Shown: positions 1-64,000 of the stretch, piece by piece
Numbering within the stretch: the first letter of the stretch is position 1
Layout of the letters: each line of letters begins with the position of its first letter
DNA from: Candidatus Thorarchaeota archaeon
Lineage (GTDB): Archaea; Asgardarchaeota; Thorarchaeia; Thorarchaeales; Thorarchaeaceae
DNA length: 64,000 bases
NCBI GenBank assembly: GCA_019057475.1
Contig: DXJO01000006.1
Span: 96,001-160,000, forward strand
Direction of reading: 5' to 3'
Program-made: the position numbers and the translations under genes
Notes under the pieces: model-generated
What the model saw: the letters and a program-made list of their open reading frames with translations, nothing else
What the model was told of the DNA's origin: nothing
Databases searched by the model: none

Positions 1-886
1 ATGCGCAGGGGCATGATATGACCAAGAGGGTCAATCCTCTGTATATGGAATCCTGTGCACTAAGGCCAAAGAGTAAAGAACCTATGACAAGGGCGAAAGA
101 GAGAATCACAACTGCTGGTGTGTATATGTGCGAGAACCTTGACACGAAGGCTTCCGTAGGAGATCGCTTTCCGCGGGCTTCTTCAACCAATTTCACAATC
201 TGAGATAGCATAGAATTTTCAGAGGACTTAGTGACTCGGATTTCAAGGAACCCTTCCTGATTTATTGTTCCTGCATAGACATCATCGGTGATTGACTTAG
301 TAACTGGAAGCGACTCGCCTGTAATGGTAGCTTGATTGACTGTGGAGTTTCCTTTCACAACTTCCCCATCGAGACCTATTCTTTCTCCCGGCTTGACACA
401 GATTATGTCGCCTACTTTGACATCTTCTACGTGAATGCAGGCTTCTGCCCCATTGACTCTGATTGTAACAGTCTGTGGGGACAGCTCTAGTAGTGATTGA
501 ATATTCCTTCGAACGCTGGTTCCAGCTTTCTCTTCAAGCAGCTCAGCGACGTAGAAGAGCAGCATTACGGCCGCACCCTCTTCCGGTGCACCTATGAGTA
601 ATGCGCCGAAAGCTGCAACAGTCATGAGGAAGTTTATATCAAGATGAATTTTCGCAGCTCCTCTCAGTCCCCTAGGAATGACCCATCTTCCTGCAGAGAC
701 TATTGACACAACGAACGCGGCATAGACCCAGATTGCATCGAAGTTCAACCATTGAAGAGTAAATCCAGCGGCAAAGGCTGCGGCTGACGAAATTACAAGG
801 ATGTACTTCACGCGAAAATCGGTGTCATCTGCTCTTGCCTCCTCTGCGGCGCAATGGGAGCAGTAATGTTCAGTTTCCTGAGACAT
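1..886 (-). CDS. Heavy-metal-translocating P1B-type ATPase (Zn/Cd-like); 3' part runs off the window
   Basis: Not in the ORF track. Manual translation from ATG 886: MSQETEHYCSHC..., LDINFLMTVAA, EEGAAVMLLF, TGES actuator motif, and VISCPCA (transmembrane CPC) at the window edge. Confidence 0.92.
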   Translation of the reverse strand, partial: MSQETEHYCSHCAAEEARADDTDFRVKYILVISSAAAFAAGFTLQWLNFDAIWVYAAFVVSIVSAGRWVIPRGLRGAAKIHLDINFLMTVAAFGALLIGAPEEGAAVMLLFYVAELLEEKAGTSVRRNIQSLLELSPQTVTIRVNGAEACIHVEDVKVGDIICVKPGERIGLDGEVVKGNSTVNQATITGESLPVTKSITDDVYAGTINQEGFLEIRVTKSSENSMLSQIVKLVEEARGKRSPTEAFVSRFSHIYTPAVVILSFALVIGSLLFGLSAQDSIYRGLTLLVISCPCA

Positions 887-1184
887 GTTCAATCGCCCGT
901 TTCAGAATGTCTTTCACACACTGGTCATCGAGGGAGTGATAGATTTGTTTGCCATTGCGTTTCTTTCCTACGAATCCAAGATTTCCTAGGATGCTAAGGT
1001 GATGGCTAACGCTGCTTATCGACATGTTCAACTCGTTGGCAATCTCAGATACGTTTCGCCTTCTATCCTCCGCAAGGATCGCTATTATGCGGAGTCGGGA
1101 TTGGTCGGACAACGCCTTGAAGATTCTGACAAGCGCTTCCAAATTATCACCGTCTTCACTCAGTTGGGAATTAAGAGTCGACAT
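870..1184 (-). CDS. ArsR/SmtB family metal-responsive repressor
   Basis: FKALSDQSRLRII, VSEIA...SSVSHHL, alpha5-like D-x-C...E-H site; overlaps the start of the ATPase gene. Confidence 0.92.
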   Translation of the reverse strand: MSTLNSQLSEDGDNLEALVRIFKALSDQSRLRIIAILAEDRRRNVSEIANELNMSISSVSHHLSILGNLGFVGKKRNGKQIYHSLDDQCVKDILKRAIEHVSGN

Positions 1185-1202
1185 AATCTAACCCACATTA
1201 TC

Positions 1203-1226
1203 ACATTTGAACAAGTATTGGAATGT
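1203..1226. promoter_or_regulatory. Putative SmtB/CzrA-type operator
   Basis: Imperfect inverted repeat ACATTTGAACA-AG-TATTGGAATGT just upstream of arsR; core resembles TGAACA-nn-TATTCA. Confidence 0.55.
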
Positions 1227-1466
1227 TTTGTGGTAAATAAGGATTGCTTTAGGGCAGTGATTGATGATTTCCCTTCAGTAACACTACTCATATCGACAAG
1301 GAACAATTATGTAGACTCCAGAGGGAGTTTCAATAGATGGGACTACTTCGCGACTGTGACCCTACTCAATCGCGAGTCAGTGTGCTGTGTTAAGGATACT
1401 ACATGGTCCAAGCCACACACTTTGCAATAATCTTTGAAATCCACGAAATGTTGGAGCGGCTTCGAC

Positions 1467-3230
1467 ATGAATGGCGACCGAAAACAGCTACTGGATGACC
1501 TCCACAGGAAGGTGATTGAGAAAGCTAACGACGGAATTGTCGTTCTCAAGAACGAGATGATTGTTCTCTCAAACCATGCATTCGTTGCTATGCTAGACTA
1601 TGAAGGTCCTGAGCTGGAGGGTACCCGATTTGAAGACCTTGTAGAACCATCTAGCATTCACGAGTATCGGGATCGCTGGGAATCAATTGTGCACCAAGAA
1701 GACTCCACTGGAACGATTCGTGCTCGACTTCTGACAAAAAGAAAGCGGATACTGAACGTTGAGATGAGCACTGCAGAGCTTGATTTCGAGGGAGCACCTG
1801 CATTGGTAACAGTTGTTAGAGATGTTTCTGAACGAATGACGTTGGAGGCGGCTGTAGAGGAATCCGAGGCTCGCTACCGAACCTTGTACGAATCCTCGCC
1901 CATCGCTTACTTCACCTTGAGCCCGCGAGGGACAGTGCAGCAAGTAAACAATGCTGCTGAAAAACTCCTAGGCTACTCCAAAGAGGATATGATAAGAAGA
2001 AACATCTCAGCGTTTCTCCCTAAAGATGAAAGAGCTAGCGAGATGGGAAATCAAGTTATCGCTGAAATCCTTCAAGGAAAGAATCTCGAAGATATTGAGA
2101 TGCAACTCCAGCACGCAGAAGGGAAGAAAGTATGGGTCAGTGTTACTTCGAGCGTGTTAAGCGATTCAGTTCAATCATCTAATATCGGGCTTATGGCATT
2201 GGAGATAGATCGGAGAAAAGTAGCTGAGAGCAGAGAAACAGAGGAGCGCGAAAGAGCAAATCTCTATCTTGAAATAATGACACATGATCTCAACAATATC
2301 AATCAGAGCGCGCTATTTACAATGGAGCTCCTCACAACTACGGCGGATTTGCCGGAAAATCTTGAATTAGTCTTAACGGAGACCTCCTGGAACGTGCGAC
2401 GCGCTGCCAGGATGATTGCGAATATGAGAGCGATTATCACCCTCAAACAGTCCCCTCCAACAAAGAGCAAAACGGACCTCTATCCCCATATCGAACGAGC
2501 AGCGACTGAAACTGATAGAGACTTCCCTTGGAAGTCCCTTAACATCAACTCTAACATTGAGGATGATGAGTTTGAGATTGCAGGTCACATGTACCTCTGG
2601 AGCGTGTTCTTTAACATCATCCACAATTCCATGATGTTCTCTAGGGATAATGAAATCACCGTCAACGTAAGCGCAAGGAAGGTAGACTCTGGCAGGATGG
2701 TCCGAATTGAATTCGAGGATTTTGGTCCGGGAATACCAGACAACATGAAGCAGTACATCTTCAAACGTACTGGCAGTCCCGAATTGCAGCTTGTTGGCAG
2801 AGGTCTGGGACTTACGGTGGTTGACCACTATGTCACGGACCTAGGAGGAACGGTGTGGGTCGAAAACCGAGTTGAGGATGATCATTCCCAGGGAACAAGA
2901 ATAGTCATGCTTCTTCCATCGTGGGTAGAGAAGAAGGATCTCCCCTGTGGAAGGATTACCTGCATCACATTCTACAAATCAGACCATTGCCTGTTCTGCG
3001 AACCAACCTACGACATTCTTATGATGGTTCTCAATGAAATGAACGTACCAAACCATCATGTTGAGGTGATTAACGTCGACGACCCCTCTGCAGGCATTTC
3101 TGAGGGCGAATTGCCCATGCTTCCCTTCATCAAGATTTGTGATGTCGAGCTAACTGGTCTTGTTTCAGATGATCAAGTCCGGTCCGCTGTATTGACACTT
3201 CTTATGAAGGACTGCTATCCTGAGCTTTAG
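1467..3230 (+). CDS. Double-PAS sensor histidine kinase with C-terminal thioredoxin-like CxxC domain
   Basis: Two PAS domains, H-box HDLNNINQ, N-box NIIHNS, G1 EDFGPGIP, G2 GRGLGL, then FYKSDHCLFC...LPMLP. Confidence 0.88.
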   Translation: MNGDRKQLLDDLHRKVIEKANDGIVVLKNEMIVLSNHAFVAMLDYEGPELEGTRFEDLVEPSSIHEYRDRWESIVHQEDSTGTIRARLLTKRKRILNVEMSTAELDFEGAPALVTVVRDVSERMTLEAAVEESEARYRTLYESSPIAYFTLSPRGTVQQVNNAAEKLLGYSKEDMIRRNISAFLPKDERASEMGNQVIAEILQGKNLEDIEMQLQHAEGKKVWVSVTSSVLSDSVQSSNIGLMALEIDRRKVAESRETEERERANLYLEIMTHDLNNINQSALFTMELLTTTADLPENLELVLTETSWNVRRAARMIANMRAIITLKQSPPTKSKTDLYPHIERAATETDRDFPWKSLNINSNIEDDEFEIAGHMYLWSVFFNIIHNSMMFSRDNEITVNVSARKVDSGRMVRIEFEDFGPGIPDNMKQYIFKRTGSPELQLVGRGLGLTVVDHYVTDLGGTVWVENRVEDDHSQGTRIVMLLPSWVEKKDLPCGRITCITFYKSDHCLFCEPTYDILMMVLNEMNVPNHHVEVINVDDPSAGISEGELPMLPFIKICDVELTGLVSDDQVRSAVLTLLMKDCYPEL

Positions 3231-3298
3231 TCATAATCCAGTTCCGATTTCGGAACTATTATCCAAGAGTGTACAGCATGCAAATGCTGTTGATACTA

Positions 3299-4246
3299 AT
3301 GACGGAGTTCGGGATACAAGTTGAGCCTCAGTTTGGGTTTACTCTAGATGAGGTGGAGCAAATTGCAGAAGTTGGTCTTGCTAATGGCTTCTCAACTCTT
3401 TGGTTTTCAGATCATTTCATGCTTGATGCGGATGCTGTGGATAAGGTGCTTCTGGATCCATGGTTACTGATGACGGCTCTTGTGACAGCGAATAAAGAAA
3501 TACGAGTTGGGAGTCTCGTCTTCTGTAATAGCTACAGGTCACCTCCACTCCACGCCAAGATGGTAGCAACGCTTGACAATCTATCAAACGGAAGATTGGA
3601 GTTCGGCATTGGCGCAGGATGGAAAAAAATGGAGTACGAAGCATATGGATATCCATTCCCCGATGACTTGACGCGAATCGCTCAACTTGGCGAAGCAATC
3701 CAGATCATAAAGGGGGTCTTAACGCATGACAAATTCACATTCGAGGGAGAACACTATCATGTGAAGGATATCGTCTCATTCCCTAAGCCAGTTCAGAAAC
3801 CACATCCCAAAGTGTGGGTAGGGACGATGCGAGGAAAGGAAAAGATGCTGGAGCTCATAGCTAAGTACGGCGATGGAATCAACGTCGCTTGGACATTCTC
3901 TCCAAGCCAATGTGAAGAAATCTTCAGTAAGCTTGACAAGCTATGCAAGGTGAATGGGCGCGATTCTACTGAAATGGGCAAGTCAGTGGGTCTATGGACA
4001 AGGTGTTTCGTTTCGGATGAGGAGATGAATCACACAATTACAGAGAACGCCGCTAAGAGGGGGGTTTCTGAAAAGAAGTACAGAGAGAGAATCTCCAGTG
4101 CTCTTTGGGGCACACCCAAGATGATGGTCGAGCGATTAAGGCAACACCTTGATCTCGGGGTTTCTCATATCATTCTGATGCTGCCCCATGGTGAAGAATT
4201 GGATCAAATCAAGCTGATAGGCCAGAATGTCCTTTCCAAGCTGTAA
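3299..4246 (+). CDS. LLM class (luciferase-like), probably F420-dependent oxidoreductase
   Basis: WFSDHF, YRSPPLHAKMVATLDNLSNGRLEFGIGAGW, PKPVQKPHP. Confidence 0.88.
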   Translation: MTEFGIQVEPQFGFTLDEVEQIAEVGLANGFSTLWFSDHFMLDADAVDKVLLDPWLLMTALVTANKEIRVGSLVFCNSYRSPPLHAKMVATLDNLSNGRLEFGIGAGWKKMEYEAYGYPFPDDLTRIAQLGEAIQIIKGVLTHDKFTFEGEHYHVKDIVSFPKPVQKPHPKVWVGTMRGKEKMLELIAKYGDGINVAWTFSPSQCEEIFSKLDKLCKVNGRDSTEMGKSVGLWTRCFVSDEEMNHTITENAAKRGVSEKKYRERISSALWGTPKMMVERLRQHLDLGVSHIILMLPHGEELDQIKLIGQNVLSKL

Positions 4247-4329
4247 TCTAATTAGATAGCGAAAAGGACAGAATTAGCCCTTGGAGCCCTCTATTGATTA
4301 GAGGACTCAAGAGCTATCGATTGATACTA

Positions 4330-5637
4330 TCAGGCTTCGATAGCCAAATCTGCAAGGGATTCCTTCATGAGCCCTTTGAAGTCAAAGCCCATCATTCGAG
4401 CCATCAACATCATCGGTAGCAGAACGTTTCCGAAGACTTGGAACGCACCTGCGCCTCCGCCCTCCTCACCTGCTTCGCCATTCATTCCTCCTCCAAAGAG
4501 AGTCACATCGCCTATGTCAATATTCTCATAGAGCTGAGGCAATACGGCAAGAAAATCTCTTGCAAAGGCCTGTGGCGTGTAATCCTTGGCGGCATCCAGT
4601 GTCTGGCGAATACCCTCGGCTTGCGCGCTTGTGACCTTCAATATCTTCTCGGCGTCAGCCACCGCGACGATACTTATGCGTTCAGCATCGGCTCTCGCCT
4701 GCTGAAGTATTCGCTGCGCTTCAACCTCTACTTCCTGCTTGATTTTTCGCTGCTTCTCAGCTTCAGCCTTGAGCTTGGCGACTTCAAGATCCTTCGACGC
4801 ATCGACCTCGGCCTGCTGCTTTTCATAACGTTTCTGCATCAGGTCCTTCTGAAGCTCGATTTCTAGAACGCTTTGCTGTCGTTGCTGCTCCGCTTCCTGA
4901 ATGGCACGTAGTTGATCTTGTTCTTGAATGCCAATGTACTTGTCCTTCTCGATCTCTTTATCTCGCAGTATACGAATCTTTGCGATATCGCTTGTACCAG
5001 TTGCTTGATCCGCCTCAATCGTAGCTATCTGGGCAAGACGACGCATCTCAGCCTCACGAGGCTTCGACATATTCTGCAAAAAAGATTCATTGACAACTGC
5101 AACGTCTACTAACTCAACAGTGACCACCTTGAGACCCCATTCGGAAATGACATCCACGAGTTCCTTCTTGATTGCTTCAATGATTAGCTGGCGCTCTTCA
5201 AGAATCTCCTCGACTGACAACTGCGCACAAGCCGTTCTGATGACTGACTCTATGATTGCCGTTAGGCGCGCTGGAATTTCTTCCCAATGTGTATTATTGA
5301 TCGTCGCGATGGCGTTGTCAGCCTGCCATTGAAGGACAGTACTGAGCCTTATCTTCTGCTTCTCTTTGGATAGTACTGACTCTGCATGGATGTTCAGCTG
5401 TTGGACCGTTCTATCAATCGCAAGAATGCGGTCAAGAAAAGGAATGCGTACAACCATTCCCCCTTCGCCCTGCTTGATGGGCTTGCCTTTACGCAGGTGC
5501 ACGTAGAATACATTCGGGTCAAAAATGCGAATGTACTTCTTGATGTAGAAGGTGATCAACAGTACTACCAATATACCGAGAAATGCAATGGATAGTCCAA
5601 AGTTCTGAGCAAATATGTCCATTATTCCCGCTTGCAT
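4330..5637 (-). CDS. SPFH/band 7 flotillin-like protein
   Basis: N-terminal TM helix, SPFH domain (IRTACAQLSVEEILEER...WGLKV), long A/E-rich coiled coil with AEA-type repeats. Confidence 0.88.
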   Translation of the reverse strand: MQAGIMDIFAQNFGLSIAFLGILVVLLITFYIKKYIRIFDPNVFYVHLRKGKPIKQGEGGMVVRIPFLDRILAIDRTVQQLNIHAESVLSKEKQKIRLSTVLQWQADNAIATINNTHWEEIPARLTAIIESVIRTACAQLSVEEILEERQLIIEAIKKELVDVISEWGLKVVTVELVDVAVVNESFLQNMSKPREAEMRRLAQIATIEADQATGTSDIAKIRILRDKEIEKDKYIGIQEQDQLRAIQEAEQQRQQSVLEIELQKDLMQKRYEKQQAEVDASKDLEVAKLKAEAEKQRKIKQEVEVEAQRILQQARADAERISIVAVADAEKILKVTSAQAEGIRQTLDAAKDYTPQAFARDFLAVLPQLYENIDIGDVTLFGGGMNGEAGEEGGGAGAFQVFGNVLLPMMLMARMMGFDFKGLMKESLADLAIEA

Positions 5638-5667
5638 TTGTTTTTCTACTCACATCTCTTTTTTAGA

Positions 5668-5832
5668 GAGTGCACCTAAAACCCACAGCCCTCTTCCTTC
5701 CACTGAGAACGCGGTACTGTGTGGTTTGACCTATGTACCTCTATCTTAGGGCATTGGATAGGTCGCTTCATCCCTCGGAGTTCAGATCCCCCAACGAGAC
5801 ATCAGAATCCTGCTTCGGGTTCTGGTGCACTC
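5668..5832 (-). ncRNA. Candidate structured leader RNA or sRNA upstream of the flotillin gene
   Basis: Terminal stem GAGTGCACC/GGTGCACTC extends with G-U pairs on the minus strand; internal GACCTAT/ATAGGTC helix; TATA-like TTTATAA about 25 nt upstream. Confidence 0.5.
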
Positions 5833-5921
5833 ATGTTCATATTGTATTCTAACGTTATAAATTCGCGCCGAGATTTGTGTCTTATCGACAATCGAATGAA
5901 GCATTTCGATTATGACTTCTT

Positions 5922-6851
5922 TTACCGTTGGAGTTTCTGACTTTGCTTATGTTGACCCTTGACCACTTCGATTCTTGGATCAACAAATACGAACTTATCA
6001 TTTGCAGAAACTACATAGAGCGTCATCCCTTTCCTGAATACAAGTCCCTGCTGTAATGGTCGTGCATGGAATCTTCTGAGACCCATCTCGGTTTCATACC
6101 TTACCTCACCAAAGTCATCGCTTATGGTGGAGACTGCTTCAACTTCTTGTCCTACAATGTGTTTTGGCTCGATGCTAAAGCCTGACTCCACAAACACCTT
6201 CCCAAGTACAGTTCGTACCAAAAATACAAGCAGAGCCGCTCCGATGAACTGGAAGCAAATTTTCGCAGCAAGAGGTGCTAGCAGTCCATCATAGTACACT
6301 ATAGACCCCAGAAACCCGACACTGACAAGAGATGTTCCGATAGTGACGCCCAGTGGAGCGCCCCTTGCGGCTTCGAAGAAACCTGAGTGATCACCTGCTT
6401 CAACATCATAGTCCAGTTCATGTTCGTGGTCAGTATCATGCTCTGTGTCGTGATCAGCTTCATGGTCTGCATCGAGGTGATGCTCCATGTCATGTTCTAC
6501 ATCGTGCTCGACTTCGTGTTCAACATCTGTCTCCAACTGATGCTCTATGTCATGTTCAACATCGTGATCGTAATCATGATCGACGTCATGATCAATCTCA
6601 ACGTGTGTATCGTAGTCATGTTCAATGTCGTGTTCCATATCATGGTCATAATCGTGTTCAACATCATGCTCAATGTGATGATCCAAGTCATGTTCTGCTT
6701 CGTGGAAAACATCATGCTCATGCCCGTGTTCAGAAATTGCAGCAAAGAGTCGTCCCATCAGAAACATGCCGAAGGTGTAGAAAAGCCCCACAAGAAGTAT
6801 CCCAAATGAAATCTCACGTAGTATGATTGCTAACGGCATGAATTCTTGCAT
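5922..6851 (-). CDS. NfeD/YqiJ-like membrane protein with a long His/Asp/Glu-rich insertion
   Basis: TM helix, acidic/His loop, two TM helices, C-terminal OB-fold (IVGQEVEAVSTI..FGEV..FHARP..KGMTLYVV); directly upstream of flotillin. Confidence 0.8.
   Translation of the reverse strand: MQEFMPLAIILREISFGILLVGLFYTFGMFLMGRLFAAISEHGHEHDVFHEAEHDLDHHIEHDVEHDYDHDMEHDIEHDYDTHVEIDHDVDHDYDHDVEHDIEHQLETDVEHEVEHDVEHDMEHHLDADHEADHDTEHDTDHEHELDYDVEAGDHSGFFEAARGAPLGVTIGTSLVSVGFLGSIVYYDGLLAPLAAKICFQFIGAALLVFLVRTVLGKVFVESGFSIEPKHIVGQEVEAVSTISDDFGEVRYETEMGLRRFHARPLQQGLVFRKGMTLYVVSANDKFVFVDPRIEVVKGQHKQSQKLQR
6387..6728 (-). repeat. Coding 12-nt-period repeat encoding H-D/E-x-D/E units
   Basis: EHDVEHDYDHDMEHDIEH...; 29 His in about 114 aa. 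Confidence 0.85.
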
Positions 6852-7013
6852 GTCCTTTACCCCCCGTATTCATTATGTAACAAAGCGATATAAAGTTGAG
6901 CAAGCGTTTACCTGGGTCAATGCAGATTGTGTCTTCTTCTTGCTCGAGTTCGCGCGGACCCAACATATCACATAAGAGGCGCGAATACAACCGCGGAACC
7001 GGTGGAATACGTA

Positions 7014-8036
7014 ATGCCTACGTCCATTGAACTTGTCGAACAGGCAATGCAGAATGAGGAACCGCCACGCACTCCAGTTATTCCATTAGTCGGGCTGTAT
7101 TCGAGTGTATGCTCGGGATATCCTGTCAACGACCTTCTGAGGGACGGAAACCTACAGGCGAAGTCGCAGCTAGCTGCTCTTCAATGCTTCAAGTATGATG
7201 GTGTTTTCACTTGTATGGACCTTACTGTGGAAGCTGAGGCGCTGGGTGCATCTATCGCGTTTCCGCAAGGAGATTTTCCGTATGTTAGTGATCACCCAGC
7301 AGAATCGCCTTGTGCGGTTCTTGATTTAGAGATGGCATCAATAAAAGGTGCCCGCCTGTTGACATTTGTAAATGCGACAAAACAGCTTGTGAACTGTGTG
7401 GGGCGATCGCACTTGGTTAGCACTTACATAATTGGACCATTCACACTTGCAGGACACCTCATCGGTGTTGAAAGTCTACTCGAATACGCTATCGAGGACC
7501 CAGAGTTGACCAAGAAAGTAGTCAACTACTGTCAGGAGGTGCTTGAGCCTTTGGTAGAAGCGTATATCTCCGCAGGGGCACACAATGCTGTGATTTTGGA
7601 GCCAACAGCTAGTTCGAGCATAATCTCTCCGAAGTTCTTTGAGAAATACTCCGCGCCCGACCTCTCCAGAATGGTGTCGCGCATTCATAAAGGAGGAATA
7701 AAGGCAACCATCCACATATGCGGCAATACACATCCGATATTGCACGCAATGTGCGATACGAAAGCTGATGCTCTGAGCATTGACTCTGCTGTTGATCTGA
7801 AAGAGGCAAAAGAAATAGTCAAGGGGCGTGCGACTCTCATAGGCAATGTCGATACCACTCTCATTCTGACTGCATCCAAAGAAAATGTGCAAAAAGCGGC
7901 GGAAGATTGCCTTAAGAAGGCCGCCAAAGGAGGAAGTTTCTTTCTCTCAACCGGTTGCGACATACCCCTTGAAACTCCAAATCATAATGTACACGCGCTC
8001 GTTAATGCGGCTACCGGCAACTTGACTCAGCATTAG
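7014..8036 (+). CDS. URO-D superfamily MtaA/CmuA-like corrinoid methyltransferase
   Basis: DLTVEAEALG, GPFTLA, HICG zinc motif, GNVD, STGCDIP. Confidence 0.85.
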   Translation: MPTSIELVEQAMQNEEPPRTPVIPLVGLYSSVCSGYPVNDLLRDGNLQAKSQLAALQCFKYDGVFTCMDLTVEAEALGASIAFPQGDFPYVSDHPAESPCAVLDLEMASIKGARLLTFVNATKQLVNCVGRSHLVSTYIIGPFTLAGHLIGVESLLEYAIEDPELTKKVVNYCQEVLEPLVEAYISAGAHNAVILEPTASSSIISPKFFEKYSAPDLSRMVSRIHKGGIKATIHICGNTHPILHAMCDTKADALSIDSAVDLKEAKEIVKGRATLIGNVDTTLILTASKENVQKAAEDCLKKAAKGGSFFLSTGCDIPLETPNHNVHALVNAATGNLTQH

Positions 8037-8158
8037 GTGCTCCAATCAGAAGGTGTGAGCGTACAGAATGTGTCAGCAGCAGGAAAAAGCACCCGAAGAG
8101 TTAAGGCAAGCGGTTGTCCATTGCTAGAAGCCATTGTATTGTTTCTAAGCTAGCCTGA

Positions 8159-9163
8159 ATGCTGAAGATTATGCGCAAGGTAATAGGTGTGAAGAAGGAA
8201 ATGAACAACAAGAACAAGTGGAATGAGATATACGCTGTGGAACATCCACCTCTAGTCAGCTTTGGGGAGGGCGAACTGCTAACGATTTATGATAGTTCAA
8301 GCTTTGGAGTAGCGTCCAACCACACAACCTTGAAACGGGTCTTACTCCACCGACCTTGTGAAGATCTGGAAGCCGTCAAGAAGAATCCAGTATGGTGGCT
8401 TTGGGATGGCGTGCCGGACTTAAAGAAGTCTCGCAGTGAGTGGGACTCTTTTGCGGCTATTCTAGCGAAGAACGGGGTTGAGGTGGAATTACTTGAGAAG
8501 GGGTATCAAGGGTGTGCCAAGAGCTATTTCATGCGAGACCCCGCTACAATGACCCCATGGGGCGCCATCATAAGTCGAATGGCCCTCACCCAGCGATGGG
8601 GTGAGGAGCAGCACATCGCGAAGAAACTCTGGGAAATGCATATCCCCGTCCTAATGATGGTCACAGGCCATGGCATCTTCGAAGGAGGCAACTACATCCC
8701 ACTGGATGAGCACACAGTTATCCTCGGGCGTGGTATCAGGTCCAATGACATCGGAATTCGTCAAGTCCAGAATCTGCTTGAACTCATGGATCTAGAATCG
8801 ATTATCGTTGACATCCCTGCCTATCTGGAGCACTACGGTGGCTATGTTCACGTAGATGTATGCCTGAACCCGATTGACAAGGACTTGGCGCTGGTCTATC
8901 CCCCAGGTCTTCCGTATTGGTTTCTTGAAGATCTCAGAAACCGAGGGTTTGATATGATTGAGGTCGAGAGAGAGGAGGTCTTGCGCATGGGTACAAATGT
9001 ATTGCCTCTTGGAAAAAAGAAAGTCATCCTCCCTGCGGGGAATCCGACTGTCAAGAAGCGTCTTGAGGAAGTTGGAATGAAAATCATTGAAATTAGCATG
9101 AATGAGCTGATGAAGGGCGGCGGCGGACCCCGATGCATTACTATGGAGCTTCTACGAGCTTAG
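8159..9163 (+). CDS. Amidinotransferase/arginine deiminase-fold (pentein) guanidino hydrolase
   Basis: LKRVLLHRP, YFMRDP, FEGGN, HVD, GGGPRC with catalytic Cys; start may be 8201. Confidence 0.82.
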   Translation: MLKIMRKVIGVKKEMNNKNKWNEIYAVEHPPLVSFGEGELLTIYDSSSFGVASNHTTLKRVLLHRPCEDLEAVKKNPVWWLWDGVPDLKKSRSEWDSFAAILAKNGVEVELLEKGYQGCAKSYFMRDPATMTPWGAIISRMALTQRWGEEQHIAKKLWEMHIPVLMMVTGHGIFEGGNYIPLDEHTVILGRGIRSNDIGIRQVQNLLELMDLESIIVDIPAYLEHYGGYVHVDVCLNPIDKDLALVYPPGLPYWFLEDLRNRGFDMIEVEREEVLRMGTNVLPLGKKKVILPAGNPTVKKRLEEVGMKIIEISMNELMKGGGGPRCITMELLRA

Positions 9164-9179
9164 GGGGCGAACATGAGAT

Positions 9180-10142
9180 ATGAACACTCTACGACCTCTC
9201 AAGGGGAAAGACTTCCTCACGCTCATGGACTATTCGAAAGAGGAAATCTTAAGGATTCTTGATCTGGCTGACGAATTGAAAGATAGACTAGCAAAAGGAG
9301 CGCCACATGAGTGTCTCTCTGGCAAAACAATAGCCATGATTTTCGAGAAACACTCCACTCGCACGCGTCTATCATTTCAGGCTGGGGCCGCACACCTGGG
9401 GCTTTCTGCTTTCTATATGGATCCAACCACCATGCAACTATCTCGCGGAGAATCACTTTCTGACACGGCAAAGACAATCGACCGATATATCGACGCACTG
9501 GTCATCCGAACATTCGAACAAGAGATTGTTGAAGACTTCGCGAAGCATATGAAGAAACCAGTCATTAACGCGTTGACTAATGATACTCATCCGATGCAGC
9601 TTCTAGCGGATTTTCAGACGATACGTGAGAAGAAGAAACGTCTGCACGATTTGAAGATAGGATACATTGGAGATGCTTGGAATATGATCCACTCTTGGGG
9701 TATCATGAGCTCCATTATTGGATTGGACATGACTTACGCGGTCCCAGAAGGATACACAGTGAAGACAAAATACAGAGATTTTATCGACAGAACCAACAGG
9801 GAAACTGGTGGCAGCTTCACCGTCACCCACGATCTCAAACAGGCCATGACGGATGTTGACATAGTCGTGGGGATAACTTTCATCAGCATGACTCGTGCCG
9901 GAATGACGGAGGATGCGAAGGCGAAGAAACTCAAAGATTTCATGCCTTATCAAATCGATTCTGAGGTCATGGGGTGGGCTAAGAAAGATGCGATATACAT
10001 GCATTGCCTGCCCGCACATCGCGGAGAGGAGGTAACCGATGAGGTCCTTGATGGTCCTCAATCAGTCGTCTTCGACGAAGCAGAAAACAGAATGCATACC
10101 GAGAAAGCCGTGCTAGCCCTGCTACTCGGCGGGGTGGATTGA
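9180..10142 (+). CDS. Ornithine carbamoyltransferase-family protein (substrate loop atypical)
   Basis: FEKHSTRT, HPMQLLAD, HCLPAHRGEEV, DEAENRMH; GITFISMT in place of TDxWxSMG. Confidence 0.85.
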   Translation: MNTLRPLKGKDFLTLMDYSKEEILRILDLADELKDRLAKGAPHECLSGKTIAMIFEKHSTRTRLSFQAGAAHLGLSAFYMDPTTMQLSRGESLSDTAKTIDRYIDALVIRTFEQEIVEDFAKHMKKPVINALTNDTHPMQLLADFQTIREKKKRLHDLKIGYIGDAWNMIHSWGIMSSIIGLDMTYAVPEGYTVKTKYRDFIDRTNRETGGSFTVTHDLKQAMTDVDIVVGITFISMTRAGMTEDAKAKKLKDFMPYQIDSEVMGWAKKDAIYMHCLPAHRGEEVTDEVLDGPQSVVFDEAENRMHTEKAVLALLLGGVD

Positions 10143-10165
10143 TACGCTGTAACTCGCTTGCGATC

Positions 10166-11305
10166 CTACTTGAGTATTTTAATCATCTCGTCCAATCGGG
10201 ACAATCCCGCATTTAGGTGGTCCTCCTCGTAACCGAAGCCGATTCTTAAATGCATGGGCATTCCGAAGTGTTCACCGGGGATGATTAGCAAGCTTTTCTC
10301 TCTTAACAGACGTGTGGTCAGTTCAAGTGAAGAAACATTCAGATTGTGTCTTGGAAAGCAGATTGAAGCAGCCCTTGGCGCAACGTATTCGAAGACTTCA
10401 TTTCGTTCGTCAAGCCACTCGCGTAGAATACTCCAATGTTTCTTAACAATCCTGCTGGTCCTTTCAAGTATCTTCCTTCGGCATTTTGGTTGCAATGCTA
10501 TTGTTGCAAGTGTATCACTCAGCTTTGTTGGACATATTGTCGTGTAATCTGAATACGCCCACAAGTCTGTCACGTTGATTTTATCCGAGCACATTATCCA
10601 ACCTAGCCTGAGACCGGGAAGTCCGTAAGCTTTTGACAGGCTATTCGTCACAATGACCTTGTCGTAATAGTCGAACATCGTAGGAGTCGAGTCTCCTTCG
10701 AGTTCAGCACCTTGATAGATCTCATCTGAGACCACCCAAAGGTGGGCATCCGCCGCAATCTCGGCAATCGCTTTCAAGTATGTCGGGCCAAAGGTTGCAC
10801 CTGTCGGGTTGTTCGGGTTACAGATGGCTATCGCCATGGTCTTCTTTGATATGGCTGATTTTAGTTCCTCAAGATCCGGAATCCATTCCCCTTTTTCAAT
10901 TTTAAGGCGAAACGGACTCACGACCCCATTGAGCCCTTTGATTATTCCTGGTATCTGCATATAGTTTGGAAGCATCACCACAATCTCTTTGGCATCGTGT
11001 TCATGAAGCAAGTTCCAGATAGTGAGGAAGTTTGCCTCTGCCCCTCCATTTGTGACTAGAACATTGTCCGCGTCTGCCCCTTGATACATGCCGCTAATCG
11101 CCTCCTTTAACGGCATTGTGCCATTGGTTTGTGAGTATGCCAGTTTCGTTTCGATGAGTTCTTTTTGAGCTTCTTTGTCAGGGATAAGATCCGATATCGT
11201 AAGTGGTTCAACGCCACTCTCTGTTAGATTTATGTCTATTACGTGCTCCCACTCTGACTGCATCCGTTCGAGCTCGAAAGGCTCCAATCTCATATCCAAC
11301 ACCAT
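10166..11305 (-). CDS. PLP-dependent aminotransferase class I/II
   Basis: NPNNPTG, DEIY, SLSKAYGLPGLRLGW. Confidence 0.9.
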   Translation of the reverse strand: MVLDMRLEPFELERMQSEWEHVIDINLTESGVEPLTISDLIPDKEAQKELIETKLAYSQTNGTMPLKEAISGMYQGADADNVLVTNGGAEANFLTIWNLLHEHDAKEIVVMLPNYMQIPGIIKGLNGVVSPFRLKIEKGEWIPDLEELKSAISKKTMAIAICNPNNPTGATFGPTYLKAIAEIAADAHLWVVSDEIYQGAELEGDSTPTMFDYYDKVIVTNSLSKAYGLPGLRLGWIMCSDKINVTDLWAYSDYTTICPTKLSDTLATIALQPKCRRKILERTSRIVKKHWSILREWLDERNEVFEYVAPRAASICFPRHNLNVSSLELTTRLLREKSLLIIPGEHFGMPMHLRIGFGYEEDHLNAGLSRLDEMIKILK

Positions 11306-11349
11306 TCCATGTCCACGGGTCCAGGGCTTCTACATCAATCTTCTGTGCA

Positions 11350-12615
11350 CTACTGCAAATATCCCAGTCCTTCAATTATTATGTCGATGGCCTTATCGAT
11401 GTTTTCGTAGGTCTGAGCAAAGGATACTCGAAGAAAGCTTTCTCCTCCCGGCCCGAACCAAGCTCCTGAAACTGTCAGAACCTTAGTCGCAACAATGAGA
11501 TAGAACATTGTGACCAATGAACCCGACCTGTTTAGGTCTTCAATACTGAACAAGTGCTGAGGAAGAGATTCCAAGAAAGCTCTTCCTTTGGTTTTCAGAA
11601 ATGCCTTCATATCATCGTGATGTTTCTCTATCAATTCTCTTGCGTTGACAAACATGTAAAAGGTGCCTTGGGGACTTATAGTACTAAGAAGAGGGATTTC
11701 TTTGTTAATCCTGTTTACAAGAAGCTTCCTTCGTCTGTCATATTCCGCCAACATTGTCTTGACTGGTTCATCAGGTCCGGTGAGCGCAGCGAGTGCCGCT
11801 GCCTGCGAAGTTGTGGGCGCACAGATTGAGCTGTACTGATGGATCTTGCTGAACCCTGTGATGATTTCTTTCGGTGCTATGAGCCAGCCGAGCCTAAAGC
11901 CTGTCATTGCATGACTCTTCGAAAGGCCATTGATTGTGATAGTGCGCTCAAACATGCCGTTAATCGCTGCAGGGCTATGGACCCTTGCTCCATCATATAC
12001 CAGCTGCTCGTACAGTTCATCCGACAGGATAAGAAAGTCATGATCAGTGGCAAGGTCCGCCACCGCTGAAACTTTGTTCCTGTCCCATACTGCTCCGGTG
12101 GGATTGGTTGGTGAGCATACTATAATCATCTTAGTCTTTGGCGTGATTGCTTCTGCAAGTTTTTCCAGTGCGGGTACAAACTGGTCCTCTTCAGTAGCAG
12201 GAACAAAAACGGGTTTGCCTCCTGCAATTCGCACAATCGATTCATATGCGAAATATGAAGGGCTGGGAATAATTACTTCATCGCCTTCGCCCACGGTGGC
12301 AAGGATTGCGCCAAACACGCCGGGGCTAGTGCCCGCTGTGACGATGACTTCACTTTCGGGGTCAACCGTGAAACCGTTGTCGCGCTTTGTTTTATCAGCA
12401 ATCGCTTTCCTTAGTTCTAATGTCCCAGCGTCTGGCGAGTAATGGGTGTTTCCTGACTGTAGAGACCTCATTGCCGCTTCTATGATATGCTTCGGTGTGT
12501 TGAAGTTTGGTTCTCCAATGCCCAGATTCAGCAGTTTGTGATGCTCACCGATATGAAGCAGTAGGCCGATTCTACCAGGGGGCAGTGTTTCCAGATTCTG
12601 CGTTATCTTACCCAA
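11350..12615 (-). CDS. Aspartate/aromatic-type aminotransferase class I/II
   Basis: LGIGEP, SPTNPTG, SDELY, GLSKSHAMTGFRLGW. Confidence 0.9.
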   Translation of the reverse strand: MGKITQNLETLPPGRIGLLLHIGEHHKLLNLGIGEPNFNTPKHIIEAAMRSLQSGNTHYSPDAGTLELRKAIADKTKRDNGFTVDPESEVIVTAGTSPGVFGAILATVGEGDEVIIPSPSYFAYESIVRIAGGKPVFVPATEEDQFVPALEKLAEAITPKTKMIIVCSPTNPTGAVWDRNKVSAVADLATDHDFLILSDELYEQLVYDGARVHSPAAINGMFERTITINGLSKSHAMTGFRLGWLIAPKEIITGFSKIHQYSSICAPTTSQAAALAALTGPDEPVKTMLAEYDRRRKLLVNRINKEIPLLSTISPQGTFYMFVNARELIEKHHDDMKAFLKTKGRAFLESLPQHLFSIEDLNRSGSLVTMFYLIVATKVLTVSGAWFGPGGESFLRVSFAQTYENIDKAIDIIIEGLGYLQ

Positions 12616-12634
12616 TTCTATTCACCCACTTTAA

Positions 12635-13357
12635 TCATAGTCCCAAGAGATTGGCCACAAACTCAGGAAAATCGAGCATTTTAAGGTCACTGCCAGCATG
12701 CTCTACCCTTTCTCTCAGATTGAACGTGCAGAATGGACAAGCTGTGGTCAATATCGTCGCCTCGGTTTCCTCAGCCTCTTGTATTCGAATCGCTGCCGCT
12801 TCGCGTGCCATCTCACGGTTCGTTGAGCGTACACCACCCCCAGCACCGCAACAGGAAGCATTTTTCCCGCTCTTGTGCATCTCCCTCAGTTCAACATTCG
12901 GGATTGCCTGCATGACTTCTCGCGGGTCGTCGTAGATGCCCATATGTCTTCCAACGTGGCAGGGGTCATGATATGTAACTGTGATTGGTTCACCTTTGAG
13001 GAATTCAATTCTGCCATCTTCAATGAGTTCTTTGAGCAGAGTTGGAAAATGGATGACCTCAAACGGGAGCTCTTCTCCTAGGATTGATGGATAATCAACT
13101 GAAATCGTTCTGAAGCAACCTGCGCAAGCTGTGACCACTCCAGTTGCTCCTGCGGCTTTTAGTACGTCCACATTGTGCCGAGCCATGTACTTGGCTTCAT
13201 CAACGTAACCTGTTCTAAGGGCAACGCTACCGCAGCACCATTCATCTTCTCCAAGAATCTTGAAGTCTACGTTTGCATGTTTGAGAACCTTGATTGTTGA
13301 TTCAGCTATGTTTGGAAGACGATATGTTGCCATACATCCAGCGAAATACACTAGCAT
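12635..13357 (-). CDS. CCG-domain Fe-S protein (GlcF/HdrD C-terminal-like)
   Basis: YFAGC, WCCG, TACAGC, YHDPCH, SCCGAGGG, TACPFC. Confidence 0.9.
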   Translation of the reverse strand: MLVYFAGCMATYRLPNIAESTIKVLKHANVDFKILGEDEWCCGSVALRTGYVDEAKYMARHNVDVLKAAGATGVVTACAGCFRTISVDYPSILGEELPFEVIHFPTLLKELIEDGRIEFLKGEPITVTYHDPCHVGRHMGIYDDPREVMQAIPNVELREMHKSGKNASCCGAGGGVRSTNREMAREAAAIRIQEAEETEATILTTACPFCTFNLRERVEHAGSDLKMLDFPEFVANLLGL

Positions 13358-13359
13358 AA

Positions 13360-13752
13360 CTATGCCTCCGCAAGTTCCTTCAACCTGTTTCTGGCCTTTG
13401 GATCTTCACCAAAAGGGTTGTGTGTTTTCTGCATATTCTTGACTAACTGAGCAGATACTTCGTTACCAAGGCCCCTCTTCACGAGCTCAGCGCGCGCAGC
13501 TTCGACAACTGCTGGGATGTCAAGACCGGATAGGCAAGTTGCCTGGCAATTCTTACAGGTTGTGCATTCATACATCCTCTCAGCAACTTCATCCCAGTTC
13601 AGCCATCCTTCCAGCAAAGCAAACAGAATTGTCATCTTGCCTTTCGCACTGTTTGATTCCAAGTTTGTCTGCTTGTAAATGGGGCAATTGGATTGGCATA
13701 GCCCGCAACTGACGCATTCCATGATAATATGTAGGTGTTCCTTCAATGGCAT
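13360..13752 (-). CDS. 2x[4Fe-4S] protein (GlcF/HdrC N-terminal-like)
   Basis: CVSCGLCQSNCP and CTTCKNCQATC. Confidence 0.9.
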   Translation of the reverse strand: MPLKEHLHIIMECVSCGLCQSNCPIYKQTNLESNSAKGKMTILFALLEGWLNWDEVAERMYECTTCKNCQATCLSGLDIPAVVEAARAELVKRGLGNEVSAQLVKNMQKTHNPFGEDPKARNRLKELAEA

Positions 13753-13758
13753 TGCTTT

Positions 13759-15216
13759 CTACTCCGCCATCTCTTCATCAGTCACGTATTCCTTGTAGAT
13801 GAACCCAACATCCGAATCACGTTCCTCAGTGTCCAGCGCCATCTTGCCTGGATTAAGAATTCCATTGGGGTCTAGCAATTTCTTGATTCTTCTATCGAGC
13901 TCGAGTTTGTCTTGGCCAATAGCCATCCGAACATAGGGATTCTTGACATAGCCGAATCCGTGCTCCGCTGTAACCACGCCGCCTATGCCCACGACATATT
14001 CTAGAATTTCCTGTTCGGCCTTCTTCATCGCGACCCAATGTTCTCTATTCCTTGCATCAATTAGGACTGCAGGATGAATTATCCCAATTCCCGCATGGCA
14101 GAAGACGGCGGCAATGATGCCATGAGACCGGATTATCCGACCGATCTCCCTGATCGCTTCAGCTTGTTTAGACAGTGGAACACAAGGATCTGCCGCGGCA
14201 AAACCGAACTCTCTGTATCCGGGATGCACCTTCACTATTGCTGTGTCTATCTCCAATCTTGGAGCCCAGAGTTTGTTGGTTGTTTCTTCATCCCGTGCTA
14301 TGACGACATTCTCGCCGCCATGCTCCTTGAGGATTCTCTCCATCACCATCAGCTTGCGCTGAAGATTCTCTTCATCGAAGCCTTGGACATCTCCAACGAA
14401 GTTGCCCTCACAAGTTGGGAATCCGAGATTCATGACATCACTGATTGTTTTCACGGTTTTGCCATCGGTCGCCTCAAAGGTTCCCGCATCAATTCCCGAC
14501 ATAGTGATCGCCAAAGAAGCATTCATCAGCCCATCAAGATTCTGGAAGAAGGCACCGATGGTTGCCTCAACTGGCATTCTAGGTACAAGTTTCAGGGTTG
14601 CTTCGGTGATTATTCCCAGGGTACCCTCAGACCCAGCGAAGAGTGCAGCTAGGTTGTATCCCATGTTGTAGCGAGGTGCTCTTGTTCCCAGTCTAAGGAT
14701 TGTCCCATCAACCAAAACTACTTCCATACCTTGAATCCAAGCTCCAACTCGACCATGCTTGTAGGCATGGTGACCGTTTGAGTCCGAGGCGAGGATTCCA
14801 CCGATGGTCGCGGCGTTATGACTTCCGACGTCATGAGGAAAGGTCAGTCCTCTTCTCTCCAGCTCGTGTTCGAATGTTTCGTATCTGACTCCAGGCTGAA
14901 CAATGGCAATCATGTCTTCGTTGCTAATCTCAAGGATCTTGTTCATGCGACTCAGGTCGAGAAGTATTCCTCCTCTAACGGCAAGCGACGACCCCTGAAA
15001 TGATGCACCGCCGCCTCGGGGCGTGACTGGTACTCCCTTTTCATTGAGCAGAATAAGTATCTCCACGACTTGCTCAGTAGTTGTTGGATAGACCACCGCA
15101 TCGGGAATTGAGAAATACGGTGTGAGGTCCCGAGAATAAGCAACTCGATCGACCTTGGCCGTTATAACATTATTTTCGCCAACGATTTGCCTAAGCTGTT
15201 CAATTGTATCTGACAC
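13759..15216 (-). CDS. FAD-linked oxidoreductase, GlcD/D-2-hydroxyacid dehydrogenase family
   Basis: PRGGG, ATIGG, GSEGTLGIITE, EHGFG, LDPNGILNPGK. Confidence 0.88.
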   Translation of the reverse strand: MSDTIEQLRQIVGENNVITAKVDRVAYSRDLTPYFSIPDAVVYPTTTEQVVEILILLNEKGVPVTPRGGGASFQGSSLAVRGGILLDLSRMNKILEISNEDMIAIVQPGVRYETFEHELERRGLTFPHDVGSHNAATIGGILASDSNGHHAYKHGRVGAWIQGMEVVLVDGTILRLGTRAPRYNMGYNLAALFAGSEGTLGIITEATLKLVPRMPVEATIGAFFQNLDGLMNASLAITMSGIDAGTFEATDGKTVKTISDVMNLGFPTCEGNFVGDVQGFDEENLQRKLMVMERILKEHGGENVVIARDEETTNKLWAPRLEIDTAIVKVHPGYREFGFAAADPCVPLSKQAEAIREIGRIIRSHGIIAAVFCHAGIGIIHPAVLIDARNREHWVAMKKAEQEILEYVVGIGGVVTAEHGFGYVKNPYVRMAIGQDKLELDRRIKKLLDPNGILNPGKMALDTEERDSDVGFIYKEYVTDEEMAE

Positions 15217-15232
15217 GTTTGGGGCACCTTCT

Positions 15233-16327
15233 CTACCGTTTGACTCTCTTTTTCTTCTTCGTAATCCTACGGATAAGCTTGTAGATGATAAAGAGAATTA
15301 GCAAGAGTCCAACAATAGCGCCATAACCAAGCAGTAAATTCTGGTTCAAGAACCCTCCAGTCCAGTCCAAAACCGGCAGACCCAACAAGAACTGGTTGAG
15401 ATCCTGTAGAATAACGTCTAGACCGATTGTGACGAGGAAGCTACTCACAATGGTCAGCATCGTCGATACGATAATCGAGAGAGATACCCAAGTGATTGAT
15501 GTGGGCTCAAAGTACATCAAATACATCATAAAGCTGAAGAACCCAACAACAATAATTGTGCCCACGTAGTCTCTCGCCTTGAACGAGAGATCCTCGACAT
15601 TGGTCCGGTCTTCACGAGCTCCAAATGCTCTTGCATTGATGGCCACCTCAAGGTCCATTGCGCGGCGAAACATCAGAAGAAGGAGTGGCGTTATGATGGG
15701 GACGTACGCTCTCCTGAGCTTCTGATACATGTTGGCAGCATCAATGTCAAACCCCCTGATTTTTTGAGCCTCTATGATAGCGTCCATGCTTTCCTGAACC
15801 AGAGGGACAAACCTCATAGCTGTGATGAACATGAAAATAATTTTCTGAGGAACGCGTATCTTCGCAAGTGCACCGCTAATCTTGGTCATTGGGGAAGTCA
15901 TTGTGAAGATGGGTACGACAGTGACTACAGCAATGACCCGGAGCATAACAAGCAGACCATACATTATTCCGCCGATTGTTATCTCACCATAATTGACCAT
16001 AACATTTCCATGCTCGTCGGGCCAGGGCAAATCAAACAGCTGCAGGATTACTGTGCTATCGCCAAACCTGTAGGTTAGTCCTTGCACCAAGAACAGAAAC
16101 ACGAAGAGCATACTCAACAGCTTTAGCAGGAACCCCAGGCTGCTAAGCTCGATTTTTCCAACAAGCCACCATAGAGAGGCGAACGATATCCAAATTAGGA
16201 GTATGCTGATATGCTCGATGCTCGTGCATTGGACAACTAAGATGAGCGCCAAAAACATAAGGAGCAGCTTCACAAGAGGACTCATTCTATCCAGAGGTGT
16301 GTCCTTTTTGACGTACTCGAACGCCAT
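15233..16327 (-). CDS. ECF transporter T component
   Basis: MRFVP, AQKIRG and AINARAF arginine motifs; multiple TM helices. Confidence 0.88.
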   Translation of the reverse strand: MAFEYVKKDTPLDRMSPLVKLLLMFLALILVVQCTSIEHISILLIWISFASLWWLVGKIELSSLGFLLKLLSMLFVFLFLVQGLTYRFGDSTVILQLFDLPWPDEHGNVMVNYGEITIGGIMYGLLVMLRVIAVVTVVPIFTMTSPMTKISGALAKIRVPQKIIFMFITAMRFVPLVQESMDAIIEAQKIRGFDIDAANMYQKLRRAYVPIITPLLLLMFRRAMDLEVAINARAFGAREDRTNVEDLSFKARDYVGTIIVVGFFSFMMYLMYFEPTSITWVSLSIIVSTMLTIVSSFLVTIGLDVILQDLNQFLLGLPVLDWTGGFLNQNLLLGYGAIVGLLLILFIIYKLIRRITKKKKRVKR

Positions 16328-16329
16328 GC

Positions 16330-18081
16330 CTAGGCACCTCCTGCCTTGAAACAGGCAAGCATTTCATCGACAGTCACCAAGTTCTTTTCTATGCCGTAGC
16401 CTTCAAGCTTCTGAGAGAGCTGTATGATTTGAGGAGGCTTTAGAAATGCCTTATCCATGACCTCATGCATACTGAAGACTTCACGCTTTGGACCATCAGC
16501 GATAATTATCCCCTCGACCATAACAACGAGCCGATCTGCATACTGAGCAACAAGGTCCATATCGTGCGAGATCATGACGATTGTCTTTCCCTTCTCTCGC
16601 ATGCGTGTGGCAATTTGACACAGTGCGTGACGCCCTTGGTAATCCTGTGCAGTAGTTGGTTCATCCAGAATCAAGATATCAGGATCCATTGCAATCCCAG
16701 CTGCAGCTGCTACCTTCCGGCGGTCGCCAAAGCTCAATCTGAATGGAAAGATGTCCCGCATATCCTCCAGACCCGCTTCTTTCAAACTCTCTTCCACTCG
16801 CCGGGCTATTTCGTCCTCAGGGAGGCCCAAATTCCTCAAACCGAACTCGAGCTCCTTCTCTACACTTATGCAAAAGAGCTGGTAGTCAGGATTCTGCAAT
16901 ATCAATGCAATGCTCTTTGCAATGCTGCCCGTGGTTAATTCCGATACATCTTCACCCTCGACCTTTGTCACTCCTTCGGTGGCCTCTAGAAGTCCCAGAA
17001 AATGTTTTACCAGGGTTGTTTTGCCGCTCCCATTCTGGCCAACAATCGCCACAATCTCACCTCGCTTGATTTTGAGATTAATACCCCTGAGGGCAGTTAC
17101 TGGTATTCTTGCCGGATATACGAAAGTAACATTCTCAACTTCAAGCACAGTTTCGTCAGACATCGGTGGCGCAGGAAGCGGTTCCGTCCATTCCACTTGG
17201 AAAAATCCTTCGTCCAATAGTTCCTTGAGCATAGAGTAGGACTCGTCCAGGGTCAGCGGTAAGCCCCCGATCCGCTCTAATCTCTCTTGGAACCCTGGAA
17301 TTTTCTTGGCCATCTTGGCGGCGAGTACGGTTACCGCAGGCGGGTTTACACCAACACTATCTAACAGCTCAGTCTGTGCAAAGACATCCTTTGGGGTACC
17401 TAAGGCCATGACACGACCATCACTTAGAACTAGAACTTTTGACGCCAGTCTGGCAATCTCGTCTGTCTTATGACTGGTGATGAGAATCGTCATGTCTTCT
17501 GTGTTTGCCAGCTGCTTTATGACATCGAATACCTCAGTTGTGCCGATTGGGTCCAGCTGGCTTGTTGGCTCATCTAGAATTAAGACCTCCGGGAGCATCG
17601 TAAGTCCCGCAGCTAATGCAACTCGCTGTTTCTGGCCGCCACTCAACTCTTTGGGCTTTCGTTCTTCAAGGCCGTCAATACCACAGACTTTGGCCGCCCA
17701 AGCTGCACGCCGAAGTATCTCATCCCGTTCGACTGCAAGATTCGCCGGACCAAAGAATAACTCTGAAGCAACATTCGTAGTTGTGAACTGAGACTCTGGA
17801 TCTTGGAGAACCATCGATACTTTGCTTGCGAGCTGAATAATGGGTGTTTCCCACGGATCCAGACCACAAAGGCTGATCGACCCCTTTTCGACTCCGGTGT
17901 AGACCGTGGGAATTATCCCATTCAGATGGAAACATAGTGTTGTTTTCCCCGCACCATTCGCTCCGAGAATTCCAAGTATCTCGCCCTTCTTGACTTCGAA
18001 ACTAACTTCATGCAAAGCAAGAGGACCACGCTCATAGGTGAAAGTGACATTATTCACTTTTGCTGTCGAGTATTCAGTCAT
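16330..18081 (-). CDS. ECF transporter fused A-A' ATPase
   Basis: Two ABC domains: GANGAGKT/LSGGQ/DEPT and GQNGSGKT/LSFGD/DEPT. Confidence 0.92.
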   Translation of the reverse strand: MTEYSTAKVNNVTFTYERGPLALHEVSFEVKKGEILGILGANGAGKTTLCFHLNGIIPTVYTGVEKGSISLCGLDPWETPIIQLASKVSMVLQDPESQFTTTNVASELFFGPANLAVERDEILRRAAWAAKVCGIDGLEERKPKELSGGQKQRVALAAGLTMLPEVLILDEPTSQLDPIGTTEVFDVIKQLANTEDMTILITSHKTDEIARLASKVLVLSDGRVMALGTPKDVFAQTELLDSVGVNPPAVTVLAAKMAKKIPGFQERLERIGGLPLTLDESYSMLKELLDEGFFQVEWTEPLPAPPMSDETVLEVENVTFVYPARIPVTALRGINLKIKRGEIVAIVGQNGSGKTTLVKHFLGLLEATEGVTKVEGEDVSELTTGSIAKSIALILQNPDYQLFCISVEKELEFGLRNLGLPEDEIARRVEESLKEAGLEDMRDIFPFRLSFGDRRKVAAAAGIAMDPDILILDEPTTAQDYQGRHALCQIATRMREKGKTIVMISHDMDLVAQYADRLVVMVEGIIIADGPKREVFSMHEVMDKAFLKPPQIIQLSQKLEGYGIEKNLVTVDEMLACFKAGGA

Positions 18082-18256
18082 TATCGCAGGCTCCACCAGA
18101 TAATCGCGCATTCCTTCTATAAGATATATCTCTTCCTTTGCAAATGTCTGTCAAAGGCAATCAGTCACTCTATTCGACTTACCAACGATGTATGCAAATC
18201 AGGAGCATGAAGTTGGCTTATGACCTCAGCTGATAAGGGCAAGAAAAGAAAATATG

Positions 18257-18280
18257 GCACTGGCCAGAAAAGGCCAGTGC
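18257..18280 (-). terminator. Hairpin plus U-rich tract after the ECF S gene
   Basis: Perfect 9-bp stem GCACTGGCC/GGCCAGTGC followed on the minus strand by CATATTTTCTTTTCTT. Confidence 0.55.
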
Positions 18281-18293
18281 TCGTTGTTTCGCA

Positions 18294-19076
18294 TCACCAA
18301 ATGGCATCTGGAATACGGGGCAAGCCGCTTCTCTTAAGCGCCTCTACAATCGGTATTGCGATGATGGTCGTAAGGATGGCTAGCACAGGCCACCACACAG
18401 TGTAGCCTATGTTCGTCCCGGTCGCAAGTGCCATTGGATATGTAAAGATGTACCAGTACGGCGCTGCCCACCAGTAATAGAACGCCATGAAACCCATTAG
18501 AAACACGAGGAAGACGCCAAGATACTGCATTTTGGGATCATCCCCTCGGCACCATTCTGGAATCAGTTTCCTACCTATTGGCGTAAGCGTTATGATTAGC
18601 CACGGAAGCCAGAAGACAGGTGTTGTCGCAAAAAACGTAAGAGTCGCAGGTTCCCCAGGTATTGTGGGCCAGACATATGGGAAGACAATGAACATCACTC
18701 CCGTGATAACTAGGGCGACAACTGTCAATATCCAAGCAATGATCTTGTTTGTGTTGACAAACAAAGCGGTAAACACCGCAGGCATTATTCCTGTGAGCAG
18801 CACATCCAAAAGGCCTAATGGGAACATGGCAGGACTCACGAACATGCCAATAATCCCTCCGATAATTGCGGCTATTATCCCGCCAATCGGGCCAAGTATA
18901 AGCGGACCGATGGCAGTGAACACAACTGATAGAGGTACAAAACCTCCACCTCCGAAGTATGGGAATATCGGGACCAGGGCAAGTGCGCCGTTTATCGCAC
19001 CGTAGACTGCAATAAAGGCAATATTGGCTCCTCCGTATCCCATCGGGGCTCTCTCTCTCGTTCGTTCTTCTGTCAC
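18294..19076 (-). CDS. ECF transporter substrate-binding S component
   Basis: Highly hydrophobic, ILGPIGGIIAAIIGG motif, upstream of ECF A and T genes; start uncertain (19043-19127). Confidence 0.78.
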   Translation of the reverse strand: MTEERTRERAPMGYGGANIAFIAVYGAINGALALVPIFPYFGGGGFVPLSVVFTAIGPLILGPIGGIIAAIIGGIIGMFVSPAMFPLGLLDVLLTGIMPAVFTALFVNTNKIIAWILTVVALVITGVMFIVFPYVWPTIPGEPATLTFFATTPVFWLPWLIITLTPIGRKLIPEWCRGDDPKMQYLGVFLVFLMGFMAFYYWWAAPYWYIFTYPMALATGTNIGYTVWWPVLAILTTIIAIPIVEALKRSGLPRIPDAIW

Positions 19077-19470
19077 GCGAATTTCCTCCCAGTAGGTTAT
19101 TAGCCTACTAGTAAAAACGATACTCATAAAGCTGAACCGACTTATATCAGTTGGCTAATCGCGAGCCAATAATACAGCAGCATTGTTCAGTTACGAATAG
19201 AAGCATTCTGCTTAACTGACGCTCGTTTTCTGGCTAGTTCACGGCATACAGACAGGTTGAGCTAGCGAATGGTCATTAAGGTCCTATTGGCATTCAAAGC
19301 TGCGTTTTCAACCATTGTTTTGCAGTGTGCCCCATTCTTTCTAATTTATGACAGGAAAAGGGCCTCAGGTTCGAAAAGCACGACTCGGAATGTTCAAATC
19401 GTGGAATCGATGAAGTAGTTCCCATTGTTACCTACGATTTAATGCGGCCATTCTCCTATGGTGAAACAAT

Positions 19471-20121
19471 ATGGGAACCAAAAAAATCCTTGAGATTCTC
19501 AAGCAAACCATTATTGATGGAAACCGAAAGGCCACTCCTGCGCTCGCGCAGAAGGCAATTGATATGGAAGTCCCCCCCTATACCATTGTGACAGATGCAT
19601 GCTCACCGGCAATGGCTGAGGTTGGAGAGCTCTATCAGCAAGGTGAGTACTTCGTCCCTGAGATTCTAATGTCAGCCAAGGCATTTGAGTCTGCAATGGC
19701 CATTATTGAACCACTTCTCAAGAGCAAGAAGTTGGAGCTCGCTGGCACCGTAGTCCTTGGAGTCTGCGAGGGTGACATACACTCAATCGGAAAGAACTTG
19801 GTTGCCACCATGTTGGAGGCGGGCGGGTTCAACGTCATCGACTTGGGTACAGATGTACCCGCGAAGAAGTTCATCGCAACCGCCATCAAGAGCAACGCTG
19901 ACATTATTGGGGTTTCTGCTCTGATGACCACATCGATGATTGGTATGAAAGACATCGTACATATGGTGAAAGAAGAAGGACTGGGCGTGAAAGTCATGGT
20001 GGGTGGAGGACCAGTCAACCAAGAGTACGCAGATTCGATTGGGGCAAATGCATACGGTCGGGATGCGATGGATGCCGTAAGAGTGGCGAGGAATCTCATG
20101 GAAGACATAAGGGGGTCGTAA
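19471..20121 (+). CDS. Corrinoid (cobalamin-binding) methyltransferase cognate protein, MtbC/MttC-like
   Basis: Cap domain EYFVPE, GDIHSIGKNLV (DxHxxG), SALMTT, VMVGGGP. Confidence 0.92.
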   Translation: MGTKKILEILKQTIIDGNRKATPALAQKAIDMEVPPYTIVTDACSPAMAEVGELYQQGEYFVPEILMSAKAFESAMAIIEPLLKSKKLELAGTVVLGVCEGDIHSIGKNLVATMLEAGGFNVIDLGTDVPAKKFIATAIKSNADIIGVSALMTTSMIGMKDIVHMVKEEGLGVKVMVGGGPVNQEYADSIGANAYGRDAMDAVRVARNLMEDIRGS

Positions 20122-20125
20122 GTCT

Positions 20126-21145
20126 ATGCAATCTGGCAAGGAACTCATTGACACTGCTTTGTATGGCGGCATTCCCGAGAGGATTCCAGTATCCATAGTA
20201 TCAACAGCTTGGATCTTCAATAACTACGGCCAGGACTTGGCATTGGTTGATCGCGACGGAGAGCAGATGGCAAAATCCTGGCTCGCGTTCAATAGGGACT
20301 TCGGAGCGGACTCCGTGTGCCCAATGCTTAGCCCTATGCTTATCCCCGAATATTATGGATCTGAACTGAGAATACCGCAAGGCGGTTTTCCGCTTCTCGT
20401 CAAGCCGGCAATTCAGGAGCCAGCGGATCTTGACAAACTTGAAGCGTTTGATCCAGCTGGAGCGCCTCGAGTTGCGGCCGCTGTCGATTGTGTGAAAAGA
20501 CTAGTCAAGGAGATAGGTTCGACCACATTCATCTGGTTGGTGTGCATAGGGCCCATTTCAACCCTCTCCCGCCTAATGGACACTCAGCTAATCATGGAGT
20601 GTCTTGTGGAGGACCCCGGGTTTATTGAGCGTGCTTTCGAGTTCAGCGTTGAGGTTTTCAAAACAACAATGGAGCCTCTCATTGAAAGCGGCGTAGATGC
20701 AATTGATTTTTCTGACCCCGTCGCGTCTCCTGATATGGTTTCGCCACGAATGTACAAACGATTCTTCTGGAAACATGACAGAGAGGTCGCGAAATGGATT
20801 CAATCCAAAGGTGTTCATGCCATCTACCACATCTGTGGAGATGTACTTAGAATAATCGAGGAGATGCAAAACACAACAGCAAGGGGGTTGAGTGTTGACG
20901 CGCCATTAGACCTTGCACAGGCAAGAGATAGGGTTCCTGACGCAACACTGATTGGAAATGTGGACCCAGCTAACATCATCATGAATGGCACACCCGCTAC
21001 AGTGACAGCCGCTTGCGAGGCGGCAATGATACAGGGTGGATCTAATGGTAGGTTCATCTTGGCTCCAGGCTGCGATGTGCCGCCAACATCTCCATCTCGG
21101 AATATCGATGCGATGATTCGTGCAGCCAGGCAATTCAGACACTAA
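20126..21145 (+). CDS. URO-D superfamily MtaA/CmuA-like corrinoid methyltransferase
   Basis: HICG, GNVDP, APGCDVP; 4 nt after the corrinoid gene. Confidence 0.85.
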   Translation: MQSGKELIDTALYGGIPERIPVSIVSTAWIFNNYGQDLALVDRDGEQMAKSWLAFNRDFGADSVCPMLSPMLIPEYYGSELRIPQGGFPLLVKPAIQEPADLDKLEAFDPAGAPRVAAAVDCVKRLVKEIGSTTFIWLVCIGPISTLSRLMDTQLIMECLVEDPGFIERAFEFSVEVFKTTMEPLIESGVDAIDFSDPVASPDMVSPRMYKRFFWKHDREVAKWIQSKGVHAIYHICGDVLRIIEEMQNTTARGLSVDAPLDLAQARDRVPDATLIGNVDPANIIMNGTPATVTAACEAAMIQGGSNGRFILAPGCDVPPTSPSRNIDAMIRAARQFRH

Positions 21146-21371
21146 TCCAATCCAGTTTCAGTGTTTGAATGGGTTCTTGGACCGATGCATCACTTCTAGC
21201 ATTCGCTAGTAGTTGTATGTGATTGATTATGTGCCATTGTCGTCCCTACGTCACCTAATCTCTCCTCTTGCACAATCAAAGATAACAGCCAGGATTGAAG
21301 TCGATGCCGCTATTACGATCGCCATAATTGCACGCAGCATACTGAAGCTCCAGCCTAGTTTTCCGGCTGTT

Positions 21372-23408
21372 CTATACGGCTCTTCTTCTTCTTGTGAAGT
21401 CGACAACCACGAATACTATCATGATGACTGCGGCGCCGTAGAGAGCGATACTTGTGACATCACCCAGCGGGATATTAAAGAACCCCCATCCTGAGGGGCT
21501 TGGGTCCAGGTATACAAGCAATCGGATGTCTAGGTTATAGTAGTCCGGGTTGTCCACGTTGACTGAGGAATCTGCCATGTAGATGCGACCACTTGAATCG
21601 CAATCCATAAGGCCCGGATAGAACCCGTAGGAAATAGGATAGGTGTCGTCTGACATGGTTCTATTCCATATCTGGCTCCCGTATATATCGTACTTGGCAA
21701 GGTAATGTGTGATTCCCCCACTGGAGTGCGTATAGAACCAGAAGTATGCATTGCCGTCTGCAGTAGTCGTCAGAGCTCCCGGAACAACATGTTCCTCCCA
21801 CATATCACCGAATGAAATCTCAAGAGATATGTTGGTGATTGGCTCCCTGTTAGTTTGCCAAACAACAAGACGGGGTTCCCTTGGCTCGACAGGTAATTCG
21901 TACATCGACGGCGTCTGCACTGCATAAGCGTACCCATTCGGAGCAACGCTCATGCACATGAAAGTGCCATTCTTGAACCATATGATATTGCCATCGCTGT
22001 CCCATTTTGTTATCTGATTGAGTGTAGATGTGTAGACATAACCATCGCTCGTGATTCCAATTGTCTGTCCAAGCATCCAGAAGGAGTCCTTGATGGAAAC
22101 ATTCCATATCATCTCTAGGTTGGAATCGAACTTGCCGAGATAAGTTTCTAGGGTAAGCGGATCGTTTTCATCCTGAACTATGTACGCAACATATAGTGAC
22201 CCATCTGGTCCTGTGTCTGCGCCAATGGCAGCATCAAGAGTCCCGAAATTATATGTACGTTCGAGATTCTTATTTCCATACAAATCCCATTTTATAAGGA
22301 CCGTGTTAGGTTCGAACGGGAATGTAGTGTTTCTGAAGCTGTATCCTACGGTGTACACATAGTTGCCATATGTCGCCACATCGAAGCCAAACATCATTAC
22401 CGAATCATTACCTGCTGTCCGCGCCCAAGAAACATTTGCCTGAGAATCCCACTTCACCAAGAGAAGATTAGGGTCGCTCGTCAAGTACGGGTCATCCACG
22501 GATGAATCTGTACCTACAGTATAGATTGCTCCATCAGGGCTGACATCTATTCCGATGACCTGTTCGTTTCGATCTGTTCTACCCCATGTCTTGTTTTCCA
22601 GCGGCTGAATCATTTCGTCAGGTAAGGTTTCTTTGAGGAGCACCCAAGCATCGAAGTGGGTGACCATTAGGGTCACGGAACCATCATAAGTCAGCCACGG
22701 AGTACCGCCGTAGTAGTTCACGAAGGTATCAGTTGGAGCAAGTCCTATCGCAAAAGTCAACTCATCGCTTGGGTCCTCTTGGTGCCCCGCATCGTTCTCA
22801 ATCATTCCACCCCATGCGTTGTAGATGTCAAAGCCAAAAAGCGAGATGTTATGTGAACCGATATGACCGTTCACGTACGGTGGATATGACCCATAGATTT
22901 CTTCCCAATCACCCGACGAGTCAATAAGCCAAACATAGACACGAAACATGAGCTCACTTGCGTAGAAGTCCCCAGTCCTAACGATACCGTAGTCAATGGT
23001 GATATCAACATCTGATGGCAGGACGTTGTACTCCCATTCAACTGTCTGCTTGAAGTAGACGAACTCCATAGTATCAGGCATTTCTGAATTATAGGGACTT
23101 CGAGTGTGTATCTCGGTTCCTGAATCGTGATTCCATGTGAGGTTCAGATACCCATGGTTACCTCCAGCGTAGCCGTACTCGTAACCGAACTCGTTTGTGC
23201 CGCCCATTTCAACAACATCATTGGAGGAATCCAATAGGGGCCCCTCAATGAGTTCAAAGTACTCATATCCTGCCAGACTCACATTGTTTCCCATTGGAGC
23301 TGACAGAAACAAGGGAGCGGCAACAGATGTCACTGATAGCAATACACAGATAGTTAGCGCATACATTGTTGCGATTTTCCTGAAACTCAAATGCTTTCCT
23401 CCACCCAA
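21372..23408 (-). CDS. Secreted, C-terminally anchored beta-propeller surface protein
   Basis: Signal peptide; repeated LVKWD..G/LxW blades; C-terminal TM helix plus RRRR. Confidence 0.65.
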   Translation of the reverse strand: MGGGKHLSFRKIATMYALTICVLLSVTSVAAPLFLSAPMGNNVSLAGYEYFELIEGPLLDSSNDVVEMGGTNEFGYEYGYAGGNHGYLNLTWNHDSGTEIHTRSPYNSEMPDTMEFVYFKQTVEWEYNVLPSDVDITIDYGIVRTGDFYASELMFRVYVWLIDSSGDWEEIYGSYPPYVNGHIGSHNISLFGFDIYNAWGGMIENDAGHQEDPSDELTFAIGLAPTDTFVNYYGGTPWLTYDGSVTLMVTHFDAWVLLKETLPDEMIQPLENKTWGRTDRNEQVIGIDVSPDGAIYTVGTDSSVDDPYLTSDPNLLLVKWDSQANVSWARTAGNDSVMMFGFDVATYGNYVYTVGYSFRNTTFPFEPNTVLIKWDLYGNKNLERTYNFGTLDAAIGADTGPDGSLYVAYIVQDENDPLTLETYLGKFDSNLEMIWNVSIKDSFWMLGQTIGITSDGYVYTSTLNQITKWDSDGNIIWFKNGTFMCMSVAPNGYAYAVQTPSMYELPVEPREPRLVVWQTNREPITNISLEISFGDMWEEHVVPGALTTTADGNAYFWFYTHSSGGITHYLAKYDIYGSQIWNRTMSDDTYPISYGFYPGLMDCDSSGRIYMADSSVNVDNPDYYNLDIRLLVYLDPSPSGWGFFNIPLGDVTSIALYGAAVIMIVFVVVDFTRRRRAV

Positions 23409-23483
23409 GCGAGAACCTCCCGCTGAATCACAGGTATACTAGCGCGCGAATCCAGATATTTCTTTGGCTTCACGTACTCATGC

Positions 23484-25427
23484 CTAAGTACGAAACCGGA
23501 GTCCTTTTCGTCGTCGTACGACATCACAGACCACAAGCACTGCGATAACGGAAAATGCTATGACCAAACCTGTCTCAGGCAGATTGAATGGGTCCACTGG
23601 ATAGTCTGAATCGAAATACACAAACATTCGAAGGCTGAGGTCTTCAGATTCGATATCGTACTGGCTTCCTATGATATGGATCAGTCCATTTCGACCTGGG
23701 ACCATCTTCCATCTAGGGTAGTAAACCGATTCATTGCTAAGTGGAGCAAGGCTCTTGTTCCACAGCTGTATGCCTGAGCTGTTGTATTTCGCAAGTCTAA
23801 ACCCTTGCTCGTCTTGGGGTATTCGAAAGAACATGTATAAGGAGCCGTCTGTCGCAATTTCCATGGAATGCAGCAAAATAGGCTCAGACCAAGTTTCTGT
23901 ATAGTGAATATCAATGGATTGATTCCAAAGAACAGTCCCATCCGAGTCACGTTTTACGAGATACATGTGTGGAACAAAGGAGCCATAGTACCATTCGCTG
24001 TATGTTGCTTCCGCGGTGTAAATTGAACCGTTTGGTGAAAGACATAGGTCGTAGAACAATCCTGTCTTATTCCACAAAAGATTGGCATCTTGGTCCCATT
24101 TTATGAAACTGTAGCGGCCTAACGCGTAGACATCACCCTCCTCAGACACCTCTAGCGAAGTGGATGCGAATGAATCTGTTCCCAAAGTTACTTCCCAAAT
24201 TACCGTACCTTCGTGGTTGATTTTAATCAGGTGTTCCGTTATCCCGCCCGAGCTCTCCCAAACGTATCCATAATGCCTGTAACCTGTAAGATAGATGGAA
24301 TCATCGTTGGCGATTTCAAGGTCGATTACCCAACTGAGGTCCAAGCTCAACTCCTTGGCTAATGTTAGTGCTCCATCTGAGCTCCACCTAAGTAGAATCG
24401 GGCTCATGTTACCTGGGCTTGAATCGTACATACCAATAGCGTACACGTTGTCACCGTAGACATCAATGGCGACACCATGGATTGTACATGAGCTATTCGT
24501 TTTGAAGGCCCATAGCACATCTGCGCGTTCATTCCATCGAATTAGAATTGTCCCATATGACACAGAGCCGGACTCTCTGGATAAGGAATATACTGTGCCA
24601 TCACCTGCATCCTCCACATCTACAAAAAACTCATAGCTGTTCCGAGATGTGTACCCAGCGTGTACAGGCTCAATCTCTTCAACAGCTGCCGGCCCACCGC
24701 GCAATGCCTTTACGCTAATGCCCTCAACTGTCATTGTCACGATGCCTGTGTAGCTGCTCCACGGCTCTGACCCAGTAGAAGGCTCAATGCATCGACGGCT
24801 GGGCGCGAATCCAATTGCCAGACGTATGTCGTTGAGAGGGTATTCCAGGTCAGACCATGCACTGTCTATAGTGTGTTCCCATAGGTTAATGAGAAATGAT
24901 TGAGGCGTTCCATTGATAGACGGTAACCAAGAGTAATAAATTGGTATCCAGTTTTGCGGAGTTATCAAGTAGACGAATGCCCTGAACTTGTCCCACCCTG
25001 ACTCATCCGTTTTGAATGTACCTGTTACATCAAACCCATACTCCATGATTACTTTGACTCTATACGGAGGGGAGCTACTCTCCCAAAGCAAAGGTTGGAA
25101 GAAATAGATGAAATCGTCACAGTCAATGAACTCGACGTCTGGAAACGCTGGAAAATCCAATTGAGTTCCCGCAGTATGATTCCAGATGAGAAGCGCTCTC
25201 CCGTCCTCACCGTCGGTGTCGTAGCTATGTGAGAATTCGCCTGATTCTCCGACGACTACAATCTCAGGTGGGTTGGCAATGTCTGGATCTATCACTAGTT
25301 CTTGTGACTCGAATTCCGCGAGCGCCTTGGCTCCTGAAGAAGCGTTAGTCAAGAGGGAGTCTTGAAGCGGATGAGCTCCGGAGAGGGATGCAAGTAGAAT
25401 GAATGTGATCGCAATTGTGCATATCAA
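23484..25427 (-). CDS. Secreted, C-terminally anchored beta-propeller surface protein (paralog of the neighbour)
   Basis: Same architecture; shared WNHxxGT and FxYFxQ motifs. Confidence 0.65.
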   Translation of the reverse strand: MICTIAITFILLASLSGAHPLQDSLLTNASSGAKALAEFESQELVIDPDIANPPEIVVVGESGEFSHSYDTDGEDGRALLIWNHTAGTQLDFPAFPDVEFIDCDDFIYFFQPLLWESSSPPYRVKVIMEYGFDVTGTFKTDESGWDKFRAFVYLITPQNWIPIYYSWLPSINGTPQSFLINLWEHTIDSAWSDLEYPLNDIRLAIGFAPSRRCIEPSTGSEPWSSYTGIVTMTVEGISVKALRGGPAAVEEIEPVHAGYTSRNSYEFFVDVEDAGDGTVYSLSRESGSVSYGTILIRWNERADVLWAFKTNSSCTIHGVAIDVYGDNVYAIGMYDSSPGNMSPILLRWSSDGALTLAKELSLDLSWVIDLEIANDDSIYLTGYRHYGYVWESSGGITEHLIKINHEGTVIWEVTLGTDSFASTSLEVSEEGDVYALGRYSFIKWDQDANLLWNKTGLFYDLCLSPNGSIYTAEATYSEWYYGSFVPHMYLVKRDSDGTVLWNQSIDIHYTETWSEPILLHSMEIATDGSLYMFFRIPQDEQGFRLAKYNSSGIQLWNKSLAPLSNESVYYPRWKMVPGRNGLIHIIGSQYDIESEDLSLRMFVYFDSDYPVDPFNLPETGLVIAFSVIAVLVVCDVVRRRKGLRFRT

Positions 25428-25614
25428 GGGTGTCCTCCTATTACGCAGTTCTAGTACCTCCCCATTTCAGCGAGATTGTTACCCCTTTGGATAGATGAAA
25501 TAGGTCGCAAAACCAGATATCTCTTGGGTTTCACGCGGAGATCGTGGTTTCATTGCAATAATGAACCTTCTAACCATAATTCTCAATTCCTCAAGGGATT
25601 TTGGTATCTCATTA

Positions 25615-26802
25615 TCAAAGATTCGTAGCAAATCCCTTGCCAAAATCAATGCATCTCTCAAAGGATTCTCTATCGGGATTCCAGAGTTCGCGGAGTCCGT
25701 CCCCTATGATTTTAAAGCCGCTTTCCTTTAGCAGTTCAGTGATCATTTTCACTCCTTCTCCAGACCAACCATAGGAACCAAAAGATGCAGCAGATTTTCC
25801 TTTAAAACGAAGGCCTCGAATCTCCTCAAGAATTCCCGCTACTGAAGATAGTATCCCGTTGTTGATGGTAGAGGAGCCAACAAGAATCGCTTTAGACTTG
25901 AAGACCTCCTTGATGATATCGTTTTTGTCAGCTCTGGCAGAGCTGAATAGTTTAACAACTATCTTTTCATCAGCAGATTTAATCCCTTCAGCTATGCTTT
26001 CGGCCATTCTTCTAGTACTATTCCACATGGTATCATAGATAATTGTGATTTGATTCTCTTGATAATCACCAGCCCACTCGACGTACTTGTTGACGATTTG
26101 TAGTGGATCGTTTCGCCATATCACGCCATGACTAGTACAGATAAAGTCCACAGGAAGCTTGAGTCCAACGACCTCCTCGATTTTTTTAATCACTTGTTTG
26201 CTGAAGGGCGTTAGAATATTGGCATAGTATTTGATACATTCATCATAGAGCTCATACTGGTCAACCAAGTCATTGTACATGGCTTCCGAGGCATAATGTT
26301 GACCAAAAGCGTCGTTAGAGAAGAGGATGTTATCTCCAGTCAGATAACAAAACATGTTATCAGGCCAATGAAGCATGGGCGCACTCACAAAAACAAGCTC
26401 TCGCGAACCAAGACTTAGCTTGTCGCCTGTCTTGACCAATCGAAAGTCCCAATCCTTGTGATAGTACCCCCTGAGAAACTTCTCTGCTTGTGCTGTACAA
26501 TAGATGGGTGTGTCCGGAATTACATCCATTAGTGCTGGCAATGCACCACTGTGATCCGGCTCGGAATGATTGGCAATTATGAAATCTATCTCATCCAGCG
26601 GAACAACATCAGAGAGTCCGTCGACGAACTCCTTGCTAAAAGGTGTCCAAACTGTATCAATCAAAGCTGTGTGGGTATCCTTAACCAAATAGGAATTATA
26701 AGTTGTGCCTTTATGGGCAGAGTATTCTTCACCATGAAACTTTCGAAGTTCCCAGTCTACCTTGCCTACCCAAAAGACGTTGTTTCTGATTTCAAAATTC
26801 AT
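25615..26802 (-). CDS. fprA: Flavodiiron protein (FprA/NorV-type O2/NO reductase)
   Basis: GTTYNSYL, NHSEPDHSG, LHWPD, SNDAFGQH, flavodoxin domain YDTMWNST...FGSYGWSG. Confidence 0.9.
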   Translation of the reverse strand: MNFEIRNNVFWVGKVDWELRKFHGEEYSAHKGTTYNSYLVKDTHTALIDTVWTPFSKEFVDGLSDVVPLDEIDFIIANHSEPDHSGALPALMDVIPDTPIYCTAQAEKFLRGYYHKDWDFRLVKTGDKLSLGSRELVFVSAPMLHWPDNMFCYLTGDNILFSNDAFGQHYASEAMYNDLVDQYELYDECIKYYANILTPFSKQVIKKIEEVVGLKLPVDFICTSHGVIWRNDPLQIVNKYVEWAGDYQENQITIIYDTMWNSTRRMAESIAEGIKSADEKIVVKLFSSARADKNDIIKEVFKSKAILVGSSTINNGILSSVAGILEEIRGLRFKGKSAASFGSYGWSGEGVKMITELLKESGFKIIGDGLRELWNPDRESFERCIDFGKGFATNL

Positions 26803-26955
26803 TCCACGTACCCCTTCTATTGCTCTGTTCGACTGCTCTAGGCTTCTTTCTACATCCCTGCTAATAGTTCTATTGAATTGGATGAGTACAAGGAGTACAG
26901 AGAGATGCAATAGCAAGCATCTTAATATGGCAGATAATCAGTATCTCGCCCTGAG

Positions 26956-27360
26956 GTGTCTGAACTGGGAACAATAGATCATGTTGCCTCTCTACTAGAA
27001 TCACTTGACATCAAATTCACTCGTGAAGAAAATGTGCTAATGATGCGTTGGAGCACGGAGCACATCAAGAACCTCAAGGTCAGGATTGCCACCAACGAAG
27101 ATGAATCGTGGGTCTATATCGTTTATCCCTTTGCCAACTACAACGACGTAGATGAAAGCAAACGAGCGAAGCTAGCTTACGACATGCTTAGGGCTTCGTG
27201 GGAGGCCAATGGAGTCAAGTTCGCGATAGATGACGACGACGATATCATCCTCCTCGCCGAAACAAATGATACCGACCTGAAAGCGGAAGAGATGAAGACG
27301 CTTATTGGGCACCTTGTGCACGCCTGTGATACCCTCTGGGAAATATACCCTCGACACTAA
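26956..27360 (+). CDS. YbjN/type III chaperone-fold protein
   Basis: Acidic 134 aa with LRASW..GVKFAIDDDDDIIL pattern. Confidence 0.55.
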   Translation: MSELGTIDHVASLLESLDIKFTREENVLMMRWSTEHIKNLKVRIATNEDESWVYIVYPFANYNDVDESKRAKLAYDMLRASWEANGVKFAIDDDDDIILLAETNDTDLKAEEMKTLIGHLVHACDTLWEIYPRH

Positions 27361-27391
27361 ATAGAAGGCCAGAACTAAAACTCAAAGCAGA

Positions 27392-27943
27392 GTGGGACAA
27401 ATGAGTAACTCCCCGATTGACTCTCCAGCGCCCCATAAAAAAAGGGAGCGACTGGTTGCCATTTATCATCCCAAGAGAGGTTCTACGATCTTCAACTATG
27501 TCTTTGGCTTCGTGGTCTTCATTTTTGGCCTTGGGTCAAACGTCATCGCTGCCGCAGGTTTCGTGGAGTTCGGCCTCGTATCTTGGACCCTTGGTCTATT
27601 CGCTTTGGCATTTGGGTTGGTTCTGGTTCTCTGGACGGAAACTCGACGGCGACATATTTTGTACATAGTGACCACATGGAACATAAGAATTCGGACTGGA
27701 TATGTCAACAAAAAGACTGCTCGAGTCTTTTATGATGAGATAACGGAAGTTGCAACGTCTAGTGAACCAGTAGAGGAAGCTATCAATCAGGGCGATGTCG
27801 TTGTGTATTCCGTGAAATCTAAGGATGAACCAGCTCTTATCTTCGAAGGGGTTCATAATCCTCATGGCATTCGAGAAGTGATACTTAGATTCGTGGCAAC
27901 AATCCCTGAGCCACCCCCCTGGTTACACGTTCCAAGAGACTAG
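27392..27943 (+). CDS. Two-TM protein with bacterial-type PH domain
   Basis: Two TM helices, then YIVTTWNIRIRTG...YDEI...GDV...FEGVHNP. Confidence 0.65.
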   Translation: MGQMSNSPIDSPAPHKKRERLVAIYHPKRGSTIFNYVFGFVVFIFGLGSNVIAAAGFVEFGLVSWTLGLFALAFGLVLVLWTETRRRHILYIVTTWNIRIRTGYVNKKTARVFYDEITEVATSSEPVEEAINQGDVVVYSVKSKDEPALIFEGVHNPHGIREVILRFVATIPEPPPWLHVPRD

Positions 27944-28070
27944 ATTTGTCGTAATTTGAAACGTATTGCAGGTTTTTATATCTGAAGAGAATACTATTCA
28001 TTATACCCTCTGAAGAGAGTATACAGAATAAGAATGCGTTTCCATAGATCTGCTAAGGAGAGTTTTAGCA

Positions 28071-28919
28071 ATGACTTTGGTCGAAATTACCTACACAACT
28101 CGTGACGGGGAATCGAAACAAGAGTCTGTGAATAGCGACTCGACTAGCATGAACCTAAGCGGCAAGGAAATCATTGAGATTGACCTTGCCCCACTCCAGA
28201 GCTGCAAGTCCCTTGTTGAACTCGATCTCTCTGCCAATTGGCTGAAGCGGGCAGAGTTAATGTCCTTAAGCTCCTTGGAGCACCTTGAGATTCTGAAGCT
28301 TGGTTCAAACGGCCTGATCACAATCGATTTAACCCCTCTCTCCGAGTGCTCCAACTTAACTCAGCTTCACCTTGAAGTTAATCAACTTCAGAGGGTCGAC
28401 ATCGCCCCACTAAGCAACTGCCAGAAGCTTGAGGAGCTGTATCTCAACTCTAACAACCTGCAGGACATCGATCTTACTCCACTGAGTGATTGTCCGAATC
28501 TGAGATTCCTTCGTCTTGACAACAACCAGCTTTACAACCTAGATCTCATGCCGTTGGGTTTCTGCATTCTACTCCAGGAATTGTTTCTTGAAAATAACCC
28601 CTTGGAGGATTTGGACCTTACGCATCTAGGCAATTGTACAGCCTTGGAAGGTCTTTGGCTACGTGGTACCTCTCTTCAGCACCTTGACTTGTCCCCGTTG
28701 TTTCCGTTAGAGGAGTTATTATGGCTTGATTTGAGTGAGAATGACATCTATCTCATTGACCTCTCTCCGCTCTACAATTTGAAGGGCCTCGAATCATTGA
28801 TGATTGATGACTCAATCGTCATTATGGTTAACCGAATTCTTGAAGACGATGAGCCTCCGAATTCCATGGCCCAATATATGGACCGCGTCTTCTATCCGAC
28901 TTACAAAGATTCCAGCTAA
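28071..28919 (+). CDS. Leucine-rich repeat protein (22-aa repeats)
   Basis: About 9 repeats of LxLxxNxLxxIDLxPLxxCxxL. Confidence 0.9.
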   Translation: MTLVEITYTTRDGESKQESVNSDSTSMNLSGKEIIEIDLAPLQSCKSLVELDLSANWLKRAELMSLSSLEHLEILKLGSNGLITIDLTPLSECSNLTQLHLEVNQLQRVDIAPLSNCQKLEELYLNSNNLQDIDLTPLSDCPNLRFLRLDNNQLYNLDLMPLGFCILLQELFLENNPLEDLDLTHLGNCTALEGLWLRGTSLQHLDLSPLFPLEELLWLDLSENDIYLIDLSPLYNLKGLESLMIDDSIVIMVNRILEDDEPPNSMAQYMDRVFYPTYKDSS

Positions 28920-28989
28920 CCGATTCTAACTTGGGAAGTACATCATATCTCCGCAATACATGCCCTAATTTGTTTACGCCCTTGAACCA

Positions 28990-29667
28990 TTGTCAGTGGT
29001 GTCAATGAGTACTCCTGAGGATATTGCCGCGAAACTAACTTTGAAGCTTGCCGGAGTTTTTCAGCAAGCTAGAAACCTCTGGGTTCGACGCATTGACTCT
29101 TATTTCTCTCAGTTGGAATCGCTAACTGATGGACAATGGCTGGACTCCTCGGACATTGCTGGGATTATCAAGGAATCAAAGCTCGCGTCGCGCGAGGCTC
29201 TCGACGGACTAAGCAACGACTTGAGTACTGAACTCATTCATGCATCCAATGGAATGCTGGTACGGCATGAGTCTGACCGAGTCATTCTCCTAAGCGAAAT
29301 TTCCAATCTTAAACTAAGCTTGGACAAGTATCTTTCCGGTGATGAAAAGGCCGCTCGGAGAGAAAACCAGAGCCTTCGAACTGCCCTCATGAAAATGCCG
29401 GAATTCCAGCTGCTGACTATTATTCAAAGCGAGCGTAGAGCATCATATGGCTGTCTTTCCGAATTGTCAGGAGCAAAGAAGGGCAAGGTGCGCAAGTTTG
29501 TTAAGGTCCTAGCAGAGAGCGGATTTTGCCATGTTGACAAGAAATCAAGGCCCCACGCAGTCATCTTTGATCTTGCCCCTTGGAATACGCGTGGTTCTCC
29601 TGGGCATCAGACATTTCGGTCTCAGAGTACTGTTTCGTTTCAGCAGGTACCACTTGGACATCTTTAG
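28990..29667 (+). CDS. Hypothetical helical protein with probable C-terminal winged helix
   Basis: ASYGCLSELSG..KGKVRKFVKVLAESGFCHVD. Confidence 0.45.
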   Translation: MSVVSMSTPEDIAAKLTLKLAGVFQQARNLWVRRIDSYFSQLESLTDGQWLDSSDIAGIIKESKLASREALDGLSNDLSTELIHASNGMLVRHESDRVILLSEISNLKLSLDKYLSGDEKAARRENQSLRTALMKMPEFQLLTIIQSERRASYGCLSELSGAKKGKVRKFVKVLAESGFCHVDKKSRPHAVIFDLAPWNTRGSPGHQTFRSQSTVSFQQVPLGHL

Positions 29668-30532
29668 CACCTAGCTGCCTAGCAATACTCTGAATACGAG
29701 GTGTTGTAAAGCCAAGCATCACTTCGTTTAGGATGACAATAGGCACGACAAAAGCCATCATTAGTAGTGGAAGCCCAATTGTCCAGAAAAGGCTAGTAAT
29801 TGCATTTAATGGAGTAAAGACTCGGCCGTCAACAAGATAGGGTCGTATGAAGAAGTGAACTATGCTTGAAAGCGGAAGTGCAATCACTGAAAACCCGCCT
29901 AGGAAATTACTGTACCATCGACCAACTCCTTCGGTATCTGGGCACGTGCGGACTTTTAGCTGTCCCTCCTTGAGATGAAGGACAATTCCCGAATCATTGA
30001 GAAGCCATGTGGGCATAAAGAACGCCAAGGACACAGGAAGGGCGATTACGGCACTTACGATTGCAAAGAGAGGAGTAATGAATGATCCAACTTCATTTGT
30101 GAGACTTGCGGGATGAATTAGAAAGTAGTCACCAAGCAGATAGATTGACAACTGACCGGAAGAAATGGCGAAGAGGGCCGGAACTGCAGCTCTTCTTAGG
30201 ATTCGATCAATCCCAAACCTGTCGCCCAATTTCACTATATTCTGTTCATATGCTGATGCCTTGAGGACTTTGTTCAGAGCCATGAAAACTGCTGTGAGCG
30301 GGAGCGCCAAGACCACGTACTCTATGAAGATAACTGGGACAATGGCAACCAAGATTGTCCAGACATCTCCCGCCATACTCTCGTGAGCGATGGCTCGGGT
30401 CAGGTCCGCTTCTGGATATGTTCGAACGATGTAACCTGCCAACGTGTTGGCTAACAACAAAGTCAGATAGATGCCTGTTGCCGCCAAGATAGCCGGTACA
30501 ATGAATCTGAGCTTTCCTTCATTCATGCACAT
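29561..30532 (-). CDS. Hypothetical polytopic membrane protein
   Basis: About 6 hydrophobic segments; 323-aa ORF. Confidence 0.55.
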   Translation of the reverse strand: MCMNEGKLRFIVPAILAATGIYLTLLLANTLAGYIVRTYPEADLTRAIAHESMAGDVWTILVAIVPVIFIEYVVLALPLTAVFMALNKVLKASAYEQNIVKLGDRFGIDRILRRAAVPALFAISSGQLSIYLLGDYFLIHPASLTNEVGSFITPLFAIVSAVIALPVSLAFFMPTWLLNDSGIVLHLKEGQLKVRTCPDTEGVGRWYSNFLGGFSVIALPLSSIVHFFIRPYLVDGRVFTPLNAITSLFWTIGLPLLMMAFVVPIVILNEVMLGFTTPRIQSIARQLGAKDVQVVPAETKQYSETEMSDAQENHAYSKGQDQR

Positions 30533-30755
30533 TCCTCAGCTCTATTTCCACAACTGGATTTGTAAGCGTATTGGTGGCCTAATCAATAATAAGGATGATT
30601 TAGAAAATGGAAGAGTCCCTTCGGTTCATCGTTAGCTCTGAGAAACGAAGGCTCTGCCTAGCTTTTTAACAATCTACTTTGAGTTGCCGTCGATCTCGAC
30701 ATCTTCAAAAAAGAGTGTAGGAATTGACAGGAGCCTGCAGACGTAACATCTTGGA

Positions 30756-32393
30756 CTACTCGTTGGTGTAGAATTCAGTGATACTGTCCTCTTCAATCTT
30801 CGAGGGGCTGTGACGAGTTCGCCATTCGTCGACCGGCACTGAGAACTTTTTCTCCACCCTTGATCTGTGAATTGTGTTCATCGTGCAGAATGGGATTATC
30901 CTGCCGTCGGGCACAGCGTAGTTAATGTCGCAGTGCTGCACACGCTCTAGATCTAAATTATAGGGGTCCTGGAAGTGCATCATTCCAATCATGATTACGT
31001 GATTCATGAAATTCGAAAGGGTCAAGTAATCGCCTGTCTTCAGGAACGCCTTCGTCAGCTGACTGAGCATGCCCCTATCCTTGACGTAACGAATACCTGC
31101 CGCAAGTTTGACCTTAGCTCTTTTGCCAGCCCCTTTCTTTTTGTCTGCATAGAGATTTGAGATGTCCACGAATAAATCGATGAACTTGTCAATATCCATC
31201 AAATCTGTAATGGGCCTGTATCTGCCATCGTCGTCGATGTAGATGAAAGTGGACATTCCGCAAGCGAAGTGTGTACAGAGTTCAAGCTGAGGGGTGTTCT
31301 GCATGAAACCCAGTCCGCGACCTAAAGGCATCATCGAGGGCACAGTGTACCATTCCGAGGCTGGTATCTGACCTCCGGTCTGTTCCTCGATTAACTTGAT
31401 GACATCGGGGATTGTGATTCGCATCTCTTTGCGCGCATCATGGTCAATCCGTCCAGTGATACTTACAGGCTGGAAGTTGACACTGCGAACCACATCTCGA
31501 TTCTCCACAGCGAACTCAATGATTTTTCCAACCTGATCATCGTTCATACCGCGAACCACTGTCGGGACCAGGATGAGAGAGAGCTCTCCAACCTCTCGAA
31601 CATTCTGTATTGCCTGCTTCTTTACGGGCAGAATGTTGATGCCTCTGGCTGCAATGTATGGCTCCGGCGTGACGCCATCGAACTGCATGTAGATCGTTGA
31701 GAGGCCCGCATCACGAAGTTCTTGCAGGTACACCTTGCTCTTGCCAATTCTAATGGCGTTGCTTGCAATCATAACATAGTTGAATCCTAGCTGCCTCGCC
31801 CATTTGATGTATTGTGGCAGGTGTTTGCTAACGGTTGGCTCTCCACCCGCAAACTGGATGGCCGGAGGATAGACCGGAAGGTTCCTTCGAAGATTTCTCA
31901 TCATCTCAAGGACTTGCTCCGGCGAGGGTTCATACACAGTGCCTTCTTCTGCAGCTACCGCAAAACAGATTGGACATCGCAAGTTGCAGCGGTTGGTGAC
32001 ATCAATTAAGCCGAGAGCCGTATATGACCTGTGTTCTGGACACTGACCACAGTCCTCAGGACAGCCCTTCACGGTCTTGGTCCTAGGATTATCCAGGCCC
32101 ACTGTCTTATACCACCGTTTCTGGGCCTTTCTCCACATGTCTGCGTCGCCCCAGTAGACGTCAATGAACTCACCGTGCTTCTCGCAGGTCTTCTTGTACA
32201 TGACCTTGCCGTCCTCTTCATAGAGGGTAGCATCTATCACATTTACTTCATCATGCTCCAAAATGCACTCAGGGCAGATGGACTGCGTAGTGTACGGAAG
32301 CTCCTTTTCGGGATGTAGCTCAACATGGTATCTAGAAACGTCCCCATGAGTGAGTGGCTCTTCCGGAATTGGCTTTACTTCATCAGTTGCCAC
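30756..32393 (-). CDS. tes: Tetraether lipid synthase (GDGT macrocyclase, radical SAM)
   Basis: N-terminal CPEC..CEKHG, GCPEDCGQC, CNLRCPIC, QFAGGEP, FQPVSITGR, MMHFQDPYNLDLERVQHC..DGRIIPFC. Confidence 0.85.
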   Translation of the reverse strand: MATDEVKPIPEEPLTHGDVSRYHVELHPEKELPYTTQSICPECILEHDEVNVIDATLYEEDGKVMYKKTCEKHGEFIDVYWGDADMWRKAQKRWYKTVGLDNPRTKTVKGCPEDCGQCPEHRSYTALGLIDVTNRCNLRCPICFAVAAEEGTVYEPSPEQVLEMMRNLRRNLPVYPPAIQFAGGEPTVSKHLPQYIKWARQLGFNYVMIASNAIRIGKSKVYLQELRDAGLSTIYMQFDGVTPEPYIAARGINILPVKKQAIQNVREVGELSLILVPTVVRGMNDDQVGKIIEFAVENRDVVRSVNFQPVSITGRIDHDARKEMRITIPDVIKLIEEQTGGQIPASEWYTVPSMMPLGRGLGFMQNTPQLELCTHFACGMSTFIYIDDDGRYRPITDLMDIDKFIDLFVDISNLYADKKKGAGKRAKVKLAAGIRYVKDRGMLSQLTKAFLKTGDYLTLSNFMNHVIMIGMMHFQDPYNLDLERVQHCDINYAVPDGRIIPFCTMNTIHRSRVEKKFSVPVDEWRTRHSPSKIEEDSITEFYTNE

Positions 32394-32670
32394 GATTGGT
32401 CCACCCCATAATGGAAGTTCAGCCCACGCCCAGCAAGGCCGACTTGTGCCCTAAAACCTGGATTTTTCGGATATAACTTTTGCCCAATGTTTCGGACCGT
32501 CCAAGAAGGAGGATAAAGACAACTTCTGATTTGGATTGCTAACGCACATCGAACGTTTTTAAGAATCTTCTACGATTTATGTTACTAGTTGAACCTGCAA
32601 CTGTCGCAAAGCAAACGTTATATGTGCGCGATTGTGCATTTGATTTACACAACCGCTAGAGGATAATTCG

Positions 32671-33255
32671 ATGGAGTCCGAGAAACTTCTGATTGTGGGA
32701 ATGATCGGTGTCATAATTGTGGTTGGCTTGATTGTTGTTGCCAGCCCATATCTGTTCTTGACGCCCACTGATGGGAACAATGACAATAGCAACGGCTCTA
32801 GTGGAAGTATACCCCGTGACGTTGATCTTCTTGACCGCTCTCTCGAAGTACCGGATTGGAATCTCTTAATGTCGGACGATTCCATAATTGCAATACATGA
32901 ACTCCGGGGCAAGTTTGTGATTGTTGATTTGATGGCGCTCTGGTGTGGTCCCTGTGCTTCTCAGAGCATCGAACTGCTTAAGGTCTACGATAACTTTGAT
33001 TCTGACTCGTTGATCATTATCTCGCTCACGATAGATGATGCAGAAACGATTGAGATGATGGCTGAGTATAAGACGGATAATGACTTGCCATGGCCACACG
33101 GCCTCGATACCAGTGATGTGTTTGGTGACTACTTCTCAGTATCATCCATTCCAACGTTAATAGTAATAGACGACAACGGATACTTTAGATGGGTGCACCC
33201 TGGCCTCTGGACTGAGAGCAGTATCTCCGAAACCCTCTCTCAAATGATGCCCTGA
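32671..33255 (+). CDS. Membrane-anchored TlpA/ResA-like thioredoxin
   Basis: N-terminal TM helix, WCGPC, SIPT. Confidence 0.85.
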   Translation: MESEKLLIVGMIGVIIVVGLIVVASPYLFLTPTDGNNDNSNGSSGSIPRDVDLLDRSLEVPDWNLLMSDDSIIAIHELRGKFVIVDLMALWCGPCASQSIELLKVYDNFDSDSLIIISLTIDDAETIEMMAEYKTDNDLPWPHGLDTSDVFGDYFSVSSIPTLIVIDDNGYFRWVHPGLWTESSISETLSQMMP

Positions 33256-33274
33256 TTGTTGAGTTGTTGAGCTG

Positions 33275-33967
33275 ATGATGCAAGGAGCAATTGAACTGGC
33301 CATCTTCTTGGCAGGGGCTTTCACGACTGGGCTCTATGTAGCTCTCTCACCGTGTCTATTCCCGTTACTTCCGCTATTTCTAATCCGTAGCCTTAATGCC
33401 ACTGATAGCAGAAAGCAGAGTCTTCTTGTAACTGGGGTTCTTGTCCTGGGTTTGATCACATCTCTGGCCGTACTATCTCTCGTAACGACTGTGGTACAGG
33501 CATTCCTGCTGAATCACTTCACTAACCTTCAAGCCGTGATAGGAGGCATAATTGTATTCTTTGGAATACTCACAATGTCGGACACCTTACGAAATGCATT
33601 GCACCTTTCCAGCTTAGCTCCAAAGGTTCAGCCGGGTAATCCAAAGAGTCTTGCAGGTGTTTTTTTGGTAGGGCTTGGCTATTCATTTATGGCAGCTCCT
33701 TGTGCATTCTCTGCAATAGTTGCCATCCCCATCATTTTTGGCGTTCAGTCGAACCCGTTTAACATGATTTTGATGTTTATTTTCCTTTCAATTGGAGTTT
33801 CGATTCCTTATCTAGCAATCGCAGTAGTCACCGGTGAAGGTAGAACGAGGATGGCCATGTCCATGCAACAGCACACACGTAAGGTTGAGATTCTGGCTGG
33901 AATCTTACTGATTGCAATTGGAATCATCCTAATACTCCCTGCCTTTGGGATTACGCTCCTGTACTAA
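33275..33967 (+). CDS. CcdA-family disulfide transporter
   Basis: SPCLFP and APC motifs, six TM helices, next to TlpA. Confidence 0.85.
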   Translation: MMQGAIELAIFLAGAFTTGLYVALSPCLFPLLPLFLIRSLNATDSRKQSLLVTGVLVLGLITSLAVLSLVTTVVQAFLLNHFTNLQAVIGGIIVFFGILTMSDTLRNALHLSSLAPKVQPGNPKSLAGVFLVGLGYSFMAAPCAFSAIVAIPIIFGVQSNPFNMILMFIFLSIGVSIPYLAIAVVTGEGRTRMAMSMQQHTRKVEILAGILLIAIGIILILPAFGITLLY

Positions 33968-33977
33968 TGGCCTTGTT

Positions 33978-34745
33978 TCACAAGAAGAGATTCTCATCCC
34001 TAGACCTGAGAATGTCAGCTACAGAACCATCCTTCTGTTTGTACTCAATACCTCTGATCAAGGCAACCGGTATTCCTTCATTCGCTTGGCCCATCACGAG
34101 TTCTGCCGCAGAGGCGAGTTCGTCAGCTAGACAGACAAGAGAAGACCGCAGCTCTCTACCGTATAGGTCCTTTCTGTTTCTGTTATCCGTGAAGGGGGAC
34201 ATTCCAGCGACTCCTATCGCAAGATTGGTTGCCCCTTTTCTCCAGGGTCGGCCTTGAGTATCGCAGATGATTACGGGTAAGTGGAATCCAAAAACCTTGG
34301 AAAGCTTGACATGAAGTTTGCTGGCTGAATCATCTGGATGCTCTGGCAAAGCGATGAATCTTCCTGTAGGAGCGTTGCTACTGTCGACGCCTGAATAATC
34401 AGTGATAATCCCTTGTCTAGTTTGTGTAACCAGTACAGAGGATTCTCGAATTATCTCTGCTGCCTCGCGAAGAGCAAGTTCTACTTTCTCCGGTTCCTGA
34501 CCCATTTTCTCAGCGAGCATTCTTGCCTTGTCCGAGATATCCATTTCTTCTATTTTGAAGACTCTTCCTTCTGCAACTGATACAATTGTATGTGATACAA
34601 TTAGGATATCTCCTGGCTTCGGTTCTTGAGTGTCTGCTTGAAGGGTCGTCAGTATCAACTCAGATAGGTCGTCCAGCTCCTTCACCAAAGGCATGCCCCT
34701 AAGTGGGATTATCTCAAGACGCTGAGCTCGCATGGGGTCTATCAT
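33978..34745 (-). CDS. cofE: Coenzyme F420-0:L-glutamate ligase
   Basis: IVSVAEGR, GVDSSN, DTQGRPWRKG, DLYGREL, ADELASAAELVMGQ. Confidence 0.9.
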   Translation of the reverse strand: MIDPMRAQRLEIIPLRGMPLVKELDDLSELILTTLQADTQEPKPGDILIVSHTIVSVAEGRVFKIEEMDISDKARMLAEKMGQEPEKVELALREAAEIIRESSVLVTQTRQGIITDYSGVDSSNAPTGRFIALPEHPDDSASKLHVKLSKVFGFHLPVIICDTQGRPWRKGATNLAIGVAGMSPFTDNRNRKDLYGRELRSSLVCLADELASAAELVMGQANEGIPVALIRGIEYKQKDGSVADILRSRDENLFL

Positions 34746-35422
34746 CTCTCTTTGGAGACTTCCGTTTCGCCAATCTCCTTTGCTTCAGGTATCTCATCCT
34801 GCGGTAGCTTTTCAATTGCAGATATGCCTTGATTGATGTTGTCACCTAGTCCTGCTTGTAACCTCAACTCTATTGGTATCGCTTTGTACAGCAGAACTCC
34901 CCCAATGACATTGATGCATGCTTGTACGATATTCCAAGGAAAATACAAGATTGCATCAGCAAGAGCAAATTCGAAAGTTGCCGCGTAGAAATAGGGTGAC
35001 AAAATAAGAGTTGCGAAGAACATGCCTACCGACCTGAATAGAGAAGCTGTCACCACCCAAATGAAAATTTCTGTCCATTCACTCGTCTCACGTCTGCGTG
35101 TTATTTTCTTAGCAAGCACTATTCCCAGAATCGTAAGCAATTCAGCTACGCCCTTGAATGTAGCACTTGCTATTTTTCCTCTGTATGCAATGGAAACCCA
35201 CATGATGAAAATGGTGATGATCGAATAGAAGCCACCCAATCCAAGAAGAACAATCACTAAAGGGATTCCCGTTGGATCGAGGGTGAAGAATCCAACAGTC
35301 CTGATGTCAGTGACTCCAAGAATGGGGTAAGCTTCAAGCATGATGACCATTGCACTGAATAGAGCTAGAAGGGCTATGCTCTTGGAATCCTTACGAACCG
35401 GACTGATTCTTGGCCATTGCAT
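34742..35422 (-). CDS. ECF-type S component-like membrane protein
   Basis: ALFSAM, LDPTGIP, PWNIVQ; about 6 TM helices; ATGA overlap with cofE. Confidence 0.6.
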   Translation of the reverse strand: MQWPRISPVRKDSKSIALLALFSAMVIMLEAYPILGVTDIRTVGFFTLDPTGIPLVIVLLGLGGFYSIITIFIMWVSIAYRGKIASATFKGVAELLTILGIVLAKKITRRRETSEWTEIFIWVVTASLFRSVGMFFATLILSPYFYAATFEFALADAILYFPWNIVQACINVIGGVLLYKAIPIELRLQAGLGDNINQGISAIEKLPQDEIPEAKEIGETEVSKER

Positions 35423-35529
35423 CGGCGCAGTGTGTCTCCTTGTATACTAATTTATGGACCTGTGTAGTTTCACTAAGCAGCCTAAAAACTAGAGAGTATT
35501 AAACGATTGCCAAAGGAATGAGAGAGATA

Positions 35530-35553
35530 GTCCCCGACCCGAAGACCGGGGAC
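35530..35553 (-). terminator. cUUCGg tetraloop hairpin in a pyrimidine-rich 3' region
   Basis: Minus strand GTCCCCGGTC-TTCG-GGTCGGGGAC, 10 bp including two G-U pairs. Confidence 0.55.
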
Positions 35554-35577
35554 AAAGGAGGAGAAAAGAGAATAGTT

Positions 35578-35706
35578 CTATTTGCCTTTCATTGCTTCTG
35601 GGTGATTCTCCATGACATGACTCTTCATTTCCGCTTGGGAGTTGAAGGAATGACTACAGAGCTTGCACTCAAACTTTGTTAATCCATTTCGGGCATAACT
35701 ATCAAT
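35578..35706 (-). CDS. C2H2 zinc-finger microprotein (start codon unresolved)
   Basis: Manual translation IDSYARNGLTKFECKLCSHSFNSQAEMKSHVMENHPEAMKGK*; TATA-like TTTTATAT upstream and hairpin downstream. Confidence 0.65.
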   Translation of the reverse strand: MDSYARNGLTKFECKLCSHSFNSQAEMKSHVMENHPEAMKGK

Positions 35707-35861
35707 TAACTATAGTACACTTAACAATATAAAAGTATTGCGTTTGGGCGTTGAGAAGGTTCTTGTATTCGGAGATCCAGCATTTGGTCCAACATCATAC
35801 TAGCGTATACATTAGGAAACCCTTTTCATACTCAAAGTCGAAAGGTACAGAGTGACCAGCA

Positions 35862-37613
35862 ATGTTTGGTGTCGAAGAAGAAGCATACCCGCTCGAGCAA
35901 ATGATTGACGTTGCTTCAGGCAGAGCGCGCGCAGACCTCGTTCTGAAGAACGCATCTGTGGTCAACGTCTTTACTAATGACATCATTGAGGGTGATGTTG
36001 CCATTCATCGGGGCTACGTCGCTGGTATTGGGAACTACGAAGGCAACTCTGCTATCGATATGAAGGGCAAGTATGTCGCTCCCTCTTTCATTGATGGTCA
36101 TGTGCATATTGAATCATCAATGGTCACGCCCATTCAGTATGCCCGCGCTGTTGTACCACGTGGCACCGGTGCAGTGATTGCAGATCCTCATGAGATTGCG
36201 AACGTTCTCGGCATGGAGGGGATTATGTTCATGCGCAAGAGCATGCGAAGCGGTTTACTGGACTTCTATGTCATGCTGCCATCATGTGTTCCATCAACTG
36301 ATCTAGAAACCAACGGCGTGGCTCTTGATTCCCTAGATATAAAGCCGTTAATGACCGAGCCGTATGTCCTTGGACTGGCCGAGGTGATGAACTATCCAGG
36401 AGTGATCTATAGAGACCCCGCGGTCCTTGGGAAGATTCGGGTTGCAATGCAACACAATAAGCGGATAGATGGTCATGCTCCGGGTCTATCTGGAATGAGT
36501 CTAAACGCTTACGCCGTCGCGCGCATAACCTCTGAACACGAATGCACAACATTAGAGGAGGCCAAGGAGAAACTAGCTGTTGGAATGCAAATTCATATCA
36601 GAGAAGGCTCAACGGCTAAGAATCTCAAGGCCCTTGCGGGAATTCTCAATCCGGGAAGTGCTATGTTCTGTAGCTTCGTAACGGATGATCGTAACACACT
36701 GGATTTGGTCACTAAAGGACACATTGACAGTATGGTGCGGGATGCCATCGCTCTAGGTGTAGACCCAATCGTAGCCATAAAAGCTGCAACGATTTCCACT
36801 GCGAGGCACTACGGTCTCAGACACAAGGGGTCTATTGCTCCAGGTCACAACGCAGACCTCGTAGTTCTTGATAGTCTTAAGAAAGTCAATGTGAAGATGG
36901 TGTTCAAGAAAGGCGAGCTTGTAGCAAAAGATGGTGTGCTAGTTAAGGAGATGGGTGAGATTGAAACCCCGCGCTTAAGAAGATCCGTGAACATCAGCTG
37001 GCTGGAGCCTCACGATTTCCAGGTGAAGGCTGAAGGGGAACTCATGAATGTGATTGGAATGATTCCAAATCAGCTCATAACTGAGCATTTGGTAGAAGAA
37101 ACGTGCATAGTGGATGGTCTGGCTGTTCCTGACATCGACCGCGACCTTGCAAAAGTTTCAATCATAGAACGCCACAACGCGACAGAACCTCACGCCGTTG
37201 GATTCGTAAAAGGGACTGGTATTAAAGAAGGTGCCATGGTATCATCCGTTGCGCACGACAGTCACAATATAGTTGCAGTTGCTACAAATGATCATGACCT
37301 CATCGATGCGGCGATTCAGATAGTGCGGATGCACGGTGGAATAGCGATTGTGCGCGATGGTGAAGTCTTGGAGTCACTTCCCTTGCCTATTGCTGGCCTA
37401 ATGTCGGACCGCTCAATTGAAGAGGTTAGTGAGAAGTTGAAATCTCTGAATGAAGCAGCTCACGTCATCGGCACTACGCTGGACGAACCGTTTATGGCAA
37501 TGGCCTTCCTTTCATTGCCAGTGATTCCCGAGCTCAAGATTTCTGACCTTGGACTGATAGACGTTGAAAAACAACGAATCATAGGTCTCTTTGAAACTCC
37601 AGATGAAGCATGA
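35862..37613 (+). CDS. ade: Adenine deaminase
   Basis: DGHVHIESS, DPHEIANV, LAEVMN, DGHAP, REGS, VTDD, AHDSHN. Confidence 0.93.
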   Translation: MFGVEEEAYPLEQMIDVASGRARADLVLKNASVVNVFTNDIIEGDVAIHRGYVAGIGNYEGNSAIDMKGKYVAPSFIDGHVHIESSMVTPIQYARAVVPRGTGAVIADPHEIANVLGMEGIMFMRKSMRSGLLDFYVMLPSCVPSTDLETNGVALDSLDIKPLMTEPYVLGLAEVMNYPGVIYRDPAVLGKIRVAMQHNKRIDGHAPGLSGMSLNAYAVARITSEHECTTLEEAKEKLAVGMQIHIREGSTAKNLKALAGILNPGSAMFCSFVTDDRNTLDLVTKGHIDSMVRDAIALGVDPIVAIKAATISTARHYGLRHKGSIAPGHNADLVVLDSLKKVNVKMVFKKGELVAKDGVLVKEMGEIETPRLRRSVNISWLEPHDFQVKAEGELMNVIGMIPNQLITEHLVEETCIVDGLAVPDIDRDLAKVSIIERHNATEPHAVGFVKGTGIKEGAMVSSVAHDSHNIVAVATNDHDLIDAAIQIVRMHGGIAIVRDGEVLESLPLPIAGLMSDRSIEEVSEKLKSLNEAAHVIGTTLDEPFMAMAFLSLPVIPELKISDLGLIDVEKQRIIGLFETPDEA

Positions 37614-37657
37614 TTCATCTGTTCAAAGGTTGCATTCGATTCGTTGTGGCGGGCCAA

Positions 37658-38503
37658 TTACATAGAAAGCCCTAGCTTCTCCCCGGCTTTCTTCAGCTGC
37701 TTCCGCTTCTTCACTCCATTGGATATTGCCATTAAAGCTCCAACGAAGATGAGAATTGTAGCAAATAAGAATGCAGAGAATAGAATTTGCACTACTGGCG
37801 GGTTGGGATAGGCACTGAGATTGAAGAAGATACCCCTGTACAATAGATACAAAGCTTCTACGATTATAAGAATCATTAGAGCAATTCCTGCCCCCAGCTG
37901 CCTGCCGTGTAAGTGCACTTGAAGTGATGTCTGAAGCAGTATCGCTCCGAGAAGGTTGCCCACGATGTTCATTCCCACAACCACGAAACCCATTACAATG
38001 ATAGCATCTCCCGGGAATAGGAAGAATGACACACTGCTTGCAACCCCGTAAGGGGTGAAATACTGAATATACAACATGGTGAGGATAAAAATGAGCTCGA
38101 ACACCATCATAATCACAGCTCCGAAACCAGTTACTCGAAGAATAAAATTGTCAGATTTATCTGCCCAGTCCATATTTATGAGTTTCTCGTAATCTTCATT
38201 GATCGGTCGTGCCCATTCGCTCTCAGCAACGCATGTTCTTTTTGTGCAGTTGACGACTGTAAACAACTTGCCCCCATAGTCACCTGCTCTACGGTCCATG
38301 CAATCTTCGCAGATCAAGTCGCCGCAAACTGCACAGGTTGCTTTTGCCAGTGTACCAAGATGATTCACACAGTCTCGGCTTTGACTGGGACCTAAGACCG
38401 GATTTGCGCAATACTCGCATCGATTCACTTTGTCATCATACTGGACGTTGATTGAACCGCCGCAGACCGGACAGATGATTGTTGACTTCAACATCTTGAT
38501 CAT
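37658..38503 (-). CDS. Membrane protein with N-terminal zinc ribbon and B-box-like finger
   Basis: CPVC..CEYC, CVNH..CAVCGDLICEDC, then 4 TM helices. Confidence 0.65.
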   Translation of the reverse strand: MIKMLKSTIICPVCGGSINVQYDDKVNRCEYCANPVLGPSQSRDCVNHLGTLAKATCAVCGDLICEDCMDRRAGDYGGKLFTVVNCTKRTCVAESEWARPINEDYEKLINMDWADKSDNFILRVTGFGAVIMMVFELIFILTMLYIQYFTPYGVASSVSFFLFPGDAIIVMGFVVVGMNIVGNLLGAILLQTSLQVHLHGRQLGAGIALMILIIVEALYLLYRGIFFNLSAYPNPPVVQILFSAFLFATILIFVGALMAISNGVKKRKQLKKAGEKLGLSM

Positions 38504-39906
38504 CTCCTGAAGAAGGTTTCTGTCATCGGCCTATCGCGTTCGTGCTCCCGAGTAAAGGGGGCCTCGCGAAGTTTGGACTCCCTTTTCTTAACCGGGCGAC
38601 CGATCTCAATGCCCTTCTTCCTTGCCTGATCTATGGAGAGGAAATCTGTGCGTCTGATTATTTTCACTGCTTCGATTGTGATGCCTATGAGACCGATATA
38701 GAAGATCAATGGGATGATGACAATTGATCCAAGAAGCAGCAGTATGCCTATGGCAACCGGAATCGCAACAATTGCAACAATGATAACGATAATGATCGAT
38801 GCGGCATTATCACCTCCACTTCCCTTCCCACTACCCTTAGCTACGCTTCCCGCCAATCTAATAGAAAATTCAAGTACGTAACGCATGATGCCTAGATACT
38901 TGCCAAGGAACTTCTTGTAGATTCCTCCCACCCTTGAGAAGCGTCTGCCAGATTGAGAAAATAGCTTATCTATCGGGATTACAAGCGAAGTAGTTGTCAC
39001 AGCAGGCCGGAAACGCCCCTCGAAACAATTCTGGCACAGGTAGACTGTTGAGCCTTCCCATCGCTCATCCACCGGCGGCTCTTGGGCAGTCAGGCACCTT
39101 CTGCAGAAGCGATCTCCACAAACTGCGCAAGTTGTAGCCGCAAGGAACTCCGGATGGTTGTCGCACGGTACGAAAACGCTGCTGACGGCTAGAGTGACTC
39201 CACAGTAACTGCATGGTACTGTGTTGTTATCACCCATCTTCGTTAAAGGAGTGGCTCCACCACAGTTAGAACATAGAATCGCCATCCCTTCATCAGTTTC
39301 TATCCTCCGTATTTCCATGACTCGCTGAGTTTCTTCGGGAGTCAGAATTGATTGTCCGTCAGGGGCTAGTAGATTTGGTGATAGAGGAGTTGGTTGGAGA
39401 CCATCTTCAATCATCCTGGCTTTTCGCCGGTCTCTTACAATCACAGCGCCTAGTGGAGGAACAACGTAGTTCCAACGAATGACAAGATACAGAGCGAAGA
39501 TTGCTTCTACAACAACGATGAGGAGTGCCACATTTCCAATAGCTAAGATTATTTCCGTTTCGAAAAGTGGAATTGTCCAGAAGTATCCAATGCCTCTGAT
39601 GATGAGAAACGAACCGGCTGCAATCACAGCAAATGTGCTATAGAAGACCTGGGCAAATACTGCATTTCGCCTGAGGTCATCGACGTAATTTCCGATGACA
39701 AGGCTAGGAATAGCTGCCCCGAAGATGATAAGCAATACGTAGACTAAACCCAACTCGGCAATCTCAGGTACTCCAAGTTGCCATGCAACGAAGATGCCCA
39801 CGGCCCCGACAGCGGCTAGAACGCCGAAGGTCATTTGCGTAATGCCGATGAGTCTAAGGCCCCCCGGTCGGTCAAAAATGGTATCCATCTCTGATTCTTC
39901 TGTCAA
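38500..39906 (-). CDS. Membrane protein with central zinc ribbon and B-box-like finger
   Basis: 4 TM helices, CSNC..CSYC, CDNH..CAVCGDRFCRRC, CQNC, C-terminal TM hairpin. Confidence 0.65.
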   Translation of the reverse strand: MTEESEMDTIFDRPGGLRLIGITQMTFGVLAAVGAVGIFVAWQLGVPEIAELGLVYVLLIIFGAAIPSLVIGNYVDDLRRNAVFAQVFYSTFAVIAAGSFLIIRGIGYFWTIPLFETEIILAIGNVALLIVVVEAIFALYLVIRWNYVVPPLGAVIVRDRRKARMIEDGLQPTPLSPNLLAPDGQSILTPEETQRVMEIRRIETDEGMAILCSNCGGATPLTKMGDNNTVPCSYCGVTLAVSSVFVPCDNHPEFLAATTCAVCGDRFCRRCLTAQEPPVDERWEGSTVYLCQNCFEGRFRPAVTTTSLVIPIDKLFSQSGRRFSRVGGIYKKFLGKYLGIMRYVLEFSIRLAGSVAKGSGKGSGGDNAASIIIVIIVAIVAIPVAIGILLLLGSIVIIPLIFYIGLIGITIEAVKIIRRTDFLSIDQARKKGIEIGRPVKKRESKLREAPFTREHERDRPMTETFFRR

Positions 39907-40114
39907 AGCTCCTCACCTTAGCACGGACAATCAAAATCACTTGGCAGTAATTCCCTATTGCAAGAAGCCGCTTTTACCCTTTGTGGCTTCCATTGGAAGA
40001 CACAGTCAAATCGAGCGATACTACAACAAGGCCATCCTGCATTTTCAGATTAGTTTATATCCGGGGCCACAAGCCCTTAGTCAAGCGACGCTTTTCACGG
40101 AGTATAGATATTCT

Positions 40115-40789
40115 GTGGCAGAACCTGAGGATGAAAATAAACGAGCGACTCAACCAAGAATTAGTTCCCTCGAGGAAGGTGGGTTGGTTGAGCGAGTGAT
40201 GAGGTCTCTTGAGCTGACCAAGGGTGTCGAGATTGCCCGACGATATCTCGCGATGAATGCTTTTGACGGTGCCCTTACTATGCTGGGTTTGCTTCTGGGC
40301 GGATTGATTACAATTGATCCACTTAACTCCACTCCTGGCTTCAATGCTATTCTACTGGCCGCAGCGGGAACAAGCATAGCCATGGCGGTGTCCGGTTTCA
40401 GCGGCTCGTATCTTGCAGAGAGCGCAGAGCGAGAACGTGAAGTCGAGGAGATGGGCAGAGCCATGTTAACGGACATGACTGATTCTATGTATGCAAAGGC
40501 CTCTAGGACAACGGCAGTCGTAGTTGCGATAGTCGATGGAGCGGCTCCTGCTGTAGCTGCTCTGATTATCATGTCTCCTTTGTGGTTTGTTCCGTACGGT
40601 CTTCTCACTTACGACCTTGCATTCTACATCGCAATGGCTATCTGCATGCTTTTGTTGGTCTTGCTAGGCCTATTCCTTGGCCATATTTCAAAGAAAAGCA
40701 TGTGGAAGTATGCTGCAAGGACCTTGTTCGCCGGAATAGTTACAGCAGTTCTGCTGTACTCAATCGCTCTCCTGACTGGTGGAGGATAA
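40115..40789 (+). CDS. VIT1/CCC1 family metal transporter
   Basis: RRYLAMNAFDGALT, AMAVSGFSGSYLAESAER; start 40115 or 40199. Confidence 0.8.
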   Translation: MAEPEDENKRATQPRISSLEEGGLVERVMRSLELTKGVEIARRYLAMNAFDGALTMLGLLLGGLITIDPLNSTPGFNAILLAAAGTSIAMAVSGFSGSYLAESAEREREVEEMGRAMLTDMTDSMYAKASRTTAVVVAIVDGAAPAVAALIIMSPLWFVPYGLLTYDLAFYIAMAICMLLLVLLGLFLGHISKKSMWKYAARTLFAGIVTAVLLYSIALLTGGG

Positions 40790-40870
40790 CTCTCCTTTTT
40801 GGTGAACTGCTGATGGACTTCGAGAGATTCAAACTAGTCATGTTTAGTGATGACAAGATTCCTTGAAAAT

Positions 40871-41602
40871 CTAGAGAACAAAACCTTCAGTGTCAGCGAG
40901 GGATTTGTCCTTAATTTCTGAAACCCATAGTTTGTAGGCGCAAGGATACTCAGCTTTGCCCGTGTCGACGTATCGCACTCCAAATAGCGCAAGAAGGATT
41001 CTCATGTATTTGTAAAAGGGGTCTCCTGGAGGTACGATTTCAGCAATACAGTTGATCTGCAGCCCCCTTTGTGTTACTTCATTTGGTAAGGGCCATGAAA
41101 CGCATAGTGAAACTCGGGGGTCTTTTTTGATATTGGCGTAGCTGGCACTTCCATACATCTCTACTGCACCAAGACGAAAGAGATCCAACTTGGAATCGTC
41201 AAGATGAAGATTCCTATATAGATCGACGCGCTCGTCAGCGGTGTCCTCAAAAGACCTGCCTTGAAGGGCGAGGAATTGACCCTCCAAATCGTTGATTCTA
41301 TCTTCAATCGCTTCATCAGTCAACGTGAGTCTTATCCTCTTTATGGCTGAATTAATTGGAAAGGGATTATCGAGGTTGAGTGAACCCATTGATGCCTTGT
41401 CAACTCGCGCTCTTAGCATTCCAAGATTATCCTCTTTAACGGGAGCGGTATCAGCGAGATCTGCAAGAGCTTGGTACAAGTCGTCAGGAATTGCATTCAG
41501 AGGATAGGACATTATCACTTTGTCTCTGATGAGGTCAATCATTCGCCTTTCGCGATCTATGAATCTGACAGATGTTGGTTTCAGTTCAGCCACAAGACAC
41601 AC
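40871..41602 (-). CDS. Pyridoxamine 5'-phosphate oxidase-like split-barrel protein
   Basis: SYANIKKDPRVSL..QINCIAEIV. Confidence 0.5.
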   Translation of the reverse strand: MCLVAELKPTSVRFIDRERRMIDLIRDKVIMSYPLNAIPDDLYQALADLADTAPVKEDNLGMLRARVDKASMGSLNLDNPFPINSAIKRIRLTLTDEAIEDRINDLEGQFLALQGRSFEDTADERVDLYRNLHLDDSKLDLFRLGAVEMYGSASYANIKKDPRVSLCVSWPLPNEVTQRGLQINCIAEIVPPGDPFYKYMRILLALFGVRYVDTGKAEYPCAYKLWVSEIKDKSLADTEGFVL

Positions 41603-41764
41603 ACCCTTTGGCTTCGTCCTTCCAATTGTTTCCAGAATGTAACCAATAAGCGTATCTCTGATTAAGCAATTCTAGCAAAACAATCCACCTTTGCGCCAAG
41701 CTATTGCCATTGAAAAGGATGATAAGTGAGTCTGTAAAATGAAACGTCCAACTGCTTTGAAGGA

Positions 41765-42049
41765 ATGGGCTCAATGGTAGAAGTCTTCGAGATGGATTCG
41801 GGCGCAAAAATGATTGCTATCAGCATGGAGAAGGGCTCTCTAGATTCCACAAAAGTGCTTATCTTCATAGACCACGAGAATAAGACTGTGTATCTGTGGA
41901 GGGGAAACAAGGCTGACCTCTTCAAGAAGCTCATGGGCACAAGGGTCGCTGCCAAGTTGAGTCACACATATTCCAAGTACCGAATCCGTCCCATAGCTGA
42001 AGGCTCAGAGCCGGCAGCATTTCTGGACCTTACAGGTATAAGACGGTAG
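41765..42049 (+). CDS. Single-domain gelsolin-like protein
   Basis: SLDSTKVLIFID..TVYLWRG..A..IAEGSEPAAFL matches the gelsolin segment consensus. Confidence 0.75.
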   Translation: MGSMVEVFEMDSGAKMIAISMEKGSLDSTKVLIFIDHENKTVYLWRGNKADLFKKLMGTRVAAKLSHTYSKYRIRPIAEGSEPAAFLDLTGIRR

Positions 42050-42108
42050 CGTAATAATCGACTTCTCGCCAATACACAAATAGATGCTGCTGCTGATTAT
42101 CTAGCGGG

Positions 42109-42426
42109 TTGAATATCCTGATTATTGACCGAAGAGCCTACCTCCACTGGATTAGAAACATCCGACAAGGTTTGGCTACACGCACCGCCATCCTCAGGGC
42201 GCTAGAAAGCGATCAGTGGTTGACTGCCTCCAAGATATCAACTGAAGTTAGCGTAACGGCTGGCACTGTTTCTTATCATCTGAGGAATATGGAGCGGGAG
42301 GATATCGTGACTCGTGACCCTGAAGGAAAAGGCTGGCGCTTGGGTGACTTCGACCAGACGGCTCTTGCAGATTATGTGTCAAAGCGCAGGAAGAAGGCTC
42401 GAAAGAAACGTAGCAAGAAGACGTGA
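42109..42426 (+). CDS. Winged helix-turn-helix protein with basic tail
   Basis: TASKIS..TAGTVSYHLRNMEREDIV. Confidence 0.75.
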   Translation: MNILIIDRRAYLHWIRNIRQGLATRTAILRALESDQWLTASKISTEVSVTAGTVSYHLRNMEREDIVTRDPEGKGWRLGDFDQTALADYVSKRRKKARKKRSKKT

Positions 42427-42431
42427 TGAAC

Positions 42432-43376
42432 CTAGTGTCCGTATAGACGCTCAGCATTCTCCCAGTAGATTTTCCTGCAGACAGAGTCAGACAGAGCCAA
42501 TCCGTTGATGAATGTCCCACCACTATCTACGGTGTCAGCATCCGTAAAGGGAAGAGGTACGCTTTTTGCATCGCTCTCAAGCAATAGTCGTAAGGACTTG
42601 TATCTACCCTCATAGTAGTCAATCTCGGGGGTATATGCTACGCAGTCCGTGGCGAAGAGAATCCGACCGGCGTACTTAGTCAGGAACGACCGCGATTTCG
42701 AGGCGGCCTTCCCCAATTCTCTTACCATCCATCTGGCCGAACCCATGTCCACGTTGAAGTTCTTGTACCTGTCAAACCACTTGCCCAATTCATTTAGTCG
42801 CCCAGTTTCGGGTTGGGCAGCGAAATGAGCCAGTTGAAGCTTCACTTCGGGATGTCTTGCGACAACGCCTTCCAATTCCTGTAAATCGGCTTTTTTGGAA
42901 CTGAAGTAATTCTGATCATTGTACCTCTTCTCATAGTAAGTATCCGGATCGGATAGATGAAGCAAAAAAGGAATATCCTCGTCAGCAAGGGCTTCAAAGA
43001 ACGGGTCTAGCTCGACTGAGTCCATTTTGAGAACATCAGGTCGCACCTTGACTCTTCCTCGCATCATGGGTGCCGACTGCATCTTCGCCAAGGCGTAACC
43101 CTCTTCTCTGAGAGTCTTCACTTCCCTTACTATCGCATCTACATTTTCGGTGAAACGCAGAGTGCTCGGGATGTATTTTGCGAGAACAAAGCGGCCCGGA
43201 TACATCTTCTCAGCAAATTCCTTTGCGCCAAGGCTGTGGCAGATTAGTAAGGACCTTTCCACTCCATATTTAGTTCCGATTTTCACGAGAATTTGGAGCA
43301 CATCAGTGTCGATTATGTGAGTATGCGCATCGAAAATTGGACCGCTGTATTTGAGTTCATGGCTCAGTCCCAGCAC
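42432..43376 (-). CDS. Amidohydrolase family 2 TIM-barrel protein
   Basis: DAHTH, LLHLSDP, LAHF, RILFATD, IYWENAERL. Confidence 0.8.
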   Translation of the reverse strand: MLGLSHELKYSGPIFDAHTHIIDTDVLQILVKIGTKYGVERSLLICHSLGAKEFAEKMYPGRFVLAKYIPSTLRFTENVDAIVREVKTLREEGYALAKMQSAPMMRGRVKVRPDVLKMDSVELDPFFEALADEDIPFLLHLSDPDTYYEKRYNDQNYFSSKKADLQELEGVVARHPEVKLQLAHFAAQPETGRLNELGKWFDRYKNFNVDMGSARWMVRELGKAASKSRSFLTKYAGRILFATDCVAYTPEIDYYEGRYKSLRLLLESDAKSVPLPFTDADTVDSGGTFINGLALSDSVCRKIYWENAERLYGH

Positions 43377-43477
43377 CTCAAAGCGGCAAAGGACTCTCTA
43401 CTGAAAACTGTGTCTGTCTGAGTTTTTTTCATGCCCAGCATTTTCCTTTCAATGGCAATTCAAGCTGCTTAAGCAGA

Positions 43478-44806
43478 CTACTCATTTAGCTTGCTCCATA
43501 AGCGTTTGGCAGACTCCGATGATTTCTTGGAAACCTCTTCATCCGAGATCTTAACCAGTCTACCATCGTCCACAACCTTTTCGCCATGGACAAACACGCT
43601 TTTCACGTCGCGACCGCTGAACGTGTTGACTAGATGACCCACAACCGAGTCCGAAGTTAGGGGTGTTGGTACTCTGGTCGTGTCGAGCAACACGATATCT
43701 GCAAGCTTATCAGACTCGATGCTTCCAATCTCATGCTCCAGACCGTAGCATGTTGCACCTTCAAGAGTGGCCATCCTTAATATCTCTTCAGCCCCAATGA
43801 TGCTTGGGTTGCCAGTAGCAAGCCGGTGCACAGTGAGAGCGCATCTCATATTCTCGAACGGATCGTAGATCCAGCCGTCATTTCCGAGACCCACAGGTAT
43901 TCCTCTCTCTAGCATCTTGGGGACGGGAGCTGTGCCCACTCCATTTAGCATGTTACTCATTGGATTATGTGCAACAGAACTTCCGCTTGCTGCAATCAGG
44001 TCCAATTCGTGTTCATCCACGTGCACACAATGAGCTAAAACGGTCCGCGGTCCAAGCAAGCCAACTCGGTCAAGTCTTTCGACTGTTCTTTCTCCGTATT
44101 TCTCTAGATTGTGATAGAGGTCGACTAAACCTTCTGACGTGTGGACTGTGATTGGCATATTGAGACCTTTAGCTGTTGCAACAGCTTTTATAACAATCTC
44201 ATCGCCAACCGTGAACGATGCATGGACGCTCATCATGGCTGACGTGAGCGGATCCTTCTTGCATTTATTGGCAAATCGAATGTTCTCCTTGAGACCCCTA
44301 TTTGCTTCTCCAGCTTCGTTTCTTTCAGTCAATTCGAATGCAAGCATTGCCCTGATACCTACCTTACGAGTTGCTTCGGCGATTGTGTCTAGGCTTCCCT
44401 CGATTGAGTTTGGGCCTGAGTAGGTATCAGCGAAAAATGTCGAACCGTTTCTCAACATATCTGCTGAAGCTGACAGAGCACTAGCATTTGCATCCTTGAG
44501 TGTAAGTGCCGCATCGACAGGCCACCATACGCGTTGAAGAATCTGTGCGAAATCAATAGGCGGTTCAATGCTCAGATTAGCACCGCGTAGTAGAATGCCA
44601 TAAAGATGGGTATGCGCAGTGACAAGACCGGGTATCACGACACAGTTCGAGGCATCTATTGTCCGCTCGGATGAGTCAGCAGGTCGTCCCGAACCCACCT
44701 CTACGATTTTTTCTCCCTCGAAACGCACAAATCCGTTAGGGATTATTGTGCCCTTCTCATCGCAGGTTACAACCAATCCGCCCTTTATCAGAACGCTACC
44801 TTCCAT
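43478..44806 (-). CDS. SsnA/MtaD-like metal-dependent amidohydrolase (deaminase)
   Basis: AHTHLYG, FAQILQRVWW, HTSEG, AHCVH, HNPMSNM, LGNDG. Confidence 0.85.
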   Translation of the reverse strand: MEGSVLIKGGLVVTCDEKGTIIPNGFVRFEGEKIVEVGSGRPADSSERTIDASNCVVIPGLVTAHTHLYGILLRGANLSIEPPIDFAQILQRVWWPVDAALTLKDANASALSASADMLRNGSTFFADTYSGPNSIEGSLDTIAEATRKVGIRAMLAFELTERNEAGEANRGLKENIRFANKCKKDPLTSAMMSVHASFTVGDEIVIKAVATAKGLNMPITVHTSEGLVDLYHNLEKYGERTVERLDRVGLLGPRTVLAHCVHVDEHELDLIAASGSSVAHNPMSNMLNGVGTAPVPKMLERGIPVGLGNDGWIYDPFENMRCALTVHRLATGNPSIIGAEEILRMATLEGATCYGLEHEIGSIESDKLADIVLLDTTRVPTPLTSDSVVGHLVNTFSGRDVKSVFVHGEKVVDDGRLVKISDEEVSKKSSESAKRLWSKLNE

Positions 44807-44824
44807 TAAGCCAACCTCGCAATA

Positions 44825-45227
44825 TCTTGGTTAGGTCTTCAAGTCTGCCAGCGATTGGAGGACTAACCGAGAATAGGGCGCACCCCCGAAGAGCAAAACC
44901 CGCGCTATGACTGATAGACATGGTCACAAACGCTTACCAGGAGCGACCCGTTCTTGGGTGCGGTACAACCCACCTAAGAACCTTTTCTTCGATGACGGTG
45001 TAGATTGAGCAGGAAAGTTATGCATGGGTCCGGATCATTCAGCTTGGCAAACAAGAGTAGTATTACTCGCGGAGGCAGCGCTTGCGAACGGGTCATGGCT
45101 GCTGGCGACAAGACGAGATAGAACCCGACCGCAAGAGCCATTGTCGAATAAAGCAGTTTTGCGAAGGCAAAACGAGGATTTGAAACTTGAGAGGACTGAA
45201 GAATCCGTGGAACCTCACCTTTGCATA
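44825..45227. ncRNA. Candidate large structured RNA or cis-regulatory element
   Basis: Many nested helices and a terminator-like hairpin in a non-coding interval; details in findings. Confidence 0.45.
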
Positions 45228-45285
45228 CAGTATTCACAAGATTCAAGAGCTTTTGTCCCAAGCTTGAACCAAGAGGGGCCTTCGA

Positions 45286-47577
45286 ATGTGGTATGCGAGA
45301 ATGAAGAGGTTCATGCACGTGTCTGTAGGACTCGTGTTGTTCATTCTTGTTGCTGCTTGTTTGGCTCAGCCAATGAGCGCATGGTCAGGGCTCAAGGATT
45401 CTTCTATGTTCCCTACGCAAGACGCAGACGAACCGCTAGTAATTACCAGCAATGCCGATTTCGAATCACAAGGGTGGCAAGGAACTGGAACCAATGAAGA
45501 CCCCTATGTCATCGAAGGATTGCTTTACGACGGGGGTTTCGGACCGTACATTAACATTACAGGTGTAGATGCACGCTTCGTGATTAGAAATTGCGAAATG
45601 TTGTCACGTCCTGTTGTGCCACAGGAATATGGTTATACTTCTGCGACCTATGTGACCATAAGAAATACACAGAACTTCACTATTGAAGACTGCAGATTTA
45701 TCGGCGGAAGTACTCACATTGTTGTCCATGATTCGAAATGTGTCCGCATACATAGCAACACATTTGCCCAGGGCAATGGCATCGTGTGTATGGACGTTGA
45801 CATCTTGAACGTTTCTGAAAACTCTATAGAAGACTCACATTTCCTGCGTGTGTGGGAAAGCGGCAATGTCAATGTGAGGAATAACTCAATCTTGGGCTAT
45901 GTCTTTTTGTCGGAACCTGCCTATGTGGAAATGGGACCGTACATCATGATTCACACACGGCAGAGAGTCGAGTTCGTTTCAAACACAGTCGTGGGAGAAA
46001 TCGATTTGAGTATCTCTTCAAGGGAGGTTGTGATTCGCAACAACACATTCCTTAATATGACGGGTGGAATCTCAATGCCATACGAGTCATGGTATTCAGG
46101 CGTGAGAACAGTCCAAGTCGAAATCACAGATAACCACTTTGATGGTGGTGGACTATCATTTTGGCAGGACAGCAGCTACCCACTAGACATCGCAGTTATT
46201 GAGAACAACTACATAGCTGGCAAACCCATCCTGTTTCAGAGAGAAGAATCAGAAAAGGTGATCAACTGTCAGTATTATGGACAGGTAATCTCATACCTTT
46301 GTTCGGATACGATATACAGCGGGGGAACCTTCAGGAATGTGAGCATAGGACTTGTGATAATAGACTGCTTCAATTCGAGTATAAGCGACATCGATTTCAG
46401 CTCCTGCTATACTGGTATCATGCTAAGGCACAGCAATAAAATATCCATTGAACGAGTACAGGTGATTGACTGTGTTTTGGGACTGAACGCTCACTACTCA
46501 CACAATATGACAGTGTCCAACTGTCTGTTTGAACAATGCTCTGAGGGTGTGACTTGGTGGTGGTGCGAGGACGGGGAAATCGTATCGAATGTATTTCGCG
46601 AGAATTGGATGGGTCTCAATCTGGACTGGTGCTGTAGGGCTACTGTCACCAGCAACCTGTTCGACCGAAACTTTCGAAATGCGCAAGATTATGGTTATTT
46701 CCCGAACAACTGGGATAACAACACATGGAGTGACTATTCGGGGTTCGGTGTTCACATCTTGTTTATTCATGATGGCAGGATTATAGCAGACCACTACCCT
46801 AAATCCACATTACCTTGGTATCAGCTTCCTGTGGTTATTCAGCTCATATCCATTCTCACGGTGCTATTGCTTCTGTTCACTACCTACATGGTAAGCAAAT
46901 GGACGGGCGGAAGACTGGCGCGATTCCTTAGCAGCAAGAACAATATGCTCGCTCTCCTGTTGCAAATTGAGGTGCTCGCTTCTCCCGTTGTTTTTTCTGT
47001 AGGGGAATCGACGGTCCCCGCTAACATCGAACCTGAGAGCTATTTGATGCTAGGCTCAATCCTCTGGAGAGTGTGGGTACAAGGAATCTGGACATACTTC
47101 CAGGGACCACTCTCAACATACTCTCAGGAGTCATGGAGTCAGTTCTACATAACTAGTAGTCAAATACTGGCAATACTCCTCCTGATGGCGTTCACATTGA
47201 ATAGCTGGCGCCTTCAGCGAATGGGGGCAAGTCGTTTAGACAAGAGAGCTAATATCCTACTCCTGCTCTTGTCAGCTGTCTACCTCGCCTTGATTTACCC
47301 ACAGGCGGGATTGCCATTGCCAGTTGGACCAGTTCTTGTGTATTTCACGCTGAAACTTGTGAGCGAATCTCCTCAGGATACAAGTCCTTCCAAAGGCCTT
47401 CCCCCAGACTACTTGCGGCTTAAATGTCCTAATTGTGGAGCGGTTTATTCTTACAGTCCTTCTTCTCGAGTCAAGGAGGGCGTAGTCAGATGTCAGAACT
47501 GCAACAGGGAGTTTGATCCAAAGCTCATCTCAAAGGAAACGTTGGATGGCAATTACTCGGCCAAAGCCAATGCCTGA
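45286..47577 (+). CDS. Surface parallel beta-helix (NosD-like) protein with multi-TM region and C-terminal zinc ribbon
   Basis: Signal peptide, GWQGTGTNEDPYVIEGL, beta-helix repeats, NNTWSDY, TM helices, CPNCG..VRCQNC. Confidence 0.7.
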   Translation: MWYARMKRFMHVSVGLVLFILVAACLAQPMSAWSGLKDSSMFPTQDADEPLVITSNADFESQGWQGTGTNEDPYVIEGLLYDGGFGPYINITGVDARFVIRNCEMLSRPVVPQEYGYTSATYVTIRNTQNFTIEDCRFIGGSTHIVVHDSKCVRIHSNTFAQGNGIVCMDVDILNVSENSIEDSHFLRVWESGNVNVRNNSILGYVFLSEPAYVEMGPYIMIHTRQRVEFVSNTVVGEIDLSISSREVVIRNNTFLNMTGGISMPYESWYSGVRTVQVEITDNHFDGGGLSFWQDSSYPLDIAVIENNYIAGKPILFQREESEKVINCQYYGQVISYLCSDTIYSGGTFRNVSIGLVIIDCFNSSISDIDFSSCYTGIMLRHSNKISIERVQVIDCVLGLNAHYSHNMTVSNCLFEQCSEGVTWWWCEDGEIVSNVFRENWMGLNLDWCCRATVTSNLFDRNFRNAQDYGYFPNNWDNNTWSDYSGFGVHILFIHDGRIIADHYPKSTLPWYQLPVVIQLISILTVLLLLFTTYMVSKWTGGRLARFLSSKNNMLALLLQIEVLASPVVFSVGESTVPANIEPESYLMLGSILWRVWVQGIWTYFQGPLSTYSQESWSQFYITSSQILAILLLMAFTLNSWRLQRMGASRLDKRANILLLLLSAVYLALIYPQAGLPLPVGPVLVYFTLKLVSESPQDTSPSKGLPPDYLRLKCPNCGAVYSYSPSSRVKEGVVRCQNCNREFDPKLISKETLDGNYSAKANA

Positions 47578-47588
47578 CCTTGGTGTCT

Positions 47589-49073
47589 TTACATCTCCAT
47601 ATCCACATAGCTGACAGTTCCTTTCTTGGACCTGTATACAACTCCTTCACGCTCAAGCTTGGAGAGTGCTTTCTCGAATTGGGCTCCGGATAACCCTGAT
47701 GAGTCGCATCTTTCCTTTAATGCATCTAATGGGACATTCTTGTTACCTTCAGATGCTATCTGTTTCAAAACCTTTACGAACTTCTGCGTTGGCGGCAAGG
47801 ATTGGTCAATCACTGTGAGTTCTGGTGCGGGTTTGACGCCAATTGAAAAAGGAGGCGCCGAGTCAATGCTAGCAGCTTTCTTCGCACTGAGCAAAGCGGA
47901 TAAGAGATCTATCTTTCCAGGCGCAGCTGCCGGCTTAGTTTCAGAGGGTGCGATATCAGCCAGACTGACTCCTTCTGGTTCTCCCGACGTTTCTCCTATG
48001 AATGGAATTGACTGGGTCTCACCGTAATCAATACCTAACCATTGCGAATCAATATCCTGATTTACAGGGGCGGCTCGAAGAAGCTGGGTTCTATATCGCC
48101 TCATAATTTTCGTTCTCTGAGAGTCGAGATCTGAGCTGGAACATGTTTGCGCTCCCAGCATAAGCAATGAACGTTCGGCTAGGCCACGGACTCGCTTATG
48201 AGAGTCAGTCACGAGATAACCTAAGATTCGGAGAAGACTACTGAACTTGGATGATGAAATGTGCAGATTTTCTAGAAGGCTTTGCTTGACTTTCCAATCT
48301 GGGTCAGCAACCAAATCCATTACAATCCCCCTTGTTGACACGATTCCAAGCTTGCCAACAGCAGACGCTACTTGCACTCGGTCCTTCCAACTTGTTGTTC
48401 TTAGAAATGCAGTGAGATACTTGGATGTAGTGTGATCTACGATTCCACAGATATAGGACAGCAGCTCACGCTTGCTTTCTGCTGACATTTGACATAGGAG
48501 TTGAATCATTTTCCGGCGTGTGCGATTAGGAAAAGCTAAGACCTTCGGTACTGTTCCCAGCGAAATGACCTTAATGTTATCGCGAATCTTTTTCATAGCC
48601 CATCTTGCACCCGGAGGCCCAAGCGATGCCATCAAGCCGAAGACAGTTGGTTGATGCTCTACACCCAAACTCTCAAGAGCGGTAATCCATTGTCTTCGAG
48701 AGTTGTTGGAAATTGGGGCACCATCCTGAACAAATTCTTCCTCAATGCCCTGCAGCACTTGCTCTCTCTCAGCAGGGTTGAGGGTTGTCATGGATCTGAA
48801 GAGTTCTGGAAGATAGACACCGTATGCGTTTCGCACAGCCATCCTAAAGACAAGCTTGCGTAGTATCTGATTATCATCGTCAAGGAGAGTCATAACTTTT
48901 GGCAGTAATGATCGTGCGACAGGATGGGCAACCAGCTGCCCGGCAGATCCGTACAGGGCGCCCAAATCGAACGAGTCTAGGGAACCTGCAATCCGTTTCA
49001 ACTCCCTCAGCTTGGTCATCTCAAGTTTGGTGATATCCAACCGAGCCGTCTTTCTAGGGGTCAAGTCATCCAA
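47589..49073 (-). CDS. HEAT-repeat protein with C-terminal winged helix
   Basis: LLDDDNQILRK, SWKDRVQVA, LVADPDWKVKQ, LVTDSHKRVR; low-complexity linker; FEKALSKLEREGVVY. Confidence 0.7.
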   Translation of the reverse strand: MDDLTPRKTARLDITKLEMTKLRELKRIAGSLDSFDLGALYGSAGQLVAHPVARSLLPKVMTLLDDDNQILRKLVFRMAVRNAYGVYLPELFRSMTTLNPAEREQVLQGIEEEFVQDGAPISNNSRRQWITALESLGVEHQPTVFGLMASLGPPGARWAMKKIRDNIKVISLGTVPKVLAFPNRTRRKMIQLLCQMSAESKRELLSYICGIVDHTTSKYLTAFLRTTSWKDRVQVASAVGKLGIVSTRGIVMDLVADPDWKVKQSLLENLHISSSKFSSLLRILGYLVTDSHKRVRGLAERSLLMLGAQTCSSSDLDSQRTKIMRRYRTQLLRAAPVNQDIDSQWLGIDYGETQSIPFIGETSGEPEGVSLADIAPSETKPAAAPGKIDLLSALLSAKKAASIDSAPPFSIGVKPAPELTVIDQSLPPTQKFVKVLKQIASEGNKNVPLDALKERCDSSGLSGAQFEKALSKLEREGVVYRSKKGTVSYVDMEM

Positions 49074-49093
49074 CCCCCTCGAATATCAATCAC

Positions 49094-50035
49094 CTATTTG
49101 CGCCCTCCCTTTTTCTTAGCTAACGATTTCTTGCTGCGTTTTTTCTTGGATGTTTTGCGCTTTCGAGACTTTGGACGTGAACCTTTCGCGGTTACAAGCA
49201 AGTACTCTGTGAGTGGAGCTTGCACGCTAGGTGTTGGTTCCTTCGCCTTATGGATTTCCTCCTTATCCGCTGAATCTTCAATTAGCTTGCCATTGAGTGT
49301 GACTTGTTCCGTTGATTCTATAGGAATGATTCTGGAAGCATCCGTAATTTCTAGCTCAAGAATTAGATTGTCATATGTTTCCAAAATTTCTACAGCTGCT
49401 GGATCAGCTTCATCTATAGAGCTGGCAGCAATCGTTTTCTCACGGAGTAATCTGCGTCCATACACTGTTCTAGATAGCGCCTTGAGGTCCAGTTTCCCAT
49501 CCTTAGTCTTGGGTCTAGCCATCTTGAATTCCTTGAGATGTGCTTCATGCAAAGAGGCCAGGAGGAATCCCATGCCATCTCTCTCGAGCGCAGATGGTGT
49601 CAGGTTGCCGAGGTCACCCTTCTCTATTAGCTCCATTGCAAGAGTTGAGCACTCAGCTCGGGCCAATCTCCTTCCGTCTTTCCAGCTTTCTCCTTTGCAG
49701 ACCAGCACTAGAACTTCGCTTGCGGGAATGTTTAGCGCCAAACTTAATGAGAGCATTTCAAGGGATCCAAAAATAGCATCTCTAAGCAGAATTAGTGTTT
49801 CTTGAAGATCCTGATCCGGATTCTCTTTTTCCCACTGTGTTTCAATTATTGCGTAAAGCCTATGCCATGGATAAGCCCTCTTGTCCTTCCAGTAACCCTT
49901 GAGCAATTCAGAAATCGCTTCAATATCGCCACGGCTGCTCAAGTCAGCTATCTTGTGGACAAAGACGAGTTTGCTTGATTTGGGCGATCTGCCCTTCTTG
50001 CTCAGAGCATTCATCCTCCGTGGACAAGATGACAC
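49094..50035 (-). CDS. Hypothetical protein with Lys/Arg-rich tail
   Basis: 313-aa ORF ending 20 nt before the HEAT gene. Confidence 0.55.
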   Translation of the reverse strand: MSSCPRRMNALSKKGRSPKSSKLVFVHKIADLSSRGDIEAISELLKGYWKDKRAYPWHRLYAIIETQWEKENPDQDLQETLILLRDAIFGSLEMLSLSLALNIPASEVLVLVCKGESWKDGRRLARAECSTLAMELIEKGDLGNLTPSALERDGMGFLLASLHEAHLKEFKMARPKTKDGKLDLKALSRTVYGRRLLREKTIAASSIDEADPAAVEILETYDNLILELEITDASRIIPIESTEQVTLNGKLIEDSADKEEIHKAKEPTPSVQAPLTEYLLVTAKGSRPKSRKRKTSKKKRSKKSLAKKKGGRK

Positions 50036-50122
50036 ATAACGGTAGTGCCTTATTTCACTTTATTGTGACTGTGTCAGTCAATATTGAGGGTAGTATGACT
50101 AGCATTTGAATGAGATGCATAA

Positions 50123-50875
50123 TTAAAAAAGGAGCGAAAGACACGTCAGTGCTCCTTCGCACTTCTCAAACTCGCTCATATCTAGGGTGATGACATCAAA
50201 ACCTGCCTCTCGAACCATAAGAGCAGATTTAGGATAGCCGTTCGTCATTAGAATAGCACCCCCAACTGCCAACGTGTTTGCGGCATAGGCTTCCTTTTCT
50301 GCCACTACTAGTTTCTCGAATTGCACCAGCACTGGATGGTCTACGTATCGTCCTGTACAAATGACAATGCCTTTGCCCAAGTATGTGACATGACTTTTGA
50401 GATGAACAATCTCGGTATCAATAATTGTCTTGACAGGAACTTGGAGCCACTCGCCGACCTGTTCAGCGCCTTCTGCAGTCGTCCTCTGTGTTACTCCAAT
50501 GAGCAACTTATCTGGCAGATGGATGACGTCGCCGCCTTCAATCGTTGCTGGGGGTTGACAGTTCCTCACGTTGAGATGTTTCTCAAACATTTTTCTGACG
50601 GGTGCTTCCTCTCCTCGGCGGGAGCTTGTTCCCATTCGTGCAATAAATGCCCGGTTCCGATGGATGATGGCTATGTCCTCAACGAAACATGAGTCGGGAA
50701 AAGTATCATCTGGAGCAAGTCGTATCAACTCCAGTCCGAGTTCCTTGAGTGTATCGCAGTAAACCTTGTGCTGATCCAGTACTCTGGCTAGGTCAATGGT
50801 GCTTTTCAGCGGATGTGACGAGATACATCTCTGATAGCTATGGCTTGGTGACCTTACAATAGCACGCTTTGCCAT
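50123..50875 (-). CDS. Dimethylarginine dimethylaminohydrolase (DDAH)-family protein
   Basis: FPDSCFVED, SRRGEE, EGGD, HLKS, GALTCLS. Confidence 0.88.
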   Translation of the reverse strand: MAKRAIVRSPSHSYQRCISSHPLKSTIDLARVLDQHKVYCDTLKELGLELIRLAPDDTFPDSCFVEDIAIIHRNRAFIARMGTSSRRGEEAPVRKMFEKHLNVRNCQPPATIEGGDVIHLPDKLLIGVTQRTTAEGAEQVGEWLQVPVKTIIDTEIVHLKSHVTYLGKGIVICTGRYVDHPVLVQFEKLVVAEKEAYAANTLAVGGAILMTNGYPKSALMVREAGFDVITLDMSEFEKCEGALTCLSLLF

Positions 50876-51022
50876 GGCAGCCTTGTCATGACTGCGAACC
50901 CTTTTGATTCCATCGAACCGAGGACATTGCAGCTTGAAATAGTAGGCTAAGGCACCTACCTCAACCTTATTTTGCAGTCACACAAATGGAATACCCAAGC
51001 AAGAAGGAGCCCCGATTCCGAA

Positions 51023-51313
51023 ATGATGATACAAGTCAATTACTTCGGTTTTCTCAGGTCAAAGCTCTCCAAGAGCTCTGAGGCAATTTGTCTATCAGAC
51101 GGTGCGAAGCTTAGAGACTTATTGCTCTCTCTTGCAGACAGATACGGTGACAATGTTGAAACATACGTATTTGATCGCGTGTCATCAGACGTCAAGGGTG
51201 ACATTGTGGTCAACGTCAATGATATGCCCCACCGACGAATTCAGGGTCTCGAAACGCAGCTCAATGAGGGTGACCGAGTGGACTTGATGCCAATGTTTGC
51301 CGGTGGCGGATAG
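51023..51313 (+). CDS. MoaD/ThiS/SAMP ubiquitin-like protein
   Basis: VNYFG, LNEGDRVDLMPMFAGGG with C-terminal GG. Confidence 0.88.
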   Translation: MMIQVNYFGFLRSKLSKSSEAICLSDGAKLRDLLLSLADRYGDNVETYVFDRVSSDVKGDIVVNVNDMPHRRIQGLETQLNEGDRVDLMPMFAGGG

Positions 51314-51354
51314 ACTATCTTGTTCGAACAGCATTTTGCTGATCTGCTTAATAC

Positions 51355-51972
51355 TCAAATGAAAAGCCGTGAGATTCTCTTCCAGATTGTTTCTCCCATC
51401 TGTCTGTATCCCCGAATGCTAAGATGCAGACCATCACCGCTGTCGAATGTTGGCCGAAGAAGGTTATCAGAATCCGCCAGCACTGAGAATAGGTCGACAA
51501 CGATAAGTCCCTCGATGTCCTTCGGAGCCCTCAGTATCAGACTATTCAATTCTTCCTGTTTCACTTGTATATCTGGGAAGGCTGAACCGATGGGTGGAAC
51601 CGTGCAGGCTACAACTCTAGCTCCGCTATCGCTCGCCAAGCTCCAGAGGTTTGTTAGTGTTTTGAAGATTGCATGAACCGGATAGCCCCAGCCAATATCG
51701 TTCGATCCCCCAAGGATGATTACTGCACCGTATCGCTTCTGTTGAAGCAAGCGTTCCAATCGACCATGCATAAGCTGAGCTAGCTCCCCAGGAACGCCCT
51801 GATTCACAAATGAAACGGAATAGTGTCCTTCGCTCTTGCTTGATTTCAATAGCCAGAACCCGTATTGAGAACTCTCATCTCCTCCGTAACTAGGGTCGTA
51901 ACCCGGAGTGCCTGCGGTCAGACTGTCGCCAAAGCCAAGCATCGTAATAGCTGTTTCTTCATCCGGATTCAA
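51355..51972 (-). CDS. SGNH/GDSL hydrolase
   Basis: FGDSLT, GSND, DGLH. Confidence 0.9.
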   Translation of the reverse strand: MNPDEETAITMLGFGDSLTAGTPGYDPSYGGDESSQYGFWLLKSSKSEGHYSVSFVNQGVPGELAQLMHGRLERLLQQKRYGAVIILGGSNDIGWGYPVHAIFKTLTNLWSLASDSGARVVACTVPPIGSAFPDIQVKQEELNSLILRAPKDIEGLIVVDLFSVLADSDNLLRPTFDSGDGLHLSIRGYRQMGETIWKRISRLFI

Positions 51973-52465
51973 GAGCCTTGATCTCCTTGTCGATCTTCGT
52001 TTTCTTGCGAAGCAGCTCGTGTCCTTCCTTTACAAGACTGGTCAGTTGTTTCTTGTATTCCTTCTCGCCGACGAGTCCGCGCTCATGCTTCTTCTCAAGT
52101 CTATCACGTCTATTTCGGACACTGTTCCACATCAATTCGAAGGACTTGGCTCTGATCCGGAGTCTGACTAGCTTTTTTGGGCCTTTTGATTTGTCGCGTC
52201 GCCTTGGCAAGGGTCTCTTTGTCTTACCAATGATAGTTCTAGCTTCTCTGAGTTCTAGCTTGGAAGGGCTAATCAATTGTCGTGGCGGTCCTGGAGCAAC
52301 TATTGCCATTTTGGGCTTTGCGGATTTCGCCGGTACCGTTGTAGTTTTCTTCACCTTTTTCGTTTTCGCCCCCTCTGAAATGCTGCTCTTTTCTTCTTCT
52401 GCCAGCTTGGCCAGGTCCTTCTTGTACTTCTCAAGGCGCTTCTGGGGGGTTGATTCCTTACTCAA
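51959..52465 (-). CDS. Hypothetical highly basic protein
   Basis: K/R-rich 168 aa; overlaps the start of the SGNH gene. Confidence 0.5.
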   Translation of the reverse strand: MSKESTPQKRLEKYKKDLAKLAEEEKSSISEGAKTKKVKKTTTVPAKSAKPKMAIVAPGPPRQLISPSKLELREARTIIGKTKRPLPRRRDKSKGPKKLVRLRIRAKSFELMWNSVRNRRDRLEKKHERGLVGEKEYKKQLTSLVKEGHELLRKKTKIDKEIKALESG

Positions 52466-52552
52466 CTAGACACCACTCATTGATTCAACTCGGTCCCAAC
52501 ACCAGAGTTCATATGTTTCGTATTAAACATTCTTCGAATGAAGGAGTGCTGT

Positions 52553-53752
52553 CTAGAAGAATGACGGCTCTGTTTCGAATGCGCCCTTCGGCGTCTTCAT
52601 CTTCATCGTCTTTTTGGCAGAGAGTAGCTCTACTATCTTGTATTCTTTCGATCCCATACCAAGCTTCTCGGCATAGTCGAGGACTAGATATGGATTCTTC
52701 ATAGGACCAAAAAGACGGGCAAATGGATGAAGATCAACCTCTGGGTCCAAGTTAGTCTTGATGAATGGAGGAATCATGCTCTCTATGAGACCCTCTTTGG
52801 CAACAAGATCAAGGCTAGCCGCCTCGATTGCCACGATATCCCTACTACCCAGCACTCCTATGTCGTTTACTACATGTGGCTGAGCGATACCCCAACAGTC
52901 GCAAAGAGCGGTGATGTCTATGAGGAAATTGATGAAGAAAACCTTGTTCTCATCGAATGTATCCAAGACCGCCTTTGCACCAATCGCCATTAGTTCCTGA
53001 AACGCGGAGAAATACTCCGGTCTAATCTTCATGCACCCGATGTCTTTGTCAGCCTCAATGCATTCCATACACTGATTGCACATGTCAAAAGCGAATGTAA
53101 GCTTGTGTTTCTCCTCGTTGTATTTCAGGCACTTCTTAGGACAGGACTTAACCAATTTCTTGGCGTGTTCTGGTGTGCACTTCTCAGCGTTCCAATATTC
53201 GAATGATTCATGAATAGCGTGGAACTTATGCCATCTTGAAGGGCCATGAAAGCCGCCCAGAGCGATATTCTTGATGGCACCCCCGTAGCCACAACTGTTG
53301 TGGCCCTTTACATGCGTTAGGTCAATTAATACATCTGCATCGTGAAGGCTACCCACAAGCTCAAGGCTATCCACATTCTTGTATTTTATTTTCATCTTGT
53401 ATGTGTAGCCGTCCTTTACACCCGCTGTGGGAAGAATCGGACATCCACAGGTTTCAGAAGTATAGCCACGGTTCACTGCGTTGTAGACAGCAGTGGGGTT
53501 ATCAGTCACATATGGATATCCTCCTGCATCCTTGACAGCCTTCACGATTCGACGCACGAAGAAAACTGGGATAGTCTGATATCCATCATTGAATCCGAGG
53601 TGCATCTTTACTGCAACCTTGTCTTTCTTTTCGATTGTGGAGAAGTCGAGTTTCTTCACGACCTCGTCGACTTTCTGTGAGAATGAAGCGAATCTACCGG
53701 GGTTTCCGTGTTGAATTGACCCGTAATAGACTATAGATGGCTTGGAACTCAT
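52553..53752 (-). CDS. DUF362 Fe-S domain protein
   Basis: VAVKMHLG, THVKGH..GGAIKN, CNQCMEC, CDC, SRDIVAIE. Confidence 0.8.
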   Translation of the reverse strand: MSSKPSIVYYGSIQHGNPGRFASFSQKVDEVVKKLDFSTIEKKDKVAVKMHLGFNDGYQTIPVFFVRRIVKAVKDAGGYPYVTDNPTAVYNAVNRGYTSETCGCPILPTAGVKDGYTYKMKIKYKNVDSLELVGSLHDADVLIDLTHVKGHNSCGYGGAIKNIALGGFHGPSRWHKFHAIHESFEYWNAEKCTPEHAKKLVKSCPKKCLKYNEEKHKLTFAFDMCNQCMECIEADKDIGCMKIRPEYFSAFQELMAIGAKAVLDTFDENKVFFINFLIDITALCDCWGIAQPHVVNDIGVLGSRDIVAIEAASLDLVAKEGLIESMIPPFIKTNLDPEVDLHPFARLFGPMKNPYLVLDYAEKLGMGSKEYKIVELLSAKKTMKMKTPKGAFETEPSFF

Positions 53753-53870
53753 AGTGTTGCAGTTCAGTACCTCTACTAAAAATGGTTCCGTGTGAGGCAA
53801 ATACGCTCCGAATGAAATATGAGTGACTCAGCATTATGAATAGAGAGCCATTTCTGGGAGGTTCGTTGAA

Positions 53871-55052
53871 TTGCCTGGTGAAATTAGGATTAACACGGAA
53901 GAATCTGGTGAGAGTACTTCCACGCTAGTCTTCGGGGCCGCGTCATTTCTCAATGATATGGGGTCAGACCTGATTGCACCGATTTGGCCTACATACTTAA
54001 GAAATCATCTTTTTCTCAGTTTCTTTCAGCTGGGACTAATCGATGGTTTGGCGATAACCATTACAGCGCTATCTAAAATCGGAGCTGGATACGCCTCTGA
54101 TAGGATTGGAAGAAGAAAGCCATTCATTACGCTTGGTTATTTCATGTCAATGGTTGGGCGCCTCGGATTCATCATTGCAATTGGCTTCTATCATATTCTC
54201 TTTTGGAAGTCAATGGACCGCCTTGGTAAGATGCGCAGTGCGCCACGCGATGCGATTGTTGCCGCAGTGACAACCGAGGAAAAAAGAGGGAGGGCGTTTG
54301 GTTTGCTACGGGCACTTGACTCCGCAGGAGCTGTTGTTGGCGCAGTTATCTCTTACTTGCTGTTCACATCCATAGGTTACTTCGGCATATTCCTGCTGGC
54401 GGCCATTCCTGGTGCAGGATCGGTCATCATTATCGCAGCTCTCGTAAAAGAAAAGAGAGGCAAGGATGTGTTCAAGGGTGTCAATTTCAGAGGGCTGGAT
54501 AGAAATCTCAATCTCTTTTTCTTATCTTCTGCATTATTCGCGTTAGCCACATTCAGCTACTCATTTCTCATGTTATTTTCAAGCGGATTTGGCTATGCCG
54601 ATGGGCAGTTACCTTTGCTCTACATTCTGTTTACGGTTGTATATGCTACAGCTGCATACCCCTTTGGACGAGCTTCCGATCGGATAGGAAGAAAACCGAT
54701 TCTCATTGTAGCTTTTGCTCTGCTGATTCTCACTGCCGCGTGGGCGTTCCTGGTTCGTGATTGGGTTACAGTGATTCCTCTATTCATTTTATTTGGACTT
54801 TCGACTGCTGCACTTGATCCAGTGCAGACCACATTGGTAGTCGACCTTGTGGAAGAAGAAAGTAGAGCAAGCATTCTCGGAGCTTTTCAAATGGTGATTG
54901 GTCTGTGTGCTCTGCCAGCTGGAATGATTATGGGCTATCTCTGGGAAACGATTGGAGCACTCATGGTCTTTCAGTACTCAATGGCTCTCGCTGGAGCGGC
55001 GACTATGATTCTTCTAACGATACGTGTGAAGGACTTCAATGTGGTTGCTTAA
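53871..55052 (+). CDS. MFS transporter
   Basis: GYASDRIGRRKP, DRLGK..PRDA, RGRAFG, about 12 TM helices. Confidence 0.9.
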   Translation: MPGEIRINTEESGESTSTLVFGAASFLNDMGSDLIAPIWPTYLRNHLFLSFFQLGLIDGLAITITALSKIGAGYASDRIGRRKPFITLGYFMSMVGRLGFIIAIGFYHILFWKSMDRLGKMRSAPRDAIVAAVTTEEKRGRAFGLLRALDSAGAVVGAVISYLLFTSIGYFGIFLLAAIPGAGSVIIIAALVKEKRGKDVFKGVNFRGLDRNLNLFFLSSALFALATFSYSFLMLFSSGFGYADGQLPLLYILFTVVYATAAYPFGRASDRIGRKPILIVAFALLILTAAWAFLVRDWVTVIPLFILFGLSTAALDPVQTTLVVDLVEEESRASILGAFQMVIGLCALPAGMIMGYLWETIGALMVFQYSMALAGAATMILLTIRVKDFNVVA

Positions 55053-55054
55053 AC

Positions 55055-55588
55055 CTACATTGTCCCGACTCCAAGGAATTTCCGCAACATCATGCCAAGA
55101 CTCATGCTCGTAAACATATACCAGTAAATGAAGTAAAGGCCGAAGCCACCTTGGACATTCGTTCCCATGAAGCCTTCAAGAAACGTGATGTGAAATGGAA
55201 GTATGGCGGCTGGTGTAGCTCCAAAGAGAGTACTGAGAACACCGAAGACCGCAAATATTGGAATCAAGGTTATGCACATCGGCTTCATTTTAGAACTCAT
55301 CATGCTACCTTGAAGTTTCATGATCCGCCCTTGGTCTGCCATGACTTCCTCAAGAAGCTCTTGATTCATTGTATTTCTTGCTTCGTTGAATCTCGTCTGC
55401 CACGCCTTTATCTCTTCCATGTCTGCGTTTGCTTGCTCTACATCAGTAAATTTCTTGGTAGCCCATGTTGTGAATAGTGCCACTAGTACACTGACGATAG
55501 CAACAAACGGTGCAGATAGCGGCATTGACCCTACGGGTGTGAGCAGTGCCGCAATAGACTGGAGGAAATTGGCCAAGATGTCTTGCAT
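55055..55588 (-). CDS. EMC3/TMCO1 (DUF106, Oxa1 superfamily) insertase-like protein
   Basis: TM helix, coiled coil, KPMCITLIP, YWYMFTS..LRKFLG. Confidence 0.8.
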   Translation of the reverse strand: MQDILANFLQSIAALLTPVGSMPLSAPFVAIVSVLVALFTTWATKKFTDVEQANADMEEIKAWQTRFNEARNTMNQELLEEVMADQGRIMKLQGSMMSSKMKPMCITLIPIFAVFGVLSTLFGATPAAILPFHITFLEGFMGTNVQGGFGLYFIYWYMFTSMSLGMMLRKFLGVGTM

Positions 55589-55739
55589 TTCTTCACTTCC
55601 AAGAATATGAACTTCGCACCTGCTTGCATTTTAAGCATTATCCTCTGTGGACCACTTGATGCGGTCATCCCGTTAAGAGTTGAAATGCATCCGAAAGCTT
55701 GTCCTAACCGCTAGGTTGAGATTTGCAGGTCACCACACC

Positions 55740-56993
55740 TTATGCATCGTTTCTGGAAATTATCTCATCTAGTCGAATATGGATGTCATCAAGCACTTGG
55801 CAAGAACCCGTGTCTAGAAACTCCTCTACAGTATTCAGTAATTGAGAATCGACCATCAGTTGCTCAGCCAGCGTCCCTTCTTCTCTCATCTTGCTAAGGT
55901 CGTCAATACCCTTCTCAATTCTAAGAGCCAGTTCGCGATATGGTGTTGACTTGGTCCAACTCATTCCAAGGAGATACGTTTGACGAAAGATAATGTCAAG
56001 CAGAGTTCCAAGGACCCTGTTATTCGCCTCAGGTTCATTTGTCAGCCTGTGTCGAATCGTCCTGTCACTGATTCCCACATCCCTGCAAATCTCGTAACCC
56101 CGGAGCATTATATTGACCGGGAGCTCCTTGTAGTCAGCATGCCCGTACGGGTGGTTCTTTCTGAATATACGTTCCAGTAGTTCCAACTTCTCAGGAAATC
56201 TCTTTTTGACCACATTCAGAAAATGCACTTTTTGACGACCAGGTTTGAGCGTCATGCCGCCCCAAAGAATGAACTGAGCACCAGCATGTTTTGCCTCCTT
56301 TGCGAGACCTCTCATGTTTTCATAGGTATCCCCAATACCTGGAATGATCGGGGTTGCCATAACTCCGCCGAAGAAACCTTCTTTTCTGATTCTTTTCAGT
56401 GCCTTGTATCTCATTGAAGTAGTCGAGGCTCTTGGTTCGAAGATTCTCTGAACCTTATCATCTACGAGTGTAATCGTGAACAGTACATCAGCAAAGGCGA
56501 CCTCATGAATCCTCTTGAGCAAGTCAAGGTCTCTAAGGACAAGGTCTGACTTCGTCAATACGAAAACAGGCATCTCGAAATCAAGCAGCGTTTCGAGAAC
56601 TTGGCGAGTTATCTCATGTTCCTTTTCCGCTGGTTGATAGCCGTCAGAAACACCCCCGCAGACTCCTATTACCTGCTTCCGTGGGGACTTCATGGCCAGT
56701 CTCTTTGCATCCTCTTCATCCAAAAAGGACCAGAGGGTTTCCGTTTCGAGTTCGCTCCCCGAAGTGAATCCGTCCTTCTTGAGTTCTCTTCGAAGGATCT
56801 GAGCAGCATTCTCCTTGATCCTTATGTGCGTGAGAAAGTTGTCCACATGGTAGTTCTCTGACATGCCATCACAGTAGACGAATCCATGCTCACACCCGCG
56901 GTAGGCGTTCATTGACCGATTGATGTGAAACCATCCATCAGCTGTGATGGGTTTTGAGAGGAGGGACTTGGCTTTGATTCGCTCATACCTCAT
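55740..56993 (-). CDS. Radical SAM protein, Rv2578c/SplB-like, with a variant cluster motif
   Basis: NAYRGCEHGFVYC, DGYQPAE, LTKSDLVLRD, FEP. Confidence 0.78.
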   Translation of the reverse strand: MRYERIKAKSLLSKPITADGWFHINRSMNAYRGCEHGFVYCDGMSENYHVDNFLTHIRIKENAAQILRRELKKDGFTSGSELETETLWSFLDEEDAKRLAMKSPRKQVIGVCGGVSDGYQPAEKEHEITRQVLETLLDFEMPVFVLTKSDLVLRDLDLLKRIHEVAFADVLFTITLVDDKVQRIFEPRASTTSMRYKALKRIRKEGFFGGVMATPIIPGIGDTYENMRGLAKEAKHAGAQFILWGGMTLKPGRQKVHFLNVVKKRFPEKLELLERIFRKNHPYGHADYKELPVNIMLRGYEICRDVGISDRTIRHRLTNEPEANNRVLGTLLDIIFRQTYLLGMSWTKSTPYRELALRIEKGIDDLSKMREEGTLAEQLMVDSQLLNTVEEFLDTGSCQVLDDIHIRLDEIISRNDA

Positions 56994-57155
56994 TGAGAGA
57001 ACGCTCGTTGATTATTTATGAATGGGACATATTGGGCCGCCAGCCATATGATTCTGTTGGAACAAAATTTCTTCAGGAAGTTATGATTACTTGTCAGGTT
57101 AATTCCTAGGTGGTTCAATGTGTACCAATTAGCGGCAGTCATGCATCATGCAGTA

Positions 57156-57599
57156 TTACTGTGAAAATAGGTCCAAGACAATCCTTACAGCCGTGGCCAC
57201 GAACTCAGAACACTGATCACTGAATACTCCTCTTTCACGGGCCGCTTTCCTAGCTTCTGGGTCTTTCATATCAACGCCAATGAGTTCGTAGCATTGAGTT
57301 GTTTTGAATTTCTCCTTGAGCCGTTCAATCAGTATGCTTGAAATCTTGTACGTGCGCTCCTTGCTCTGTACAACATCTTTGCTACGCAATCCATTCAAGA
57401 CTCCGATTGCCATGATTGCACCAGAAACAGCGCCGCAGGTCTTTCCTTCTCCCGCTATCCCGCCTCCAAATCCGGAGCTCGATGACATTGCTTCATCAAA
57501 GAAGACGCCTTTCTCTTCAAGAACGGCTTTCAAGACAGATTGTGCACAGTTGTACCCTGAAGCGAGATACTCGCGGGAGTTCATTCCTGCATCAGTCAT
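57156..57599 (-). CDS. C_GCAxxG_C_C family redox protein
   Basis: NCAQ, FGGG, CGAVSG, QC..L, C..FV. Confidence 0.85.
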   Translation of the reverse strand: MTDAGMNSREYLASGYNCAQSVLKAVLEEKGVFFDEAMSSSSGFGGGIAGEGKTCGAVSGAIMAIGVLNGLRSKDVVQSKERTYKISSILIERLKEKFKTTQCYELIGVDMKDPEARKAARERGVFSDQCSEFVATAVRIVLDLFSQ

Positions 57600-57759
57600 T
57601 CTGAGAACCTCTTGGAACGTGATTGATTATGAGCGTGCCTGACCTGCACAGAGTAAATAGATTATGGAATAACTCCTTCAGTGGATTCTCCTTGATTCTC
57701 CGTCATCGACATCATCTTAAGACTGGCACGTTCGTAGCGAGGCACTGGAGATCCAGCCA

Positions 57760-59013
57760 ATGCCAGATGGTCACAAGGCAGAGTCATCAAATGAAGGTCA
57801 TGGACGCACAATGTCATCATCCGGTTTTATGGGGCTCAATCGCAATCTTTGGAAGCTCGCAGCGGTCATGGGCGTAGTTCAATTTTCAGTTGCGCTTTGG
57901 AAGTGGGAATTCAGTATCTTCCTCAGGACAATGGTCGATCCATGGCAGATGGGTCTGATCTTCTCTTTTGGCACACTTGCCAGTCTTGTGGCAGGCTTCG
58001 TATCGGGAACAGTTGCTGACCTCATTGGCAGAAAACGGTCTATGGCATTTGGCCTCATTCCAGTCGCTGTTGGCCTATTGGCTATGTCATACCTCTCCTT
58101 CTGGCCATTCATCATCTTGCAGTTCGGTCTTGTCTGGTACGGTTTGAGCACCATCAGAGTTATTTCTCAAGCTATGCCGGCAGACGAGATTGCAAAGGAT
58201 GAGGGAAGGAATCCCGCGCGGAGATTCATGATGGTTTTGATGCCATTATGGTTTATGGATGGGTTGGGTCCTCTAATAGGAGCGTCTCTCCTCAATTCAG
58301 GATTCACTTCTTCAGATCTTCATCGCTTCGCAGCTGTCGGAGCTATTGCTGCTTTTTTCGTGGTGCTCCTTGTTGTAGAAGAATCACTGGACGCGGATAT
58401 CATGGAGAAGGCGAGAGCTGGAGCGATAATCTCATTTCGACAGCTTGGAGGGGGCTTTTGGAAGCTTGTTGTGGGGATGGTCGGTTTCTACTTCTTCTTC
58501 GCCTCTGCAATCTCGTATTTGGGAAACCTTAGTGTTGAAGAATGGGGGGTTAGCACGGTCACGTACGGTTATGCATGGAGCGCATTTTCATTCACTAGTT
58601 TCGTGCTCATATACGTAGTCAGCGGTCTAGCGGATAGGAATCTAAAAGGAGCTCTTCTACTCTCAATGGTTGGAAATGGCTTAGTCTATATAGCGTTTGG
58701 TTTCTGGAGCGGCGCCTCGGGGCTGTACCTCCTGAATATCCTTTGGGCTGTACCCTTCATTGTCTGGCTTGGCACCGAGAGGAGCCTGATAACAGCAAAC
58801 GTTCCAGAAGAGGCCAAAGGGCGAGCATTAGGTACATATCATTTCCTGATGAGCTCAACAGCAATGGTTTCCGCTCTCTTTGGAGCATTACTCTGGGAAG
58901 TTACAGGCAGTCTAAGAACGGTGTGGATTATCGCGGGCGTTGGAATGCTTTGTACAGTTCTGTTATTGGTTCCCATACTTCGCTCGGTTGAAACTGGAAA
59001 TCCCCAGAATTGA
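57760..59013 (+). CDS. MFS transporter
   Basis: GTVADLIGRKR, KGRALG, about 12 TM helices. Confidence 0.85.
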   Translation: MPDGHKAESSNEGHGRTMSSSGFMGLNRNLWKLAAVMGVVQFSVALWKWEFSIFLRTMVDPWQMGLIFSFGTLASLVAGFVSGTVADLIGRKRSMAFGLIPVAVGLLAMSYLSFWPFIILQFGLVWYGLSTIRVISQAMPADEIAKDEGRNPARRFMMVLMPLWFMDGLGPLIGASLLNSGFTSSDLHRFAAVGAIAAFFVVLLVVEESLDADIMEKARAGAIISFRQLGGGFWKLVVGMVGFYFFFASAISYLGNLSVEEWGVSTVTYGYAWSAFSFTSFVLIYVVSGLADRNLKGALLLSMVGNGLVYIAFGFWSGASGLYLLNILWAVPFIVWLGTERSLITANVPEEAKGRALGTYHFLMSSTAMVSALFGALLWEVTGSLRTVWIIAGVGMLCTVLLLVPILRSVETGNPQN

Positions 59014-59190
59014 CTAGGTCCGCAGCTTTCTCTTCAGAGATATATACAAACTTACATTCCTCCTCTCCAGCTATACATGATTTTAGGAGTTGAATTTGGA
59101 CTGGTTTCTGGCATAATGTTATTCACCGTTTCTAGTACTGTCGTTCATCAAAACATTTAATAAAACTGGTTGTGAAAGATTTAGTGTGGG

Positions 59191-60585
59191 TTGCTCGTGA
59201 GTGGGAAAAATCCAAAGAAAACGAAAGATCTTCTGGCTTCATCAGGCGCGGGCATAGCAGAAGTCCTTAGTAGCTTCGCCAATGAAAAGCGTCTGCAACT
59301 GTTTGCTATGATGATAGATGGTCCAACAGGATTTGAGGAACTGCAGAATGCGTCAGGTTTGAGCAAGACTGCATTGGCCAATCATCTGAAACGACTGCTC
59401 AGGACGGGTGTTGTGCGAAGGCTCGAACGAGGCACATATGCTCTCTCTGAAGATGGCCTGAATCTCTTGAGCGCAATAGGATCTGCATACTCTGTGACTC
59501 AAAGAAGGCGTCGAGATGAAGCGTCAAGAACTGCAAGGCTGTACTCGCGTGATCCAACCCTAAAGGAAGAAGGAGAAATGGACGAATTTGAAGTTAAAAA
59601 CAAGGCTAAATGGGAACCCGCATGGACATCGTACGTGGGTACTGTATCTGGGATACTCAAGTCGCTCGGCGTCAAGGCTGAGATGCCAGATGTTGGAGGT
59701 TACACAGGCTACGCGTTCTTGGTGAATGTGGCCAAGAGTGCGACATGTCCTTCGGCTCCAACCTGTCATACTGCATTCGGGATGTTCGCAAAGGCTGTGG
59801 AGATGAGCTTCGGTTGGAAGATTGGATTCAATTGGGACAAAGAGGGGGGAAGTTATCCTAGTGACGAATCCCCAACGCTTGATGATCTGAAACGGGCAAA
59901 AGCTTACTTTGAGTTGATGAAAGGCACACTGGCACGTACGAACAGACCAATAGGTCTCTGGGGGCTCGTTGTGCCAGAGTACTTCATTATGAATGGATAC
60001 AAGGGAGACTACTATCTAGCCAGCACAATGAGAGAATGCCACAATGAGCCTGAGACGCCATTGAAGTATGACTCGCTACATGCCCCGGGAGGATTCTCTG
60101 AGATTGTATTCGAAAAAGAAACCAAGCCTCTTGAGCTAGATCGTCGGGACAAACAGGCTCTCCAGCGCGCCGTACGTGTGGCTGAAGGAAAATACGTTGA
60201 AGATGGCTATGTTCAGGGACCGAAAGCGTTTGATACGTGGGCACTGCAACTCAAGGAAGGACAGGAGAATGTTCTACTATATCACGGCAACTCGTACGTT
60301 GGTGCCTGTATGCACGAGGGAATGGAATGGGCCACTCAGTTCCTGAAGGGCTTGTCACAGCGATACAAGAAACAACCTCAAGGAGAATTCCTGAATAGCG
60401 CCAGCAAAGAATATAGCAAAGCGGCAGCAAGCATGAAGGAATTTACAGAGCTGTTTCCATTTGGTTTCCAGGGGGACCTTCCAGAAGCGAAGCGGAAGAA
60501 GGGAGCCAAACTGCTAGAGAGCACAAAGCCTCATGTGGAGTCTGCTTTGGTCCACATGAAAAAGGCTCATAAGAATTGGACTTAA
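59191..60585 (+). CDS. ArsR-like wHTH fused to a large uncharacterised domain
   Basis: ANEKRLQL..FEELQ..LSKTALANHL; C-terminal domain with GYTGYAF, PIGLWG. Confidence 0.7.
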   Translation: MLVSGKNPKKTKDLLASSGAGIAEVLSSFANEKRLQLFAMMIDGPTGFEELQNASGLSKTALANHLKRLLRTGVVRRLERGTYALSEDGLNLLSAIGSAYSVTQRRRRDEASRTARLYSRDPTLKEEGEMDEFEVKNKAKWEPAWTSYVGTVSGILKSLGVKAEMPDVGGYTGYAFLVNVAKSATCPSAPTCHTAFGMFAKAVEMSFGWKIGFNWDKEGGSYPSDESPTLDDLKRAKAYFELMKGTLARTNRPIGLWGLVVPEYFIMNGYKGDYYLASTMRECHNEPETPLKYDSLHAPGGFSEIVFEKETKPLELDRRDKQALQRAVRVAEGKYVEDGYVQGPKAFDTWALQLKEGQENVLLYHGNSYVGACMHEGMEWATQFLKGLSQRYKKQPQGEFLNSASKEYSKAAASMKEFTELFPFGFQGDLPEAKRKKGAKLLESTKPHVESALVHMKKAHKNWT

Positions 60586-60705
60586 TCTGCAGAACCTGGG
60601 AGAAGATGTGGCATAGGAAAAACCAAAGTCCTCTGCCAAGAAATGAATATCATCGCTCCATCCTCTCTTTCGAAAAGACAGAGTGGGTCGATGAAAACAA
60701 GAAGG

Positions 60706-60723
60706 GAGGGGGTTTCCCCCCTC
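60706..60723 (-). terminator. GNRA hairpin plus pyrimidine tract after the MFS gene
   Basis: Minus strand GAGGGGG-GAAA-CCCCCTC followed by CCTTCTTGTTTT. Confidence 0.55.
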
Positions 60724-60731
60724 ACATTGAC

Positions 60732-62075
60732 CTAGGCAGCTGATGCCAATTTATCCCCTACGTCGATCTGCGTTCCTCTCTTGACCGGCTGCTTAACGCC
60801 CAACATAATCAGTGCCCCAAGCACGAAGAAGCTCGCAAGGGCTACCATGGCGTAAAGGTGCTGGTCAACGGGACCAAGGCCGGCGCCCGCGCCGAGTAAT
60901 ATGATGGTCGCGTAGAAGAATGGACCGAGAATTGCGGCAAACTTGCCAGTCAGAGCATAGAAGCCGTACATCTCGCTCTTCTTCTCCTCAGGGATGAATT
61001 GACCGTACATACTGCGTGCGGTGCTCTGAGATGAACCCATTCCCACGCCGGCAATCATGCCGACAATCCACCACACGATTTGTCCATATGGCACTCCGAA
61101 GAATGCAATAAGGAGCGCGATAATCCAGATGAATAGACTGATTATCAACGTCTTTTTCGTGCCGATCTTGTCGCCAATCCATCCAAAGATGAAGGCACCC
61201 GGTATCGCGGCCAGCTGGGTCACTGCGAAGAAGATCAATATATCTGTTATTGAGAATCCGTAAACAACCTGTCCGAAAATCGCTGCATAATAGATGACAG
61301 TTGTGATCGCATCAGAAAAGAGGAAGTATGCAACCAAGAAGCGAGGCACTCCCTCGTAGGTCCGTATTTCTTTTAGCGTTTTGCGGACCCTTGAAAACCC
61401 AATCGATATGCTGCTCGTGCCTTCTTCTCCAGGATATTGCTTGGGTGGCCTATTCTTCAGACCCATAATGGCAGGAAAACCAAAAATACCAAAGAAAAGA
61501 GCTCCGAAGAGAAAAGGTAGGGTCGGTTGGTCCGCAAGCATCAGCGTACTGATGAGGGCGATGACGATAGTAATCAATGCTCCTACATACCCCACAGCCC
61601 AGCCATTGCCGCCAATTCTTCCGATGTTTTCTTCGGTACTTATCTCTGGAAGCCATGCGTTATAAAACGGAAGAGCTCCCTGAAATCCAATATTTGCTAT
61701 GACGAAAATAATCCACGCCCACACCCAGGCTGAAGGACCCAAAAATGTTACGGTCGCAAAGAAGAGCAACGCATTGAAGACGACGCACAGGATTGTGTAC
61801 GCGTAAACGAACTTCTTCTTGGACCCTGAATGGTCAGCAATTGCTCCAAGCACAGGTGATGATATGGCTATTATGAGCATCGTGACGCTTCCAGCGTATC
61901 CCCACCATGCCGTTCCTAGCGCTTCAGGTAAGCCGGCATCAACAAAAAGGCTTATGAAATACAGCGGAAATAGCGCAGTTACCATCAGCACAGAGAAGCT
62001 GGTATTTGCAAAATCATACATGTACCATGACCAGCGTTCTTTCCGGTCAGTTGGTATTACTTTTTCAGTTTCCAT
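60732..62075 (-). CDS. MFS transporter, UMF1/Atg22-like
   Basis: SWYMYDFANT, SPVLGAIAD, FYNAWLP, SQSTARS, YGFYALTGK. Confidence 0.88.
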   Translation of the reverse strand: METEKVIPTDRKERWSWYMYDFANTSFSVLMVTALFPLYFISLFVDAGLPEALGTAWWGYAGSVTMLIIAISSPVLGAIADHSGSKKKFVYAYTILCVVFNALLFFATVTFLGPSAWVWAWIIFVIANIGFQGALPFYNAWLPEISTEENIGRIGGNGWAVGYVGALITIVIALISTLMLADQPTLPFLFGALFFGIFGFPAIMGLKNRPPKQYPGEEGTSSISIGFSRVRKTLKEIRTYEGVPRFLVAYFLFSDAITTVIYYAAIFGQVVYGFSITDILIFFAVTQLAAIPGAFIFGWIGDKIGTKKTLIISLFIWIIALLIAFFGVPYGQIVWWIVGMIAGVGMGSSQSTARSMYGQFIPEEKKSEMYGFYALTGKFAAILGPFFYATIILLGAGAGLGPVDQHLYAMVALASFFVLGALIMLGVKQPVKRGTQIDVGDKLASAA

Positions 62076-62269
62076 TCTCTACTCTCCTCAATTGAGGCTT
62101 TGAATACCTTCACCAGAGGGCACACCGGTATATATCAGTGCGGGATTAAGGACTCAGCCCGGCAGCTGGACCGCGGAACCCCCATCGTTATACTCGTAAT
62201 CGGGTTTAAGCAACAATTAAGAACGACCGATACGATACTCTGTGTTGCCAATTCGTGGGGATTTGCGCT

Positions 62270-63826
62270 ATGACAGTTGAGATTGTCTGGACTGACATTC
62301 ATGGAGAACAGAAGAGCGCGAGTGTTCCTGAAGAAACAGGTACAATCGATCTCTCCTCTAGGAGAATATCGCGCATCGACCTAATACCCATAGTCAAGCT
62401 GAAGAATCTAAAGACCCTCGTGATTAGGGCGAACCACTTGACTTCATTGGACCTATCTCCTCTAGCCCAGTACACTCAACTACAGGCGCTCGACCTTGAC
62501 AACAACAGCCTAGCAAGCATAGACCTCGCACCCCTGTCTTCTTGTCCAGATCTCCGAAGCGTGGACCTCGAAGCCAACAACCTGAGCGTAATTGACCTTG
62601 GTCCCCTTTCGAAGTGTCCCCGACTTGAAATCATCGACCTGTCTTCGAACATCATCAATGAAATAAATTTGGAGCCTTTGTCGCACTGTTCGAAACTGAA
62701 GCGAATAGACTTGGATGGAAACCAGCTCACAGACGCGCCCCTTTGGCCACTTGCCGGATGCCTTAACCTGACAAAGATATTCCTGAACAGCAACAAGATA
62801 CCCTTCATCGATTTGAGTCCGGTAGCCAACTGGACAGACTTGACTGTGCTTGATTTGTCGATGAATCAACTAACAGGAGTCAATCTCCGGCCATTGGAGA
62901 AATGCGCGAAGCTAGAGAGCCTTCTGCTTCATAGTAATCGGTTGGCATTCATCGATCTCAGTCCAATGGGTGCAAGCAAACGGCTAACTATAGTGCGTCT
63001 GGATGCAAACGCGCTAACAAGTATTGATCTAGTTCCCCTGAGCGGGTGCTCCAAACTAGTTGAACTCAACCTAGCCGATAACAGGTTAGCTGAAGTTGAT
63101 CTTAGTCCTGTGAACAAATGCTCCGAGCTGCTATATCTCCACCTGAGCAATAACCAACTCCAATCTATTGACTTAGCCCCATTAAGAGGATGCTCTCACC
63201 TGAAATCTCTGACTCTGTTCAAGAACAAGCTGGCCACTATCAATCTCGCGGCTTTGGCAGCTTGTCCTGAACTTGAGCGACTGGACCTTGATAGCAATGA
63301 GCTAGGGGGTATAGATCTGGAACCTATAACAAATTGTCGAGAGATACAAGAACTTGATGTGAGTGGCAATCAAATCACTAAGATTGATTTGGATCCGTTG
63401 AAACGATGCCGAAAACTGGAAACATTGCGTCTTGATGGCAATCATCTTACTGAAATCGGTCTCAGCCCTCTTGCGAAGCTGACGGGTTTAGAGAAACTGT
63501 TTCTGAATGGAAACAGCCTTGAAAGAGCTAACCTAGGTCCTCTTGCATACTGTTCAAGCCTTGAGATTCTGTCGCTCTCTGGCAATAACTTAAAACGGAT
63601 AGACCTGGTGCCGCTTTCAAAATGCGAGAATCTAACAATCCTTGACATATCCGCTAATAGGTTCGAGTTTCTTGATCTTAGCCCACTCTTCTCATGTCCA
63701 GCATTGCAAGGATTGGATTTGCCATATCACATCAAGCCCACTGCGAAGGTGGCACTCTCGAGCTCAACAATCCTGCCAATGGCACTTGGTATGCTAATTG
63801 AAGGTGACGGGATCGATTGGATCTGA
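62270..63826 (+). CDS. Leucine-rich repeat protein (about 20 x 22-aa repeats)
   Basis: Regular LxLxxNxLxxIDLxPLxxCxxL repeats. Confidence 0.92.
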   Translation: MTVEIVWTDIHGEQKSASVPEETGTIDLSSRRISRIDLIPIVKLKNLKTLVIRANHLTSLDLSPLAQYTQLQALDLDNNSLASIDLAPLSSCPDLRSVDLEANNLSVIDLGPLSKCPRLEIIDLSSNIINEINLEPLSHCSKLKRIDLDGNQLTDAPLWPLAGCLNLTKIFLNSNKIPFIDLSPVANWTDLTVLDLSMNQLTGVNLRPLEKCAKLESLLLHSNRLAFIDLSPMGASKRLTIVRLDANALTSIDLVPLSGCSKLVELNLADNRLAEVDLSPVNKCSELLYLHLSNNQLQSIDLAPLRGCSHLKSLTLFKNKLATINLAALAACPELERLDLDSNELGGIDLEPITNCREIQELDVSGNQITKIDLDPLKRCRKLETLRLDGNHLTEIGLSPLAKLTGLEKLFLNGNSLERANLGPLAYCSSLEILSLSGNNLKRIDLVPLSKCENLTILDISANRFEFLDLSPLFSCPALQGLDLPYHIKPTAKVALSSSTILPMALGMLIEGDGIDWI

Positions 63827-63856
63827 GCGATGGATTCTCATTGGAAGGAAGTTACC

Positions 63857-64000
63857 ATGGACAATATTGAATTGGCTGAGTTCTGCAGCGAGTGGCTTGA
63901 ACACTGGACCGGGAATATGCCTGAGAAATTGATCAAGTTCTACACAGAAGATGCTCTCTATATAGATCCGGCAAATCGTAATGGGCTTCGTGGGCACAAG
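63857..64000 (+). CDS. SnoaL/NTF2-like protein; runs off the window
   Basis: Manual translation MDNIELAEFCSEWLEHWTGNMPEKLIKFYTEDALYIDPANRNGLRGHK. Confidence 0.7.
   Translation, partial: MDNIELAEFCSEWLEHWTGNMPEKLIKFYTEDALYIDPANRNGLRGHK

Follow-up and report, generated by a model that had tools for sequence, protein, structure and literature searches.

Gene content of the locus

The window, a stretch of 64,000 nucleotides from a marine-sediment Thorarchaeon, was analyzed by ORF listing together with Pfam and NCBIfam scans. As shown in Table 1, 13 contiguous genes lie at positions 7014-21145, bracketed by two MtaA-like methyltransferases, exactly as an earlier sequence-only reading had described. 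This gene island was confirmed to be real and not a chance neighbourhood. It is made of three separable modules rather than one fixed operon. M1 consists of an MtaA-like methyltransferase (MT_A), a corrinoid protein (CoP), and a second MtaA-like methyltransferase (MT_B). M2 consists of an ECF S/A-A′/T importer, a GlcD-like protein whose FeS and CCG subunits are split, and AT2, an aminotransferase of class I. M3 consists of a short pentein of the ADI type and a carbamoyltransferase (CT), to which a class III aminotransferase, an OCD-family gene, and AT1 may be added. The class III aminotransferase and OCD genes of the relatives are absent from the island in the window; the class III aminotransferase ortholog of the host genome is on another contig (C26). 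The intergenic region in Table 1 has no Rfam match at E 0.1 or better.

Table 1. Features of the island, numbered from the first nucleotide of the window.
Feature	Positions	Strand	Family evidence
MT_A, MtaA-like (URO-D family) corrinoid methyltransferase	7014..8036	+	Pfam URO-D, 230 bits
Short pentein / guanidino-group hydrolase, ADI type	8159..9163	+	Pfam ADI and DDAH_eukar
CT, non-canonical OTC-like carbamoyltransferase ("GDxWN, Asp-less" clade)	9180..10142	+	TIGR00658, 362 bits, above cut-off
AT1, class I PLP enzyme, PRK07324/GntC/VioD-like subgroup	10166..11305	-	NCBIfam
AT2, class I aspartate/aromatic-type aminotransferase	11350..12615	-	Pfam Aminotran_1_2, 221 bits
CCG-domain subunit, C-terminal half of GlcF/HdrB-type proteins	12635..13357	-	Pfam CCG x2, 145 bits
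2x[4Fe-4S] subunit, N-terminal half of GlcF	13360..13752	-	Pfam Fer4_8 and Fer4_17
GlcD-like FAD-dependent D-2-hydroxyacid dehydrogenase	13759..15216	-	Pfam FAD_binding_4 and FAD-oxidase_C
ECF T component, CbiQ-type	15233..16327	-	Pfam CbiQ, 100 bits
Fused ECF A-A′ ATPase	16330..18111	-	TIGR04521 464.7 and TIGR04520 461.7 bits, both above cut-off
Putative ECF S component, rare family	18294..19127	-	Polytopic membrane protein in S position
343-nt divergent intergenic region, between the ECF...AT1 string and CoP-MT_B	19128..19470		
CoP, corrinoid (B12-binding) protein	19471..20121	+	Pfam B12-binding_2 and B12-binding
MT_B, second MtaA-like (URO-D family) methyltransferase	20126..21145	+	Pfam URO-D, 179 bits

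Components of the three modules

MtaA (4AY7) is the closest solved structure to MT_A and the sole PDB match of MT_B. The longest MT_A ORF starts from a TTG at 6927, and the ATG at 7014 fits the homologs of about 340 residues. MT_A scores 188.8 bits against TIGR01463 (mtaA_cmuA), under the cut-off of 235.4. A Zn motif is present in both methyltransferases (H263-x-C265...C344 in MT_A and H235-x-C237...C316 in MT_B). MT_B begins 4 nucleotides after CoP, which had been called divergent but is not notably so; it keeps the DxHxxG motif and scores 210.9 bits against TIGR02370 (cut-off 215.3). In the tree, MT_A clusters (82/87, not starred) with the MT_As that stand in a same-strand string preceding the pentein and CT genes in other genomes, and MT_B falls in a separate, fully supported clade of 16 orthologs. 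The string, MT_A-(EamA)-(class III aminotransferase)-pentein-CT, was found in the window and at five other loci (L013, L021, L025, L028, and L045).

M1 resembles the UroD-family three-component corrinoid systems (MtaA/MtbA, MtsA, the O-demethylase MtoABC, and CdmBCA; PMC13222342) in that a DxHxxG corrinoid protein is flanked by URO-D-fold methyltransferases and RamA-type activases are encoded elsewhere in the genome, which has two RamA-like genes and one MttB gene outside the island. In contrast to those systems, both island methyltransferases are MtaA-like with a Zn motif, both are below the MtaA/CmuA subfamily cut-off, there is no MtaB, MttB, or MtoB-type MT1 in the island, and amino-acid enzymes adjoin the methyltransferases. 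Since some UroD-family O-demethylases contain Zn (PMC13222342), the Zn motif does not separate thiol from O-methyl donors.

In M2, the GlcD-like protein scores 334.8 bits against TIGR00387, under the glcD equivalog cut-off of 567.9, and its closest PDB entries are a D-lactate dehydrogenase (8JDC), a glycolate oxidase (9QGZ), and LctD (7QH2). The FeS subunit has the N-terminus of GlcF as its top NCBIfam match, and CCG subunit orthologs in other genera are 74-79% identical. Like the GlcDEF glycolate oxidase and the Desulfovibrio-type D-lactate dehydrogenase, the island combines a GlcD-like flavoprotein with 2x[4Fe-4S] and CCG domains, while separate genes encode the FeS and CCG halves, the GlcE of glycolate oxidase is missing, and the unit always occurs with an aminotransferase and an ECF importer. 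AT2 accompanies the GlcD, FeS, CCG, and ECF genes in every core cluster; in the PDB it is closest to the aromatic/aspartate aminotransferases of P. horikoshii, 1DJU and 1GD9 (302 bits).

The importer had been described as a complete ECF system. This stands for the A-A′ protein, which is a fusion of two ABC domains, and for the T component, while the S component, having no Pfam or NCBIfam match, is assigned from its position, its conservation, and its language-model similarity to clusters, part of which carry PF07155. Its AlphaFold model is of low confidence. The S family is rare, with 64 representatives among 1.84 billion proteins. A scan for it returned 80 metagenomic loci; where the metagenomic locus is at least 6 kb in length, EcfA-A′ adjoins the S gene in 51 of 52 cases and EcfT in 49 of 52. 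At 39 loci from outside the Thorarchaeaceae, the operon comprises GntR/FCD (11 loci), a LarA-type hydroxyacid racemase (27), the ECF genes, and a class III aminotransferase (22). Two unrelated loci combine the S-family ECF genes with parts of M3; at L089 they stand with a class III aminotransferase, a distant pentein, and a GDxWN-type CT (52-61% identical), and at L115 with an OCD gene and an AT1-like gene of 41.5% identity.

The pentein is approximately 320-334 residues in length and scores far under the cut-off for all NCBIfam equivalogs. Orthologs with at least 67% identity are limited to Thorarchaeaceae, and R126-D127, E175, H231-x-D233, and C326 are invariant across 13 relatives. The ADI-type H-x-D, where the DDAH alignment shows H-x-K, and both guanidinium-binding Asp residues point to NH3 release from an unsubstituted omega-nitrogen, not to DDAH-like methylamine release. 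Thus, the claim that three enzymes have non-canonical active-site motifs is clear only for the substrate motif of CT; the catalytic residues of the pentein are canonical.

CT begins 16 nucleotides after the pentein gene. Compared with P. furiosus OTC (1PVV), GDGNNV has become GDAWNM, YTDVWASMG has become VGITFISMT with D231 replaced by Ile, and four residues have been inserted, while STRT, HPxQ, HCLP, and the ornithine-contacting Lys and Asn are retained (for the roles of the ornithine-contact residues, see PMC4581275). The ornithine-binding Asp of DxxxSMG is found in none of the 120 closest relatives of CT. This Asp binds the alpha-amino group of ornithine, and a canonical OTC paralog exists on contig C21 of the same genome, which upholds the earlier view that CT is not an ordinary ArgF. 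AT1 scores 304 bits for PRK07324, 249 for GntC, 193 for VioD, and at most 145 for generic aminotransferases, and its closest PDB entries are 3OP7, GntC (8FFT), and 4M2J.

M3 resembles the arginine deiminase pathway (ArcA-ArcB-ArcC) in that a pentein hydrolase precedes an OTC-family carbamoyltransferase and a carbamate kinase exists in the genome, which would allow the route from guanidino to ureido compound, to amine and carbamoyl phosphate, and to ATP. However, ArcA is longer than the pentein by about 80 residues, and the pentein score of about 90 bits falls well short of the 489 cut-off; CT lacks the DxxxSMG Asp and is a paralog of the canonical enzyme, and an ECF or EamA transporter takes the place of the arginine/ornithine antiporter. 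The kinase is unlinked to the island; its sole match in the genome is on contig C38, in line with the earlier statement that the window has none. CT also resembles putrescine carbamoyltransferase (PTC) and other non-OTC transcarbamylases (PMC4581275) in having an OTC-like fold with an altered second-substrate loop, and the catabolic use of PTC after a pentein deiminase is what is proposed for CT. Yet CT scores 281 bits on the PTC model, whose cut-off is 500. PTC retains an Asp in the 230s loop; in the CT clade, the position of the OTC Asp is occupied by Ile, Val, or Asn, and the first Asn of GDxNN is replaced by an aromatic residue.

Conservation and modularity

At least four genera of Thorarchaeaceae share the gene content of the island, and the genes are arranged in no fewer than four orders. 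One locus has all 13 genes (L028) and another has 12 (L027). Other loci have M1 and M3 genes (L021/L022), M2 and M3 genes (L029 and L031), or M1 and M2 without M3 (L041, L042/L054, L053, L061, and L065); genomes of the last type outnumber those in which M3 accompanies M1 and M2. M1 and M2 stay adjacent even where M1 is inverted with respect to M2. Of the nine loci with sufficient flanks, eight have M3 no more than 10 kb from M1 and/or M2 genes, in at least four different arrangements, and M3 was inserted into the M1-M2 core at two different positions. One lineage has M3 by itself on a 73-kb contig. In G383, a 77% complete genome, about 0.8 Mb separates the GlcD ortholog from M3, and a search for MT_B at E 1e-60 or better found none. 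Thus, the co-location on which the sequence-only reading had staked its case was found in other genomes, with the order rearranged, while the expected conservation across Asgard archaea and Bathyarchaeia was not borne out; the cluster was found only in Thorarchaeaceae. Since the full clusters all come from this one family, shared ancestry inflates the apparent conservation.

A proposed composite of three modules

The explanation that I favour, at a little under an even chance, is that three separable modules handling one class of imported compound make up the island, which may be why Thorarchaeaceae keep M1, M2, and M3 together. Direct observation covers which genes are present, their conservation in rearranged form, the modularity, the changed motifs, and the genomic sites of the missing parts; from these I infer the reactions, the direction of flux, and which methyltransferase is MT1 and which MT2. 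M2 would be the older unit, of a widespread type of ECF operon in which uptake is coupled to the interconversion of 2-hydroxy, 2-oxo, and 2-amino acids by the D-2-hydroxyacid dehydrogenase and AT2. M1 would be a methyl relay, from the substrate to Co(I) and then to an acceptor, kept active by the RamA-type activases from elsewhere in the genome. The host is not a methanogen and coenzyme M is therefore an unlikely acceptor; a pterin of the Wood-Ljungdahl pathway is a probable one. M3 would be an accessory feeder module, joined here by AT1 and in relatives by the class III aminotransferase and the OCD-family gene. The pentein would deiminate a guanidino compound to a ureido compound, releasing NH3, CT would phosphorolyse the latter to an amine and carbamoyl phosphate, and the unlinked carbamate kinase would use carbamoyl phosphate to make ATP. 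The methyl donor and the guanidino compound may be the same or related molecules.

A less likely alternative is that the modules share no substrate: an ordinary fermentative arginine deiminase route, a D-lactate or 2-hydroxyacid dehydrogenase working with an aminotransferase of the alanine/aspartate type, and a corrinoid system for methylotrophy would have stayed in proximity as an island of energy metabolism or simply through common descent in one family. That each module occurs without the others and that the full clusters belong to a single family are as expected from this, as are the CT score above the OTC equivalog cut-off, the D-lactate dehydrogenase closest to GlcD, and the pairing of MT_A-like paralogs at other loci with MttB or other URO-D methyltransferases plus RamA. 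It fits poorly with an adjacency that persists through at least four arrangements, including the insertion of M3 within the core, and with a CT that is a dedicated paralog. Furthermore, the rare S family independently adjoins pentein, WN-type CT, AT1-like, and OCD genes outside the Thorarchaeaceae.

Somewhat less probable again is the single pathway originally proposed, in which the importer brings in a methylated guanidino compound, methylarginine-like or creatine, that is deiminated, transcarbamoylated, demethylated by the corrinoid system, and then transaminated and oxidized as a hydroxyacid. The co-location, the unusual CT, and the link of S component, pentein, and CT at L089 speak for it, together with the probable co-transcription of MT_A with pentein and CT in the window and five other loci and the two insertion sites of M3. 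The loss of Asp and the gain of Trp and Ile in CT would fit a product that is smaller or carries an N-alpha substituent, such as sarcosine, and the GlcF match of the FeS subunit makes glycolate/glyoxylate/glycine chemistry conceivable. Against it are the modularity, with M1 and M2 mostly found without M3 and M3 also found alone, and the ADI-type H-x-D of the pentein. In relatives, the neighbouring class III aminotransferase and OCD genes suggest a product of ornithine length rather than sarcosine. Among MT1s for N-methyl groups, none is known from the URO-D family, and a literature search found no paper tying corrinoid methyltransferases to creatine or guanidino compounds. The claim that the methyl and guanidino groups are on one molecule was not supported; as the substrate, a methylated guanidino compound is a possibility without proof.

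Vitamins and metals are the usual cargo of ECF transporters, and in the lar operons of lactobacilli an ECF-type Ni importer adjoins LarA. It is very improbable that the island importer likewise brings in a cofactor or metal (corrinoid, Co, or Ni) for CoP instead of a pathway substrate: the CbiQ-type T component and the LarA homologs at 27 of the 39 loci would agree with this, but the S family has no His, Cys, or Met (start Met apart) in invariant or nearly invariant columns, the island has no CbiM/NikM Pfam match, most S-family loci lack a corrinoid protein, and LarA is absent from the Thorarchaeaceae clusters, with only weak matches (25-27% identical) on other contigs of genome G000.

That micronutrients are what ECF transporters mostly bring in counts against the composite of three modules, since it suits salvage better than bulk catabolism. 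Because the Asp that contacts the free alpha-amino group of ornithine is missing from CT, the most likely substrate is not plain arginine but a compound of the arginine/citrulline family with a change at C2 or N-alpha (2-hydroxy, 2-oxo, or N-substituted). The ornithine-like reading in relatives comes from class III aminotransferase and OCD genes that this island lacks, which counts against the composite, as do the dispersed genes in G383, the origin of all full clusters from one family, and the poor discrimination by the Zn motif. In a Bacillota genome, a carbamoyltransferase of the Asp-less clade adjoins a class III aminotransferase and an aldehyde:ferredoxin oxidoreductase; this neighbourhood is also compatible with ornithine, and the clade could still act on citrulline.

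Gene layout

The ORF listing, combined with Pfam and NCBIfam scans, bore out the 13 contiguous genes described in the sequence-only reading, and they form three transcription strings. They encode two MtaA-like URO-D methyltransferases (MT_A and MT_B), a corrinoid protein (CoP), a pentein, a carbamoyltransferase (CT), two class I aminotransferases (AT1 and AT2), a GlcD flavoprotein with FeS and CCG partners, and an ECF importer with its putative S component, EcfS. Save for the one behind EcfS, the gaps within the minus-strand string are 2-44 nt. No Rfam match was obtained at E 0.1 or better in window positions 5500-22000, so no riboswitch is recognized in the intergenic regions. The source genome (G000) is 3.34 Mb in size and 96% complete, and the named organisms with the most similar proteins are Candidatus Thorarchaeota. 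In a sequencing-run search, the only run containing the whole stretch was a marine sediment metagenome, probably the source sample, and no RNA run containing it was listed.

Genes of the island and their window coordinates
Gene	Position	Strand	Remark
MT_A	6927/7014-8036	+	first string
pentein	8159-9163	+	122 nt after MT_A
CT	9180-10142	+	16 nt after pentein
AT1	11305-10166	-	last gene, second string
AT2	12615-11350	-	second string
CCG	13357-12635	-	second string
FeS	13752-13360	-	second string
GlcD	15216-13759	-	second string
EcfT	16327-15233	-	second string
fused EcfA-A'	18111-16330	-	second string
EcfS	19127-18294	-	heads second string; 182-nt gap behind
CoP	19471-20121	+	third string, divergent from EcfS across 343 nt
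MT_B	20126-21145	+	third string, after CoP

The window lacks a carbamate kinase gene, as had been noted from the sequence. The single genomic match is on another contig (C38:18097-19020, 365.7 bits, above cut-off), where the surrounding genes are unrelated. Genes for two RamA-like activases and a single MttB gene are also located elsewhere in this genome.

Divergent from MT_A lies a gene (5922-6851, minus strand) for a membrane protein that contains an extended His/acidic repeat and whose sole matches are low-complexity, SdrC/ClfA-type repeats. It is upstream of a Band_7/flotillin gene (4330-5637, minus strand), and the pair also adjoins the island in G005, a genome of the same genus. Directly downstream of MT_B are two large tandem proteins of 678 and 647 residues (21372-23408 and 23484-25427, both minus strand) with no Pfam family and only faint similarity to beta-propeller lipoproteins.

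Conservation and modularity

Is the gene set kept together elsewhere? In G005 the island is fully syntenic, which says little alone because the proteins are about 90% identical. Co-location was also found in other genera of the same family (f1, Thorarchaeaceae), where the proteins are 45-79% identical and the order is rearranged. One locus (L028, genome G381) has the complete set of 13, differently ordered and with a class III aminotransferase added, and another (L027, G354) has 12 genes, with the pentein-CT block shifted to between GlcD and AT2. The SMTZ1-83 loci (L021/L022) carry MT_A, EamA, a class III aminotransferase, two penteins, CT, an OCD-family gene, AT1, CoP, MT_B, and AT2. In L029 and L031, the pentein-CT pair is directly adjoined by ECF/AT2 or AT2/CCG/FeS/GlcD genes. 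The content is thus kept through at least four arrangements, which argues for selection on gene proximity, the caveat being that a single family supplies all the full clusters.

The wider conservation across Asgard archaea that the sequence-only reading had proposed to look for was not seen. Of the 86 genomes in family f1, 29 have an MT_A ortholog (28 of 85 when G000 is set aside), whereas the remaining 314 Asgard genomes yielded none with an E-value of 1e-70 or better. Among the 400 Asgard genomes, pentein orthologs with at least 67% identity were found in family f1 only. When species genomes were scanned with a pattern from the pentein alignment, the only returns were the Thorarchaeota already known and one Gemmatimonadota match (39% identical). 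The island is real, conserved, and unannotated. No published description of the cluster was found in the literature on Thorarchaeota or Asgard archaea with corrinoid, MtaA, or arginine deiminase, or on corrinoid with creatine.

All queries were mapped onto 28 MT_A-anchored loci and onto called genes, which resolved three separable modules. M1 consists of MT_A, CoP, and MT_B and often adjoins an HdrABC/MvhD/GltD-like set. M2 comprises EcfS, EcfAA', EcfT, GlcD, FeS, CCG, and AT2, with a CN_hydrolase added in three loci. M3 pairs CT with one or two copies of the pentein, optionally accompanied by an upstream class III aminotransferase, a downstream OCD-family gene, and AT1. M1 and M2 occur without M3 in L041, L042/L054, L053, L061, and L065, M1 being sometimes inverted relative to M2. 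M3 stands alone on a 73-kb contig (L020), and in G383 the GlcD ortholog is about 0.8 Mb away from M3 and MT_A. These cases indicate that M1+M2 is the more widespread core, to which M3 is an accessory. In eight of nine informative loci, M3 is nonetheless no more than 10 kb away from genes of M1 and/or M2. That the modules are simply independent of one another is possible but somewhat unlikely.

The pentein

The pentein family is 320-334 residues in length (334 for the window protein). It has the catalytic Cys-His-Glu set of ArcA and both guanidinium-binding Asp residues: R126-D127, E175, H231-x-D233, and C326 are unchanged across 13 relatives (alignment A1). The protein is far under all NCBIfam cut-offs. 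It is not a full-length ArcA (about 410 residues), scoring 90.2 vs 489.1 bits on TIGR01078 in two partial stretches, nor a DDAH (best model 68 vs 300 bits). Aligned to the Pseudomonas aeruginosa DDAH 3RHY, it has H-V-D where DDAH has H-L-K, a replacement that may exclude methyl groups sterically. A double Asp and an H-x-D pattern are typical of ADI-type enzymes. By this pattern, the pentein is predicted to deiminate an unsubstituted omega-nitrogen rather than to release methylamine. A short ADI-type pentein appears confined to the Thorarchaeaceae.

This bears on the proposal of the sequence-only reading that the whole island serves one imported methylated guanidino compound, whose methyl group is captured on the corrinoid. 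Such a single-substrate pathway is possible but unlikely, being weakened by both the modularity and the ADI-type signature of the pentein.

The nearest pentein relatives outside Asgard are a tandem pair in a Thermoplasmatota genome (GCA_048620975.1, L023:1-5508; 46% identical). Behind this pair come genes for an Orn/DAP/Arg decarboxylase and an amidohydrolase, then a GlcD-like FAD_binding_4 gene, so a second phylum may have a related route for basic amino acids.

The carbamoyltransferase

CT has the carbamoyl-phosphate motifs STRT, HPMQ, and HCLP and exceeds the ornithine carbamoyltransferase (OTC) cut-offs (TIGR00658, 362 vs 280.85 bits; NF001986, 374 vs 306 bits). In OTC, ornithine is directly bound by D231, S235, and M236 (PMC4581275). 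Relative to the Pyrococcus furiosus OTC 1PVV, GDGNNV is replaced by GDAWNM, and YTDVWASMG by VGITFISMT followed by a four-residue insertion. In place of the DxxxSMG loop of EC 2.1.3.3, CT has I232-T-F-I-S-M-T. Judged by aligned positions, CT keeps the FxKxSxRT Lys, the counterpart of Escherichia coli Asn N167, and the Ser-Met pair, while the D231-equivalent Asp is Ile.

This trait is shared by a clade of at least 120 cluster representatives annotated as OTC. Among the 120 nearest, the D231 position is occupied by Asn (101), Ile (11), Val (6), or Thr (2) and never by Asp, and the first Asn of GDxNN is aromatic in all 120. A canonical paralog on contig C21 of G000 has GDSNNV and YTDTFFSMG with the Asp present. 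The same combination occurs in a Bacillota genome, which encodes both a canonical OTC (451 bits) and an Asp-less paralog (388 bits). In every genome where this could be checked, the Asp-less member is an extra paralog. Judged from sequence, the loss of the Asp, with canonical paralogs in the same genomes, places CT in a distinct paralogous clade, though pipelines now name it OTC; its specificity is probably new. The expectation that CT is not an ordinary ArgF was thus upheld.

A common genomic context for the wider Asp-less clade (P0163, P0150, P0198) was sought and proved inconsistent, save for the Bacillota genome, whose Asp-less paralog adjoins a class III aminotransferase and an aldehyde:ferredoxin oxidoreductase. 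Further transcarbamylase homologs of G000 are on C3 and C18. Those on C3 (C3:43045-45207; locus L085:7028-9217) are two tandem genes, about 32% identical to CT, adjoining a penicillin-amidase-family gene and an SBP_bac_5 binding protein; in G401, a related genome, such homologs do not reach the cut-off for OTC.

The methyltransferases and the corrinoid protein

MT_A and MT_B score 230 and 179 bits on the URO-D Pfam model, retain the H-x-C...C zinc motif, and have MtaA 4AY7 as the nearest solved structure. Both miss the MtaA/CmuA subfamily cut-off (TIGR01463, 188.8 and 157.6 vs 235.4 bits). CoP has B12-binding_2 and B12-binding domains with a DxHxxG motif and scores 210.9 bits on TIGR02370, slightly below the cut-off of 215.3. 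Since zinc is present in some UroD-family O-demethylases and absent from others (PMC13222342), the zinc motif leaves the methyl donor undecided.

MT_A precedes pentein-CT in a same-strand string in the window and in L013, L021, L025, L028, and L045. In a maximum-likelihood tree, the MT_As in this position form one group (support 82/87, not starred), and MT_A-like genes beside MttB, RamA, or other URO-D methyltransferases form a separate well-supported subclade. MT_A-like genes of other Thorarchaeaceae (L046:9387-13922 and L047:8723-13303) have two kinds of neighbourhood: one comprises a corrinoid protein, a RamA-type activase, and a long URO-D protein of divergent sequence, and the other an MttB-family gene together with an amino-acid permease. 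This indicates that the family carries several distinct corrinoid methyl-transfer systems.

The predicted hydroxyacid dehydrogenase, aminotransferases, and ECF importer

The GlcD flavoprotein and the FeS/CCG partner domains were recognized by Pfam. The PDB entries nearest to GlcD are a D-lactate dehydrogenase (8JDC), a glycolate oxidase (9QGZ), and LctD (7QH2), and the protein misses the glcD equivalog cut-off (TIGR00387, 334.8 vs 567.9 bits); no GlcE-like gene is among the island ORFs. AT1 is markedly nearer the PRK07324/GntC/VioD group of PLP enzymes for arginine derivatives than generic aminotransferases, and AT2 resembles archaeal aromatic/aspartate aminotransferases.

The T component of the importer matches CbiQ (100 bits), and EcfA-A', with two ABC domains, is above the cut-offs of TIGR04521 and TIGR04520, as expected of a dedicated (group I) ECF transporter. 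EcfS matches no Pfam or NCBIfam family; its language-model similarity is to clusters carrying PF07155. The family is rare, with 64 representatives in 1.84 billion proteins. An AlphaFold model intended for fold search, built with seven orthologs, was unusable (mean pLDDT 48).

A metagenome scan with the narrower S-family alignment (A4), the broad one (A3) being too divergent, gave 80 loci. In the 52 loci of at least 6 kb, EcfA-A' is beside the S gene in 51 and EcfT in 49; this regular placement, like the similarity to PF07155 clusters, favours EcfS as the S component. ORF clustering with Pfam and NCBIfam scans of 39 non-Thorarchaeota loci of at least 9 kb, whose S components are 39-48% identical, revealed a recurrent operon. 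In it, EcfS, EcfAA', and EcfT are joined by a PRK08117-type class III aminotransferase (22/39 loci), a LarA-family nickel-pincer 2-hydroxyacid racemase (27/39), and a GntR/FCD regulator (11/39), while some loci have GlcD, OCD, and a class I aminotransferase instead. Examples are L103:7261-8538, L143:8600-14843, L120:4914-11115, and about 35 further metagenomic loci (L102-L168). These neighbours tie the S family generally to 2-hydroxyacid enzymes and aminotransferases, and M2 is one version of this theme. The GntR/FCD-LarA-ECF-class III aminotransferase operon is apparently widespread and undescribed, giving a rare S-component family a conserved setting with a LarA-type racemase.

Import of a cofactor by the ECF system is very improbable. 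The invariant and nearly invariant columns of the S-family alignments contain neither His nor Cys, nor any Met other than the initial one, which argues against a metal substrate.

Genes of the M3 type are added in two non-Thorarchaeota loci. In L089, a class III aminotransferase, a GDVWNV-type CT (52-61% identical), and a distant pentein of 451 residues surround the ECF genes. In L115, an OCD gene is accompanied by an AT1-like gene whose full-length identity is 41.5%; an OTC suggested there by tblastn was spurious, the ORF lacking a transcarbamylase motif. On the short contig L161, a corrinoid protein and a URO-D methyltransferase are beside the S gene.

Interpretation

The best reading is a composite island of three units working on related compounds, probably arginine-family compounds altered at C2 or N-alpha. 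The ECF-fed unit would interconvert 2-hydroxy, 2-oxo, and 2-amino acids; the second would be a corrinoid methyl relay, physically tied to amino-acid enzymes; and the third, an ADI-like deiminase/transcarbamylase, may act as a feeder whose carbamoyl phosphate the unlinked kinase would turn into ATP. Methionine salvage from 4-dimethylsulfonio-2-hydroxybutyrate as the function of the core, a creatine-sarcosine-glycine/glycolate route, and argininic acid or 2-oxoarginine as substrates were set aside.

A more far-reaching reading is speculative and rather unlikely. An imported methyl-bearing arginine-family compound without a free alpha-amino group would be deiminated; a new subfamily of transcarbamylases would then phosphorolyse it, with a gain of ATP, and a URO-D-type MT1 would pass its methyl group to the corrinoid for the Wood-Ljungdahl pathway. 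If true, this undescribed anaerobic route would be the first link of a pentein and a transcarbamylase to corrinoid methyl transfer, and its importer would be one of the rare ECF systems that feed catabolism. What is known about the substrates of Thorarchaeota, uncultured Asgard archaea that abound in marine sediments, comes from gene lists only. With the substrate identified, metabolic models of sediment Asgard archaea would gain a source of carbon, nitrogen, and energy, and a new transcarbamylase specificity could be defined.

A possible second mini-cluster, contained within 8 kb, lies elsewhere in G000 (C51:51729-59845). It has a class III aminotransferase (33% identical to the Thorarchaeota AT3), a CN_hydrolase (49% to the core-cluster copy of L041), and a corrinoid-protein paralog (42%).
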